A DNA stretch of 64,000 nt from an uncultured Acidobacteriota bacterium (GTDB taxonomy: Bacteria > Acidobacteriota > UBA6911), in assembly GCA_963843575.1 (NCBI GenBank), contig CAWJKZ010000016.1, forward strand, positions 58,428 through 122,427, in the 5' to 3' direction. Within the stretch, counting starts at the first letter, position 1. Every line of letters begins with the position of its first letter. The notes beneath the pieces are model-generated. The model was given only the letters and a program-made list of their open reading frames with translations, was not told the DNA's origin and did not search any database. Below, piece after piece: positions 1-64,000 of the stretch. The position numbers were made by a program, and so were the translations under genes.

Positions 1-1276
1 TGTGGTCGATGTGCCGCACGTACGGCATCACGCAGCTGACGGTCCGGCCGTCCTTCAGCCTCCGGATCGACGGCGTGTGCACGATGCTGATGTAGGCGTT
101 GCGGAAGAAGTCGCCGCTGCCGCCGAGCCCGTTGACCACCCGCGAGCCGTCGACGTGCGTCGAGTTGACGTGGCCGTAGATGTCCACCTCGATCGGCGTG
201 TTCATCGCGATGACGAACAGCCGCGAGATGATCTCGGCGCGAGTTGGAGAGCCACATCGGCCGCAGGACCAGCTTGTCGCGGCAGCGCGCGAACAGCCGC
301 TCGAACTCCGCGCGCGCCGGCGCCGAGAACGAGACCGCCGTCGCCGAGGCGCAGTCGAACTTGTCGTCGTCCTCCACGTAGCGCATCATCCCGTCCTGGA
401 ACACCTCGGTCCAGAACCGGATCTTCTGGAAGGGGGACTCGTAGAGCTCGCCGACGATGGCGTTGGCGACGTTGCCGACGCCGGACTGGATCGGCGGCAG
501 GCGCTTGCCCCAGTTGTACTGCTTGCGGCAGCGGAGCAGGAAATCGATCACGTTCTGGGCGATCTGCCGGTCGATCTCCTGGGTGGGCTTGAAGCTGACC
601 GGGTAGTCGGGCTGGTTCGATTCGACGACCGCCACGACCTTGCTCTTGTCGATCTCCACGTAGGGGGTGCCGACCCGGTCGCTTGACGTTGATGATGGGG
701 ATCGGCCAGCCCACGTGCGGGTGCACCGCCGGCACCACGATGTCGTGGAACCCGGTGTAGTCCGGGATCGCCGTGTTGACCTCGAGGACGATCTTCTTCG
801 CCATCGTCAGCGCCTCGGCCGAGATGCCGACCGACGAGGACAGGATCACGCTCCCGTCCGGCCGGATCCGCGAGACCTCGACCACCGCCAGGTCGATGTC
901 GCCGTAGAAGCCGTACATGAGGTTGCGCGCGAACATCGAGAGGTGGACGTCCGTGAACTCCATCTGCCCGGAGTGGATCAGCTTGCGCGAGGCCGAGGAC
1001 GACATGTACGGCCCGCGCTTGCCGACGAACGGCGCGATCGGGATTCTCGACCTCCTCCGACAGCGAGGCCCCGCTGAAGAGTGCGATTTTCGTCTTGGCG
1101 CCGGTCTGTTCCAGGTGCCGCGCCAGCGCGGGTATGAATGCCTTGGGCTCGCCGGACTTGGTGAAGCCGCTGATGCCGATCTGGTCGTGGTTCTTCACCA
1201 CCTTGACCGCCTCCTCCACAGGCATGAGCTTGCCCAACAACTCGGTACACTCGACTCGATCACTTATGTTTGTCAT
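1..1276 (-). CDS. Acetyl-CoA hydrolase/succinate CoA-transferase family, frameshifted, 3' end outside window
   Basis: [10 protein letters not shown]...[14 protein letters not shown] continues in another frame (FTDVHLS...IDLAVVEV...SSVGIS...IVLEVN). Further segments encode [12 protein letters not shown] and [16 protein letters not shown], typical of this family. Indels near 1040 and 680 and others. Confidence 0.85.
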
Positions 1277-1471
1277 GTATGACTCCTCGACCCTCGTCTT
1301 GCCGCAACCACACGGGTTATGAATGAATTCGGGGACTGTCTCCCGCGGGGAATGATCATAGAGGAAGCGGCCGAAAGCAACGAAAATCTGAAGCGCGCGC
1401 ACCCACCCCAAGTCACGCTGCGCGGCGGGTTTCCCCCGGCGAAAACGGGCCGTTCGGCGGGCGGCCGCGGA

Positions 1472-1972
1472 TCAGTCCGTCCGGGAGGCCAGCGCCACGC
1501 GGGTGCGGTTGACAATCAGGTAGCGCAGGTCCCGGATCGGTCCGGGGACGCCGCCTGCCAGGCCGAAGAAGCCGGCGACCTCGGGCGAGTCCACCACGAT
1601 GAACCGGTTTGCGCCGAGGTCCGCAAAAAGCCTCCGGCCGACCCTGCCCGTGACCGACAGCCCGGAGCGGCACGCCAGCTCGAGCCTTATGCCGGTCAGT
1701 TCACGGTCGGCGTCGGCGGCCAGCGCCCTGAGCCCCTCGTCGCCCCCCGCCTCGACCAGTTCGTGGGCGAGCAGCACCTCGTCGACCTTGACCAGCGCCG
1801 CGCCCGGCCCGTCCGGCGCGCCACCCCGGTGGCGGACAATGGTGGCCTCGTCCACCTCAAGGAACGCGCGCGGGGTGGCGTTGAGAAAATCCGTGAGGCG
1901 CCGCCCGCCGGTCGCCACGTGCCCCCGGATCAGGAAGTCGTCCGTCACGAGAAGGTCTTTGACGTATCTCAA
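1472..1972 (-). CDS. Hypothetical protein (DUF6812-like)
   Basis: Motif 'IRGHV...RRLTDFLN...FLEVDEA'; starts 7 bp after the AKR stop. Confidence 0.55.
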   Translation of the reverse strand: MRYVKDLLVTDDFLIRGHVATGGRRLTDFLNATPRAFLEVDEATIVRHRGGAPDGPGAALVKVDEVLLAHELVEAGGDEGLRALAADADRELTGIRLELACRSGLSVTGRVGRRLFADLGANRFIVVDSPEVAGFFGLAGGVPGPIRDLRYLIVNRTRVALASRTD

Positions 1973-1978
1973 GCCCGG

Positions 1979-2974
1979 CTACGCCCAGAAGATCTCGGGA
2001 ATCCGGGTCGGCCCGTCCAGGTGCCCGACCAGCCTCTTCTCCAGCGGGGCCCGCGACGGGTCGAGGTTGCGCCGCAACTGCTCGACCTCGGCCGGCTTGA
2101 GCGGTTCGAAGCCCCGGGCGATATCGGTGTTCTGGTCGATGTGGTCGACGGCGGGCATGCCGATGACCGCCGCCGTGACGGGCAACCCCATCGAGTAGCG
2201 CAACAGCAGGCCGATGTCCGCCTTGCCGGGCTCGTGGCCAACCAGGAACTCCTGCCCCGCCACCTTCATCGCAATGACACCCAGCTTCTTCCTGTTGGCG
2301 GCCGGGAGGGCGAGCTCCTCGAAACGCCCGTTGCGGCTGGCGTTGAGCGCCATCTGGGCACAGTTCAGGTCGTGCCGCTCAATCGCCTGCGCGAGGACCG
2401 CGCCGTCGGTGTGGCTCGTCATCCCGATGAAGCGGGTGAGCTTCCGCTCGCGCGCCTCCAGCAACCCCTTCAGGGCCCCGTCGGGCGCCTCGATCTTCGC
2501 CAGGTCCTCCGCCTTGCCCAGGCTGTGGATGTGGACGAGGTCCACCTGGTCGACCTGCAGGCGCTTCAGGCTCGCCTCGAGCCTGCGCAGAAAACCGTCC
2601 CGCGTGCGGTCCGGGATCTTCGTGGCCAGAAACACCTCTTTGCGGCGCGACGGCATGAGCTTGCCGACCCTCGTCTCGCTCTCGCCGTCACCGTAGGAAA
2701 AAGCGGTGTCGACGTACGTGATGCCCAGGTCGATCCCACGGTTGAGCGCGGCCAGCGCCTTGTCCTCCTCCTTGTACATCAGCCAGCGGCTCCCGCAGCC
2801 AAAGGCGAGTATCGAGACGCTCACTCCCGTGGCCCCGAGCACACGGTGTGGGAGCGTTTTCTTGGCCGGCGGCTCGGCCCCGGCGTTCTGCGCGAAGACT
2901 TTCAACCCGGCGCCCGCGGCGGTGCCCGCGGCGACCCGTTCGAGGAACTCACGGCGAGACTGTTCTTTGGTCAT
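1979..2974 (-). CDS. Aldo/keto reductase with Tat signal
   Basis: SRREFL Tat motif; LGATGVSVSILAFG, YVDTAFSYG, LATK, SLKRLQVDQVDL AKR motifs. Confidence 0.9.
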   Translation of the reverse strand: MTKEQSRREFLERVAAGTAAGAGLKVFAQNAGAEPPAKKTLPHRVLGATGVSVSILAFGCGSRWLMYKEEDKALAALNRGIDLGITYVDTAFSYGDGESETRVGKLMPSRRKEVFLATKIPDRTRDGFLRRLEASLKRLQVDQVDLVHIHSLGKAEDLAKIEAPDGALKGLLEARERKLTRFIGMTSHTDGAVLAQAIERHDLNCAQMALNASRNGRFEELALPAANRKKLGVIAMKVAGQEFLVGHEPGKADIGLLLRYSMGLPVTAAVIGMPAVDHIDQNTDIARGFEPLKPAEVEQLRRNLDPSRAPLEKRLVGHLDGPTRIPEIFWA

Positions 2975-3017
2975 GACCCCTCCGGCAAGTGCTGCAGTGT
3001 CTGCCGGGCATTATAGC

Positions 3018-3117
3018 GCCGGGAGCCAGGAGCCGGAAGCCGGAAGCGGAAGCCAGAAGCGAGGCGACGCAGTGAGCGCCGTCGCGGGAGTGGCTTCCGG
3101 GCTTCGGGCTTCCGGCT
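3018..3117. repeat. Inverted arrays of ~7-nt repeats (GCCGGAA/GCCAGAA ... GGCTTCC)
   Basis: gccggga-gccagga-gccggaa-gccggaa-gcggaa-gccagaa at 3018-3060, with complementary ggcttccg repeats at 3092-3117. Confidence 0.75.
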
Positions 3118-3157
3118 TTGACATCGGCGCGCCGGCGGGACTATAAACGGACCCGAC

Positions 3158-4357
3158 ATGCCCAGGATTTCACGGCGCGATTTCATGATGACCGGCTCGG
3201 GGCTCGGGCTCCTGGCCGCGGCGGGCTCCGGAGGGTTCGGTTTCGCCGACCGGCTGGACGAGATACTCCGGTCGGCTCCGAAGGCGCGGTACTGGGTCTC
3301 GACCGCGTCCGGGCCCGGGCACTGCCGCGACTGTCACGCCGGGGAGGCGGCACCCGGGGCGAGCCCTCACGACCGGCGCCGCACCATCGTCCGCTGTGGA
3401 CTGTGCGCGCAGCGCTGCACGCTCGCGCCCGGAGAACGCGGCAAGTGCCGGGCCCGGATGAACGTGGCCGGCGACCTGCGCAGCCTCGTCTACGGCCGGC
3501 CGGTGGCGGTCCACGTCGACCCGATCGAGAAGAAGCCGTTCTACCATTTCCTGCCGGGGTCGGCGGCGTTTTCCCTCGCCACGTCCGGGTGCCCGCTGCG
3601 CTGCAAGTTCTGTCAGAACTGGCAGATCTCGCAGTCCAGCCCCGAGGACCACGACGCGCCCTTTACCCCACCGGGGGCGGTCGTCGAAAACGCCGCCGCC
3701 CGCAAGGCGCCGGTCATCGCCTTCACCTACAACGAACCCACCGTGTTCGCCGAGTACCTGACCGACATCGCGCGGCGGGCGCGGCCGCAAGGGATCCGCA
3801 GCGTCATGGTCAGCTGCGGCTTTGCGCAACCCGAGCCGCTCGCCGAGATCTGCGGCGTCCTCGACGCGATCAAGATCGACCTGAAGGGGCTCGGCGAGGC
3901 TTTCTACCGCGACGTGTGCGGTGCCGAACTTCAACCCGTGCTCCGCACCATCAAGCAGATCGCCTCGACACGGAGCGTCCACCTCGAGATTGTCAATCTC
4001 GTGGTCCCCACTCTCAACGATTCCGAGCCCATGCTTCGGGCGCTCGCGGAGTGGGTCATGGGGGAGGTCGGCCCCGACGTCCCCCTCCACTTCACGCGGT
4101 TCCACCCGGACTACCAGCTCCTGAACCTCCCGCCCACGCCCGTCTCCACGCTGGAGCGCGCCCGGGAGATCGCGCTCGCCCGGGGGCTCCGCTACGTCTT
4201 CGTGGGGAACGTGCCCGATCACCCCGGCAACCACACCTACTGCCCGGGCTGTGGGAAGATCGTTATCAGGAGAAACGCTTTCTTCGTGCTCGAGATGCAC
4301 CTGAAGGGCGGCAAATGCCGGTTCTGCGGCAGGGCCGTCGCAGGAGTCTGGTCCTGA
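3158..4357 (+). CDS. amrS: AmmeMemoRadiSam system radical SAM enzyme with N-terminal Tat signal
   Basis: CPLRCKFC (CxxxCxxC), DPIEKKPFYHF, AFTYNEP, C-terminal CPGC...CRFC; SRRDFM at the N-terminus. Confidence 0.92.
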   Translation: MPRISRRDFMMTGSGLGLLAAAGSGGFGFADRLDEILRSAPKARYWVSTASGPGHCRDCHAGEAAPGASPHDRRRTIVRCGLCAQRCTLAPGERGKCRARMNVAGDLRSLVYGRPVAVHVDPIEKKPFYHFLPGSAAFSLATSGCPLRCKFCQNWQISQSSPEDHDAPFTPPGAVVENAAARKAPVIAFTYNEPTVFAEYLTDIARRARPQGIRSVMVSCGFAQPEPLAEICGVLDAIKIDLKGLGEAFYRDVCGAELQPVLRTIKQIASTRSVHLEIVNLVVPTLNDSEPMLRALAEWVMGEVGPDVPLHFTRFHPDYQLLNLPPTPVSTLERAREIALARGLRYVFVGNVPDHPGNHTYCPGCGKIVIRRNAFFVLEMHLKGGKCRFCGRAVAGVWS

Positions 4358-4394
4358 GGGCCCCGCCGGCCGCCGGCGCACAGAAAGGAAACGC

Positions 4395-5924
4395 ATGTCT
4401 GGCACCCCCCGAGCCCCGCTCGCCATCCTGATGTTGGCCTGTGCGGCCTGCGCCGCCGGCGAAGCCCCCGGCACGCGCCCGCCCGCGGTCGCGGGCCAGT
4501 TCTACCCGGCCGAGCCCGAGCGCCTGAGGCTGGCGATCGAGCAGTTCATGAAGAGCGCCGTCGCGCCCCTGCCCGGCGAAAAGCCGGTGGCGCTCGTGGT
4601 CCCGCATGCCGGTTACGTGTACTGCGGGCAGATCTGCGCGGACGCCTACCGGCAGGTCGCGGGACAGAACTTCGACGTGGTCGCGATCCTGGGGACCAAC
4701 CACACGGCCGGGGGCTTCCGCGGCATCTCCGTCTACGCGCACGGCGCCTTCCGGACCCCGCTCGGAGACGCTTTGGTCGACGAGGAAGTTGCGGCGCGGC
4801 TGCTGGCCGCGGACCGGGACTGCACGTCCGGCGGGCAGCCTCACGTCCGCGAGCACTCGGTCGAGGTGCAGGTCCCGTTCGTGCAGGCGCTCTTCCCGAA
4901 GGCCAGGATCGTACCTGTCGTCGTCGGCGAACCGGACCTCGACATGTGCTCCAAGTTCGGCGGGGCGCTGGCCGTGTCCCTGAAAGGCCGCCGGGCGCTC
5001 GTCGTGGCCAGCTCGGACCTGTCCCACTACCCCGCGTACGACGATGCGGCGAGCGCCGACCGGCAGATCCTGGAAGCGATGGCAGGCCTGTCCCCGCGCA
5101 AGCTCGACGAGGTCGCGCGCGCACTGCGCACCAGCGGGGTGGCGAACCTCGAAGTCGGGGCGTGCGGCGAGGCGCCTGTCCTTGCGGCGATGAGCGCCGC
5201 GAAGGCGCTGGGCGCCCGCCGCGGCGTCGTGCTGAGCTACGCCAACTCGGGGGATACGCTCCTGGGCGACCGCTCCCGCGTGGTTGGCTATGGCGCCGTC
5301 CTGTACAGCGCCAACGAGGGCGGCCCGGACGTGCGCATCCTGAAACCCGCGCCGCCCCCGGCGGCCCAACCCGGCCCCCTGCCCGAATCGGATCGCAGGG
5401 CGCTCCTCGTTTTTGCCCGCGAGGCCATCCGGCGCTACCTCACCACCCAGACGCTCCCGCTCGCCCGGGGCTTCAGCCCGACCCTGTCGTGCCCCCGGGG
5501 TGCCTTCGTGACCCTGAAGAAAGGCGGGGTGTTGCGCGGCTGCATCGGCCACATCCCGCCGGAAACCCCGCTGGCCCAGACCGTCGGGGCCATGGCCGCG
5601 CAGGCGGCCTTCAACGACCCGAGGTTCCCGCCGCTCACCGCGGGCGAGTTCGCCCAGATCCAGATCGAGATCTCCGCCCTGACGCCTCCGCACCCGATCC
5701 GCGACCCCGACGAGATCGAGCTCGGCCGCGACGGAGTGATCCTGTCCAAAGAGGGGAAATCGGCGGTTTTCCTCCCCCAGGTCGCCACCGAGAACAAGTG
5801 GGGGCTCGACGAGATGCTCGACAACCTCTGCCGCAAGGCCGGCCTGCGGCCGGGGAGCTGGATGCAGGGCGCCCGCTTCTCCGTGTTCCAGGCGGAGGTT
5901 TTCAGCGAAGCGGACCTCCCGTGA
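4395..5924 (+). CDS. amrB: AmmeMemoRadiSam protein B (MEMO)-protein A (AMMECR1) fusion with signal peptide
   Basis: RPPAVAGQFYP, PHAGYVY, EHSVEVQVPF, SSDLSHY (MEMO); GAFVTL...LRGCIG, DPRF, FLPQV (AMMECR1). Confidence 0.92.
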   Translation: MSGTPRAPLAILMLACAACAAGEAPGTRPPAVAGQFYPAEPERLRLAIEQFMKSAVAPLPGEKPVALVVPHAGYVYCGQICADAYRQVAGQNFDVVAILGTNHTAGGFRGISVYAHGAFRTPLGDALVDEEVAARLLAADRDCTSGGQPHVREHSVEVQVPFVQALFPKARIVPVVVGEPDLDMCSKFGGALAVSLKGRRALVVASSDLSHYPAYDDAASADRQILEAMAGLSPRKLDEVARALRTSGVANLEVGACGEAPVLAAMSAAKALGARRGVVLSYANSGDTLLGDRSRVVGYGAVLYSANEGGPDVRILKPAPPPAAQPGPLPESDRRALLVFAREAIRRYLTTQTLPLARGFSPTLSCPRGAFVTLKKGGVLRGCIGHIPPETPLAQTVGAMAAQAAFNDPRFPPLTAGEFAQIQIEISALTPPHPIRDPDEIELGRDGVILSKEGKSAVFLPQVATENKWGLDEMLDNLCRKAGLRPGSWMQGARFSVFQAEVFSEADLP

Positions 5925-5972
5925 ATTTTGGAAGCCGTGCAAGTTGACCTGCACGGCCCACGCCCAAAACAT

Positions 5973-6181
5973 GTGGGTCCGGGCTTCAGCCCGGACGCAG
6001 TTTGCGGTCGCTGTTGAGTGCAGACTTCATCACATTGGGCAGATCAAAAGATGTCCGGGCTGAAGCCCGGACCCACTTGTTTTACGGGCAGGGCGGGTGG
6101 TTTAACCGTTGGATGGCCTCTTCAATGCAGGCTTCATTACCTACGGCAGATCAAAAGGCGTCCGGGCTGAAGCCCGGGCCC
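5973..6181. repeat. REP class 1 cluster (GTGG-GTCCGGGC-TTCA-GCCCGGAC): inverted doublet plus a third copy
   Basis: Copies at 5973-5996 (+), 6053-6076 (-) and degenerate 6160-6181 (-). Confidence 0.9.
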
Positions 6182-8347
6182 GCGAGCTTTGCGTTCGCGG
6201 TTGGCCTGGTCTCGATCCTCGCGCAGGTCGTGATCCTGCGCGAACTGAGCGTCGCTCTCTACGGCGTCGAACTAATCTACGTCCTCGCCCTCGGCGCGTG
6301 GCTCCTCGCGTCGGCCTCCGGTGCGCTGCTCGGCCGCTCCGTCCCGCGTGCGGCCGGGCGCCCGCTTTTGCCCGCCACTTTCGTCCTGCTCGCCGCGGCA
6401 CTGCCGGCCGACATTGCCCTGGCGCGCTCGGTGCGCCTCATGTTCTCCGGGGTGCCGGGAGCCTTCCTTCCTTTTGCGGCGCAGCTGGCCGCGCTGGCTC
6501 TCGTCGTGTTTCCTGTGGCCCTTCCTCTCGGGGCCCTGTTCCAGTGGGCCGCGGCGGCAGGCATCTCCGGCGGCGGCACGCTGGCGCGCGCGTATGCGGT
6601 GGAGAGCCTCGGGGGCGTGTGCGGCGGCCTGCTCGCCACCGTGCTCCTCGCCCTGGGGGCGGGCAACCTGGCGTCGGCCCTGGTGTGCGCCCTGCTGTCG
6701 GTGGCGGCGGGCCAAATCCACCTCCCGGGGAACCGTTTGAGGCTCGGCTGGCCCAATCCCGTTTCGATGGCGGTGGCGGGCGTGCTTGCCCTGGGGCTGT
6801 GGTTCTCGGACGCGCTGGACTTCCGCAGCACGGCCTGGACCCACCCGAACCTGGTGGAGATCCGCGACTCGCCTTACGGCCGCGTCACCGTCGAGCAGCT
6901 CGGGGGCGAGTTGTCGGTGTTTGAGAACGACGCGCTCTCGTTCAACACCGAGGGGACGGAGGCCGAGGAGTTCGTCCAGCTCGCCGCCCTGCAGCACCCG
7001 GCGCCCGAATCCGTCCTCATCCTCGGCGGGGGTATTGAAGGCCTCGTGCGCGAGATCCTGTCACACCGGCCCCGGAGGGTGGTGGACGTGGAGCTGAACC
7101 CGGTCCTGGAGCGAGTCGTGCGGTCGAGGCTCCCGTCAGGGCTTCGCAAGGCCGAACTCGACCCCGCGGTGGAGTTCAGGCTCGAGGATCCGCGCGCCTA
7201 CCTGCGGCACGAGGGGCCGCCCTTCGACCTCATCCTGGTCGGCATGCCCGAGCCCTCCTCCGGGCAGGCAAACCGTTTCTACACGCGCGAGTTCTTCGCG
7301 CAGTGCCGCGCCCGCATGACCCCGGAAGGCGTGCTCGCCCTCCGGCTGGCTTCGTCCGAGAACCTCTGGACACCGCAGATCGCGCAGCGGGCCGGCAGCA
7401 TCCACGGCGCCCTGCGCTCCGTCTTCCGGGACGTGGTCGTGGTCCCGGGATCGACGAACGTCCTGGCGGCTTCCATGACCGCGCTCTGCCGCGATCCGGA
7501 GGTCCTCGCCGCCCGGCTCGCCGAGCGCAGGCTGTCGCTGCGGCTCGTTTCTCCCCCCTACCTCCGCTACGTGTTCACCAACGACCGCTTCGGCGAGGTC
7601 GCCGGCCTCCTGGAGCAAAGCTCCGCCCCGGTCAACAGCGATGCCCGACCGGTCTGCTATCAGTACACGGCCATGATCTGGTTGTCGAAGTTCTTCCCGA
7701 GCTTCGCCGCCATGCAAGCGCGCGGTTTCCCCCCCTGGTGGTCGGCGGTGCTCTGGTCGGCGGGCGTCCTGGCGCTCGCGGGCCTCGTGGCAGCCTCCCG
7801 CAGGCCCCGGGCCCGGCGGCTGCTGCTCGTCGGCTCTGCCGGGCTGGCCGGTACGGTGCTCGAGACGGTGCTCATGCTGCGCTACCAGGTCACCAGCGGG
7901 GTGCTCTACCAGAACCTCGGTGTCCTGCTGATGAGCTTCATGGCGGGACTCTGGGCGGGTGCGGCGGCGGTCGACACGCCCCTGGCCCGCGCCGCCGGCC
8001 GGGACGCGTGGCGGGCGCTGCTGAGCCTCTCGGCCCTTCTGCTGCCGGCGCTGGTCTGGTGGCAGATCCACGCCGGGGTGGAGGCCGGGCTCGTCGCCAT
8101 CGGCGCCGAGCTCGCGGCCTCCGGCTTTCTCGTGGCCGGCTTCTTCGCCTACGCGAGCCTGGAGCAGGGTGTCGACCAGGCCGAGCTGGCCGCGCCGCTG
8201 TATGCCGCGGACCTCGCCGGCGGATGCCTCGGCACCCTGGCGGCCAGCCTGGTGATGATCCCCGTCCTCGGCCTCGCCCAGACCGCCGCCTGGCTCGCCG
8301 GCTTGGCCGTTCTCATGTCGCTCTGGACGCGCAGGCTCTCGAGATAA
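6125..8347 (+). CDS. Membrane protein with central spermidine synthase-like (aminopropyl/methyltransferase) domain
   Basis: TM blocks flank DSPYGRV, VLILGGG, DVELNP, EDPRAYL, FDLILV, NRFYTREFF; C-terminal LYAADLAGG. Start codon uncertain. Confidence 0.85.
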   Translation: MQASLPTADQKASGLKPGPASFAFAVGLVSILAQVVILRELSVALYGVELIYVLALGAWLLASASGALLGRSVPRAAGRPLLPATFVLLAAALPADIALARSVRLMFSGVPGAFLPFAAQLAALALVVFPVALPLGALFQWAAAAGISGGGTLARAYAVESLGGVCGGLLATVLLALGAGNLASALVCALLSVAAGQIHLPGNRLRLGWPNPVSMAVAGVLALGLWFSDALDFRSTAWTHPNLVEIRDSPYGRVTVEQLGGELSVFENDALSFNTEGTEAEEFVQLAALQHPAPESVLILGGGIEGLVREILSHRPRRVVDVELNPVLERVVRSRLPSGLRKAELDPAVEFRLEDPRAYLRHEGPPFDLILVGMPEPSSGQANRFYTREFFAQCRARMTPEGVLALRLASSENLWTPQIAQRAGSIHGALRSVFRDVVVVPGSTNVLAASMTALCRDPEVLAARLAERRLSLRLVSPPYLRYVFTNDRFGEVAGLLEQSSAPVNSDARPVCYQYTAMIWLSKFFPSFAAMQARGFPPWWSAVLWSAGVLALAGLVAASRRPRARRLLLVGSAGLAGTVLETVLMLRYQVTSGVLYQNLGVLLMSFMAGLWAGAAAVDTPLARAAGRDAWRALLSLSALLLPALVWWQIHAGVEAGLVAIGAELAASGFLVAGFFAYASLEQGVDQAELAAPLYAADLAGGCLGTLAASLVMIPVLGLAQTAAWLAGLAVLMSLWTRRLSR

Positions 8348-8359
8348 GCCGTAAAACAA

Positions 8360-8530
8360 GTGGGTCCGGGCTTCAGCCCGGACGTCTTTTGATCTGATCT
8401 ATGTGGCGCCGGGCGCACGTTACAGCGGCCGCAAACTGCGTCCGGGCTGAAAGCCCGGACCCACGTGTGTCTTGTTTGGATCGGGCAGATCAACCGTTGG
8501 ACAGCCTCTCGAACCCGGACCCACTTGTTT
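8360..8530. repeat. REP class 1 doublet plus MITE terminus and half REP
   Basis: REP at 8360-8383 (+) and 8440-8464 (-); TCAACCGTTGGACAGCCTC at 8490-8508 followed by a half REP. Confidence 0.85.
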
Positions 8531-8559
8531 TACGTTCCGGTGATGTAATCTTATCCGTT

Positions 8560-9288
8560 ATGCCGATTCTGTTCGCGGAGGGGTTGAGCAAGACCTACAC
8601 GACGGGCGAGGCGGTTGTCGAAGCGGTTCGGGGTGTCGACTTGTCGCTCGACCCCGGGGACTTCGCGGCCGTCATGGGTCCGTCGGGTTGCGGAAAATCC
8701 ACGCTCCTGCACCTGTGCGGGGCCATGGACCGGCCCAGCGCGGGCCGACTCGAGCTCGACGGCACGCCTGTAGCGGGACTGGATGAGGAGTCCCTGACGG
8801 CGCTGCGGCGGCGCCGGGTCGGTTTCGTCTTTCAGTTTTTCAACCTCCTCCCAACCCTGACGGTGGGCGAAAACATCGGGCTGCCCCTGCTGCTGGCCGG
8901 CGCGCCGCCGGCCCTGGCGGACGGGCGGGCCGCGCGGGTCGCCGAGCTGGTCGGCCTGGGCCACCGGCTGCGACACTTCCCCCAGCAGCTCTCCGGGGGC
9001 GAGATGCAGCGGGCGGCGGTCGCGCGGGCGATCGTACACGAACCTGCCCTGGTCGTCGCGGACGAGCCGACCGGCAACCTGGACTCCGAGAACGGCGCTC
9101 GCGTGCTTGATCTCCTGGTGCGGCTGAACGCGGAGACGGCCGTGACGATCCTGCTGGCCACGCACGACCCTGCGATCGCCGCGGCCGCCCACCGGGTCCT
9201 GCGGATGAAGGACGGGCGCATCGAGAGCGTCGAGGAGCGGAGCGTCCTGCCGGCGGGGAGGCGGATCACACCCGTTGCGCCTCTTTAG
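8560..9288 (+). CDS. ABC transporter ATP-binding protein (LolD/AttE-like)
   Basis: [28 protein letters not shown]. Confidence 0.93.
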
Positions 9289-11845
9289 GCTGTTCATCCT
9301 GAGGCACCTCGGCAGAGAGCGGGCGCGTTCGGTCAGCGCCGTGTTCGGGTTTGCCCTGGGGATCGCCGTCATCGTCGCAATCCGGATGGCCAACGCCAGC
9401 TCGCTGCGCGGCTTCGAGTCGGCGCTCGACCTCATCTCAGGCAAGACCTCTCTCGAAATCTCGGCGCCCGGCGGCGTGGACGAGACGCGGATACCGGAAC
9501 TCTCCTGGCTGGGTGACTATGGGACCGTGAGCCCGGTGGTGGAGGCAGACGCCCGGGTGCGTGCGGCCTCGGGCGGCGAAGTCGTGCGCGTCCTCGGGGT
9601 CGACATCCTCAGGGACAGGACGCTGCGCGACTATCGCCTGCTCGACTTCGGGGGAGGGCGGCAGCCCGACAGCCGCGAGTTCCTGGAGCTGCTCGTCGAC
9701 CCGCATTCCATTATTCTGACGGCGCGATTCGCGGCGCGTTTCGGGCTCGCGGCGGGCCAGGAGGTGGAGATCACGGCCGGCGACCGCGCGCAGAGGTTCA
9801 CGGTCCGCGGCCTGCTGCGGGACACCGGGCCGGCCCAGGCGCTCGACGGCAACGTCGCCCTGATGGACGTCGCCGCCGCCCAGTGGGTGTTCGCGTCGCT
9901 CGGGCGGCTGACCCGGATCGACGTGCGCCTCAAGGACGGGATCGGCGTCGAGGAGGCGGAGCGGCGGATCGCCCCGCGGCTGCCGGCCGGGATGTCGGCA
10001 GACCGCCCCGCCCGCCGCGGGCGCGAGGTCGAAAAGATGCTGGCGGCCTTTCACTTCAACCTCTCCGCGCTCTCGTACGTTTCCCTGCTGGTCGGCCTGT
10101 TCATGATCTACAACACGGTTTCGGTCTCGGTGGCGGCGCGCCGCCAGGAGATCGGCAGCCTGAGGGCCCTCGGCGCCAGCCGCCGCACCGTGCTGCGCCT
10201 CTTTCTGGGCGAAGCGGCCGTTCTGGCCGTGGCCGGGTGCGGTCTCGGACTGCTGATTGCGCCGTACCTCGCGCGCGGCGCCGTCGCGCTCACCTCCACG
10301 ACCGTCTCGGTTCTGTACCGCGGGGTGGTGTCGCCGCCGCCGGGGCTCGGCCCCTGGGACGCGGTCCTGGCCTTTTCCGTCGGCCTCCCGCTCGCGCTCT
10401 TCTCGGCGTCGGTCCCGGCGCTGGAGGCAGCCCGGGTCCCCCCGGCCGACTCTGTCCGGGGCGCCGACAGGCTCGAGACGCGACACCGCCTGCGGCTGCG
10501 CCACCTGTCCGTTCCGGCGCTGCTGCTGCTGGCCGGGTGGGAGCTGGCGCGACTGGGGCCGGTCGGCGGGCTGCCGGTCTTCGGCTTCTTCTCGGCGCTC
10601 TTTATCGTGTTTGGCGGCGCCGCCCTGACGCCGCTCGTCCTGTTCCTGCTCGCGCGGGCGGGCCGCCGGCCGCTGACGCGCCTCCTGAAGGTCGAGGGGA
10701 TGCTCGCCCACGCCAACCTCTCCGGTTCCGTCCCCCGCCTGTCGGTGTCGGTGGCGGCACTCTCGCTGAGCCTTTCGATGATGGTCGCGATCGCCGTCAT
10801 GGTGGGGAGTTTCCGGGAGACGGTGATTTACTGGGTGGGGCAGACGCTGCGGGCGGACCTCTACCTCGGCCCCGCGCTGCACGGAGCGGGCCGCCCGGCC
10901 GCGCTCTCCCCGGAAGTCGTGCGGACGGCCGCCGCGGACCCGGCGGTCGAGGCCGTCGACCCCTTTCGGCGCGAGGACGCTCCCTTCGCCGGCGGCACCG
11001 TCACGCTCGGCTGCAGCGACTTCGGCGTGCTCCTGGCGCGGGGGGGCCTCCTGTTCAAGAGCCCGCGCGACGGCCGCCGCGCCGCGCTCGCAGCCGCCGG
11101 CCACGAGGGTGTGGTCGTCTCCGAGAGTTTCTCCCTCAGGCACGGCTACGCCGACGGAGACTGGGTCGAGCTGCCGGCCCCCCGGGGGCGCGTCCGGCTC
11201 CGGATCGCCGCCGTATACTACGACTACTCGAGCGACCGCGGCGTCGTCCTGATGGACCGGAGCACCTGGTTGCGCCACTTCGGCGACGCCTCGCCCACGG
11301 GGATGGGGCTCTACCTGAAGGCGGGTTCCGACCCGGCGGCGGCGCGCTCGCGCATCCTCGGCGCCCTCGGCGACAACCACCGCGTCTTCCTCAACACCAA
11401 CGAGTCGCTCCGCCGCGAGGTGCTGCGCATCTTCGACAGCACGTTCGCGGTGACCTGGGCCCTGGAGGCCATCGCCATCTTCGTCGCGATCCTCGGGGTC
11501 TCCTCCACGCTCCTCACCCTGACCTACGAGCGGCGGCGGGACGTCGCCATGCTCCGGCTGATCGGCGCCGGCAGGCGGCAGATCACCAGAATGATCGTGA
11601 CCGAGGCGGGCCTCCTCGGGGCCGCGAGCCAGGCCGTCGGCGTCTCCGTCGGGCTGCTGCTGTCGCTGCTGCTGATCTATGTCGTCAACGTGCAAAGCTT
11701 CGGCTGGACGATCCAGTTCCACCTGCCGCGCGCCTTCCTGATGCAGATGACGGCCGGGATCCTCGCGGCGACCGCCCTGGCTGGCCTCTACCCCGCGCGC
11801 CGCGCCTGCGGGTTCCGGTTGAGCGACCAGGTCGCGGAGGAGTGA
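9275..11845 (+). CDS. FtsX/MacB-type double ABC permease (AttFG-like)
   Basis: Two permease repeats ([13 protein letters not shown]; [12 protein letters not shown]) and [10 protein letters not shown]; overlaps the ATPase stop. Confidence 0.9.
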
Positions 11846-11850
11846 GGCCC

Positions 11851-12918
11851 ATGGCCCTTATACGCAACCTGGCCTGCGCGGCGCTCGCGTGCGCAGCGCT
11901 CGCGTCCAGCTTCGACGCCGCGACCTGGCGCCAGGCCCAGCCCGGCTACGCCTTCCAGTTCCCGCTCGACCACCGGAGCCACCCCGAGTACAGGATCGAG
12001 TGGTGGTACTACACGGGCAACCTTCGCGCCGGGGACGGGCGCCGCTTCGGCTACCAGCTGACCTTTTTCCGCGTCGGCGTGGATTACAGCCCGGCGAACC
12101 CGTCGCGCTGGGCCGTGCGCGACCTGTTCATGGCGCACCTGGCCGTGAGCGACATCGACGGGGGGCGGTTCCGTTTCTCCGAGCTGCTCAACCGGGCCGG
12201 CCCGGGTTGGGCCGGCGCCGATGCGGAAACCTACCGCGTGTGGAACGAGGGCTGGGAGGCGCGGCTCGACCCCGCAGGCGACCACCGGCTGCGCGCCTCC
12301 GCCGACGGCATCGGCGTCGACCTGACGCTTGCTCCGGGCAAACCCCCAGTGCTGCACGGCGAGCGCGGCTACAGCCGCAAAGGGCCGTCCGCGGGCAATG
12401 CGTCGGAATACTACTCTCTGACCAGGATGCCGACCCGCGGCCAGCTGACTGTCGACGGCAGGCAGTTCGACGTGCAGGGCGCAAGCTGGATGGACCACGA
12501 GTTCGGCACCAGCTTTCTCGAAGGCGGCCAGACCGGCTGGGACTGGTTTTCCCTCCAGCTGGAGGACGGCCGCGACCTGATGCTGTTCCAGCTGCGCCTC
12601 GCCGACGGCTCGCGGAGCCCGTACTCGAGCGGGACGCTCGTGGACTCCTCGGGCGGCGCGTCGCCGCTGCGCGCCGACGAGTTCGAACTCCTGCCCGGCC
12701 GTGCCTGGAAATCGCCCGCCAGCGGCTACAGCTACCCGCTCGAGTGGCTCGTGCGGATCCCAGGGAAGAACCTCCATCTCACGGTCCGCGCCGCGCTCGA
12801 CGATCAGGAGCTGCGCACCACCCGCTCCACCGGCGTGACCTACTACGAGGGCGCCGTCACCGCCCAGCACGCCCTCGGCTACCTGGAAATGACCAGGGGA
12901 CGGACCCCAGGAAACTAA
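11851..12918 (+). CDS. Secreted lipocalin-like AttH/CrtC-family protein
   Basis: Signal peptide, [40 protein letters not shown]. Confidence 0.88.
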
Positions 12919-13010
12919 GCGTTATCGATGCTTAAGCAAGAATGCAGTACGAAAAACGGGCCTTATTTGCGATTTTCGACCCCTTTTTTCGGATTAAGCG
13001 GCCCAACGGC

Positions 13011-13277
13011 GTCCGGGCTGAAGCCCGGACCCACTTGCTTTGCGTGCAGGGCGGGTGAGTTTGTGGGCGCTGTCGAGTGAAACTGTCGCTGAGTAGGGCA
13101 GACCTAAAGACGTCCGGGCTGAAGAGGCTGTCCAACGGTTGAGGTTCAATCCGGACGAACTGAAGTAATCTGGCGTGCGGCGCCTCGGCGCTACGCCGAA
13201 TTGCGAGATGCGACCCTGCGACCTCGGCCTTTGGCGGCGCCGAGCCGCCGCACTTCCACAATCAACCGTTGGACGGC
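13011..13277. repeat. Composite repeat: REP class 1, half REP, MITE-like element containing a REP class 2 doublet
   Basis: REP at 13011-13034; half REP ending TGAA at 13123; TIR GAGGCTGTCCAACGGTTGA at 13124-13142; palindromic doublet at 13171-13258; inverted TIR at 13262-13277. Confidence 0.8.
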
Positions 13278-13373
13278 GCAGATCTTGTGGGTGCGCTGCG
13301 AAACTATTGAATCCGGCTGGGGGCGATCAGGCGTACACTGGCCGGCAGACAGATCCAGCCAGGGGGGGAGAGT

Positions 13374-14544
13374 ATGCTGAACAGACGCGCTTTCCTGGGC
13401 ACCGCTTTGGGGGCCGGCGCCCTGCGAGCCGCGCCGCGCCTCGCGCGGCGAGCGCCCCGCCGATGAAGATCACCGACGTCAAGTTCCTGCGCCTGCGGTA
13501 TCCGGGCACGACGCCGCGCAAGCGCAACGCGACCATCGCAGCGGCGGCGGAGCGCCCGGCATGGCTCAACTCGAGGTCTACACGGACGCCGGGATCGTCG
13601 GGCGCAGCATACTCTCGGGGAGCGAGGAATTGATCCGGTCGCAACTTCTGCCGCGCATCCTGGGCCTGAATCCCTTCCACGTAGAGGCAATCTGGGACCG
13701 CATGTATCGGTACAACCGGAAGCCGGTGGCGAAGGGCCTCTACATTTCGGCCATGGGCTCGGTGGACCTCGCCGTATGGGACATCATCGGGAAGGCGCTG
13801 AAGCTTCCTGTGTGCGAGGTGCTGGGCGTGTACTCGGAGAAGATCCGGGTCTACGCCGCGGGCGGATACTACGAGGAGGGGAAGGGCGTAAGGGAACTCG
13901 TCGAGGAGATGGAGGGATACGTCCGGGAGGGCTTCCGCGCCGTCAAGATGAAGGTCGGCGGTGAGGCCATGCTGGCCGACGTGGAGCGGGTGCGGGCGGT
14001 GAGGGAAGCTCTCGGGCCGAAGATCGACCTGATGATCGACGCCAATAACCGGTGGAGTGCCTACGACGCGATCCGCTTCGGACGTATGGTCGAGAAGTAC
14101 GAACCGTTCTGGTTCGAGGAACCGGTGGAGGCGGACGACTTCGCGGGCTGCGCCGAGGCGAAGCGCACGCTCGACATCCCGATCGCCGCCGGGGAAAACG
14201 AGTTCACGCGCTGGGGGGCGCGCGACCTGATTCAGGCGCAGGCGGTGGACATCCTGCAGTGCGACACGGTGCTGGCCGGCGGCATCACCGAGATGCGGAA
14301 GATCGCCGCCCTCGCCTCCGCGTTCCACGTCCCCGTGTCGCCGCACGGCAGTCCGCACATGGCCGTGCATCTTCTGGCCTCGCTGCCGAACGCCATCGTG
14401 ATGGAAACCTATCCCGCGGTCGAGAGCCGGTACAACCCGGCGCTGCCGCTCTTCCCCGTGAAGGACGGCTACATCGACGTGCCCGGCACGCCGGGTCTGG
14501 GAATAGACCCGGATCCCGAGCTCGTCAGGAAGTACCGCGTCTGA
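13374..14544 (+). CDS. Mandelate racemase/muconate lactonizing (enolase superfamily) enzyme with Tat signal, frameshifted near 5' end
   Basis: MLNRRAFLG Tat start, MKITDVK in a second frame, then DLAVWDIIGK, AVKMKVG, LMIDAN, WFEEP, GENE, SPH. Confidence 0.85.
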
Positions 14545-14631
14545 GCCGTTCAACCGGGGGGCGAGGGCCGTCCGTTCCTACGTCTCGGCGCGATTCCCTC
14601 GCGGCCGTTCCTGCGTTACACTTCCGTCGCG

Positions 14632-15949
14632 ATGGTGGGAGGCATTCCTTCGGTATCTGGCCGCTTTCGGCTCACGGTGCGCGCGTTGCGGCACCGCAAC
14701 TTCCGCCTGTTTTTCGGCGGCCAGCTCGTATCGCTGATCGGCACCTGGATGCAGACGGTGGCCCAGTCGTGGCTTGTCTACCGCCTGACCGGCTCGTCGT
14801 TGCTGCTGGGCACGGTCGGGTTCTGCAGCCAGCTCCCGGTGTTCCTGCTCGCCTCGTTCGGCGGGGCTGTGGCCGATCGCCACAACCGGCACCGCGTGGT
14901 GATCGCGACCCAAAGCGCGTCGATGCTCCTGGCGCTGGCGCTGTCGTTCCTGACCCTGTCCGGGCACGTGCAGGTCTGGCACGTCTTCGTGCTGGCCTCG
15001 TGCCTGGGGATGGTAAACGCGTTCGACATCCCGACGCGCCAGGCGTTTATCGTCGACATGGTCGGGAAGGAGGACCTGATGAACGCCATCGCCCTGAACT
15101 CGTCGATGTTCAACAGCGCGCGCATCATCGGGCCCGTCGATCGCGGGCATCCTGGTGGCGGCCATCGGCGAGGGGTGGTGTTTTTTCGCCAACGGCGTGA
15201 GCTACGTCGCGGTGATCGCCGGGCTGGCGCTGATGAAGCTGCCGCCGCGCCAGGTGGAGGCGAGGACCGGATCCACCCTGAGCCGGATCGTCGAAGGGTT
15301 TGCCTTCGTGCGCCGCACCGCCCCCGTGCGCTCGCTGCTGCTCCTGCTCGGCCTGGTGAGCCTGGTCGGCATGCCCTACGTCGTCCTGATGCCGATCTTC
15401 GCCGACAGGATTCTGCACGGCGGCGCCCGCGGGCTCGGGGTGCTGATGTCGGCCACCGGGATCGGCGCGCTGGTCGGGGCGCTGGTGCTGGCCTCCCGGA
15501 GTTCGGGGATCCGCGGCCTGGGCCGATGGGCGGCGCTGGCCAGTTCCGGCTTCGGCCTGAGCCTCGTGCTGTTCTCCGCCTCGAGGTCCTTCTGGCTCTC
15601 CGCGGCCCTGCTGGTGCCGGTCGGCTTCTCCATGATGGTGCAGATGGGGAGCTCCAACACCCTGATCCAGTCGATGGTCCCGGACCGGCTGCGCGGCCGG
15701 GTGATGGCGGTCTATTCGATGATGTTCATGGGGATGGCCCCGTTCGGCTCGCTCCTGGCCGGCCTGCTCTCCGACAGGCTCGGCGCCCCGCTCACCATCA
15801 TGACCGGCGCCATCGGCTGCCTGGCCGGCTCGGCGATCTTCACCCTGCGGCTCCCCATGCTCCGCAGTCAGGCCAGGGACCTGATCGTTGCGCAGAACAT
15901 CCCGGCCGGAGACCCGACCGGGGAGATCACCTCCCGGCTGGTCCCTTAG
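14632..15949 (+). CDS. MFS transporter (DUF894/H+ antiporter-like), frameshifted at ~15135
   Basis: RALRHRNFRLFFGGQLVSLIGTWMQ; the second frame has LRGRVMAVYSMMFMG. Confidence 0.88.
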
Positions 15950-16093
15950 CGCTCGCGCCAAAGTGAGAACTTATTCCTGCGCGAACCCTTGGACCTGCCC
16001 AGGACGGACTCCGGAGGTTTCGTGGGCTCGAAGAACCTCGAGGAGTTCCCCGTTCCGTGTTAAGGTAACGCCTTTCCTTGCGGAGCCTGGCGC

Positions 16094-18220
16094 GTGCGGA
16101 AGGTGATCGTTGCGGCCCTGGTGTGTCTGTGTGCCCGGCCCGTGGCCCGCGCGCAGGACGCCGTCACGGCGCCGCTGACCGGTACGCCCCCGAGAATCGA
16201 CGGGCGCCTCGACGACGCGGCGTGGCGCACCGCGGCCCGCATCGATCGCTTCACCCAGCGCGAGCCGCGGCCCGGCGAGCAGGCGTCGGAACGGACCGAG
16301 GTGCTGATCTGCTTCGACCGCGACAACCTCTATTTCGCCTTCCGCTGCTTCGAAGGCGACCCCTCCTCGATCACGGCCAAGGAAATGGCCAGGGACGCGG
16401 ACCTCGGGCAGGACGACAGGGTGCAGATCATCCTGGACACCTTCCTCGACGGCCGCAACGGCTACTGGTTCCAGATCGGCCCCCGCGGCTCCATCGGCGA
16501 CGCGCTCCTCAGCGAAAACGGCGAAATCCTCAACAAGAACTGGGACGGCCTCTGGCAGGGAAAGGCGCGCATCCACGGCCAGGGCTGGGACGCCGAGGTG
16601 GCGATCCCGTTTAAGACCCTCGCCTTCAAGCCCGGCACGAGCCGCTGGGGGCTCAAGCTCATCCGCAACATCAAGCGCAGACTCGAGGCCTCGTACTGGC
16701 CCACCGCAAACCTCGATACCTTCCGCTTCCAGGTCTCGGACGCCGGGACCCTGGAAGGGCTCGAAGGGATCACCCAGGGGATCGGCCTCGCGGTGAGCCC
16801 GTACGCCCTGGCCGGCGCTGACAAGAAGCCGGGACTCTCGGCGGAGGCGGTCGGCGACGCCGGGCTGGACGTCTACCAGCGGATCACGCCTGGACTCGAG
16901 AGCGCCCTGACCCTCAACACCGACTTCGCCCAGACGGAAGTCGACGCGCGGCAGGTCAACCTCACCCGCTTCCCGCTTTTCTTCCCGGAGAAGCGCGATT
17001 TCTTCCTCCAGGGCTCCAGCTACTTCAGCTTCGGTCCCTCCGGCAACCAGCTCATCCCGTTCTTCTCCCGCCGCGTCGGGCTCGACTCGTCGGGCGACCC
17101 GATCCCGCTCGTCTGGGGAGCGAAACTCACCGGCCAGATCGGGCGCTGGAACGTCGGGGTGCTCGACGCCATGGACGACCGCGCAGACGGCCACCGCAAT
17201 TTCGCCGTGGCCCGCCTCCGGCGCAACGTCGGCCACCAGTCCTCCGTCGGATTCATCGTGACGGAGGGAAACTCTTTTTCCGCCGACGGCAACGTTGTCG
17301 CGGGGGCGGACTTCAAGCTCGCCAGCTCGAGGTTCCGCCGAAACAAGAACATCTCCGTCTCCGGCTTTGCGCTCAAATCGACCACCGACGGGGTGACGTC
17401 CGACGACTGGGCGTTCGGCGCCGAGGCCGCCTACCCGAACGATTTCCTGAACCTCAGGCTCGGCTTCGACCAGATCGGCGGCAACTTCAATGCCGGCGTC
17501 GGCTTCGTACCGCGCACCGGCATCCGCCAGCTCTATTCCCAGGGCCTTGTTGGCCCGCGTCCGCGGCGCTTCGGCATCCTGCAGATCCTGTCCGGGGCAG
17601 ACCTCGACTACATCACGGACCTCGACAACCGCCTGCTCACGCGCCGGATAAACGTCGTTCCCGCCCAGGTCCGGTTCAATTCCGGTGACGAGGTCGCCTT
17701 CAAGGTGACCCCTCAGTACGAGTTCCTCGACCGCGGCTTCGACATCCAGCCCGGCCACCGGGTCCCCCAGGGAAGCTACACCTTCCTGCGCCGCTCGATC
17801 GAGTTCCTCGGCGCACAGCGGCGCAACCTCTGGGCGACGGCGGCCTACCGCTGGGGGAGCTTTTACGACGGCACCCGCCGGGACGTCGCCCTGGCGGTCG
17901 GCTACAAGGTGCGGGTGCCGCTGTTCGTCGGCGCCGAGTACGAGCGCGACCGCGTCTCCCTCCCGGGCGGCCGCTTCGCCGTCAACGTCTCGCGCCTCAA
18001 CGCCAACGTCCTGTTCAGCCCCGACATCACCCTGTACAACTATCTCCAGTACGACAACATCTCGCAGACGCTGGGATGGCAGTCGCGCTTCCGCTGGATC
18101 CTGAAGCCGGGCAACGAAGTGCTTTTCGTGTGGAATTCGCGCTCGCTCCGCCCGCTCGAGCACCTCGAGATCACCGAGGCCTCCGCCCGCATCAAGCTGC
18201 GCTACAACTACCGTTTCTGA
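16094..18220 (+). CDS. CBM9-like/DUF5916 outer-membrane protein
   Basis: Signal peptide, PRIDGRLDD..W, GWDAEVAIPF, NTDFAQTEVD, RFPLFFPEKRDFF, terminal aromatic residue (YNYRF). Confidence 0.85.
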   Translation: MRKVIVAALVCLCARPVARAQDAVTAPLTGTPPRIDGRLDDAAWRTAARIDRFTQREPRPGEQASERTEVLICFDRDNLYFAFRCFEGDPSSITAKEMARDADLGQDDRVQIILDTFLDGRNGYWFQIGPRGSIGDALLSENGEILNKNWDGLWQGKARIHGQGWDAEVAIPFKTLAFKPGTSRWGLKLIRNIKRRLEASYWPTANLDTFRFQVSDAGTLEGLEGITQGIGLAVSPYALAGADKKPGLSAEAVGDAGLDVYQRITPGLESALTLNTDFAQTEVDARQVNLTRFPLFFPEKRDFFLQGSSYFSFGPSGNQLIPFFSRRVGLDSSGDPIPLVWGAKLTGQIGRWNVGVLDAMDDRADGHRNFAVARLRRNVGHQSSVGFIVTEGNSFSADGNVVAGADFKLASSRFRRNKNISVSGFALKSTTDGVTSDDWAFGAEAAYPNDFLNLRLGFDQIGGNFNAGVGFVPRTGIRQLYSQGLVGPRPRRFGILQILSGADLDYITDLDNRLLTRRINVVPAQVRFNSGDEVAFKVTPQYEFLDRGFDIQPGHRVPQGSYTFLRRSIEFLGAQRRNLWATAAYRWGSFYDGTRRDVALAVGYKVRVPLFVGAEYERDRVSLPGGRFAVNVSRLNANVLFSPDITLYNYLQYDNISQTLGWQSRFRWILKPGNEVLFVWNSRSLRPLEHLEITEASARIKLRYNYRF

Positions 18221-18255
18221 GAGCCGCCCCGAACCCCTGCCGGTATCGCCGCCGG

Positions 18256-18640
18256 ATGAAGGTGCCGGCGCCGCGGCCCGCGACCGGAGCGGCCCCGGAA
18301 GCCGGAACGACCGGTGCGCCCGATTTCGTCGTGAAAAAGCTCGAGCTGAAGAGCGGCCGCGTCTCGCTCGGGTCCACCGCCTCGCCCAAGCGGAGCAACT
18401 ACGAGGACTTGAACCTCCGGGCCACCGACGCCTCGTTGCAGGCCCAGTTTCCCTTCGAACTTTCCGCCCGGGTGCCCGAGGGCGGGAGCCTTGCCGTCGA
18501 GGGCAAGTTCGGGCCTGTCGACCGCGGCGGCGCCGAACTCACTCCCCTGGACGGCCGGATGACGGTCAGCGGTCTCGACCTGGCGCAAACGGGCCTTGTG
18601 GACCCGGCCGCCGGCATGGCGAGGTTGGTCGATCTCAAGG
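18256..18640 (+). pseudogene. Internal fragment of an AsmA-family protein
   Basis: FVVKKLELKSGRV...YEDLNL.ATDASL..QFPFELSA.VPEGGSL..EGKFGPVD resembles an AsmA middle region; no N- or C-terminal parts. Confidence 0.55.
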
Positions 18641-18724
18641 AGACTACATGCCGTCGGCCGGACTCCGCAGCCCGCGGCGCGATCGTGTACAATTGTTTAG
18701 CGGTCTTTCGCCCGGGAGGAGTCG

Positions 18725-19393
18725 ATGCGAGCGGTGTTCCTTTTCGTTGCATTGATTCTCTACTATCCCTCTGCGGCGGCACAGCAGCCTGCGCCCTCGA
18801 CCCCGGAGGAGATGCACCGCCTGCACCAGGATTCCGGGGCGTATATCGCGCTCCTGGAGGATCCGTCGCGCGACGCCTACCAGAAACCCCACGAAGTGAT
18901 CGCGGCGCTGCATATCAGGGAAGGGGAGGCCATCGCCGACATCGGGGCCGGCTCCGGCTACTTCACGCTTCGACTGGCCCGCCATGTCGGCGAAAAGGGG
19001 CGGGTCTACGCCGTCGACGTCAGCCCCGACATGATCCTGCACCTGAACCGGCGCATCCGCGACCTCGGGGTGCGGAACGTGGAGACGGTTCTCGCCGCCC
19101 CGGACGACCCGCTGCTGGCGGACGCGTCGCTGGACCGCGTCTTCATCTGCGACACCTGGCACCACATCCCCGATCAGGCCCGCTACCTCTCCCTGCTGAA
19201 GAGGCTGCTCAAACGGGGCGGCCAGATCGTCATGATCGACTACCAGAAGAGGGAATTGCCCGTGGGCCCGCCCGTCTCGATGAAGGTCGCCCGCGAGGAC
19301 CTGTTGCGGCAGCTGAAGGACGGCGGCTTTCGGCTGGCGCAGGAACACGATTTTCTCCCCTACCAGTATTTTCTGGTGTTCGAGGCACAATGA
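18725..19393 (+). CDS. Class I SAM-dependent methyltransferase with signal peptide
   Basis: IADIGAGSGYF, VYAVDV, DTWHH. Confidence 0.88.
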   Translation: MRAVFLFVALILYYPSAAAQQPAPSTPEEMHRLHQDSGAYIALLEDPSRDAYQKPHEVIAALHIREGEAIADIGAGSGYFTLRLARHVGEKGRVYAVDVSPDMILHLNRRIRDLGVRNVETVLAAPDDPLLADASLDRVFICDTWHHIPDQARYLSLLKRLLKRGGQIVMIDYQKRELPVGPPVSMKVAREDLLRQLKDGGFRLAQEHDFLPYQYFLVFEAQ

Positions 19394-19432
19394 GGAGCCG
19401 CGCCGCGGCCGCGCCGCACGTTGCCACTGAAG

Positions 19433-19461
19433 AAGGCGGGGTCGAGCCGACCCCGCCCACT
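19433..19461. terminator. Intergenic hairpin (GGCGGGGTCG-AGC-CGACCCCGCC)
   Basis: Perfect 10-bp stem between the methyltransferase and pirin genes; GTGG foot on the minus strand, so it could instead be a REP. Confidence 0.45.
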
Positions 19462-19494
19462 TGAGGCGATACACTCAATTGGGGGGAGGCGGAC

Positions 19495-20412
19495 ATGACC
19501 ACTCGACCGGTGAAACGGCTTTCCAAGGCGAAGCCGACCATCGAAGGCGCCGGGGTGCACCTGCACCGCGCGTTCGGTTTCGGCAACACCGCGGATTTCG
19601 ATCCTTTCCTGCTACTGGACGATTTCCGCAACGACGTCCCGCAGGATTACCTGGCGGGCTTCCCGTGGCACCCGCACCGCGGGATCGAGACGATTACCTA
19701 CGTGCTCGCCGGGACCGTGGAGCACGGCGACAGCATGGGCAACCGCGGCGTCATCGGCGCGGGCGACGTGCAGTGGATGACGGCCGGCAGCGGCATCATC
19801 CACCAGGAGATGCCGCGGGGGGACGCCGCGGGACGGATGCATGGGTTCCAGCTGTGGGCGAACCTGCCGTCGTCGCTCAAAATGACGGCGCCGCGTTACC
19901 AGGAGGTAAAGGCGGCCGACATCCCGGCCGTCCAGGACCCCGACGGCACGCTGGTCCGCGTCGTCTGCGGGCAGTTCCAGGGAATCGCCGGCCCGGTCGT
20001 GGGCATCGCAGCCGGCCCGGCCTATCTCGACGTGTCGGTGCCGCCGGGCCTGTCGAAGAGCTTTCCCGTAGATGCCGCGCGCCACGCCTTCGCCTACGTT
20101 TTCGCCGGAGAGGGAAGGTTCTGCAACGTGTCCGGCCCCCTCTCGGTGCCCGCCGAAGGGGTCGGCTGGGCCGACACCTCCCCTCCCGGACACGCCGGGA
20201 ACCGCACCCTCGTCCTCTTTGACGGCGGCGACGAAATAACGGTGCAGGCGGGGAACGACGGCGTGCGCTTCCTGCTCGTGTCGGGAAAGCCGCTGGGGGA
20301 GCCGGTCGCCTGGTACGGCCCGATCGTCATGAACACGCAGCAGGAGCTCCGGCAGGCGTTCGACGAACTCGAGAAGGGGACGTTCCTCAAGACGGGCGCC
20401 CACCCGGTTTGA
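19495..20412 (+). CDS. Pirin family protein
   Basis: DPFLLLD, GFPWHPHRGIETITY, WMTAGSGIIHQE, QLWANLP, GPIVMN. Confidence 0.95.
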   Translation: MTTRPVKRLSKAKPTIEGAGVHLHRAFGFGNTADFDPFLLLDDFRNDVPQDYLAGFPWHPHRGIETITYVLAGTVEHGDSMGNRGVIGAGDVQWMTAGSGIIHQEMPRGDAAGRMHGFQLWANLPSSLKMTAPRYQEVKAADIPAVQDPDGTLVRVVCGQFQGIAGPVVGIAAGPAYLDVSVPPGLSKSFPVDAARHAFAYVFAGEGRFCNVSGPLSVPAEGVGWADTSPPGHAGNRTLVLFDGGDEITVQAGNDGVRFLLVSGKPLGEPVAWYGPIVMNTQQELRQAFDELEKGTFLKTGAHPV

Positions 20413-20449
20413 TGGCTGCGTCGGCGTCCCTGTGGCGACCGCAAAACAA

Positions 20450-20626
20450 GTGGGTCCGGGCTTCAGAGGCTGTCCAACAGTTGATTGTGGAGAGCGGCGC
20501 CTCGGCGCCACGCCGAATTGCGAGATGCGACCCTGCGACCTCGGCCTTTGGTGGCGCCGAGCCGCCGCACTCCATTATTCCATCTGCCCTACACAGCGAC
20601 CGCTAACGGCGTCCGGGCTGAAGCCC
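20450..20626. repeat. Composite repeat: half REP, MITE TIR, REP class 2 doublet, partial REP
   Basis: GTGGGTCCGGGCTTCA (20450-20465) directly followed by GAGGCTGTCCAACAGTTGA; 20488-20574 nearly identical to 13171-13258. Confidence 0.85.
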
Positions 20627-20652
20627 TGCTCCGCTTGACGTGAAGGTTCGGG

Positions 20653-21981
20653 TCACCTGGGCAGCTTGAAGACGCGCACGGCGTTGTCGCGCAGGAGCGC
20701 GCGGGCGTAGCCGACCGCCTCCCCTTCACTCCAGTAGCCGGCGAGGACCTTGTCGGCCAGCACCTTCGAGACCACCTCCCGGCAGAGCATTGCGTGGGCG
20801 TAGGATCCCTCCGGGATGGAGTAGTCCCCCCCGAAGCCGAGGACCTTGTCCGCGGGCAGCGTCTCGATCGCCTCGTCCAGCAGGCGGCCCGCCCAGGCGG
20901 GCGAGATGACGTAGGTCCAGCACATGTCGATGGTCACGTTGGGCAGGTTCTTGGCCATGGCCAGGATGTGGCCGCCATACGGATACCCGCCGTGCATCAG
21001 CACGAACCGCGTCCCGGGGTGGCGGATGACGAGCGGCGCGAGAAGGGAAGGATCGGCCTGCCTGACGTCCCGCCCCGTGTCGTAAAACAGTCCCGTGTGA
21101 ATCTGCAGCGGCATGTCGTAGCGCCCGCAATTGACGGCGATCCTGTCGAACATGTAGTCCTGCAGCGGCTTGTTCTGCGTCCAGTCGGGGCGGGCGGGCT
21201 GGCCCTTCCTCGGCTTGAGCTGGTTGAAGAGCGTCTCGGCCTCCGCGCGGTCCACCGGGCGGAAATCCAGGCTCCTCCTGTAGGCGACGGGGGATTTTAC
21301 CGCCACGTAGCGGCCCTTGGCCTGCTGAAAGGCCTTGTCCAGCGCCTGCTCCCAGTCGGCGAGGGACTCGACCGTCACGCCAAGCTGCTTCTCGACCAGG
21401 CCGCAGGACTCGGGGAACACCAGGAACTGGTCGAGCTGGATCACGGCGCGGAAGAGCGCGGGATCGAGTTCGAGCCCCGCGGGCCCCACGTCGCAGATCG
21501 CCATGTCGATCCCGGCCTTGCCGCGCAGGATCCTCTCGTAAATGCCCGGTTTGCCGGCGTCGGCGATCTTGCGGGAAAGCTCGGCGCAGGTCGCCTCCGT
21601 GAGGTCCGTCACCCCGTAGAGGTCGCGCAGCGCCCGGAGGAGGGCGCGACCGTAGGCCGTCGTGCGCACGTTCGCCCAGTAAGGGGCCATCAGCGCCCAC
21701 TTCCGTGCCAGCGGGACGGCCGGGTCGGCAAACTCCCGGTCCGACGAGGTCCTGTCCAGACCGTCCGCCCACATGTCCGACGAGACGTAATGGAGCAGCC
21801 CGAAGACCGAGGGCGGCGACTTCAGACGCGCCGCTTCGGGAGAGAGGTGCTCGTGCGTGTCGACCATGCGGATCGACCCGACGGTGTCCCGTATGCGTTC
21901 GCGCAAGGCGGCGTCCTGCGCGACGCCGGCCCCCGCGGCCGAGGCAAGGACCGCAAGAAGAGCGACTATGCTGATCATCAT
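20653..21981 (-). CDS. Amidohydrolase/uronate isomerase-like TIM-barrel metalloenzyme with signal peptide
   Basis: VDTHEH, LQIHTG, LMHGGYP, DMCW, GFGGD. Confidence 0.85.
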   Translation of the reverse strand: MMISIVALLAVLASAAGAGVAQDAALRERIRDTVGSIRMVDTHEHLSPEAARLKSPPSVFGLLHYVSSDMWADGLDRTSSDREFADPAVPLARKWALMAPYWANVRTTAYGRALLRALRDLYGVTDLTEATCAELSRKIADAGKPGIYERILRGKAGIDMAICDVGPAGLELDPALFRAVIQLDQFLVFPESCGLVEKQLGVTVESLADWEQALDKAFQQAKGRYVAVKSPVAYRRSLDFRPVDRAEAETLFNQLKPRKGQPARPDWTQNKPLQDYMFDRIAVNCGRYDMPLQIHTGLFYDTGRDVRQADPSLLAPLVIRHPGTRFVLMHGGYPYGGHILAMAKNLPNVTIDMCWTYVISPAWAGRLLDEAIETLPADKVLGFGGDYSIPEGSYAHAMLCREVVSKVLADKVLAGYWSEGEAVGYARALLRDNAVRVFKLPR

Positions 21982-22065
21982 GGCGGACTCCGGGGAATGT
22001 CGAGCCATCATAGCGCAACAAGGACGGGAGCCGGAAGCACTGCACTTCCGGCTCCCGTCTTCAAC

Positions 22066-23460
22066 CTATCGGACACCCGGCTCGGTCATGGCGCGCAGGT
22101 CGAGGATCTGGTCGAGCTTCTCCGGGCTTGACAGCCCCCTGGCCAGCACGATCTCGCGGATGGACTTGCCCGAGGCGAGATACTCCTTGGCAACCTCGGC
22201 GGCGCGGGCGTAGCCAATGTGCGGGTTCAGCACGGTCACGACGCTCATGCTCCCCTCGGCATAGGCCCTGCAGCGTCCCTCGTCGGCCGTGATCCCGGAG
22301 ACGCACAGGCGCACGAAGGCGTTGACCGCAGCGGCCACGATTTCCAGCTCGTGGAGCAGGTTCCAGGCGACCACGGGCATCATGACGTTCAGCTCGAGCT
22401 GGCCCGCCTGCGCGGCGAGCAGAACCGTCGTGTCGCAGCCGATCGCCTGGAAGCAGACCATGTCGAGCATCTCCGCCATCACGGGATTGACCTTGCCCGG
22501 CATGATGGACGATCCCGGCTGCACCGGCGGCAGGACGATTTCGGCGAGGCCTGTCTTCGGTCCCGAACTCAGCAGCCGCAGGTCGTTGGCGAGGCGGGCC
22601 AGGTCCTGGGCGAGGTTGCGGACGGCGCCGGAGAGCTCGACAAAGGGGCGCAGGCTCTGCATGGCCTCGAAGTAGTCCCCCGCCGCGCGGAAGGCGGTGC
22701 CGAGCGCCCGGCTCAGCTCCCGCACCATCAGGGCCCGGTAGGACGGGTGCGCGTTAAGCCCCGTCCCCGCGGCTGTCCCGCCGATCCCGAGCTCGCGGCA
22801 GGCGTCGGCGGCGCGCTCGAGCGAGTCGCGGTGCTTCCCGGCGTTGTGGCCGTAGGCGCCGAATTCCTGGCCGAGCCGCACCGGGACGGCGTCCTGCAGG
22901 TGGGTGCGCCCGGACTTGACGACGGCGTCGAACGCCGCCGCCTTCGCGCCGAGCGCGTCCCGGAGCCCGCCGAGCGCGGCGGCCAGCTGCTGCGCGAGCG
23001 CCACCGCGGCGATCCGGATGGCCGTCGGGCAGACGTCGTTGGTCGACTGTGCCATGTTGACGTCGTCGTTAGGGTGGACCCGGCCGTACTCGCCCCTGGC
23101 GCCCCCCAGCAGCTCGATGGCGCGGTTGGCGATCACCTCGTTGGCGTTCATGTTGTGCGACGTCCCGGCCCCCGCCTGGTAGACGTCGACGACAAACCAC
23201 TCGCGCAGCGCTCCGGCGAGGATCTCGTCGCACGCCCGCACGATGGCGTCCGCCTTGGCCCGGTCGAGCAGCCCCAGGCCGGAGTTGACGACGGCGGCTG
23301 CGCGCTTGACGTGCACCGTTGCCTCGACATAACCGGGCTTGGCCCGCAACCCGCTGATCGGGAAGTTCTCGATCGCCCTCAGGGTCTGAATGCCGTAATA
23401 TGCCCCCGCCGGCACCTGCCGCTCGCCGAGCGAGTCCCGCTCCGTCCTCGTCTCACCCAT
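22066..23460 (-). CDS. aspA: Aspartate ammonia-lyase (fumarase/aspartase family)
   Basis: YYGIQTLRA, AGTSHNMNANEV, STND, KSGRTHLQDA, GSSIMPGKVNP. Confidence 0.88.
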   Translation of the reverse strand: MGETRTERDSLGERQVPAGAYYGIQTLRAIENFPISGLRAKPGYVEATVHVKRAAAVVNSGLGLLDRAKADAIVRACDEILAGALREWFVVDVYQAGAGTSHNMNANEVIANRAIELLGGARGEYGRVHPNDDVNMAQSTNDVCPTAIRIAAVALAQQLAAALGGLRDALGAKAAAFDAVVKSGRTHLQDAVPVRLGQEFGAYGHNAGKHRDSLERAADACRELGIGGTAAGTGLNAHPSYRALMVRELSRALGTAFRAAGDYFEAMQSLRPFVELSGAVRNLAQDLARLANDLRLLSSGPKTGLAEIVLPPVQPGSSIMPGKVNPVMAEMLDMVCFQAIGCDTTVLLAAQAGQLELNVMMPVVAWNLLHELEIVAAAVNAFVRLCVSGITADEGRCRAYAEGSMSVVTVLNPHIGYARAAEVAKEYLASGKSIREIVLARGLSSPEKLDQILDLRAMTEPGVR

Positions 23461-23598
23461 GCCGCACCTCCTGAGGGAAGTATATCCGCCCGGCCGCTTC
23501 GCCGCGCGTTCATCCGGCGGGGCCGGGTCCTTCCGCGTCGTTCAGCTTCTTGTGTTTTCGGGGCTGCCTTTCGATCTTTCGGGGCGGAGCGGGGGCGA

Positions 23599-23627
23599 TT
23601 GACATTGCCCCCGCACTCGGTTACTTT
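23599..23627 (+). promoter_or_regulatory. Sigma70-type promoter for the Nfu gene
   Basis: TTGACA-17 bp-TACTTT upstream of AGGAGA RBS and TTG start at 23660. Confidence 0.6.
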
Positions 23628-23659
23628 CACCGTAGATGCCGTAAGATAAGGAGAAAGCT

Positions 23660-24256
23660 TTGGAAAAGGACATCACGATCATCGGCGAGCCGACGGGCCA
23701 GCCCACAGTCTGCAAGTTCACGTTGGAACAACCGGTTTACCCCGGCGGGTCCGCGTATTTCGGCAAGCGCGAAGCAGCGAAGCTTTCTCCGCTGGCGCTG
23801 AAGATCTTCGAGATCCCCGAAGTGGAGAACATCCTCGTCGCGGAGAACGAGATCACGGTGACCAAATCGGGCTCCGATCCGTGGCCCGCCGTCGGCAAGC
23901 GGATCGGGGCGAAAATCCGCGAGCACATCCGCTCCGGCCAGCCCGCCGTCGCCGAGGAATTCGCCAGGAGCCTCCCTTCGGAGGGCGAAATCCGCAAGAA
24001 GGTCCTGCAGCTCCTCGAGCGCGAGATCAACCCGGCGGTGGGGATGCACGGCGGGTGGGTCGAGCTCATCGACGTCAGGAAGAACTCCATCTATCTTCGC
24101 CTCGGCGGCGGTTGCCAGGGTTGCGGCGCCGCCAACGTGACCCTCAAGCAGGGCATCGAGAAGTCGATCCGCGACATGATCCCGCAGGTCGGTGAGATCC
24201 TCGACACGACCGACCACGCCGCCGGCCGGAACCCGTACTACCAGCCGGGCCACTAA
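23660..24256 (+). CDS. Nfu/NifU-family Fe-S cluster carrier (Nfu N-terminal + NifU C-terminal domain)
   Basis: SPLALKIFEIP, INPAVGMHGG, LGGGCQGC, TLKQGIE, DTTDHAAG.NPYY. Confidence 0.9.
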   Translation: MEKDITIIGEPTGQPTVCKFTLEQPVYPGGSAYFGKREAAKLSPLALKIFEIPEVENILVAENEITVTKSGSDPWPAVGKRIGAKIREHIRSGQPAVAEEFARSLPSEGEIRKKVLQLLEREINPAVGMHGGWVELIDVRKNSIYLRLGGGCQGCGAANVTLKQGIEKSIRDMIPQVGEILDTTDHAAGRNPYYQPGH

Positions 24257-24260
24257 CCTT

Positions 24261-24318
24261 TGAAGTGCGGCGGCGCCGAGGCGCCGCGCCCAAAGCGGCG
24301 TCGAGCCGCCGCACTCCA
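24261..24318. repeat. REP class 2 doublet (TGGAGTGCGGCGGCTCGACGCCGC type)
   Basis: tgaagtgcggcggcgccgaggcgccgc...gcggcgtcgagccgccgcactcca. Confidence 0.75.
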
Positions 24319-24394
24319 GATTGCAGAAATCAGGGCGGCTCCGGGCTCGCCCCGGTGTAGAATTCCCTCTCCAACTCACGGGGTAGGGAAGCGC

Positions 24395-25951
24395 ATGCGG
24401 CCGATCATCAGCAATCTTGTGTTTGCAGCCTGGCTGGCCGCGGTGTGCCTGGCGGAGCCGAGCCGCGGCGCGCAGGAGAGGGCCGTGGGAGCCGCGGCCG
24501 ACGAGCGCGCCTTCCGGGCTGCCGTCGAAGCCGCACCGGGGGTGCGCGTAGCCGCGATGCAGGCGTTTTTGGCGGACTACCCCGAGAGCGAGTATCGCGA
24601 CGTCGTCTACCCTCAGCTCCTGGAAGCCCTGGCGGCCGACGGCGCTTCCGAGGAACTCGACCGGGCCGTCTGCGGCTACATCGAGGGGACGGCCGGCCAG
24701 GGTTCGGGCCGCGTGGCGCTCGCCTACGTCAGCGCGACGGACGTCCTGCTGCGCCACGACTCGCTCCCGGCACGCCGAGCGGCCCTGATCGACCAGGCGC
24801 TTGGCCCCGTCGCGCAGGGAATGCCGGCCGACGTGCGGTCGCGCTTCCTCTCGCTCCTCAGCCGCACGCTGCTCCGCCACAAGGCCTACGACCAGGCCGC
24901 GAGCGCCGCCGGGCAGGCGCTCAAGGCGGCCATGCCCGACCCGCCAGGCGAGCTCTACTTCACGCTGGGCAAGATCCACGAGGCCAGGGGGGACCACGAC
25001 GCGGCCCTGGACGCCTACCTCGATGCCGGCTCCCGGCGGGGCCCACGCGAAATCCTGGAAGCGTTGCGGGACGCCTACACCAAGAAATACGGCAGCCTCG
25101 ACGGGCTGCACGAGAAGCTCGACGCCCTCAGGCTGGCCAGGCCCAGGGCGTTCGACCCGGGCCGCTACGCGCGCCCGCCGGGGGACGCCGCCGCGTCCAC
25201 CGTGCTCGTCGAGCTGTTCACCGGCGCCGAGTGCGGGCCCTGCGTCGCGGCCGACATCGCAGTCGGCGGCCTCCTCGACCGGTTTGACCGCGACACCGTG
25301 GCCGTGCTCCAGTACCACATCCACGCCCCGGGACCCGACCCGCTCGCCAACCCCGACAGCGTCCGCCGGTCCGAGTACTACGGCGTCGCCGGCACGCCGA
25401 CCGGCTTCGTCGGCGGGACCGCCAGGGTCTACGGCGGCGGTGGCGCCGGCGCAGGGCCGCGGCTCTTCTCGATGTACGCCGCCAAGATCGAACCGCTGAT
25501 CCCGAAGCCCCCCCGCGCTCGTTTCGGCGACGTGAGGTTCGCCTCCGAGGGCGGCGCCGTGCGGGTGTCGGGACGCGCCACGGTCGATGCCGGCGCCGCC
25601 CGGGACCGCCTCCGGCTGCGGATCGCCCTGGTCGAGGAGGTCGTGCACTACACCGGCGGCAACGGCGTCCACTTTCACCACTTCGTGGTCCGGAAGCTGC
25701 TCGGGCCCGAAAACGGCGCGACGTTCGACGGCGCCGACACCCTCGCCTTCTCCGAGTCGATCCCGCTCGAGGCGCTTTCGGGCTCGCTCAAAGCGTACCT
25801 GGACCGTTTCGAGAAGGAAGAGGAAACAGACCGCCCGGGCTTCCGGTTCGAAGAGAAGCCGGCCGTCGTCGATCCCGGCAAGCTCGGGGTCGTGGTGTTC
25901 GTGCAGGACGACGGCACGAGCGAAGTCCTCAACTCCACATTCGCGCGCTGA
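24395..25951 (+). CDS. Exported TPR + thioredoxin-like (CxxC) protein
   Basis: Signal peptide, TPR-like helices, [30 protein letters not shown]. Confidence 0.75.
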
Positions 25952-25956
25952 AGGCC

Positions 25957-27126
25957 ATGAACGAATTCTACCGGATCAAGAGACTTCCCCCTTACGTCTT
26001 CAACATCGTCAACGAGCTGAAAACCCGCGCGCGTGCCCGCGGCGAGGACATCATCGACTTCGGGATGGGGAACCCCGACCTGGCGACCCCGCACCACGTG
26101 GTCGACAAGCTGGTGGAGGCGGCGCGCAAGCCGCGCAACCACCGTTACTCGGCCTCGCGCGGCATCACCCAGCTGCGCCACGCCATCGCCGAGTGGTACG
26201 CCCGCCGCTACGACGTCCGCATCGACCCGGAGACGGAGGCGATCGCCGTCATCGGCGTCAAGGAGGGCCTCTCGCACCTCGCCCTCGCCATCGTCGAGCC
26301 CGGCGCGATGGCGCTCGTGCCCGACCCGACCTACCCGATCCACGCCTACTCCATGATCATCGCGGGGGCCAACATCCGTTCGATCCCGATGGTCGCCAAC
26401 GCCGACCTGTTCGCCTCGATCGTCAAGGCCTACCAGGAGACGTGGCCGAGGCCCAAGTACATCGTGCTGTCGTTTCCGCACAACCCCACCTGCGCGACCG
26501 TCGACCTCGACTTCTTCGCGCGCATCGTGGCCTTCGCGCGAGACAACGACGTGATCGTCATCCACGACTTCGCCTACGCGGACCTGGTCTTCGACGGCTA
26601 CACCGCCCCGTCGTTCATGCAGGTGCCCGGCGCGAAGGACGTCGGGGTCGAGCTGTTCAGCATGTCGAAGTCCTACAACATGCCCGGCTGGCGCGTCGGC
26701 TTCTGCGTCGGCAATCCCGGGATCATCTCGGCGCTGGCGCGCATCAAGTCGTACCTCGACTACGGCATGTTCCAGCCCATCCAGATCGCCGCGATCGTCG
26801 GGATGCGCGGCCCGCAGTCCTGCGTCGCCGACACCGTGGCCGTCTACCAGGGCCGCCGCGACGTCCTGGTGGGCGGGCTGAACCGCATCGGGTGGCCCTG
26901 CGAGCTCCCGCGCGCCACCATGTTCGTCTGGGCCCGGCTCCCCGAGCGCTACCGCGAGATGGGATCGCTCGAGTTCTGCAAGCTCGCCCTCGCCGAGGCC
27001 AAGGTCGCGCTCGCCCCGGGGATCGGGTTCGGGCCCCAGGGCGAGGGCTTCGTCCGGTTCGCCCTGGTCGAAAACCAGAAGCGAACCCGCCAGGCGCTGC
27101 AGGGCCTGAAAAAGCTGCTCGCGTGA
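25957..27126 (+). CDS. alaC: Class I/II PLP aminotransferase, AlaC-like
   Basis: [50 protein letters not shown]. Confidence 0.82.
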
Positions 27127-27321
27127 CCTGCGGGATTCTTCGAGTCCCGGATATTAGGGTCTGTCATTCTGTGACAGACCCTAAGTACTGATGTTCACAA
27201 ATGCGCCAACGTATTTGTCAGGACGCTGATGCGCGCGGATCCCCACAGATCGACCTGGCGACAGGCCGCGGTCGATCCGCGTGAATCCGTTGGACTGCGT
27301 ACTTGGTTCCAGGTCGCCCCT

Positions 27322-28062
27322 ATGAACGATATCTACGTCGTGCTGCCGGCCTACAACGAGGCGGCCAACCTCGGCGCGGTGCTGGTGTCGCTGGGGAAGG
27401 CCGCGGCCGAGGCCGGGATGAACTACCAGGCGATCGTCGTCAATGACGGCAGCACCGACACGACCGGCGACGTCGTGCGCGGGCACGGCGGTCCGCTGCC
27501 GGTCACCCTGATCGAGCACGGCAGCAACCAGGGGCTTGGGGCCGCGATTCGCACGGGGCTGCTGGCCGCCGTCGACCTGGCCCACGACGAGGACGTTGTC
27601 GTCACCATGGACGCCGACGACACCCACACGGCGTCCACCATCGCCGCTATGGTCGCGCGGATCGGCCAGGGCTGCGACGTCGTGATCGCCTCGCGCTACC
27701 AGCCCGGGGCCGCGGTCGTCGGGGTGCCTCCCTCACGCCGTTTCCTGAGTTACGCGGCGTCGCTGCTGTTCCGCACCGTCTACCCGATCGCCGGCGTGAG
27801 AGACTTCACCTGCGGGTACCGCGCCTACCGCGCCGTCGTGCTGCGCAACGCGGCCCTGCGGTACCGCCACGAGTTCATCAACCAGGAGGGCTTCCAGTGC
27901 ATGGTCGACATCCTGCTGAAGCTCAGCCGCATGGGACTCCGGTTCGGCGAGGTGCCGCTGGTGCTGCGCTACGACCGGAAGGGGGGAAAGAGCAAGATGC
28001 GGGTGGGCCGCACGATCTGGAAGACGCTGGGGTTGCTCCTGAAGCGCAGGATGGGGTGGTAG
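27322..28062 (+). CDS. GT2 polyprenol-phosphate glycosyltransferase (DPM1-like)
   Basis: VVLPAYNE, VNDGSTD, MDAD, DFTCGYRAY. Confidence 0.9.
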   Translation: MNDIYVVLPAYNEAANLGAVLVSLGKAAAEAGMNYQAIVVNDGSTDTTGDVVRGHGGPLPVTLIEHGSNQGLGAAIRTGLLAAVDLAHDEDVVVTMDADDTHTASTIAAMVARIGQGCDVVIASRYQPGAAVVGVPPSRRFLSYAASLLFRTVYPIAGVRDFTCGYRAYRAVVLRNAALRYRHEFINQEGFQCMVDILLKLSRMGLRFGEVPLVLRYDRKGGKSKMRVGRTIWKTLGLLLKRRMGW

Positions 28063-28064
28063 CC

Positions 28065-28721
28065 GTGCCGCCGCAGACGCCGGCGTTCGACCGGGGCTAT
28101 TTCGAGTCGCAGTACCGGGACTACGCGCGGCAAAACCCGCCGCGCAAGCTCGACTTCTACGCGGCGCAGGCGGAGCGGGCGGTCGCGGGCGCCGCGCGGC
28201 CGCGCGTGCTCGACATCGGCTGCGCCTTCGGCCTGTTCCTGCAGAGGCTCGGCGGGCGCTGGGACCGCACCGGGGTCGACGCCAGCGCCTACGCCATCGG
28301 GCGCGCCCGCGCGACGGTCCCTGGAGTCCGCTTCGAGGTCTCGCCCCCCGGCGCGATGCCTGTCGAAGGGCCCTTCGACCTCGTCACCGCCTTTGACGTG
28401 CTCGAGCACGTCCCCGCGCTCGACGAGACTCTCGCCTGGATCGCCCGGAACCTGGCGCCGCGCGGGGAACTGCTGTTCGTGGTCCCCGTCTACGACGGGC
28501 CCGCCGGCTTTGCCGTGCGCCTGCTCGACCGCGACCCGACCCACGTCCACAAGCAGGGGCGGGATTTCTGGTTGCGCGCCGCGGCGCGGCACCTCGACCC
28601 CGTCGACTGGCTGGGCGTGTTTCGCTACCTGGTTGCGGGCCGCTTCTACGCGCACGCGGCCGGCCGCGCGTGGCGGCGTTTCAGCCCGGCGATCGCCTGC
28701 CGGGCGCGGCGGCGCCTGTGA
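28065..28721 (+). CDS. Class I SAM-dependent methyltransferase
   Basis: VLDIGCAFG, FDVLEHV. Confidence 0.85.
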   Translation: MPPQTPAFDRGYFESQYRDYARQNPPRKLDFYAAQAERAVAGAARPRVLDIGCAFGLFLQRLGGRWDRTGVDASAYAIGRARATVPGVRFEVSPPGAMPVEGPFDLVTAFDVLEHVPALDETLAWIARNLAPRGELLFVVPVYDGPAGFAVRLLDRDPTHVHKQGRDFWLRAAARHLDPVDWLGVFRYLVAGRFYAHAAGRAWRRFSPAIACRARRRL

Positions 28722-30265
28722 GGGCCCGCGCCGGCGCGTTTCCCTGGCCGCGTGCCGCGGCGGCCGCCCTCCTCGCCTGGGCGCTGGCGCTGCACGCCCT
28801 CTTCTTTTTTTCGGCCGGCGCGCTCTGGCGCGACGAGGCCAACAGCATCCTCCAGGCGCGGCTCCCGACCTGGGGCGCGCTCTGGGAATCCCTGCGCTAC
28901 GACTCCTTCCCGATCCTCTACCCGGCCTTGCTGCGCGCCTGGTCCGGCGCGGGCCCCGGGCCCTCCGACGCGTCGCTCCGGCTCCTCGGGCTGCTGACGG
29001 GGCTCGGGCTCGCCGCCTCGGTCTGGGTGGCGTGCCGCCTGCTCGGCTCGCGGTTCCCGGTCGTGGCGACGCTCCTGGTCTCCGCCGGCCCGCTCGTCGT
29101 CGGCGAAGCCGACAGCGTGCGCCCCTACGGGACGGGATTGCTGCTCCTGGTCTGGACCTGGGCGGCGCTCGGCCGCTGCGCCGCCGGCGCGACGGCCGGC
29201 CGGCTGGCGGCTGCCTCTGCGTGCGCCGTCCTGTGTGTCCAGGCCGGCTACACCAACGCCATTGCCGTCGGGGTCCTCACGCTGTGCGCTACCGTGGCGG
29301 CGCGCCCGGGCGCGCGCGGGGCGCTGCTGCTCCCCGGCGCCGCGGCTGCGCTTTCGCTCCTCCCCTACGTCCCGGCGCTGCGCGCGGCGGCCGGTTGGGC
29401 GGGCATCGTGCGGCAGCCGGTGGACTGGGCCGCTTTCTCGGGCCGCTTCCTCGACTGGCGCTCGCTCGTCTTCGCCGCCGTGTGGGCGGCCGCGTGCGCC
29501 CCCGCCGCGATCGCGGCGTTCCGGCGCCGCGGCGCGTCGCGCCGGGCGGCGGACGTCTACTGCGGGCTGGCGGCGGCCGCGGCCCTGCCGGCCCAGCTCG
29601 CCCTGGTCTGGCTGCAGGGTGTGCCGCCGTTCCCGCGCTACTTCCTCCCGGCCCTGGTTCTGCTCGCGCTCTCGGCCGACGTGCTCGGACGCGGCGCCCG
29701 CGGGCGCGCCCAGGTGGCCCTGGCCGCGGCCCTGCTGGTCGCCGCCCCCTCCTGGTCGGCGCTCAACCGGAAACGCACCAACGCCGACGAGGCCGCGGGC
29801 CTCGTCGGCGCGGCGGCGGAAACCCGCGACCTCGTCGTGCTGTCCCCGTGGTTCCTCCACCCGTCGTTCCAGCGCTACTACCGCGGACGCGCGGAGTGGA
29901 TCACGGCCCCCGTGCTCGAACATGCCCCCGTGATGCGCTACGACCTGGTCAAAAAGGCGATGCTGGGCGGCCCGGGCGACGAGCCCGCGCCGGTCATCGC
30001 CGCGGCCCTGGGGCGCGGCGGCGCCGTCTGGCTCGTGACGCAGCGCCGCTTCCGCTCGCCGCCGGGCGCCGACGAAGCCCGCCCAGTCCCGCGCGACCCC
30101 CCCGACGGGCGCGACTACACGCGCTTCCGCGGCTACTGGGAACGCGGCGTCGAGCGGGAGCTCGCCCGCTGCTGTGCGGGCCGCGAGCAGCCCACCACCC
30201 CCGGCGCGCCCGTGTGGGAAGAGGAGGACCTGGTGGTCGTGCGCTGGACTGCGCGGCGCCCTTAG
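28718..30265 (+). CDS. Polytopic membrane glycosyltransferase (GT-C/GT39-like)
   Basis: LWRDE after the first TM, VRPY, PRYFLP; GTGA overlap with the upstream gene. Confidence 0.7.
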   Translation: MRARAGAFPWPRAAAAALLAWALALHALFFFSAGALWRDEANSILQARLPTWGALWESLRYDSFPILYPALLRAWSGAGPGPSDASLRLLGLLTGLGLAASVWVACRLLGSRFPVVATLLVSAGPLVVGEADSVRPYGTGLLLLVWTWAALGRCAAGATAGRLAAASACAVLCVQAGYTNAIAVGVLTLCATVAARPGARGALLLPGAAAALSLLPYVPALRAAAGWAGIVRQPVDWAAFSGRFLDWRSLVFAAVWAAACAPAAIAAFRRRGASRRAADVYCGLAAAAALPAQLALVWLQGVPPFPRYFLPALVLLALSADVLGRGARGRAQVALAAALLVAAPSWSALNRKRTNADEAAGLVGAAAETRDLVVLSPWFLHPSFQRYYRGRAEWITAPVLEHAPVMRYDLVKKAMLGGPGDEPAPVIAAALGRGGAVWLVTQRRFRSPPGADEARPVPRDPPDGRDYTRFRGYWERGVERELARCCAGREQPTTPGAPVWEEEDLVVVRWTARRP

Positions 30266-30505
30266 GGCTGGCGCAAGAATAATTTCACATTTTTGCTGAC
30301 GGCTCCCGAGCCAACAGATCCTACGGCAGGCAACGATAGAAGATTTCTATTAACGGGGCCGTCAGCCCTCCGGGGCGCGGCGGCGGGCGGGCATCTGCGG
30401 CGTTGCCGCTCCTCGACGATGTCACCACATCGCCTGCGTCGCGGCGCCTTGCATCTGCCCGCCCGGCGCTCGCGCCAAAATGTGAACTTATTCTTTCGCG
30501 AACCC
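30265..30505. mobile_element. 241-bp MITE with ~30-bp terminal inverted repeats and TTA target duplication
   Basis: GGGCTGGCGCAAGAATAATTTCACATTTT ... AAAATGTGAACTTATTCTTTCGCGAACCC, flanked by TTA at 30262-30264 and 30506-30508; partial copy at 15949-15988. Confidence 0.75.
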
Positions 30506-30688
30506 TTAGATCCCCCGAAAATGCCCCTCCCGCGGGGCACATGGCGCAAATTCCTTTCAAAAACCCAAGAAAATGGCCCTTTTCTCCAAATTGGCCATTG
30601 CATTTTCGCGGAATATCCGCAAAATGAGGCTGTCTTCGTATGATCGCGTTCGTTCATCTCGTCAATAGCTCATTTCGGGGAGGGTTAA

Positions 30689-30988
30689 ATGGCTGGAAAA
30701 GTGATGACCAAGAGTCAACTGGTTGCTTCGCTTGCCGAGACGGCAGGCGTTCCCAAGAAGGTGGTGACTGACATCCTGGAGGCACTCGCCGCGACGGCCT
30801 TGCAGCAAACCAAGAAGAACGGCCAGTTCGTCGTCCCGGGCCTCGGTAAGCTGGTGAAGTCGCAGCGCAAGGCCCGCATGGGCCGCAACCCGCAGACCGG
30901 CGCCGCCATCAAGATCCCCGCGAAGACGGTGGTCAAGTTCCGCGTGGCCAAGGCCGCGAAGGACGCCGTGGTTCCTCCGAAGAAGTAG
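30689..30988 (+). CDS. hup: HU family DNA-binding protein
   Basis: MTKSQLV..LAE, RKARMGRNPQTG..IKIPAK.VVKFR. Confidence 0.93.
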   Translation: MAGKVMTKSQLVASLAETAGVPKKVVTDILEALAATALQQTKKNGQFVVPGLGKLVKSQRKARMGRNPQTGAAIKIPAKTVVKFRVAKAAKDAVVPPKK

Positions 30989-31003
30989 CAGCCCGCCTCA
31001 GAC

Positions 31004-31051
31004 CGGTGGCGGGGTCCGCAGGACTCCCGCCACCGTCGTTTGTCTATTTTT
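31004..31051 (+). terminator. Probable intrinsic terminator after HU
   Basis: CGGTGGCGGG...CCCGCCACCG stem followed by a T-rich tract. Confidence 0.6.
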
Positions 31052-31064
31052 GCGCCGAAAATTC

Positions 31065-31133
31065 TGGAGTGCGGCGCCTCGGCGTCGCGTTCACTCACGT
31101 CCTACGGCCGGAATGCTCGGCGCCTCGGCGCCG
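31065..31133. repeat. REP class 2 degenerate copies
   Basis: TGGAGTGCGGCGCCTCGGCGTCGC plus a second cggcgcctcggcgccg. Confidence 0.6.
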
Positions 31134-31169
31134 TGGCGAGCAGACCCACCTGTTCTCCGCGGCTCGCGC

Positions 31170-32228
31170 TCAGCGCGGGAGGGCTTGCTTTCCCCCGGCC
31201 GCGTCCGACGCGGCGCGGAAGACTTCCATGACGTTCTCGTCCGGGGTGCCGTAATCCAGGTTCATGCAGCAGAGGCCCACGCCGCACAGGTCCCCGGCCG
31301 CCTCGAGCAGGTGCAGGACGTCGCGGCGTACGGCCGGAGCGTCCTTCTGCTGCAGGCGGACGGGGCTCAGCCGCAGGTTCATGAAGGCGCCGGGGAGCGC
31401 CCTGCGGCAGGCGGCGACGTCGGAACCCCAGCCGACGTCGAAGAAGGCGGCGGCGAGCGCGGCGTACTTCCCGGCGTACAGATGCATGTTGCCGCCGCAG
31501 TGGTGCACGCCGTAGGGCCTCAGGCGCGCCGCCAGCCGCAGCTCCGCGGGAAGGACGAAACGCTCGTACAGGGCCGGCGAGATCATCTCGACCGAGCAGC
31601 TGGCCTGCAGGAAGGTGCGCGGGTCGAAGCGCGCGATCGACCGGTTCACCGCAAGCGAGCAGGTGCCCGCGGCGCGCAAGAGGAATTCGGCCACTCCGGC
31701 AATGGTTTCCCCGACGACGTCGAACAGGTGCCGGACGACGGCGGGATCGTCGTATAAATCGGTGAGCAGGTCCTGGCCGCGCAGCTGCAGGGCGGCGTTC
31801 AGGATGCCGTCCGTGTTGAAGTCGCCGACCACGCAGCCGTACTCGATTTCGAGCGAGCGGGCGTCGGACATGAGCCTGTCCATGGGCCACGTGCGCTCGA
31901 GGGCCGGCGGGCGCAGCGCCATGACCTCCTTCCTGCTCATCAGGGCGGGCACGGGCCACGGGGCCGCATCATCCGCAAACCGGATCTCGAGGCCGAAAAG
32001 CGCCGGGATGACGAACCCTCCCGCCACGTACATCGAGCCGAGCACCGGTCGCGCCCGGGGATCCGGCGGCCCCCAGCCGAAGCGTTCGCGGAGGGCCTTC
32101 CGCATCCTGACGTCGTTGTCGATCCTGGCCTTCGCATCGAGATAGAAGGGCTCGGCAAACGAAATCCCGTGGTTGCGGCACCACCAGTTGGGATTGAACA
32201 CGAACTCGATCGGGGGCTGTTCCGGCAT
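31170..32228 (-). CDS. Uroporphyrinogen decarboxylase/MtaA-CmuA superfamily protein
   Basis: LRGQDLLTDLYDDP, MISPALYERFVLP, HHCG, LDYGTPDENV. Confidence 0.75.
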   Translation of the reverse strand: MPEQPPIEFVFNPNWWCRNHGISFAEPFYLDAKARIDNDVRMRKALRERFGWGPPDPRARPVLGSMYVAGGFVIPALFGLEIRFADDAAPWPVPALMSRKEVMALRPPALERTWPMDRLMSDARSLEIEYGCVVGDFNTDGILNAALQLRGQDLLTDLYDDPAVVRHLFDVVGETIAGVAEFLLRAAGTCSLAVNRSIARFDPRTFLQASCSVEMISPALYERFVLPAELRLAARLRPYGVHHCGGNMHLYAGKYAALAAAFFDVGWGSDVAACRRALPGAFMNLRLSPVRLQQKDAPAVRRDVLHLLEAAGDLCGVGLCCMNLDYGTPDENVMEVFRAASDAAGGKQALPR

Positions 32229-32236
32229 GGGTCGTC

Positions 32237-34111
32237 TCAGGGGCGCTCGCCGGCCGGGTGCGACCGGAAAAGCTCCTGCAGGCTGTAGAAGGCCGTCTTG
32301 GGCGACCGGTAGGCGTCCACCACCCCCTTTGCGTTCCACCCGTGCAGGCGTCCGGCGAGGAAACGGCTCGGCGCGCTGCGGGTGTCGCAGAACTGCCACA
32401 CGCACCCCCCCGAAATCCACTCCTGCTCGAGCCCGTACCGGCCCGAGTCGGCGACGTTGCGCGCCTGATATTCCTCGCTCCACTTGACGTTGCCCCAGTT
32501 GTGCCAGCCTGCCTGGGACTCGGCCCCGCCGAACTCGGTCAGGACGACCGGCTTGTCGGGAAACCGCTCGTGGATCCGGTCGAGCAGCGCAAGGCTCTTT
32601 TTACCCTCCTCCTCGTCCAGGGTCGTGAAGGGGTCGTACCACTGGTACTGGGCCCAGTTGGTGCAGATGATGTCGATCAGGGCGGTCGAGCGGTCGGTCT
32701 TCGCTCCCCCGGTGACGAAGGTGACGAAATGGCTGCTGTCGACGCTGCGGGCATAGGCGACCAGGGATTGTATGGCGTCGTAGCTCTTCGTGAAATCGGG
32801 CCACTCGTTGCCCAGGCTCCAGCTGAAAATGCTCGGGTGATTCATGTCCCGGTAGACCATGTCGCGGAACTGGTCTTTGATCAGCTGCTGGACGGCCGGA
32901 TTGGAGAGCTGTTCGTACGTGTGCTGCCAGGCGGGGACTTCGTTCATGAAGACCAGTCCGTTCTGGTCGCAGTAGTCCAGCAGCATGTCGTCCGGGGGAT
33001 AGTGGGACCGCACCGCGTTGGCCCCCATCCTCTTGATGATTTCGACGTCGTTCCGGAGGATGTGCGGCGCCAGGGCGGACCCCCAGTCCGGGTGGTCGTC
33101 GTGGTGGTTGGCGCCCATCAGCTTGAACCTCGAGCCGTTCAGAAAGACGGCGGGGCCCCTGGTGGTGAACGACCGGATCCCTATCCGGGTGAACTGGTCG
33201 TCGCGGCCCTCCCCGAGCACGACGCGGGCGCCGTACAGGTAGGGGTCCGACGGGGACCAGAGATGCGGGGAGTCCAGGGCGACCCGGAACCGGACTTCCG
33301 GGCTGCCGCCTTCCAGGGAGTGCACCTCGGCATGGAGTTGCCGCCCGTTGATCTCGAATGCGATCCGCTCCCGGGCGTTGCCCCCGGCGAGGTTGCGCAC
33401 GAACACCCGCACGTCGAGGGAGACCCGCGCCGGGGCGACCTCCGCGGGAACGACGTGAAAATTGTCGATGAACAGGCCCGGCACCAGTTCCGCGTACACG
33501 GGCCGGAAAATCCCGCCGTACGGGAACCAGTCCACGCCGGCCTTGGGGACCGTCAGACTGCCGAGGCGGTTGTCCACCCGGACCGTTATCCGGTGCCTTC
33601 CTTTTCTCACGTTGCTCTTGACGAAGGAGAACGGAAGATATCCCCCTTCGTGGTCCCCGATGGCCTCGCCGTCGAGGTACACCCGGCACAGGTAGAAGAC
33701 CCCGCCGAAGCGGATCCGCAGGAGCCCGTCCCGGGGCACGTCGAAGGTCCGGGAGAGCCACGCGGGCCCTTCGTATTGCCAGTAGCGGGCCTGCGTATTC
33801 CAGGACCCCGGGACCCAGAGCTGGGTCTCGGGGCGGGGAAACGCGCCGGCATACCCGCGCTCTTCGCCGGCGCCCTTCGGGTCGGTGACGAAATCCCACA
33901 AACCGCCCAGGGAGATCTGCTCGCGGCTCGTCGTCGTGCGGAAGAGGCGGCTCGCCATCGGGTCCTGCCCGCCGTCCCATTCGATCGCCGCCGGCGCCAG
34001 GACCGACGGGGGGATCTCCGGGAACCTCGTCCTGCCGTCCTGCCCGAAGCACAGGACGAAGGCCACGAAACTCGAAAGGAACACCGCACTCGAGGCGTTG
34101 ATGCTGTTCAT
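32237..34111 (-). CDS. Glycoside hydrolase family 2 (beta-glucuronidase/galactosidase)
   Basis: Signal peptide, HEGGY.PF, YGGIFRPV, GANAVRSHYP, HPSIFSWSLGNE, LTEFG. Confidence 0.92.
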   Translation of the reverse strand: MNSINASSAVFLSSFVAFVLCFGQDGRTRFPEIPPSVLAPAAIEWDGGQDPMASRLFRTTTSREQISLGGLWDFVTDPKGAGEERGYAGAFPRPETQLWVPGSWNTQARYWQYEGPAWLSRTFDVPRDGLLRIRFGGVFYLCRVYLDGEAIGDHEGGYLPFSFVKSNVRKGRHRITVRVDNRLGSLTVPKAGVDWFPYGGIFRPVYAELVPGLFIDNFHVVPAEVAPARVSLDVRVFVRNLAGGNARERIAFEINGRQLHAEVHSLEGGSPEVRFRVALDSPHLWSPSDPYLYGARVVLGEGRDDQFTRIGIRSFTTRGPAVFLNGSRFKLMGANHHDDHPDWGSALAPHILRNDVEIIKRMGANAVRSHYPPDDMLLDYCDQNGLVFMNEVPAWQHTYEQLSNPAVQQLIKDQFRDMVYRDMNHPSIFSWSLGNEWPDFTKSYDAIQSLVAYARSVDSSHFVTFVTGGAKTDRSTALIDIICTNWAQYQWYDPFTTLDEEEGKKSLALLDRIHERFPDKPVVLTEFGGAESQAGWHNWGNVKWSEEYQARNVADSGRYGLEQEWISGGCVWQFCDTRSAPSRFLAGRLHGWNAKGVVDAYRSPKTAFYSLQELFRSHPAGERP

Positions 34112-34389
34112 CGGTCGACTTCCTCCAGCGCTACTACGCCCTCACTCCGGATTTTTGGCAAGCAGAATTTGCTGATAAAAGGGCTGGGTTCCGGGTGGTG
34201 GAAGAGAGTTCGAAAACCAGCCACGGAAGACACTGAAGAACACGGAAGACCGACCGTTTGAAATTCCGTGGACAGCGGGTTTTTTGCAGGCAGAATCTGC
34301 GCCCCCTCGTGGGCGAGCCCACTCGCCCACGGACACGTGCGGAAGCGCGCAACTCTCCTGTCGATCAGCAGCACCGCGCCCTTCGCGTA

Positions 34390-34878
34390 TCATCCTCCAT
34401 AAAGTGTTTCCGTGTTGACCGGCAGGCCGAGCAGCTTCAGGTAGGTAAAGAGCTGCATTTTGTGATTTGTGAAGTGCTCTCGGAACAGGACGAGCATTCT
34501 CTCCAGCTTCCCGCTCCAGCCCCAGGGCGTTGAAACCACTTTTTCAGTGAATTCCTGCTCGCTCAGGCCGTCGATAACGTCGCGTAGGCCGATCCTGTCC
34601 TTACGAATCCGTTCGAGCGCCTCTTGCACGCCGCATGCCGGCATATTCTCGAGTTTCATCCCCTCGACCATCTGCTCGGGCGTGAAAGGCCACTGGCCGG
34701 TGATGAGGCAGCGGACGTCGTCTCCCAGGCCATGGGAGATGTGTTCGATGACCTGACCGAGGCTCATGAAACCCGGTCCAGGCCGCCACTCCAACTTGTC
34801 CGCCGGCGCCATGCCGATGAGCGTTTCGGCGGGTTTATAGGCGTCCATCACCAACTCGTAGAAATCATTCTTCGTCAT
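34390..34878 (-). CDS. DinB family protein
   Basis: WRP...MSLGQVIEHI...EHFTNHKMQLFTYLK. Confidence 0.85.
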   Translation of the reverse strand: MTKNDFYELVMDAYKPAETLIGMAPADKLEWRPGPGFMSLGQVIEHISHGLGDDVRCLITGQWPFTPEQMVEGMKLENMPACGVQEALERIRKDRIGLRDVIDGLSEQEFTEKVVSTPWGWSGKLERMLVLFREHFTNHKMQLFTYLKLLGLPVNTETLYGG

Positions 34879-34952
34879 GCCGCACCTCCTGCGAAAGCGC
34901 TTCGGCGATCAGATGATGGTAGTTGATTCGGTTTGAATTATGACACGGTTCG

Positions 34953-34985
34953 GTTGGCAACTCGCCGCATCAGTTGAGCTCAGCC
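34953..34985 (+). repeat. 33-bp inverted repeat, left copy
   Basis: GTTGGCAACTCGCCGCATCAGTTGAGCTCAGCC is the exact reverse complement of 50828-50860. Confidence 0.85.
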
Positions 34986-35140
34986 GTTCAAGGTGGGACG
35001 AAGGCCAAGGCTCTTGGAGCCATATACCCAAGAAGCAAGGAACTGCCGCGATTTGCGTTATCTCCTCGAACGGGACTTCGAGGGATCCACCACAACGTTT
35101 TAAATCATTCAGGCGTAGTCGATCGCGTGTCGTGCGATCG

Positions 35141-36247
35141 TCACTCAGCTCTGCCGTGATGGCCCGTTTCGTAGTGAGCCTTCAAGAGGTCGCCGCCGAA
35201 GTCGTTCTGAAGGTCGCGCCACACTGAATGGATATGGTTTGCTTTGTCCTGCGTATCGTCGAGTTCAATGAGAAATGACGATGTCTGGATCCTGTAGTAA
35301 TGAGGATCTCCCGGATTGATGCCGCCGGCCCAGGCGAAATACGAATCCCGTCCTGCGTGCTGGATTTGTTCTACGCGCCGCGCCGCAAGCTCATCCGGCA
35401 CATTGCGCGCGTACAGCTCCGCCAAGGCGCGCATGGCGTCGAACTGTTTTGAGTTCATTTTGCCGGCGCGCAGACCCGAGGGCTGCCCCGCGAGGGCCGC
35501 CTTGCGGCTAGACGCGCTCAGGATGTCGCTGTACGCATTGGCATCTACGATGGCTGTCGCCCGGAGCGGCTCGTCGAGCATTCCAATCAACTCGAAACCC
35601 AAATCGTCTTCGGCCGACAGGACGCGCAATCCCCTGCGTGGACCCTGGCCCACTTCAGCAGGGTTCGAGCCGAAGAAGCTAGGGGCGTCCACCACCTGCC
35701 CGTTGCTCACGGTGAAATTCTGGCTGAGATGATGGCCTTCCACGCGCCATCCCCAAGTTCCGGACTCGGAAGGCGTGCCGAAGATCGTGAAGTTGTACTT
35801 CTCCGGGTCGCGCCGCTCGCCGCTGTCGTTCTCGAGCACCCTCAAGACCTCTTCGAGACTCATGATGGTGACCGCTTTGATGTAGCCGACTTGGCTGAGC
35901 CCGGATGCCAGGAGCGCGCTCGCCAGATGCTTCTGGTAGGGCGTCATCTCGCGAAGAGAAAGACCCTTGCGGTCCCTGGGTATGTAGTGCCAGTTCAGCC
36001 GCTCGTTATCAGTGAACGCGAAAGTTGTTTTGGCTTTCTGATCCTGTGTGAGTGCTGCCAGGAAGCGATTCGCGGATTCGGTCATGAGCGACAGTGCGGA
36101 CGCGTGATGGCGTACGTTGGCCGCAAGTTCGTCACCGCGATCGCGACGGTGGTTCCGCACTTCGCTCGGACCGGAGGCCGTGGTGGTAACGCTACTTATG
36201 AGAGCGACGGATGATCCTAGGAACGAACGTCGTCTGATGCGGCACAT
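35141..36247 (-). CDS. DUF3500 family protein with Tat-like signal
   Basis: RRRSFL; WHYIP, WGWRVEGHHLS, FFGSNP, HYYRIQ, NHIHSVWRD..NDFG. Confidence 0.88.
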   Translation of the reverse strand: MCRIRRRSFLGSSVALISSVTTTASGPSEVRNHRRDRGDELAANVRHHASALSLMTESANRFLAALTQDQKAKTTFAFTDNERLNWHYIPRDRKGLSLREMTPYQKHLASALLASGLSQVGYIKAVTIMSLEEVLRVLENDSGERRDPEKYNFTIFGTPSESGTWGWRVEGHHLSQNFTVSNGQVVDAPSFFGSNPAEVGQGPRRGLRVLSAEDDLGFELIGMLDEPLRATAIVDANAYSDILSASSRKAALAGQPSGLRAGKMNSKQFDAMRALAELYARNVPDELAARRVEQIQHAGRDSYFAWAGGINPGDPHYYRIQTSSFLIELDDTQDKANHIHSVWRDLQNDFGGDLLKAHYETGHHGRAE

Positions 36248-36947
36248 GTGATTCCTCTCTGCGCAAATGGATCTGCAAAGCCGTTGCGCGCCTGAGGTTC
36301 GCGTCTGCTTGTCGGGGTTCCCAGCTGAGTTCGCCGGGCATTTCCCTCTTCCCGAGTCGTATTTCCAGTGCTTGAGGTGAACGCGTCTCCATGATGGTAC
36401 AGCAGCGAGACACGAAGGAGAATACGCGATCCACGACCACAACGAGCGCAACGAACCGCCACGCCAAGGTTATCAGTCCGCCTCTCCGTCCGACCTCGGG
36501 GATCAGCTGCTCTCCGCGTCACGTACGTCATCTGAGTTGGCTCAAGTGACAGCAATCCCCTGGGAACGGTCCAGGAGCGGCGTGTCCGGGTAACGTCCGC
36601 GAAGGCGACTTCACGGGACTTACGCTCTCGTTGTAGCTCATTATTTTCAGACAGCACGTCTCCGGATAGCCCGTTAACCTTACAGGTGGCAGCGGATCTC
36701 AGTTTTCCGCGACGCCGTATCGGGGGGAGTCTCGCAGCCTTGTCTTTTAGATCTTCAAAGCTGCTGAAATCCGAGTGCCCTCAGAGGTATATTGGGCCGC
36801 TGCCCCACCCCCCTGGGTAACGGATCTGCGAAGCCAGCCCTCTGTGGCAGGGTTTCGCAGTTATCCACGAGAAAAGAGCATTCGGCGGCAGGTTCGCCTC
36901 ATTGGTGAATACATCAGGTTCCGCCATGCCCGTTTAGGAGAGTTTTT

Positions 36948-39900
36948 ATGGCTGATTCGCATGGCGAGCCGGAGTTCAAGAAGAAGCGTCCTCGTAAGGT
37001 GAAGGAGATCAGGCATCAATCCTCGCTGACTGACAAAATGACCGACCTCAACCGCAATGCACCCCCTCAGGATTGGCTCATCGGCGGGGGGAAAATGGGC
37101 GATCTGGTCCGCTCCCTGGACTGGTCCGCCACTCCGTTGGGCCCCCGGCACAACTGGCCACCGAGCCTGCGTACAACCGTAAATACCATTCTCGCGACTC
37201 GATTCCCCATGTGCCTGCTCTGGGGCGACGACCTGATCATGATTTACAACGAGGGATATCGGATCATCGCGGCTGATAAGCATCCTCGGGCACTGGGCGG
37301 ATCCAGTCGGGAGATATGGCCGGAGGTGTGGGAATTCAACAAGCCGATTTTCGAAAGGGTCATGACGCGTCGCGAAACCGTCTATCTGGAAGATCAGGTT
37401 TATTCGGTAGCCCGCAAAGGATATCTCGAGCAGGCGTTTTTCACGATCTGCTACAGCCCGGTCTGTGATGAATCTGGCGATGTAGGCGGCACTCTGGTCA
37501 CGCTTCTTGAAACCACGCAGCGAATAAAGGCTGAGGACTCGCTGCGCGCTGAACGGAAACAGGCCGAAGATGCCCTGAAGCTAACCCAGGTATCGATCGA
37601 TAGTGCGGCTGAAATGGTCGCCTGGTTTACTCCCGATGGCGGCGTGTACTACGCGAATGATGCAACCTGCCGGACGTTGGGGTATTCCCGAGAAGAGTTG
37701 CTGAAGATGAGCGCTCTGGATTTCAGTCCCGGTTTTACTAAGGAACAGTACGAGGAACACTGGCAGGAGGTCAGGAAGCGGAAATCGTTGACATTACAGC
37801 CCGTGCACCGTCGAAAGGACGGCACCACGTACTCTGCAGAAGTTCTGGTCAACCACGTCGTATATGGCGGCCGGGAGTTCATCTTTGCTTATGGCACGGA
37901 CATTACCGCCCGTAAGGCGGCCGAGGAAACGTTGCGTCAGCGGGCCGAGGAGGTTGAGCGCCTGCTGGAGTCGGTGCCGGCAGCCGTGTGGGTTGCCCAT
38001 GATTCCCAGTGCCGCATGATCACGGGCAACCGCCGTGCCAACGAGTTCTACGAAGCTGAAACCGGCGAGAATGTCTCAGCCACCATGCTTCCCGAAGCTC
38101 GGCGTTTTTTAACACCTGATGGCCACGAACTGCCGGCTGAAGAACTGCCGATGCAGAAGGCCGTTGCCACAAACCGGGATGTACGGGATGTAGAATTGCA
38201 CGTCCAATTGCCCTCTGGACGACGGATTGCCATGCTGGGCAGCGCTGTGCCCCTGCGCGATCAGGCCGGCAGCGCCCGTGGGTGCATCGGCACATTCCTG
38301 GACATCACCGAGCGCAAGCTGACCGAGGAGGCTCTTCGCCGGTCTGAGGCTCGCTATCGTGTACTCCACGAATCCATGCGCGACGCTTTTGTCCAAGTCG
38401 CGATGGACGGGCAGATCGTCGACTTTAACGACGTTTACTGCCAGATGCTCGGCTACACCCCAGACGAGGTCCGCGAGCTTACCTATCAGGCGATAACGCC
38501 GGAGCGGTGGCATGAGTTTGAGCAACGCGTCGTCCAGGAACAGATCATCGCGCGCGGTTACTCCGACGTGTACGAGAAGGAGTATCGTCGAAAAGACGGC
38601 ACGGTCTTCCCTGTAGAACTGCGGACAATTCTTTTGCGGGATGAGGCTGGCCGACCGGCCGGGATGTGGGGCATCATCCGCGACATTACCGACCGAAAGC
38701 AGGCTGAGAGAGCACTCCAGGAAAGCAGGCGACAATTAGACATCCTCATGCAAAATCTGCATAGCGCTGTAGCGCTGATCGACGAGCAGGGCAAGTTCTC
38801 GATTGTTAATCCGGCATTCATGCGTATGTTCGGCATTGAAGCAACGGCGGATATCAAAAATGTCAATGACAGGGACTGGGGAGAATGGCGGGTCTATGAT
38901 GAAAATGGCCAGCTGCTCGAGACAGACGAGCACCCGGTACGAAAAGCCTCTATGACAGGAAAACCGGTCCGCGACAAACTGGTCGGTGTCCTTTCTCCGT
39001 CGGACAAGGACCTCAAATGGATGCTCATCAGTGCCGAGCCGATCTTGCGGCCCGATGGGCAAACAGGCCCGGTAATTTGCACCTATTACGATATCACCGA
39101 ACGCAAACGAGCCGAACGAATGCTTCAGGCTGCGAATGAACAGCTCAAAATAGCAGACAGGCACAAAGATGAGTTTCTTGCCATGCTCGCGCACGAGTTG
39201 CGCAATCCGCTGGCAGCTATCACCAACGCGATAGAGTTGCTGAAAATGCGCGGACCGGCAGATCCGACATTAATGCGAGCACGGAATTCGGCTTCTCGGC
39301 AAGCGGTTCACATGGTTCGTCTGCTCGACGATCTTCTCGATGTCGCGCGGGTGACGCGAAGGAAGATCAGCCTGAAAAAAGAGGACGTGTCCCTCCACTC
39401 AATTCTGGAGAGCGCGGTCGACGCAAGCAATACGGTCATGAATGCGCGTAACCATCGGCTTTTTGTGTCTCATCCGAAGCAGAAGATGCACGTGCACGGA
39501 GACCCGGTCCGACTTTCGCAAGCCATCGGCAATCTGCTGGACAACGCGGCGAAGTACACGCAGCCTGGGGGCGAGATCTATCTCTTAGCCGATCGTGAAG
39601 GCGACCAGGCTATGATCCGGGTTCGGGACAATGGCAAGGGAATCGAGCCGGAGTTGCTTCCGCGTGTCTTTGAGCTTTTTGTCCAGGGTAGCCGTGCGGC
39701 TGACCGTGCAGAAGGAGGCCTCGGGATCGGTTTGACCATAGTGAAATCGCTCGTAGAGCTTCATGGCGGTCGAGTCGAAGCTCGCAGCGATGGTCCGGGT
39801 TCCGGAAGCGAGTTTTCTATATGGCTCCCGCTTCTGCCCGCAGTTGAAGAAAGCGTTTTGGATAAGGCTATCAGAGAAGCAGAGGACCGGCAGCCACTGC

Positions 39901-40268
39901 GGATTCTGGTCGTAGACGACAATGTGGACTCGGCGGAATTGCTTTCGGTTCTGCTGGAACTCGAAGGGCACAAGGTGATGGTCGCCAACTCTGGCCAGGC
40001 AGCAATTGATCCGGCTCTGCAAAACGTGCCGGATGTCGCATTAGTAGACATCGGCATGCCTGGAATGGACGGCTACGAAGTGGCGAGACGGATGCGCAAT
40101 TTCAAGGAATTGAAGGACATGAAGCTGATCGCAGTGACCGGCTATGGACAGCAGGAAGACATTCAGAAGTCCCGCGATGCGGGATTCCATGATCATCTTG
40201 TAAAGCCCGTCGAACTCGAAACACTCAAGACCGTACTTCAGAGAATCGGCCGAAGAAGCACAAGATGA
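36948..40268 (+). CDS. Multi-PAS hybrid histidine kinase (5 PAS/PAC + HisKA + HATPase + receiver), copy 1
   Basis: Repeated DITxRK PAC ends, FLAMLAHELRNPL, NLLDNAAKY, GGLGIGL, ILVVDDN...DIGMPGMDG. Confidence 0.95.
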   Translation: MADSHGEPEFKKKRPRKVKEIRHQSSLTDKMTDLNRNAPPQDWLIGGGKMGDLVRSLDWSATPLGPRHNWPPSLRTTVNTILATRFPMCLLWGDDLIMIYNEGYRIIAADKHPRALGGSSREIWPEVWEFNKPIFERVMTRRETVYLEDQVYSVARKGYLEQAFFTICYSPVCDESGDVGGTLVTLLETTQRIKAEDSLRAERKQAEDALKLTQVSIDSAAEMVAWFTPDGGVYYANDATCRTLGYSREELLKMSALDFSPGFTKEQYEEHWQEVRKRKSLTLQPVHRRKDGTTYSAEVLVNHVVYGGREFIFAYGTDITARKAAEETLRQRAEEVERLLESVPAAVWVAHDSQCRMITGNRRANEFYEAETGENVSATMLPEARRFLTPDGHELPAEELPMQKAVATNRDVRDVELHVQLPSGRRIAMLGSAVPLRDQAGSARGCIGTFLDITERKLTEEALRRSEARYRVLHESMRDAFVQVAMDGQIVDFNDVYCQMLGYTPDEVRELTYQAITPERWHEFEQRVVQEQIIARGYSDVYEKEYRRKDGTVFPVELRTILLRDEAGRPAGMWGIIRDITDRKQAERALQESRRQLDILMQNLHSAVALIDEQGKFSIVNPAFMRMFGIEATADIKNVNDRDWGEWRVYDENGQLLETDEHPVRKASMTGKPVRDKLVGVLSPSDKDLKWMLISAEPILRPDGQTGPVICTYYDITERKRAERMLQAANEQLKIADRHKDEFLAMLAHELRNPLAAITNAIELLKMRGPADPTLMRARNSASRQAVHMVRLLDDLLDVARVTRRKISLKKEDVSLHSILESAVDASNTVMNARNHRLFVSHPKQKMHVHGDPVRLSQAIGNLLDNAAKYTQPGGEIYLLADREGDQAMIRVRDNGKGIEPELLPRVFELFVQGSRAADRAEGGLGIGLTIVKSLVELHGGRVEARSDGPGSGSEFSIWLPLLPAVEESVLDKAIREAEDRQPLRILVVDDNVDSAELLSVLLELEGHKVMVANSGQAAIDPALQNVPDVALVDIGMPGMDGYEVARRMRNFKELKDMKLIAVTGYGQQEDIQKSRDAGFHDHLVKPVELETLKTVLQRIGRRSTR

Positions 40269-40396
40269 GGTGGCTGCCGCGGCTGATCGAGCAGCTCCGC
40301 ACATCCAAGCAGGCTGAGTTCCCGGCTGGAGTTCCTTCATCTGGACGAAAAGTCGGCAAACCGTCCAATGATCCGCCGAGAGCGTGAACGCCCTCC

Positions 40397-41350
40397 TCAG
40401 GAAAACGGTTCGATGCCAATCCGGTCGTTGACCGCTCCCCTCAAGCGCTGCTTGCATCCAAGGTACCGCTCAGTTGTTTGGACTGAGACATGCCCAAGCA
40501 GAAACTGGATCTGCTCCAACTCACCCCCGGCGGCATGACACATGCGTGCATAGCGGCGGAGGTCGTGCGGCGCCAACCTCGACAATCCGAGCTTTGCAGC
40601 ATTTTGCTTTACCACATGCCAGACGACTTTTTCTGTCACGCCGTGGCCCCACGCTTTCCCTGCTCTGCAGACGCACCGAAATAGTTTCCCGTCGGTCACT
40701 GCAGATGCGGTCACCCAGTGATCCACGGTATTCTTCACCCAGTCCGGGACGGGAACCGTCCTGATATGCCCGGCTTTGCCAATCAAATCAATTATTGCCC
40801 AGTGGTCCTCCCGCCGCTGAAAATGATCGAGACGCAAGTCAGCCAGTTCACCGCGTCGAAGCCCGCAGCCCAATAAGATCGCCAGAATCGCACGATCCCG
40901 CTTGCCTTTGAGGGTCCCGGTATCCGGCAGCTGCCAGAGCGATCGACCTTCTTCAGGTGAAAGCCAATTGCCGAGGCGAACGCCAAGTCTTTTCGCTCCC
41001 TTCACGCGGCGTATGCCGGCGGCCAAATCAGGGCTCAACAGCCCGGAATCGGCGGCCTCGTACGCTAGGCGACGCACAGAAGCAAGCCTGAGGTTAACTG
41101 TACCCGGTGCGAGTTGGCGAGATTCAAGCTCAGCCTTGTATCGGCTCACCACAGCTCTGTTGAACGACAAGCGCGGCTCCGAGCAGTACCATGCGATGAA
41201 CTCGTCAATTGCATGTCGATAACCCCGCTGTGATTCCGGGGAGCGAAGACTCCTCAGAACAGCTGCCTTGGCTTGATCGAGATCCGGAAGGGTAGGTCTG
41301 GTTTTGGTTCATGCAATTTTTCTTGAAATCTTCGTTCGCTTTCTCCTCAT
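40397..41350 (-). CDS. Tyrosine recombinase/integrase; in-frame TGA at codon 14 (41309-41311), possibly degenerate
   Basis: RDRAIL...GLRRGE, GKAG, HDLRR, LLGH.S.QTTERY catalytic motifs. The upstream in-frame region LPDLDQAKAAVL...YRHAIDEFI extends to ATG 41350 across one stop. Confidence 0.85.
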
Positions 41351-41718
41351 AGCCGGCGGCCTCCTGAACGCTGGCTATGAGCATAGCCTTGCTCAGCCTC
41401 TCGGGGCGGATAGCCCGTTAACCGTCCAGGTGGCGGGATCTGTCAACCTCCCTGAAGGCAGTATCTGAGCACCTTTGGCCAGAGCCCTGTCATCGACAGC
41501 CACAGACTCCTCAACGAGCTCTTGCACAAAGCTCAAGTTTGCTGAACTGCGAACGCTTTCAGGGGTATATTGGCTGCTCCAACCTTTGGCAGCGGATCTG
41601 CGACAAGCAGATCTCGGGCAGAGTTCTGCATTAGCCAAGAGAGAGCAAGCCTATTCGGCGGCAGGTTCGCTCATTAGCGGACGCACCAAGTTCCGCCATG
41701 CCCATTTAGGAGAGTTTT

Positions 41719-44700
41719 ATGGCTGATTCGCACCGCGAGCCGGAATTGCAGAGGAAGCGTTCTCGTAAGGTGGATGTGCGCTCCAGGCAGCAGTCCTCGC
41801 TAGACAAATCGACCGAACTCGGCAGCAGTGCACCGTCTCAGGATTGGCTCATCGGCGGGGGGGAAATGGGCGACTTGGTGCGCTCCATGGACTGGTCTGC
41901 CACTCCGTTGGGCCCCCGGCACAGCTGGCCACAAAGCCTGCGTACAACCGCAAATACGGTCCTCGCAACTCCATTTCCCATGTGCCTGCTCTGGGGCGAA
42001 GACCTGACCATGATTTACAACGAGGGATATCGAATCATCGCAGCTGATAAACATCCTCGGGCACTGGGCGGATACAGCCGGGACATATGGTCGGAGGTGT
42101 GGGAATTCAACAAGCCGATTTTCGAAAAAGTCATGACGCGCGGAGAAAGCGTCAATTTGGAAGATCAGGTCTATCCGATAACGCGCAAAGGATTTCTCGA
42201 GCAGGCATCTTTCACAATCTGCTACAGCCCGGTTTACGATGAATCCGGCGCTGTAGGCGGCACTCTGGTTACGCTCATTGAGTCCACGCAGCGAGTCACG
42301 GCCCGTAAGGCTGCCGAGGAAACGTTGCGGCAGCGGGCCGAGGAGGTCGAGCGCCTACTAGAGGCGGTGCCGGCGGCCGTCTGGGTCGCCCATGACCCGC
42401 AGTGCCTCACCATCACCGGCAACCGGCGCGCCAACGAGTTCTACGAAGCCCAGGCCGGCGAGAATGTCTCAGCCACCACGCTGCCCGAAGTTCGGCGCTT
42501 CTTCACACCCGACGGACAAGAACTGCGGGGTGAGGAACTGCCGATGCAGAAGGCCATCGCTACAAACCAGGATGTACGGGATGTCGAGCTGCACGTGCAA
42601 CTGCCCTCGGGAAAACGGATTGCCATGCTGGGCAGCGCCGTTCCCCTGCGCGACCATGCTGGCAGCGCCCGTGGGTGCATCGGCACATTCCTGGACATCA
42701 CCGAGCGCAAGCGGACCGAGGAGGCTCTTCGCCAGTCTGAGGCTCGCTATCGCGTGCTCCACGAGTCCATGCGCGACGCTTTCGTCCAGGTCACGATGGA
42801 AGGGCAGATCGTCGACTTTAACGACCTCTATTACCAGATGCTCGGCTATACCCCAGACGAGGTCCGGGAGCTCACCTATCATGCGATAACGCCGGAACGG
42901 TGGCACGAGTTTGAGGAACGCATTGTCAGGGAACAGATCATCGCGCGCGGTTTCTCCGACGTGTACGAGAAGGAGTATCGTCGAAAGGACGGTACGGTCT
43001 TCCCCGTGGAATTGCGGACAATTCTGTTGCGAGATGAAGCTGGCCGACCGGTCGGGATGTGGGGCATCGTCCGCGATATCACCGCCCGCAAGGCGGCCGA
43101 GGCGGCGCTGCGCGAGAGCGAGGAGCGGTTCCGCGTCGCGCAGGAACTTTCGCCGGATGGTTTCCTGATTTTCCGCCCCCTGCGCGACAGTACGGGTCTT
43201 GTCACCGATTTCCTATGGATGTATGAGAACGATGCTGCCGCTCGAATGAACGATACCAATCCAAAGGAAGTTTGTGGGAAGAGGGTGTCAGAAGTTTTGG
43301 CGCATCATGACAAATCGCCTTTCCACAAAGCATACAAAGAAGTGGCCGAAACAGGTGAGGTTCGTGTTGTAGAGGAGGCCTTCTACGATCAGGATACTTT
43401 TCAGCAGCGACGGTGGTTCCGGGTCGCGGCCGTTCCTGCCACTGGTGGTGACGTGGCAATCCTCGTGCAGGACGTGACGGAACGCAAATCGACCGCGGAG
43501 GCGCGGCGCGAGAGCGAGGAACGGTTCAGATCGGTGGCGGAGAACATGTCGGAAGGCCTGATGCTGTTCGACCCGCGGTCCAATCTGATTTACCAGAACG
43601 CCGCGTCCTTGCACATCCACGGCTATGCGCCCCAGGAGGACGGACGGATCAGCCACAAGAACCTGCCGGCGACATGGCAGGCTTGGGACGACCAAGGCCA
43701 TCCCATCGGCTTCGACCAGTGGCCGGTGTCCCGCGTCTTCCGGGGCGAGCGATTCCAAGACCAAGTGTTGCACGTCCTCCGACCAGAGACAGGACTGGAG
43801 TTCGATGCCAGCTATAACGGCAGTCCGATCTACAACGCCGAAGGCAAGCTGGTGTTCGGTTTCATTACCATTCGTGAGATTACTCAGCAGCGCAAAGCCG
43901 AGGCGGCGCTGCGCGAGAGTCATGCGCGGCTGAAGAAGGTGCTGGAAGTCGAAGCGGTCGGCGTGATGTTCTGGGATCTGGCGACCGGCTGCATGACGGA
44001 CGCCAATGACACATTCCTTCAGATGATGGGCTACAGCCGCCGCGAAGTGGAGGCACGCGAACTCACATGGCAAAAGCTCACCCCACCGGAATACCTAGAG
44101 GTGAGCCTGGCGGAGATCAGGAAGTTCCAGGTGACCGGACGGGTCGGTCCTTACGAAAAGGAGTATTTCCGCAAGGACGGCACGCGGCAGTGGCTCCTCA
44201 TCGCCGGCAGCTCGCTCGGCGACAACCAGTGCGTCGAGTTCTGCGTGGACATCACCGAGCGCAAGCGGGCAGAGGAGGCGTTGCGGGAGAGCGAGGAACG
44301 GCTGGCCGCGGTGACGGAGAACCTTAGAGAGGGCCTGATTATTGCCGATGGCGAGGGACGCGTCTTTTACTGGAACCCGGCGGCCCTGGGCATGTTCGGC
44401 TACGCGAGCATGGAGGAGTGCCGGCGCAAGCTCGCCGAGTTTGCCGACACGTTTGAAGTCCGGCCCCTCGATGACGATCGCCCGCTGCCGGTCGCGGACT
44501 GGCCGATGAGCCGCGTGCTGCGCGGCGAAGTGCTGCGCGATTGGGAAATACGGGTACGCCGGTTCGACCAGCGATGGGAGAAGATCCTCGCGTATTCCGG
44601 CTGGCTCATCCGCAGCGCCAGCGGCGAGACGCTCGCGTTCGTTTCCGTCATTGACGTCACCGAGCGCAAGCAGGCCGAGGCGAAACTGCAGCGAGACCAC

Positions 44701-46198
44701 CCGGCGCTTTCAAACTATTGTTGACCACGCGCCGGTAGCGATCTATGTCAAGAACCGCGACGGGCGGTTCGTGTTCGGCAATCGCAAGCTGGAGCAATAC
44801 ACAGGTCAACCTCTCGAACGCCTCCTCGGAACGACCGACTACGATTTCGCCTCGAGGGAAGACGCCGATCGCTGGCGCGAGAACGATCGGATGATACTGG
44901 AAGGCCAGCGGACGGAGTTCGAAGAAACCGGAACTGATCGCGACGGTCGCCCTTACGTCAACATCTCCGTGAAATTCCCTCTGTCAGACGAGTCGGGAAC
45001 CCCAGCGGAGATCTGTGGAATCTCCATGGATATTACCGACCGCAAACAGGCCGAGGATTCGCTGCGGAATGCCAACGAACAATTGCGTGAAGCAGATCAT
45101 CGGAAGGACGAGTTCCTCGCGATGATGGCGCACGAATTGCGCAACCCGCTTGCGGCAATCGCCAGCGCGATCGAGTTGCTCAAGATGCGCGGCTCCCCAG
45201 ACCCGATGATGCAGCGTGCGCGGGACGCGGCGGTGCGGCAGACCGCTCACATGGCGCGTCTGCTGGACGATCTCCTGGACGTCGCGCGTGTCAGGCAGGG
45301 AAAGGTAAAGCTGAACAGAGCAGATGTTTCCCTACTCTCTGTGCTGGAGAGCGCCATCGAGACCAGCAATCCGGCGATGAATGCGCGGAAACACAGGCTA
45401 TATGTTTCCCACCCCCGCGAACCGATGCGGGTGAACGGCGATCCGGTGCGTCTCTCGCAGGCGATCGGCAATCTGCTGGACAATGCGGCGAAATACACCG
45501 CTACCGAAGGTGAAATCTATTTGAGCGCGGACCGTGAAGGCCAGGAGGCTGTCATCCGGGTTCGTGACAACGGCAAGGGAATCGAGCCGGAATTACTTCC
45601 GCACATATTTGAGCTGTTCGTGCAGGGGAGCCGCTCTCCCGACCGTGCCGAAGGTGGCCTCGGCATCGGGTTGACCCTGGTGCAGTCCATTGTAGAACTG
45701 CACGGCGGCCGGGTCGAAGCGCGTAGCGCTGGTCACGGCCACGGAAGTGAATTTTGTATCCGCCTGCCGCTTCTGAAAGTCGAAGGGAGTGTTCCGGCCA
45801 AGGCTGTCGGAGAAGAAAAGGCAAGGCCGCTTCGGATCCTGGTGGTAGACGATAACCATGACTCGGCGGAATTGCTTTCCGTTCTGCTGGAAATCGAGGG
45901 CCACAACGTGGTGGTCGCCAACTCCGGTCCGGCAGCGATCGACATTGCCTTGAACCAAGTGCCGGAAGTAGCTCTGATCGATATTGGGATGCCAGGAATG
46001 GACGGATACGCAGTAGCGAGACGGCTGCGGCAGTCACCGGAACTGAAGCATCTGGCATTGGTGGCGATCACGGGCTATGGTCAGCAGGAGGACATTGAGA
46101 GGTCTCGCGATGCTGGATTCGACGATCACCTGGTGAAGCCGGTCGATATAGAAACACTCAACCGACTACTACTGAAGATCGGCCAAAATATGCGCTGA
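41719..46198 (+). CDS. Multi-PAS hybrid histidine kinase (8 PAS/PAC + HisKA + HATPase + receiver), copy 2, frameshifted at ~44700
   Basis: ORFs 41719-44724 and 44651-46198 join into one kinase; N-terminus and kinase/receiver closely similar to copy 1. Confidence 0.9.
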
Positions 46199-47207
46199 TG
46201 CGGCGCCTAGCTCGGGTCATTGATGGACCGTCTCGCCCCCTTAAATCCCATGAGTCGCAAAATGGGAACTTACTCCGCCCGTTCGCGCCAGCTGAGCGAC
46301 TGTCGGAGTCCCTTCATCTGGACGAATAGTCGAAAATAACCGGCCAATGCTAGGTGGTCTGCAGTGCTTTCGTATGACTTTTCAGATGTAAATCGCTTTT
46401 CCCATATTCTTCTCTCTTTTTATTTTTCGATGCGAAGGTTGCGCATGCAAGCGATTCTAGTGATGCCCCTCACTGGCGTCGCTCATGTGCTTTAGGTCGT
46501 GATATAGTCACAGAAGCAAGCAACTCCACACACCTGAAAATGGGCAGAGATTGGCCGGTTATGTCGGCTATTCGGAAAAGCACCCCGCGCCGGAGCGGAA
46601 CGGAGTGCCACGATCCGCCATTGGAGACAGATTGGGAACACACCTCCGTCCCTGTTATGGACCCGGTTTTAGGAGATTTCAGCGCGGAGAACGATAGTTC
46701 CAGGGCCAACCGGCAGGCATGTTCCGCGCGGAAGCCAGATAGAGCCAAGTAATGCATCCATAGTAGGTTGCAGCAGGCCGACGATGACTATCAGAGAGTA
46801 AATCCCCGGAAACGGCGATATGGGAAAGAACTCAAGACCGGCCGAGTCTGGCGCCGTCAGTCCCGAAGCAGCTCTTCCGAATGCGGCGGCAGATCCGCGA
46901 CCTCTTCCTCACACACGACGTTTTCCGGGTTCACCATCACGACCTTCTCTCTCCCGGCCAGCCGCTGTCACCGAACACTCAAAAGCGGCCACGAAGGAAC
47001 ACTTGAAAACCGGCCACTCGGATAGCGGGCAGTCAGTATCGAATAGGACTCCTCACCGATTCAAGAAATTCTCTATATATGCCAGCAGGGCCTGTGGGAA
47101 ATGTGGGAAAGCCGAAGGCTTTTCCAAGTCTCTGTGGTAATCCGCGCTTTCCAGCGGATTTCCATAGAGACGGCATTTTCCATAGGCCAAGCGGAGCTGT
47201 TGATTGT

Positions 47208-47960
47208 TCAAGCGTTCTCCTGTGCAGCGCGCTGGGTGCGCTGGTGAAGGCGGAAGCTCTTACCCTGCATCTGGACGACCTCGGCGTGAGCCAGGAATCG
47301 GTCGAGAATGGCTGTTGCTGCCGGGATGTCGCCGAGGAATTGCCCCCAATCCTGAGTCGGTCGGTTGGTCGTGATCAGAGTAGAAGCCGTTTCATGACGG
47401 CGCACGAAGATCTCGAGAAGGTCTTCCGCAGCGCTTGGACCGAGCTTCTTCATGCCGAAGTCCTCGAGGACAAGAAGGTCGACATGGGTGAGCTGATCGA
47501 CGAGGCTTCGCCGTTCGCCGGTGGCTTCAGCTTCAGCAAAGTCCTGAGCCAGGTCGAAGACACTCCGAACGATGACCCGGTATCCGGCCCGGATGGCGCC
47601 GACTGCAATGGCGATAGCGGCGTGGGTTTTACCGATGCCGGGTGGCCCGATCAGCAAGACGCCCTCATGCGAGGCCATGAAACGAGCGGTGGCAAGTTCA
47701 ACGAACTTCGGGCGAGGTATCTTGGGATTGAAAGAAAAATCGAAGTCCGAGAATTCCTTGACCTGGACAATACCCGCCTGTTTGAGGCGGCGTGCGAAGA
47801 GTCGGTCGGCACGGCGGGCAAGCTCGTCCGAAACGAGGAGCTCGAGAAACTCGGCAGGATCCAGGGGTGCGCTGCGTGCCTGTTGGAGGCGCCCGGGCAA
47901 AGCCTCCGCAATGCCCGAAAGGCGAAGGTGCCGGAGTTGGGACGGCAGTTGAGGGTTCAT
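47208..47960 (-). CDS. istB: IS21 helper ATPase
   Basis: FDFSFNP, GPPGIGKTH, LLVLEDFG, TTNRP..DW, AILDRFL. Confidence 0.93.
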   Translation of the reverse strand: MNPQLPSQLRHLRLSGIAEALPGRLQQARSAPLDPAEFLELLVSDELARRADRLFARRLKQAGIVQVKEFSDFDFSFNPKIPRPKFVELATARFMASHEGVLLIGPPGIGKTHAAIAIAVGAIRAGYRVIVRSVFDLAQDFAEAEATGERRSLVDQLTHVDLLVLEDFGMKKLGPSAAEDLLEIFVRRHETASTLITTNRPTQDWGQFLGDIPAATAILDRFLAHAEVVQMQGKSFRLHQRTQRAAQENA

Positions 47961-49531
47961 AGTAGATTCTCCAGACGGTAATCGGTTAAGGGACGGATGC
48001 TTGGGTGTTCGGAAATGAGAGGCTGTGCTGTGGATTTTGCGGCATGCTGCTCTGTCAGCCGCTGCAAGTCTTTATAGCGGAACAGTCGGTGAACGGTCGC
48101 GGTCCGGACTGCAGCCAGCACACGCTCGCGGGGATGCAGGCGCGTCAAACCGAGAACGCCCTGAATCAGACGCAGAGCCCGCACACCGCGTTCCTCAAGG
48201 GCGGCTTCCGCCCATTCACGAAACGATGATCCTACGCGCTCACATCGCGCGAGCAGGTTGGTGGCGAAGATCCTCTGCGAGGATGTCTCCCCTGTAGGTT
48301 CACCCGGGCGCGGAGCGAACTGTCCCGGGCGCAGGCGGGTATAGACGGCGACCTGGAGGTCGTTATGGTACAGGCGCACAAGGTTGCGATCCCAGCGCAC
48401 CCGGATCTTTTGCCCCAGGAGATGCAACGGCGCCGGGTAGAACGCGCCGTCGACCTCGACATGCCCGTCGGGGTGGATGGTACGCTCGCCGGAGCGGAAG
48501 AAAGCAAACGGCTCCGAGGCGAGTGGTTGTAGCGCCGGTTTCTCGATCTCGAGGAAGTGAGCGATAACCTGACGGCGGGTAGTGCCGTGAATCCGCAACC
48601 GAGCCACGGTTCGGTTCCAACGCCGGAGGTGCTCGTTCTGCTCGGCGAGACTCTCGAAACGGCGACCTTTAAGGGCATTGTCTTTGACATAGCCGCCGCT
48701 TCGCTCCTGCTTGCCGTTCTCCTGGGGATTGCGGGGGCGGGTGGGCAAGGGCGTGAAGCCCCAGTGCCGTGCGAAGGCCGCGTAGATCTCATTGACATCG
48801 GGATCGTAGAGACATGCCCGCACGACCGCCGCCTTCAGGTTGTCATGCCGAATGATGCGGGGAACTCCGCCCAGATTGGCGAAAGCATTTTCGTGCAGGC
48901 GGAGGAAAGTCTCGAGCGCCTGGTCCCAAACGGCTTCCTCATAGCCATGCCGGGAGTGGCTCAGGGTCATGCGGAAAACCCAAGGTCGTTTCCATTGGCC
49001 GCTTCCCTCATCCAGCGTGGGGGCTCCCTGGAAGAAATCAACCTGGCCTTCTTCTCCCGGGGCACTGTGGAACACTCCAACAGGACGACGGCCGCGGGGC
49101 AGCTTCCGGACGAACCGTTTGACGGCTTCGTAGCTGTATCCGAATCCGTACTCCTCAACCAGATCCTGCCAGATACGCTGAACCGACAGACCGGAGTCCA
49201 ACTTGGAGACAATCACATCACGGAAGAGAGCCGCTGACGACCGCGGCGGCAGATTGGAGCCGGGGAACGCTTTGGCCGGTTTTGAATCCGAGCCGGCGGT
49301 CACTTTGGCCGCTTTTGCCGGGTCGGATCCCTCAAACGCGCCGTTTGGACCATCGATTGGTGCCTCGGAGCCGGGGAACACTTTGGCCGGTTTTGCTTGC
49401 CGGATGCGATCGTATCGGGAAATGGTTTCGCGCCGGACTCCGGTTTCAGCTTCTATACGCCGGTAGGTCCAACCGAGTTCAAGAAGAGCAGTAACTTGCT
49501 GTAGCTTTGGCGTTTTCAAGTAGTTCGGCAC
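47957..49531 (-). CDS. istA: IS21 DDE transposase
   Basis: HTH N-terminus, PGEEGQVDF, HDNLKAAV, PQENGKQER, HGTT; ATGA-type overlap with istB. Confidence 0.93.
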   Translation of the reverse strand: MPNYLKTPKLQQVTALLELGWTYRRIEAETGVRRETISRYDRIRQAKPAKVFPGSEAPIDGPNGAFEGSDPAKAAKVTAGSDSKPAKAFPGSNLPPRSSAALFRDVIVSKLDSGLSVQRIWQDLVEEYGFGYSYEAVKRFVRKLPRGRRPVGVFHSAPGEEGQVDFFQGAPTLDEGSGQWKRPWVFRMTLSHSRHGYEEAVWDQALETFLRLHENAFANLGGVPRIIRHDNLKAAVVRACLYDPDVNEIYAAFARHWGFTPLPTRPRNPQENGKQERSGGYVKDNALKGRRFESLAEQNEHLRRWNRTVARLRIHGTTRRQVIAHFLEIEKPALQPLASEPFAFFRSGERTIHPDGHVEVDGAFYPAPLHLLGQKIRVRWDRNLVRLYHNDLQVAVYTRLRPGQFAPRPGEPTGETSSQRIFATNLLARCERVGSSFREWAEAALEERGVRALRLIQGVLGLTRLHPRERVLAAVRTATVHRLFRYKDLQRLTEQHAAKSTAQPLISEHPSIRPLTDYRLENLL

Positions 49532-49819
49532 CTGTATCCTCCGTCGCTGAGACGACAGAGGATATCGGAAAGCCGCTACCTGTAGTGGCCGCTTTTCAAA
49601 CGTTCGGTCGTGGCCGCTTTTGGGTGTTCGCTAACACTCCCGGAAGGCGTTCGGGGAAATCGACGAACACGGCAGGTTTGGCGACTGCCGCATCGTGCAA
49701 GTCCGACGATGACGTCCCCAGGGCCCCGATCTCAGTTTCCCCGATCGCCGTTTTGTGGGAGCGTGCCTGTTTTCAGCCAGCGATTCGCTCGGACCCAGAC
49801 ATGCCAGACCGAGTGCTTT

Positions 49820-50030
49820 CGGCGACGGACCGGCGAGCTAGGAATACGAATAGCTCTCGGTGGGCGCGTAATGTACCAGATCGCCGTTTCGGGCCAACTG
49901 ACCTGTTTGCGAGCCATGTCCCGATAAGCTGCGGATTCAGTTATCAACGGTGCCAGCCGACTATAATAGCCGCAACTTATGTTCGGCAAGACGCTTGGCC
50001 ACTATCGGATCCTCGAGAAGATCGGCTCAG
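49820..50030 (+). pseudogene. Short relics of an ABC permease (RRTGELGIRIALG) and a Ser/Thr kinase N-terminus (MFGKTLGHYRILEKIG)
   Basis: Recognisable motifs at ~49820-49865 and 49979-50027 with no continuation. Confidence 0.55.
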
Positions 50031-50156
50031 CGGATCGACACCGACACTGTACGACAGTCAACCATTCACCGCCGCAGTCTGACGCGGACACGTTGCACCC
50101 AGCGGAGAGAGGACGAGAGTTGGGCATTTATTCACATTGTCCAGGAGGCGCGCCCC

Positions 50157-50687
50157 ATGATTCGGATCGAACATAGCACTATCATCCAGGCACCCGTCGA
50201 ACAAGTGTTCAGCTATGCGGCTGATTACCGGAAATGGCCAGAGTGGTATGAGGGCGTTTCTGACATCACGCCCACAACAGCAGTTACCGAAGGGAACAAT
50301 GCCCGATACGCTTACAGGGTTTGTGTCATGGCCATTTCTGCGGGTGTCGAGACTGAAATCCATGATTTTGTGCAGAACCGAGGTTGGACCGGGGTTTCCA
50401 CCAAGGGTATACCCCATAGAACTACGTGGATCTTTGAGCCAATCGGTCCAGCCACGAGATTTACTCATGCTGTCGAAGGTCACGTGCCAGTTCCATTGCT
50501 CGGTTCTCTGTGTGACTACATGTTTCTGAGACCGCAGTGGGACAAAATCGTTAAGAACTCACTGAACAACCTAAAGCAGCATTTTCTCACCCAGAACAGT
50601 GGTTCTGCTCAACAACGTCCGAGCTCCAACCCAACGAAGAGCACAGTCGCTGCGCATGACACATCGAAGTCCCGGTCGAGGAAGTAA
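50157..50687 (+). CDS. SRPBCC (polyketide cyclase/dehydrase) family protein
   Basis: AGGAGG RBS; IEHSTIIQAPVEQVFSY.AD...WPEW...TWIFEP...LNNLK. Confidence 0.85.
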   Translation: MIRIEHSTIIQAPVEQVFSYAADYRKWPEWYEGVSDITPTTAVTEGNNARYAYRVCVMAISAGVETEIHDFVQNRGWTGVSTKGIPHRTTWIFEPIGPATRFTHAVEGHVPVPLLGSLCDYMFLRPQWDKIVKNSLNNLKQHFLTQNSGSAQQRPSSNPTKSTVAAHDTSKSRSRK

Positions 50688-50827
50688 TCCCGCACCCGAC
50701 AGACGATCTCTGACTCGGTGCGGCCATGTCTTCGAAGCGCATATCTTGGGAGCGTGCCAGTTTCCGTTGCCCGACCCACTCGCGCAAGTACTCCCGCCCA
50801 CGGGGGGCTGGAGTGCGAGGGTTGAGA

Positions 50828-50860
50828 GGCTGAGCTCAACTGATGCGGCGAGTTGCCAAC
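50828..50860 (-). repeat. 33-bp inverted repeat, right copy
   Basis: GGCTGAGCTCAACTGATGCGGCGAGTTGCCAAC; partner of 34953-34985. Confidence 0.85.
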
Positions 50861-51025
50861 AACCGACCGCGGCATCCTTCGAAGACGACGAAGTCCTGGA
50901 TTTGCCGCTGCATTCGGTACGGAGCGGTCGAGGCTGAGAGGGTCGGGCGAAATTGAGGATAGAGCATGGCCCTGCCGCTCTCCCAATCCAGACTGCGGCA
51001 CTTGGGGGTACCCTTGTCTCACCGG

Positions 51026-53404
51026 TCACTGAGAAGATGCGGATTCCGGACCGTCGACCCTGCTTTCGGTACCCAGTGCGCCGGATCTCAGACTGCGATC
51101 CAGTTCCCGTCCGTGCCGTTCGACGATGTCCGGCAGCGACAGGATGTCTTGGAGTGTGGTTCTGAAGTTAACGATGCACAGGCGCAGCGCGAATTTGCCG
51201 TGCACGATTGCGTTCGAGAGAAATGCCTCCCCGCTCTCCTCGACGCGGGTGAGCGTTTGCCGGTTCAAGTCGTCGAGATACTCCCGGACGCGGGGTGAGG
51301 CGGCGATCGGCCGCAGATCCCGCGGGATGTAGCGGAACGTGCAGATGCTCAGCCCTTGGGACAGGGGTTCGAGCGTCTCGCGAGCCTGTATTTCCCGATG
51401 AAACTCCCGAGCAAGGCGAATGTCCTCCGCTATCATCTGCCGGTATCCTTCGCGCCCGACCTGCCGGATTGCCAGCCAGACCTTCAGGGCGCGGAAGCCG
51501 CGCGAATTCTGAATGCCGAGATCGAAGTAGTTCGTTACCTCTTCGTCAAAATGGTAGTAGGGGGGATGATAAGAGAATGCGTCATGCAGAGCTTCGCGCC
51601 GTGAAACCAGCGCGCAGCCTGCCTCCAGCGGCAGATACATCCACTTGTGCGGGTCTACCGCAACCGAATCGGCTTCCCGGAGCGCCTCCAGATCCGGGCT
51701 GATGCCCGGCACCATTGCGGCGGGAGCGCCGTATGCCCCGTCGACGTGGAACCACAGCCCATATTCGCGGCAGATGGAGGCCATCTCTCGCACGGGATCG
51801 ACAGCGCCGGTACCGACCGTGCCTGCTGTGCCGACCACAAGAAAAGGACGGTCGCCGCGGTCCAAGTCCTGCCGAATCTGCTCCTTGAGTTCGGACGGTT
51901 TCGCCCGGAGTTCCTCGTCCACTGGAATCCAGCGGATGGCGCCCGTTCCCAACCCGGAGATATCGGCCGCTTTCTGGATCCACGTGTGAGTCTCTGCTGA
52001 AGCATATACCCGAAGGCGCCCGGAACCATCCCCGGCAATCCCCTGTTCCCGGACCTCGCTGCCTGCCTTGGCCCGTCGTGCCGCCAGGAAGCAGACCAGG
52101 TTCGCCACATTCCCGCCGCTTACAAGCAACCCTCCGCAATCGGCCCGGTAGCCGAGAAGATCGGAGATCCAACCGACGGTTTCCCTTTCGATCTCGCTGG
52201 CGAGGGGCGATAGCTTCCACGCCCCGACATTCGAGTTGACCGCCGCAGCCAACAAATCTCCGAGAATTCCGATGGGTGCGGCGGAGGCGGTGATGTAACC
52301 CCAGAACCGCGGGTGCCCGTTGTGAAGGGAATGTTCAAACAGTCGTTCCGCAACCTCCGGCAACCAGGTGCGCGGATCCATTCCCTTCTGCGGCACCGCT
52401 CCCGTCAAGGACAGGAGCGAACGGACCTGCTCCGGCGTCGATGCCCTGGTAACGGGGCGGGCTGCAATCGAACCCAGAAATGCGGCAATCTGCTCCACCA
52501 GGGCGTGGCCCAGCGCGCGAAAGTGCGCGGGATCCATGTCCAGCGGCGCGTGCCGGGCGTTCAGCAAAGGGGTTGGATCTGCTTGAGAGGCTCTCTCGCG
52601 CAATCCCTCGAACAGATCCGTCTCGCGCTTTCGACCCCCGTTGACCAGGCTGAAAACGCGGTAGAATTCCTGAGTTCCCCACAGCTGCCGGTGATGTTCG
52701 GGAGCGAGACGATCGAGGCCTCCATAAAGCGCCAGCTGCGTCTTGTGGCAGCATACGGCCTTCCAGACAACCGGCCAGTACGGTTCCGTGTCGATGACGG
52801 TGGTGATGGCCCAATCCGGCCAAGGTGCCGCACGGCGCTCCACGCCGTCGACACTGACCGTCAGTTTGCGGAATGCCGACTGGTAGGCCTCCCATTTACC
52901 GTGCGACCACGCCATGTAGTACAGCTTCGACACATGGTGGGGGACCGATGAGCGAGCCAGTGCCAGATCGGGATCCGCAGCTGCCGCCACCGCCGCGGTC
53001 GCCAGCTGGCAGATGGCAATATGGTCCGGGTGTCCGTAAGCGCCATCCGGACCGAAGGTCACAACCAGGTGAGGCTTGAAGCACCGAATGTGCTCGACGA
53101 TGCGCAGAACAGATTCTCCGGGTTCTGCCTGATCCAGGTCTCCGTCGATGTGGTCGAGCAGGTGCAGTTCTCCCACGCCGAGGATTTTTGCGGCTTCCCT
53201 GAGCTCGGTTTCGCGGATCTGCCCCACCACCTCCAGACCCGGATTCCGCCCTTCTCCCCAACGGCCCCTCTCTCCGCGAGTCGCCGTCACGACGCACAGT
53301 TCGACACCCTCGGCAGCATATTTCGCAAGCGTGCCGCCCATGCCCAGGGATTCGTCATCCGGGTGGGCCAGAACACACATCATTCTCAATCCGTGCATCA
53401 CCAT
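51026..53404 (-). CDS. PIG-L/LmbE deacetylase fused to a group II PLP-dependent (aromatic amino acid-type) decarboxylase
   Basis: AHPDDE, TRGERG, YGHPDH, HKTQ; then HPRFWGY, SGG..AN, GTVGTGAVD, HVDGAYG, DPHKW, LRLCIVNFRT. Confidence 0.88.
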   Translation of the reverse strand: MVMHGLRMMCVLAHPDDESLGMGGTLAKYAAEGVELCVVTATRGERGRWGEGRNPGLEVVGQIRETELREAAKILGVGELHLLDHIDGDLDQAEPGESVLRIVEHIRCFKPHLVVTFGPDGAYGHPDHIAICQLATAAVAAAADPDLALARSSVPHHVSKLYYMAWSHGKWEAYQSAFRKLTVSVDGVERRAAPWPDWAITTVIDTEPYWPVVWKAVCCHKTQLALYGGLDRLAPEHHRQLWGTQEFYRVFSLVNGGRKRETDLFEGLRERASQADPTPLLNARHAPLDMDPAHFRALGHALVEQIAAFLGSIAARPVTRASTPEQVRSLLSLTGAVPQKGMDPRTWLPEVAERLFEHSLHNGHPRFWGYITASAAPIGILGDLLAAAVNSNVGAWKLSPLASEIERETVGWISDLLGYRADCGGLLVSGGNVANLVCFLAARRAKAGSEVREQGIAGDGSGRLRVYASAETHTWIQKAADISGLGTGAIRWIPVDEELRAKPSELKEQIRQDLDRGDRPFLVVGTAGTVGTGAVDPVREMASICREYGLWFHVDGAYGAPAAMVPGISPDLEALREADSVAVDPHKWMYLPLEAGCALVSRREALHDAFSYHPPYYHFDEEVTNYFDLGIQNSRGFRALKVWLAIRQVGREGYRQMIAEDIRLAREFHREIQARETLEPLSQGLSICTFRYIPRDLRPIAASPRVREYLDDLNRQTLTRVEESGEAFLSNAIVHGKFALRLCIVNFRTTLQDILSLPDIVERHGRELDRSLRSGALGTESRVDGPESASSQ

Positions 53405-53515
53405 TCCTCCACGCTGCCGCGACTTCGGTGTGTGCGCCTCGACTGCAGCCGGACTTTATACCTGAGCCGCGTCGTTGGATTCGGCTTTTTGGGCGCACCC
53501 CTGCCTTATTGCAGT

Positions 53516-54742
53516 CTACGGCAGCTTGCCGTCTTTGAAGGTCATGACGGATATGAGCTTCTGAGTCGCCTTCCGAACCTGCCGTTGAGAATCGACGAGG
53601 GAGAAGTCGCCCTGAACCAGCTCCAGAACGGAAATATCGGCGCGACGCCCGGGGTTCAGCGAGCCAAGTTCGTCCGCCTTGTTGATCGCGCGCGCGGCAG
53701 CAACCGTGGTCAACTCAACGATCTTTTCGACGCTGAGTCCGAGAAGCAGGAACTTGGACATGGTCGTGGTCAGGTCGAAAACAGGGCCGTGAGCGCTGTA
53801 GAAATGGAGATCGGTGCTGATGGTGGCAGGTGGCAGGCCTTCCTTCAGCGCAGTTTCCATGGAGGCGAAGCCAAAACCGCCGGTCCCGTGACCGATGTCG
53901 AAGAGCACTCCGCGGTTCGCCGCCTTGCGGATGCCGTCGGAAACGTGGCCGTCGGCCGCGATGACCCCTCCCGTGCCAGACGCGCGGAAAGAATGCGTGA
54001 CGATGTCGCCTGCCCGCAGCTCTTCCACGAGTTTTTCGACCGGAGTATAGGGTCCCCCGACATGCATCATTACTGGCTTGCCGATCTGATCGGCAACGCG
54101 GCGGGCCGTCCGCACTGCCTCCACGTCGTTGGGGCCCGTCAGGTCCTTCCCGCAGCGAACCTTGATCCCCACAATCACGTCCGCGTGAGCCTTTGCCACC
54201 CGCAGGGCGGAGTCGGCGTCAATCATGCGTGTATCGATAAGTTCTCCTGGTTCCCCGACCAATCCCACGCGAGAGATGTTCAGGAAAGCAAAAAGGCGCG
54301 TCCGCGACGACTCGATCACCTGCCGGCGGAAGCCCGCGAAGCTGTCCGAACCTGACGTTCCCGCATCAACGGCCGTTGTAACGCCCCGGGCGATACAGTG
54401 CGGATCGAGGTTGAGCCCCCAGTGGGAAATCCCCTCGAAACCGTGCACGTGAATGTCGACCAATCCGGGTGTCACGATCTGCCCGGTCACCCGGACTGTC
54501 CGCAGCGCTTCCCTGGGCTCGATCTGTGGCGCGATGGCCGCAATCCGTCCGCCGGCAACAGCAACGTCAGCAAACATATTCATGGATTGAGAAGGGTCGA
54601 TAACACGACCGCCCTTCAGTAGCAATTCGTACTTGCGCTCCTGTGCTTGAGCCGCCTGAGCAAAGGCCGTGCGTGGGGCATCGGCCAGCAAGGGGAGCGA
54701 AGCGAGACCGACCTGCAAGAATTCACGTCGTTTCATTATCAC
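53516..54742 (-). CDS. Dihydroorotase-like amidohydrolase/deacetylase with Tat signal
   Basis: KRREFL, PGLVDIHVH, GVTTAVDAG, GIKVR, FDIGHG, ISTDLH. Confidence 0.88.
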   Translation of the reverse strand: MIMKRREFLQVGLASLPLLADAPRTAFAQAAQAQERKYELLLKGGRVIDPSQSMNMFADVAVAGGRIAAIAPQIEPREALRTVRVTGQIVTPGLVDIHVHGFEGISHWGLNLDPHCIARGVTTAVDAGTSGSDSFAGFRRQVIESSRTRLFAFLNISRVGLVGEPGELIDTRMIDADSALRVAKAHADVIVGIKVRCGKDLTGPNDVEAVRTARRVADQIGKPVMMHVGGPYTPVEKLVEELRAGDIVTHSFRASGTGGVIAADGHVSDGIRKAANRGVLFDIGHGTGGFGFASMETALKEGLPPATISTDLHFYSAHGPVFDLTTTMSKFLLLGLSVEKIVELTTVAAARAINKADELGSLNPGRRADISVLELVQGDFSLVDSQRQVRKATQKLISVMTFKDGKLP

Positions 54743-54749
54743 AGCCTCC

Positions 54750-55035
54750 AGGAAGAGTATAGGCAGACAGCCTCGGCGGCGTCCAACCCGGATTGCACGG
54801 GAACAAGCTCACCCGGCGGCAGGCAGACGAACTCCGCGTAGGCGCCGCTGATCGGCATCGCAGCAACTATCTGGCCTGGCTCGATCCCGGAGACACCGGC
54901 GCCGATAATATCGACCACGCCGACCAGATCCCAACCCGGCGTGAAGGGCACCCGGGGCTCGGGGCACTCCTCTTCAACCACCCGAAGTGCATCGGGTCCG
55001 CCATAGTGAGTGACCATAATGCGCGTGTGTCGCAC
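54750..55035 (-). pseudogene. Truncated, internally deleted MDR/quinone oxidoreductase
   Basis: VTHYGGPDALRVVEEECPEP joined directly to VPFTPGWDLVG...GAYAEFV...LDAAEAVCL, then ends. Confidence 0.75.
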
Positions 55036-55639
55036 GGGCCTTTCCTCCCTCGCCGGGCTCGAGCTTGATGGTCTAAAACGCTTTGATAGATTCATTTCAG
55101 TATATCTATTGATGCTCGAGTGTCAAAAACTCCGGCCAGAGATACTTTGCCGAGGGTGCTGAATACCGGGAGGCCTCGGAAGCTTTTCTGGGGATTTCAA
55201 TCGCGGTTTCGCCCGACGGAGGGGCGATTCTCTATTCACAATAAGACGAGGTCGGCAGCGATCTGATGCCGGTGGAGAACTGATGGGTAATCTGCGGCAG
55301 CCCCAAGCGCAAAACCGCAGCTTGTTCCGGCTACACTCCACACTCGTCCTGTTTGGCACCATCCCCGACGCGATTTTGAAACGCCTCACCGTCCCCGCCG
55401 CAGATTGATCCGCGGATCGTTGCGCCTTCGGGGACGCCATCGCGGACCCCTCGTGGACCCCAATATCATTTATCTTCCAGCTGCTTCAGAGTATTGTTGC
55501 ACGAGAACCGCGGTCGCACCTTGAAGCGCACCGGGACGACCGCGCGAATGAGACGGCAAGCCAGCCGGATTTATTGCCAACCCTTCTCGTCCCATCTAAG
55601 AGGGCGTCACGGGAACGCCCTGTCCCTTTGAGAGGCCGC

Positions 55640-58600
55640 ATGCACGCCGTTGGTTTTGACTTCGGGTCTGTCTACACCAAGGCAGTGCTCCTTGACGCCG
55701 GCGGGAACGTCCACCTCACGCGCTATGCCAAAAAGGGGATCGACGACCGGAAGGTCATCAACGAATTCTTTGACGAGGCAGGGCTCCGGATGCCCGGTGT
55801 CCGCTTTAAGGCCGGGGCTGCAGGAATCGAGGCCGGCAGGAACGGTGGCCTTCATCCGGTGAACAGCATCGTCGCGATCGCAGAGGGCATCGGACGGCTG
55901 CACCCGGGGGCCCGGAGTGTGATTGAGATCGGTGGTCACACCTCAAAGTTCATCGTCTTCGGCGATGACGGTGCCGTGAGCGATTTCTCGACGAACGATG
56001 CCTGTGCCGCGGGGACCGGTTCGTTCCTCGAGCAGCAAGCGCGTCGCCTCAATATTGACATCGGCGAACTCTCGCGGTTGTCGACGGTGGCGGCGAGAGA
56101 AGCGACCATCGCCGGGCGCTGCTCGGTCTTCGCCAAATCCGACATGATCCACCTCCAGCAACGGGGGGCTTCCACCGAGGAAATCTGTTATGGACTTTGT
56201 TTGGCCATAGCCCGCAACGCGCTCGCGACACTTCTGCGCGGACGTGAACCTCTCACTCCAGCAGTGATTGCGGGCGGCTGCGCTCTCAACAAGGGCATCC
56301 TGAGAGCATTTTCCGAGATGCTCGCCGGCAGGGGAGGGTGCGAGCTGGTGCGGTCCGTCTACCCAGGGCTCGAGGGAGCGACGGGCGCGGCGTTGGTCGC
56401 ATCAGCACAAGACGGTGAGGGGCTGGCGCTCGAGGACATACGCCAGTGCGTTTCGGCGGCCGTCGCGTCGACGGGCAGGGGGCACACAACACTCAAGCGG
56501 CTTGATACGTGCCGTGAGAGCGGACGCCGAGAGGAACCGGCCGGCGCCTTCAGCGCGCCGCAAGAGGGATGGCTCGGCGTTGACGTCGGGTCGGTGAGCA
56601 CCAACTTCGTGCTCCTCGGCTGCGACGACGCGGTCGTTTCATCGGTGTACCTCCCTACCCGCGGCCGTCCGGTCGACGTGTTGCGCGAGGGGCTCGATAT
56701 CTTGCGCGAACGCTTTCGCGGCGGACTCGAGGTCCTCGGTTGCGGTGCAACGGGGAGCGGGCGGTATCTCGCCGCCCGGCTGCTGGGCGCCGACGTGGTG
56801 AAAAACGAGATCACCTGCCAGATGCTCGGGGCGCGGCGCTTCATCCCCGGTGTCGAGTCGATCTTCGAGATCGGAGGGCAGGATTCAAAATTCATCGCAG
56901 TCCAAGACTCCGGGATCGCCGACTTCGTCATGAACAAGATCTGCGCTGCGGGAACCGGTTCTTTCCTCGAGGAGCAGGCTCGCGAGCTGGGCATCGATAT
57001 CTACAGCGATTTCGCGCCCCTCGCGTTCGGATCGGAGGCCCCGCTCGACCTCGGATCGAGGTGCACGGTTTTCATGGAAACCGAGGTCATCAACGCCGTC
57101 CGCCACGGCGCTCCGGCCGGCGCGATCTGCGCGGGGCTTTCGTATGCGATCGTGAAAAACTATCTCAACAAGGTGGTGGGGAACCGGCCACTCGACAGCA
57201 CGATCGTCCTGCAGGGCGGCGTTGCCAGCAACGATGCGGTCGTCGCGGCATTCGAGAATATCATCGGCGCACCGGTATGTGTGCACCCCTACAACAGGAT
57301 CTCCGGCGCGATCGGCGCTGCGATCGCCGCACGCAACGGGGCGACGGAGGGGAGACAATCGCATTTCAAGGGCCTTGATCCGGGACCGCAGCCCCTATTG
57401 TGGTCGTTCGAGTGCCGCCATTGCTCGAACAACTGCGAGGTGAACGTCATCGAGACCCCCACGGGGCGCTGTCACTTCGGCGACGTCTGCGAACGCTTCA
57501 CGTCGCGCGGTTCCGACAACGAGCGCAAACCCTCCTTTCCCAATGTCGCCGACGAATTCCTCACGCGCTGCGAGCGGTACTTCGCGACGCCCGCACAGGG
57601 TCGTCCGACAATCGGCATCCCGCGCGCTTCGACGCTCATGGCCCACCTGCCGTTCTGGGCGGTGTTTTTCAGAAAGATCGGTATGCAGCCGGTGCTCTCG
57701 GGCAATACCGGCCAGGAGACGCTCGCCCTCGGGCTCAGAAACCTTGCCGTCGGTGTCTGCCTTCCGATCAAGCTCACCGCCGGGCACGTCCACACCCTTC
57801 TCGAGAACGGCGTCGACCGGGTCTTTGTCCCGTCGGTGGTCGTGTTTCCCGGCGACGTCCCCTCCCAGTCCTACGCCTGCCCGTACGCGATGGCAGTGCC
57901 GTACATGATCGGCGCCAAGAACCACGACAGATTCGTCACCCCGTTCGTGAGTTTCGTGGGCGAGGAGTCGTTCGTCGAGGGATTCGACGCGTGGCGCGGG
58001 CGTCTCGGCGCCTCGAAAAACCGGATGCGCGAGGCCTACCAGGCGGCGCGCCTGGCGCAGGACGAGTTCGATCAGTCGCTGAGGATCGGGACCGGCGAGC
58101 TTCTGAAGGCCGGCGGCTACCGCCATGTGTTCGCGGTCCTCGGCAAACCGTACAACACCTTCGACACGTTCATGAACCTGAACCTCTTCGAGACGGCTCC
58201 GCCGGATGGGCGTGCTTGCGCTCCCGCTTGCGTATCTGCCACTCGACCTGACCGCCGGCGCCTCGGACCTTCCGTGGCGGTTCTCTGCGGACATCCACCG
58301 CGCCGCCGTTGCTGTTGCGGAGTGCCCCGGGATCCACCCCGTCATCATCTCGAACTTCGGCTGCGGCCCGGATGCCTTCACCTTCAAACAGGTCGAGGAG
58401 GCGCTCCATGGCCGGCCGTACCTCGTCCTCGAATTCGACGAGCACCGCGGCGAGGCGGGGCTGATCACCCGGCTCGAGGCGTTCATCGACCGGCTCGAAG
58501 GCGGGAGCGAGGCGCCTGCGCGCGGCCGGGATCCCAGGGTACTCGAACGTCCCAGTCGCGCCACGTCCCCGCGTCCCCGTCCGAGGTCCGTATCCCGTAC

Positions 58601-59787
58601 TTCGCCGACCACGCCTACGCCTTCAGCGGCCTGTGGAAGTTCAAGGGGCACCGCGCCGACGTCCTCCCCCTCCCTGCGACCGGGTCCGCATCCTCGGCGA
58701 GAAGCATTCGCTCGGGAAGGAGTGCCACGCCGTACTCGATGCTCGTCGGGCGACCTCGTCGACGCTGCAGCCGCGCGAGCCCGGCAGGGAGATCGTCTTC
58801 TTTTTCCCGGGCACCGCGATTCCCTGCCTCCTCCACCAGTACGGGCCGGGATGCAGGTGCTTCTGCGGGAGCTCGGGATCGGGATTCCGCAGGTCAGCTC
58901 GCCGCGGGGAGGAGCTGATCGACGCCTTCGGCATCGAGGCGATCGAGCGCTTCTACATGGGCCTGCTGGCCATCGAGCTCCTGCGTGAAGGCTGTCTGCG
59001 AGGTGCGGCCGTACGAGAAGGTCCGCGGGACGGCAGACATGGTCCACCGCGGAAACCTGCTCCGCATCGAGGCGGCGATTGCGGCCGGCGACATCGTGCA
59101 GGCGCTGGACGAGTCTCTGCACGCGCTTTCGCTCATACCCGCCGAGCGGAATGGTGGCCGGCCGGTGGTCGGGATTGCGGGCGACGCTCTACACCAAGGT
59201 GAACCCGGCGGCCAACAACGACCTCTATCGCTGGCTCGAGGACCGGGGATTGGAGGTGTGGCCCTCGCCGTTCCAGATCGACGCTGCTGGACTTCGGCAT
59301 CTCGCGGCGGCTCTTCGAGAGCGTCTCCAGAGCGCAGAATGCAGGACCTCCTGGTCAGCGGTTCGGTCGCCCTAAAGCGCCTCGTCGACGTCTGGAAGAT
59401 ACACCGCGTCGCCGGCCCCGGGTTTCACGCCTCGAGGAGCCCGGCTATCTCGAGATGAGGAGGCTCGCCGCCCCGTACATGCCTAACGAGGCACACCAGC
59501 TCCTGTTTCTGAACACGGTGAAGATCGTTGACTTCGCGCGGCGCGGCGCCGACGGGATCATCAATGCCGTCTGCTTCAACTGCATGGTCGGCAACGCCTC
59601 GGCGGCGATCATCGAGAAAATCCGGCGCGACTATCACGACATCCCGATCGTCACCGCGGTCTACTCGGGCGGCGAGGATCCATCGCGCGCGATGGTCCTC
59701 GAGGCGTTCGTCAGCCAGGTGAAGAGGCATTACGCCAGGACACAGCTGCCGCAGCAGAGGAGGAGTCCGGCCCTGTGGATTCCCTGA
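55640..59787 (+). CDS. 2-hydroxyacyl-CoA dehydratase activase-related protein (two BadF/BcrA ATPase domains + DUF2229), multiply frameshifted
   Basis: GFDFGSVYTK, IEIGG..SK, CAAGTGSFLE (twice), LGVDVGSVST, CLPIK, NFGCGPD, LEFDEH, FNCM; several indels from 58190 to 59450. Confidence 0.88.
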
Positions 59788-59851
59788 GGCTGGACCGAAA
59801 CTCACTTAGGTTCGTACGGCGGCCTCTTGCGTTTCTCCTCGTCCCACTCAA

Positions 59852-59955
59852 GTGGGTCCGGGCTTCAGCCCGGACGCCTTTTGCAGTAGCTGTAAAGTGC
59901 ATCTGTCCCGATATGCAACGGCTTTAACAGCGTCAGGGCTGAAGCCCGGACCCAC
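59852..59955. repeat. REP class 1 inverted doublet
   Basis: 59852-59875 (+) and 59932-59955 (-). Confidence 0.88.
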
Positions 59956-60063
59956 TTGGGATCATGTTCCACATCCAAAAAGGAATACCGGAGCAGACGT
60001 CGACACAACACGGTGCTGCGTGGCCCGGTCCAGGGCCGGGTCCATGCTTCAAAACGATGCGAG

Positions 60064-60997
60064 CTACTTCATCAGTCCGTTCGCCACGAGCCATGCCTTG
60101 GCATACCGATAGCTTTCGTGCAGTTCCTCGTCCTCGTCCCGGTTATCGGTGTCGAGCTCGACGGTGAAAGCCATCCGTTCTTTGGTGGCGGCCTGTGCGA
60201 GGACCGGCAGCAGGGCGGGAAAATCGACGAGGCCCCGCCCCAGCGCCACACCGTTGTAGACCCCCTTCTCGAGCACGTAGTCGCGCACGTGCGCGTGAAA
60301 CGTCCGCGGCAGGCACTTGCGCGTCGCGAACAACGGGTCCTCGTTCAGGATGAGCCAGTTGCCCGTGTCATTCAGGATACCCACGTTGTCGAGACCGGCC
60401 CCTTCCGAAATCCGGAGGAGGTCATCCGAGGAGAAGTAATCGTAATTCTCCTGGCAGATCCGGAGCCCGAGGGCTTTCGCCGACCGGCCGAGCTCTCGAA
60501 CGGACTCGGTCGCCAGCCGGACGGTGGCCGCCCGCGTCACGCGACCGTTGATACGGGGGGGAGAAGGTGCACGTCCGCACACCCAGACGGGCGGCTAATT
60601 CCAGGTCGCGGCGACCCGCCTCGAGCGCCGCGAGACGAACCTCCTCGTCGTAGGTCGCCGCAACGCCGCCCACTTCGACGACCGGCCACAGGTCGCTCTC
60701 CTTGAGCCGTGCCTTCAGCTCGTCGATGTAGCTCTTCTCGGTCGAGGGGAAGGCCGCAAAATCGAGATCTATCGCCATCGGGGAAAAACCGAATTCCTTC
60801 GCGATCGCGACCGTCTTCCGGATTACGTGGTCGAGCCGCGCCGCGCGATCCAGCCCGAGCCTGCGGATCTGACGGTGCCAGTTCTGGTCCGACAGCGCGC
60901 CGACGATGATCTCGACGCGAGACTCGGCCGTGCGCGCCAGGCCGGCGGCGGCCGGCCCGGCGGCCGCCACGCCCGCCATGAATGTCCTGCGGTCCAT
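60064..60997 (-). CDS. Xylose isomerase-like TIM barrel (sugar phosphate isomerase/epimerase) with Tat signal, frameshift at ~60560
   Basis: MDRRTFM; LRICQEN, NDTGNW, HAHVRD, LGRGLVDF; the frame break falls in the G-run at ~60555-60561. Confidence 0.85.
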
Positions 60998-61404
60998 GTG
61001 AACCTCCCGGATGTGATTCGTTGCTGCGCTCGGATGTATGTTTATTCAATCCGGCTGCAAAAGCAACGGCCCGCCTCATCGCAACGTTGCGCGAACCTGA
61101 GTTTGGCTGCATCGTACGGCTGACGGAACCCGATCGTGAGTGAGAATCCCGCATGCGGTAAAGGTCGTTTTGGCCTACAATCGCGCCTTGTCAACGACAC
61201 CGCGCCCCTGGCGACCGATGAGGCCGGGTTGGCCGCTCGGGCGCTCGCGGCAACCGTGGGACCTGCCGAAACCGGCAGGCGGGTCGAGGCGATCCGATCC
61301 TTCTCTGTGCCCTCCGCGAATCTGCGAAGGGGTTTCTGTTGTCTTGCGCCACGCGACCCCGTTGACGATGCGGGGGGCGCCGGGATCGTTATGCGGAGCT
61401 TCTC

Positions 61405-62847
61405 TTGAACTCTCATTTCGCGCTGATTGACTGGCTGCTGGTTATCGGGTTCCTGGTGTTCTACGCCTGCCTCGGTGTCCGGGCCAGGATGCACTCGTCC
61501 TCGCTGGACGAATTTCTGGTCATGGGGCGCAGGTTGGGTCCGATATGGGGCGTCGCGACGCTGGCGGCCACCGAGACGGGCCTGATCACCCTGATCTATT
61601 TTGCGGAGGAAGCCTACCTCAGCGGCTTCGTCGCTTTCAGCATTGCCGCACTGGCGGCACTGACGATGTGGGCCGTCGGCAAGACCGGCTTCGTGATCAC
61701 ACGCCTGCGCAGCCTGGAAGTTCGGACGATGCCGGAATTCATGGAGGGCCGTTTCAACGCCAGGGTGCGATCGATCACGGGGCTCGCGGCATTCGTGGTC
61801 GGGGTGCTGAACATGGGGATTTTCCTGCAGGTGGAAAGCTCGTTCATGGCAATCCTCATGGGCATACCGGAATCCCGGATCCTGGTGGTGATGGCCGTGC
61901 TGCTGGTGGTCGTCATCGCCTACACCATGCTCGGGGGAATGTATTCCGTGGTGCTCACCGATGTCGTGCAGTTCATCATGATCGTTGTCGGTGTCGCCGT
62001 TACCACATACTGCATCGTCGTAAACGCCGGCGGTTGGGGCAAGATGGTGGACGCCGTCTATGCGCATTACGGCAGCGCGGGCTTCAACCTCTGGAGCGCT
62101 CGCCGGTATGGCATACTTTTCCTGAGTTTCACGACTCTTTACTATCTCAGCGGCTGGAGTTCTTGGCAACCCGTGGTGGCGCGGGTGCTGAGCATGAAGG
62201 ACATCCAGATGGCCCTGAAACTCTACCGCATCAGCAGCCTGTTCATGTTCATGCGGGCGGCGTTTCCGATGATCTGGGGAATCGGGGCCCTGGCCATCCT
62301 GGGGACCGTCCGCCAATCCAATACGGTCTTGCCCATCACGCTCGCGCGGATCCTGCCCGCGGGCTGGGTGGGGGTAGTTACCGTTGGATTCATCTCCGCG
62401 TCGATGTCCACGTACTCGAGTTACCTGCTGGCCTTCAGCTCCATCCTGCTCCAGGACGTCGTGGGACCGAATATGAAGAAGCAGCTCAACGGACGGGAGC
62501 GGGTGAGGTTCACGCAGCTGGGCATCCTGCTGATTGGGATATTCGTTTATCTCTGGGGTGCGTTTTATCGTTTGCCCGAGTCCGTCTTCCGCTACATTAC
62601 TCTCACCGGGGCTCTTTCATTTGCGGCGAGTCTGACGGTGCTCGTCGGCGGGATCTACTGGAAGCGCGCGAACGTCCGGGGCGCCTATTGGGCGTTTCTC
62701 GGCAGCGCCGCGCCTCCCATTGCCTGCCTCGCCCTGCCCGCGATCGACCCCACCTATGCCGGGCTGTTGAGTTTTGTGCTGGCTCCGGCCGGCCTGGTGG
62801 CGGGGTCGCTGACTTCAACGATCGGGGGCAGAGCGGCTCGGCCTTAG
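61405..62847 (+). CDS. Sodium:solute symporter family protein
   Basis: DEFLVMGR, TMPEFMEGRF, YTMLGGM.SVVLTDVVQ, ASMST.SS. Confidence 0.9.
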   Translation: MNSHFALIDWLLVIGFLVFYACLGVRARMHSSSLDEFLVMGRRLGPIWGVATLAATETGLITLIYFAEEAYLSGFVAFSIAALAALTMWAVGKTGFVITRLRSLEVRTMPEFMEGRFNARVRSITGLAAFVVGVLNMGIFLQVESSFMAILMGIPESRILVVMAVLLVVVIAYTMLGGMYSVVLTDVVQFIMIVVGVAVTTYCIVVNAGGWGKMVDAVYAHYGSAGFNLWSARRYGILFLSFTTLYYLSGWSSWQPVVARVLSMKDIQMALKLYRISSLFMFMRAAFPMIWGIGALAILGTVRQSNTVLPITLARILPAGWVGVVTVGFISASMSTYSSYLLAFSSILLQDVVGPNMKKQLNGRERVRFTQLGILLIGIFVYLWGAFYRLPESVFRYITLTGALSFAASLTVLVGGIYWKRANVRGAYWAFLGSAAPPIACLALPAIDPTYAGLLSFVLAPAGLVAGSLTSTIGGRAARP

Positions 62848-62860
62848 TAACGCGGCGGTG

Positions 62861-63021
62861 ATCCGTGTTCATCTGCGTCTGGACCGGTCAAGGAAGACAC
62901 GAGCAGAAGCAGAACGCGGATTTCCGCGGATCTGACGGGTTCACGCGGATCGGCCGCGCCCGGAATGCCGGGCGCGGCCTCTCACCCATGCCATTGTCTT
63001 TGATCTGCGTTGATCCGCGTC
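62861..63021. repeat. Low-complexity inverted repeat (ACGCGGAT / ATCCGCGT units)
   Basis: atccgtgttcatctgcgt, aacgcggatttccgcggat...cacgcggat, gatctgcgttgatccgcgt; relatives at 27229-27290 and 34220-34270. Confidence 0.65.
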
Positions 63022-63076
63022 CCAAAATAACACGTCATCATATTTGTGAAACGGACCGCTCATAGAGGGATCTGCC

Positions 63077-64000
63077 ATGCAAAAGATCAGGTTTGGCATC
63101 GTCGGCGCGGGTTTGTGGGGGCGGGCCCATGCCGAGGTTTACTCGACGCACCCGATGGCCGCGCTCGCAGCCGTGTGCGACACCGACGAGGAAAAGGCCC
63201 GCACGCTGGCCGCGAAATACGGCGCCCGGGCCGTGTATCGCGACTTTGAGGCGCTCATAGAGGATCCCGAGGTGGATGCGGTTGCGGTGGTGACGCCGGA
63301 TTTTGCGCACTGCGCTCCGATCCTGGCGGCAGCGCGGGCCCGCAAGGACGTGCTGGTCGAAAAGCCGCTCGCCACGACCGCCGAGGAACTCGATGCGATC
63401 GCGGACGCCGTCACCCGGTCCGGGATCCGGTGCATGGTCGATTTCCACAATCGCTGGTCGCCCCCGATCGTGGTGGCCCGCCAGAGCATCGCCGCGGATG
63501 AACTCGGCAGGCTCGTGTCGGCATACGTGCGCCTGAACGATACGATTTCCGTCCCCACCCGCATGCTCTCGTGGGCAGCCCGCAGCAGCATCCTCTGGTT
63601 CCTCGGCAGCCACACCGTCGACACCCTGCGGTTCCTCTCGAGCGACGAGGTGGAGCGCGTCTACGCGGTGGCACGCTCGGGCGTGCTCAACGCCAGGGGA
63701 ATCGAGGCGCCCGACATCTACCAGGCCATCCTCGAGTTCCGCTCGGGCATGATCGCAACCACCGAGAACAACTGGATCGTACCGGACACAAACCCGTCGG
63801 TGAACGATTTCAAAGTCAACCTCCTCGGCAGCAAGGGGATGATCAGCCTGGACCTCACCCACAGCCAGCTGATCGAGAAGTTCCTCGAACAGGGCGCGAA
63901 CCATCCCGATGTGCTCGTGGCCCCGTGCATTCACGGCAAGCGTCCGGGCTTCGCCTACGAGAGCATCAGGACTTTCGTCGATTGCGTCGCGCAGAACAAT
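63077..64000 (+). CDS. Gfo/Idh/MocA oxidoreductase, 3' truncated by window
   Basis: MQKIRFGIVGAGLWG, VVTPDFAH, VLVEKPLA, FHNRW read directly from the sequence. Confidence 0.9.
   Translation, partial: MQKIRFGIVGAGLWGRAHAEVYSTHPMAALAAVCDTDEEKARTLAAKYGARAVYRDFEALIEDPEVDAVAVVTPDFAHCAPILAAARARKDVLVEKPLATTAEELDAIADAVTRSGIRCMVDFHNRWSPPIVVARQSIAADELGRLVSAYVRLNDTISVPTRMLSWAARSSILWFLGSHTVDTLRFLSSDEVERVYAVARSGVLNARGIEAPDIYQAILEFRSGMIATTENNWIVPDTNPSVNDFKVNLLGSKGMISLDLTHSQLIEKFLEQGANHPDVLVAPCIHGKRPGFAYESIRTFVDCVAQNN

Follow-up and report, generated by a model that had tools for sequence, protein, structure and literature searches.

Twin sensor kinase genes around a Xer-like recombinase gene in an uncultured Acidobacteriota bacterium: probably a decayed representative of a cassette system based on site-specific recombination

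The window, i.e., the whole stretch of 64,000 nucleotides that was analyzed, contains two paralogous sensor kinase genes (HK1 and HK2), which enclose a tyrosine recombinase gene (int). Each kinase gene is preceded by a region U and followed by a conserved motif D, and the gene calls agree with the layout [U-HK1-D]-int-[U-HK2-D] and with the coordinates reported for it in an earlier note on this DNA. Within U and D four putative recombination sites (A to D) are located, which belong to the types UP (upstream of int) and DOWN (downstream of int) and give the plus-strand order A(UP)-HK1-B(DOWN)-int-C(UP)-HK2-D(DOWN):

36658..36685, minus strand: site A, a degenerate UP site that bounds the putative HK1 cassette on its outer (5') side (matrix score 15.1 bits); it holds the 17-mer 36663-36679
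36686..36947, plus strand: promoter and leader of HK1 (remainder of U1), aligning with the DNA upstream of HK2
36948..40268, plus strand: HK1, an intact hybrid sensor kinase of 1106 aa (PAS repeats, HisKA, HATPase_c, receiver)
40328..40370, minus strand: D1 block with the exact D motif, containing site B
40341-40368, minus strand: site B, a full DOWN site common to the putative HK1 cassette and the int junction (29.4 bits)
40397..41350, minus strand: int, a Xer-like simple tyrosine recombinase of 317 codons
41350..41377, minus strand: leader hairpin with the Shine-Dalgarno sequence in its loop and the start codon at its 3' foot
41402..41429, minus strand: site C, an UP site between int and HK2 (24.4 bits); it holds the 17-mer 41407-41423
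41430..41718, plus strand: promoter and leader of HK2 (remainder of U2)
41719..46198, plus strand: HK2, a paralogue of HK1 with additional PAS repeats, in two reading frames owing to a frameshift
46305..46349, minus strand: D2 block, containing site D
46318-46347, minus strand: site D, a decayed DOWN site with a 2-nt insertion and central changes, which the ungapped matrix misses

HK1 and HK2 show 59-62% amino-acid identity in aligned blocks and 72-89% identity of the DNA, and the frameshift in HK2 is located at approximately 44685-44700. The homology of the two kinase units begins and ends at the sites. Down to the ATG, U1 and U2 have a column identity of 78%, and despite this the central 17 nt of sites A and C, noticed earlier as an identical 17-mer at 36663 and 41407, are indeed the same. 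The similarity of about 300 bp formerly ascribed to U as a whole falls into two parts, i.e., the first ~28 bp are the site, while the remaining patchy similarity of ~260 bp, which includes a common -10-like block and a ribosome-binding site, is by its sequence ordinary paralogous promoter and leader DNA. Promoter-like hexamers (36764-36793) lie inside the block common to U1 and U2, and each kinase gene has 263-289 nt of upstream DNA with this block. The DNA between stop codon and D does not align between HK1 and HK2, whereas D is kept, as the earlier note had stated; the homology limits that it placed 27 bp past the stop and 57 bp before the start of the recombinase gene are correct given the ATG at 41350 as start. 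The GC content at the locus is 53-61% compared to 65-70%, forming a low-GC island, and of 50 other genomes belonging to the family only 4 encode the N-terminal domain of the kinase. Both may be taken as signs of a foreign origin.

The sites are of a palindromic core type of ~28 bp with a dif-like layout of about 11-6-11 nt and with the arms TGGACG and CGTCCA, which extend outward to CCACyTGG. The centre reads ACSGSCT in UP sites and GCCGACT in DOWN sites, UP and DOWN being variants of one site with two diagnostic central bases. As this one site occurs, in different versions, both at the start of U and in the second half of D, the relevant palindrome is TGGACG...CGTCCA and not the imperfect palindrome TTCATC-TG-GACGAA, to which attention had been drawn before; this kinship had been overlooked, as had the TGA codon 14 of int and the frameshift in HK2. 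A 28-nt position-weight matrix was built from sites flanking int, and typing into UP and DOWN was correct for 15 of 15 UP and 18 of 19 DOWN sites, all of which are the classifier's own training sites. By this typing A and C are UP and B is DOWN. Site A shares its outer arm with site C, its chromosome-side arm deviating from the consensus, and site D agrees with site B in an arm and in 21 of the 22 nt that make up the D motif. In the window the 17-mer has two matches at up to 3 mismatches (0.14 expected; 1 of 100 shuffles reached two), and the D 22-mer has two, at 40334 and 46311 (0.00 expected). A search for the 17-mer at the start of U and the D 22-mer across the whole assembly (6.68 Mb, 27 contigs, 88% complete) found each of them twice and only at this locus, and the matrix gave seven genome-wide matches of at least 18 bits, three of which are site B (on both strands) and site C.

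The recombinase encoded by int has the architecture of a simple, Xer-like tyrosine recombinase, i.e., a SAM-like N-terminal core-binding domain (PF02899, 23.8 bits) and a catalytic domain (Phage_integrase, PF00589, 69.5 bits), in which the catalytic residues R, K, HxxR, H and Y (motifs LR, GK, HxLR, GH and Y) align with those of XerD (1a0p) and of a XerA/XerC-like protein (4a8e). Relative to four homologues it has a gap of one residue after HxxR. Codon 14 is an in-frame TGA (41309-41311), at which homologues have CGC or TGG, suggesting that int in the window is probably a pseudogene; this nonsense codon and the frameshift in HK2 could also be assembly errors. The leader hairpin is present in most of 77 distinct int leaders. 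In 33 of these, 74.9% of the cells of its nine pairs are paired compared to 54.8% in shuffled leaders (0 of 500 shuffles reach the observed value), and the covariation is 0.496 compared to at most 0.18 with slid partners.

The best matches of int are Xer models and Xer structures, which, together with the dif-like layout and the confinement of the genome's strong sites to this locus, would fit a chromosomal dif-type dimer-resolution site with a dedicated Xer enzyme, the kinases being IMEX-type insertions at dif. However, int scores 104.2 and 91.3 bits against Xer equivalog models with cut-offs of 335 and 330, and the genome encodes elsewhere a canonical XerD (363.6 bits, above the cut-off of 329.6) and a XerC-like protein. 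Moreover, of 40 related genomes only 9 contain close int homologues (E <= 1e-30), which are often multi-copy or fragmented, one homologue is carried by a conjugative plasmid of Granulicella tundricola MP5ACTX9, a cultured strain, and there is no clear GC-skew switch at the locus on its 122-kb contig. The scores below the cut-offs, the separate host XerD and the patchy, multi-copy family rule out int as the host's XerC/XerD dimer-resolution enzyme, and this makes the dif explanation extremely improbable. On contig C9, a second recombinase and a Y2 transposase of the IS91 type come after a paralogue of int. A recombinase-in-trio (RIT) element was rejected, as int is single in the window and its paralogue on C9 is without a trio.

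Relatives of int are encoded at 364 loci, Solibacter MAGs among them, of which 80 (843 kb) were surveyed. The matrix identified 15 UP and 19 DOWN sites adjoining int in 23 of the 80 loci; loci of other int subfamilies have diverged sites that fall outside the matrix model and are visible by eye in some. Homologous int genes are bracketed by an UP/DOWN pair in many Acidobacteriota genomes, which on comparative grounds establishes the sites and their link to the int family and supports the earlier suggestion that D and/or U are recombination sites. The DNA in common with the int region of the window amounts to ~1.03-1.04 kb in the two closest loci and is shorter in others, and in relatives this homology ends in a U-start-like sequence upstream and a D-like sequence downstream. 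What genomes have in common is often no more than the int cassette of ~1.05 kb, with limits that fall within the sites. Among int cassettes that are 85-99% identical, the homology in many genome pairs is confined to the gene and its immediate surroundings, from about -80..-150 to +0..+50, and in one int subfamily the homology between genomes breaks at the centre of the UP site.

Besides these int-adjoining sites, 26 further sites are located near int in 17 of the 80 loci, 21 on the int strand and 5 on the opposite strand (reversed sequences: 0; five shuffles: 0-1 each). Sites tightly enclose varied cargo, i.e., a two-component system, GH2, GH3, Ser/Thr kinases, a methyltransferase, a phosphodiesterase, MazF, GT20 and a sigma factor with a nucleotidyl transferase, which is found in both orientations. 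The co-occurrence of the sites with this recombinase family around different cargo, a check suggested in the earlier note, was found in relatives, including loci with the order DOWN-gene-UP-int-DOWN. A GH2 module (84% identity, ~2.9 kb) lies upstream of int in locus L066 and downstream, inverted, in L068. The order of sites is not uniform, with an UP-type site after int in L055 and rows of UP sites in L068. Other genomes also contain int-less junctions of about 85 bp, composed of an UP site, a spacer of 19-40 nt and a DOWN site. One pair of loci represents a filled and an empty state: a segment of 2.3 kb with two cassettes (L080, 3589-5892) is missing from L094, and L080 3560-3591 and 5881-5912 each align to the single L094 site 5880-5911, with flanks that are 98.6% and 85.5% identical. 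The site is thus duplicated around the inserted segment, and these alignments demonstrate that cassettes end at sites and, in this one case, that a segment was inserted at a site. Kinases are not habitual cargo. A second kinase cassette of this type was found in 0 of 12 loci and a site or int beside relatives of the window's kinase in 0 of 23 metagenome loci; with cargo elsewhere being diverse, neither a preference for PAS kinases nor their accumulation, as proposed in the earlier note, is supported. In genome G059, a kinase of 53% identity lies near int fragments, with IS91 copies confusing the picture.

We consider it likely that the locus is a decayed member of an Acidobacteriota site-specific recombination cassette system. 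It would be recognized by UP and DOWN sites flanking int, by sites at cassette borders and by an insertion that duplicates the site, all of which were found; the system appears to be widespread in soil Acidobacteria, and no description of it was found in the literature. Because of the site pairs, the modules at additional sites and the insertion in L080 relative to L094, the window reads as site A-HK1-site B-int-site C-HK2-site D, i.e., as two cassettes with a kinase gene each and, connecting them, a junction that carries int. In such a system, int would lie inside a junction with two directly oriented core-type sites of ~28 bp, the neighbouring genes would be cassettes bounded by the same UP and DOWN sites, and the recombinase would pair like with like. 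Recombination of A with C or of B with D would produce an excised circle with int and one kinase, and if the circle integrated into a resident UP-kinase-DOWN cassette by way of its DOWN (or UP) site, exactly the tandem layout of the window would arise, which might alternatively result from unequal sister-chromatid exchange. Since UP and DOWN differ at two central positions, the self-excision of int might be blocked, comparable to the effect of heterospecific lox spacers. What we infer is the catalysis by the recombinase, the rules by which sites are paired and the way in which the array in the window arose. The nonsense codon in int, the frameshift in HK2 and the degenerate sites A and D suggest that the copy in the window looks inactive and that the array is now probably fixed. 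The cassette system postulated in the earlier note is partly supported, by site-bound varied modules and one insertion exactly at a site; the copy for which it was postulated looks dead. The low score of site A and the 2-nt insertion in site D are weak points of the cassette reading, as are the identification of int-adjoining sites in only 23 of the 80 loci, the variable order of sites and the lack of a second kinase cassette in the loci examined for it.

That a kinase gene and its flanks were simply duplicated in tandem by homologous or illegitimate recombination, with an int-only element arriving later at the junction and A and D being leftovers or chance, would be in line with the age of the paralogues judged from their identities, with strong sites only at B and C, with the int cassette alone as the unit common to genomes, and with the lack of another kinase cassette in the 12 and 23 loci. 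However, an insertion of int brings sites to the junction only, yet the outer ends carry matching halves, A matching C (17 of 17 central nt and outer arm) and D matching B. Moreover, the homology of the units stops at the sites, and the DOWN-gene-UP-int-DOWN order occurs with other cargo at other loci, which makes a mere duplication unlikely. Still less probable is that U and D are regulatory DNA only (promoter/operator and terminator), selected after duplication. The promoter-like block and ribosome-binding site common to both U regions, the position of the UP site 120-150 bp upstream of int, which would suit an autoregulatory operator, and a terminator-like fold over site B on the int strand would agree with this, but the 28-bp palindrome also lies at cassette borders far from int and kinase genes and is duplicated around the segment inserted in L080 relative to L094, there is no T run after D on the kinase strand, and the terminator-like fold is not conserved in the homologues inspected by eye.

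The probable cassette system resembles integrons in having a tyrosine recombinase next to cassette arrays with imperfect-palindromic junctions; the int-less junctions with two core-type sites and a spacer recall the two-site build of attC, and HK2, which points away from int, is separated from it by one site and followed by a further one at its 3' end. Integron attC sites (R''-L''...L'-R') have their crossover at GTTRRRY and lie at the 3' end of promoterless cassettes in a single orientation. In contrast, the sites here are short palindromes of double-strand type with no GTTRRRY box in their consensus, the cassettes carry promoter-like upstream DNA, are sometimes multigene and occur in either orientation, and int lies within the junction with a site on each side, which speaks against an attC-type integron. 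The IntI model TIGR02249 matches int with 36.1 bits (cut-off 265), only in residues 215-288 of the C-terminal part, and an integron was therefore rejected. Heterospecific lox and FRT sites are an engineered use of Cre and Flp (recombinase-mediated cassette exchange) and not natural; two variants differing only in the central spacer recombine like with like, and the segment between unlike sites is stable. We think that UP and DOWN may work by analogy to these spacers. Dif modules depend on the host XerC/XerD and lie between oppositely oriented sites, in contrast to the own recombinase, the mostly direct sites (21 of the 26 additional ones on the int strand) and the two centre variants observed here. 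Both have discrete site-bounded gene modules and an 11-6-11-like layout; dif modules (pdif of Acinetobacter plasmids) and IMEX are described as gene modules that have 28-bp Xer-type sites at their borders and are reshuffled among replicons (PMC6449649, PMC13141974, PMC7399989). As these have no recombinase of their own and the sites here bracket a dedicated recombinase gene, membership in this group was rejected. For Candidatus Solibacter usitatus, 27 COG4974 integrase genes, many of them near-identical, and no prophage were reported, and the many orphan "phage integrase" genes of Acidobacteria were noted and left unexplained; the available part of that paper describes no sites, cassettes or junctions for these XerD-like genes (Challacombe and Kuske, 2012, PMC3469429).

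More tentatively, and somewhat short of being likely, Acidobacteriota and some neighbouring soil phyla might possess an undescribed integron-like, differently built system for gene capture and exchange. A Xer-like recombinase would be encoded within a two-site junction element, with the int-less miniature junctions as non-autonomous counterparts, and promoter-bearing cassettes of one to several genes, whole signalling genes included, would be moved by like-with-like recombination, the two heterospecific double-stranded sites amounting to a natural cassette exchange. The leader hairpin, hiding the ribosome-binding site, would silence the enzyme except when transcription starts at its own promoter.

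Taken alone, the window is a smaller matter, i.e., one decayed instance accounting for the twin kinases. If the broader reading is true, it would add a third design of natural cassette systems beside integrons and dif modules, and ~28-bp sites in two mutually exclusive variants might be of practical use for cassette exchange. With the homologue on the plasmid of the cultured Granulicella tundricola MP5ACTX9, the idea is accessible to laboratory experiments. In soil, Acidobacteria belong to the most abundant bacteria; their genomes are large and rich in paralogues, and the phylum is difficult to culture. For these organisms the system would provide a concrete mechanism for the expansion of paralogues and for the horizontal exchange of promoter-bearing modules, including sensor kinases, glycosidases, Ser/Thr kinases and toxin genes.

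The arrangement of two sensor kinase genes around a tyrosine recombinase gene (int) is subdivided by four copies of one short sequence, sites A to D, which occur in a variant typical of the upstream side of int (UP) or of its downstream side (DOWN). The features of the array and the insertion sequence beyond it are:

36658-36685: site A, UP
36948-40268, plus strand: HK1, hybrid sensor kinase, intact, 1106 aa; PAS repeats, HisKA, HATPase_c and receiver domain (Pfam)
40341-40368: site B, DOWN
40397-41308 (stop-to-stop frame), minus strand: int, tyrosine recombinase, between HK1 and HK2
41402-41429: site C, UP
41719-46198, plus strand: HK2, a paralogue of HK1 with additional PAS repeats
46318-46347: site D, aligning with site B (DOWN)
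47208-49531: IS21 element (istA and istB), 0.86 kb beyond the second D block (D2), with IstA at 238.7 bits and IstB at 221.8 bits, both above cut-offs

The earlier note had described two repeats, U, which starts with an identical 17-mer at 36663 and 41407, and D, with blocks at 40328-40370 and 46305-46349. Both were found at these positions, are not due to chance and have no further copies anywhere in the 6.68-Mb assembly. D is kept in both units while the DNA between stop codon and D is not, as had been observed, and the alignment of U between the units is patchy and reaches the ATG. Once brought into register, the start of U and D prove to be variants of the same site. The proposal of recombination sites in a cassette system largely holds, with the correction that there is a single palindrome of about 28 bp in two variants; as to U, its start is a version of the site and its remainder is an ordinary promoter and leader. 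The 17 central nucleotides of sites A and C are identical, and U overall is 78% identical. Among the loci of relatives, the two closest have about 1.03-1.04 kb of DNA in common with the int region of the window and the others less; the upstream limit of this shared DNA is a sequence resembling the reverse complement of the U start, its downstream limit resembles the second half of D.

A 28-nt position-weight matrix was built from the int-flanking sites of 80 further loci, i.e., the best 80 of 364 encoding relatives, nearly all from Acidobacteriota MAGs. Its consensus is a palindrome with the arms TGGACG and CGTCCA and an asymmetric center, and in several sites the arms reach outwards to CCACyTGG. 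Site B scores 29.4 bits, site C 24.4 and site A 15.1; the ungapped matrix does not detect site D, which contains a 2-nt insertion. The whole genome contains seven matches of at least 18 bits, three of which are sites B and C. UP and DOWN differ at two central positions, a split that is correct for 15/15 and 18/19 sites, all of them from the training set. The four sites of the window share one orientation. A degenerate site pattern allowing one mismatch gave no more matches in 41 genomes than a reversed control and is therefore too noisy for site counts per genome. As there were no Rfam matches in the window at the gathering threshold and no tRNAs in 29-48 kb (ARAGORN), the sites are neither a known RNA nor a tRNA attachment site.

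Evidence for gene cassettes, that is, one or more genes between sites, comes from other loci. The note had suggested searching U and D in the genome and its relatives; they are confined to the locus in the genome itself, and similar sites bracket int homologues with varied cargo in relatives. In the 80 loci (843 kb) the matrix detects int-adjacent sites in only 23, 15 UP and 19 DOWN, and 26 extra sites in 17 loci, 21 of these on the int strand; reversed sequences gave none and each of five shuffles 0-1. The extra sites tightly bound one to few genes, which encode a two-component system, GH2 and GH3 glycosidases, Ser/Thr kinases, a methyltransferase, a phosphodiesterase, MazF, GT20, a sigma factor with nucleotidyl transferase, or insertion sequences. 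Moreover, int cassettes that are 85-99% identical between genomes often have no common DNA past the sites, and in one subfamily the common DNA begins in the middle of the UP site, with differing outer arm and flank. An empty and a filled locus could be compared directly: in L094, a bestrophin-like gene and int are separated by just one site (5880-5911), and the flanks of L080 match those of L094 with 98.6% and 85.5% identity but enclose 2.3 kb with two cassettes, one for a hydrolase and one for a methyltransferase, with 3560-3591 and 5881-5912 of L080 each aligning to the one site of L094. Furthermore, L066 and L068 share a GH2 module (84% identity across some 2.9 kb) that is upstream of int in L066, but downstream of it and in inverted orientation in L068. 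Neighbouring cassettes frequently meet at a short junction of UP, a spacer of 19-40 nt and DOWN (L031, L066, L068, three in L080, L103, L094), and the int cassette is constructed in the same way, int taking the place of the spacer. L031, L045 and L056 show the order DOWN-gene-UP-int-DOWN with different cargo.

The recombinase contains a Phage_integrase domain and a SAM-like N-terminal domain (Pfam), and its catalytic motifs align with XerD and an archaeal XerC-like protein. Among NCBIfam models, XerC and XerD fit best with scores far under the cut-offs. A host dimer-resolution system was rejected, since an XerD above the cut-off and an XerC-like gene are located elsewhere in the genome and the int family is patchy and multi-copy. 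Homologues of 60-83% identity occur in 9/40 related genomes (E <= 1e-30), often in several copies or as fragments. Also set against this identity is an intact homologue (WP_013573308.1, 62.5% identity) on the conjugative plasmid pACIX905 of the cultured Granulicella tundricola (NC_015060.1, 8968-9921), beside which the matrix found no site. An integron is ruled out by the score against the integron-integrase model (36 bits, cut-off 265), the form of the sites and cassettes that have their own promoters. A recombinase trio was rejected as well. No description of the int family or its sites was found in the titles and abstracts of the papers that the literature searches listed. Smyshlyaev et al. 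(2021) do not mention Acidobacteria in their main text, although the datasets of that study may classify the enzyme, and a 2012 survey (PMC3469429) reports many orphan XerD-like integrases in Acidobacteria, unexplained in the passages concerned. As side observations, the int regions of L039 and L040, from MAGs labelled Binatia and Eisenbacteria, are 99.3% identical over 1462 bp, reflecting either recent cross-phylum transfer or mis-binning. IS91-type elements (Zn_Tnp_IS91 and Y2_Tnp) repeatedly adjoin int-family members or related kinases (G000:C9:8051-11239 in the source genome (L022), L073, L074, L027, L117), each with a second tyrosine recombinase of its own; they may be aimed at the same sites as the int family.

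In most of 77 distinct int leaders there is a hairpin whose loop contains GGAGG and whose 3' foot holds the start codon; the homologue on the Granulicella plasmid has this leader hairpin as well. The pairs were named by hand and then counted: in 33 leaders nine named pairs are 74.9% paired compared to 54.8% in shuffles, none of 500 reaching the observed value, and their covariation score is 0.496 compared to at most 0.18 with slid partners. RNAalifold did not yield a fold, owing to misalignment of the upstream portions of the leaders. In IS10 and IS50 comparable folds stop translation of read-through transcripts. By analogy, we infer that the leader hairpin might block int translation from such transcripts.

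The kinases themselves are incidental cargo, contrary to the suggestion of a system accumulating PAS kinases: none of 12 int loci of relatives has a kinase beside int, and none of 23 metagenome loci with relatives of the kinase has a site or int nearby. This, together with the rarity of the N-terminal domain (4/50 other genomes of the family), also led to the rejection of a kinase-specific element. In one genome (G055) the kinase domain occurs with no accompanying site; in another (G059) it lies near int fragments and IS91 copies, an ambiguous picture. There (L117, G059:C9:138000-152000), two IS91-type transposase gene copies, 99% identical over 300 nt, lie on either side of a kinase that matches HK1 with 53% identity in the N-terminal domain, and this kinase also lies between two int-family fragments about 10 kb apart.

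The GC content is 53-61% across about 34.0-51.0 kb of the window compared to 65-70% upstream. This island (34000-51000) exceeds the kinase array and includes a DinB-like gene (34390-34878) with 92% DNA identity to contig C32 of G019, another genus. The same-genus genome G001 provided no syntenic empty site, synteny stopping near 34.1 kb of the window. Two repeats lie further upstream. One (30278-30495; no Rfam match) is MITE-like, about 215 bp long and has terminal inverted repeats; its core (about 30356-30510) has dozens of matches at 85-97% identity in two related genomes (G009, G019). The other (31060-31132) is GC-rich, about 70 bp long, and has about 30 copies at 81-94% identity in G001.

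On the plus strand the array reads A(UP)-HK1-B(DOWN)-int-C(UP)-HK2-D(DOWN), and the homology between the HK1 and HK2 units has both limits at sites; the proteins are 59-62% identical in aligned blocks, the DNA 72-89%. If a UP-kinase-DOWN cassette already in place took up a circle [int-UP-kinase] at its DOWN site, this layout would result, as it would from unequal exchange between sister chromosomes. The IS21 element may have deleted what came after the array. A further correction to the earlier note is that the window copy is decayed. If int is taken to begin at the ATG at 41350, the position matching the start codon in homologues, it comprises 317 codons, and codon 14 is an in-frame TGA; homologues have CGC or TGG there. 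This premature stop, a gap of one residue following HxxR, a frameshift near 44685-44700 that divides HK2 into the frames 41719-44724 and 44651-46198, and the weak outer sites all indicate that the copy is probably no longer mobile; nonsense codon and frameshift may also be assembly errors. As a summary, the sequence comparisons make it fairly probable that the locus is a decayed member of a cassette system bounded by recombinase sites.
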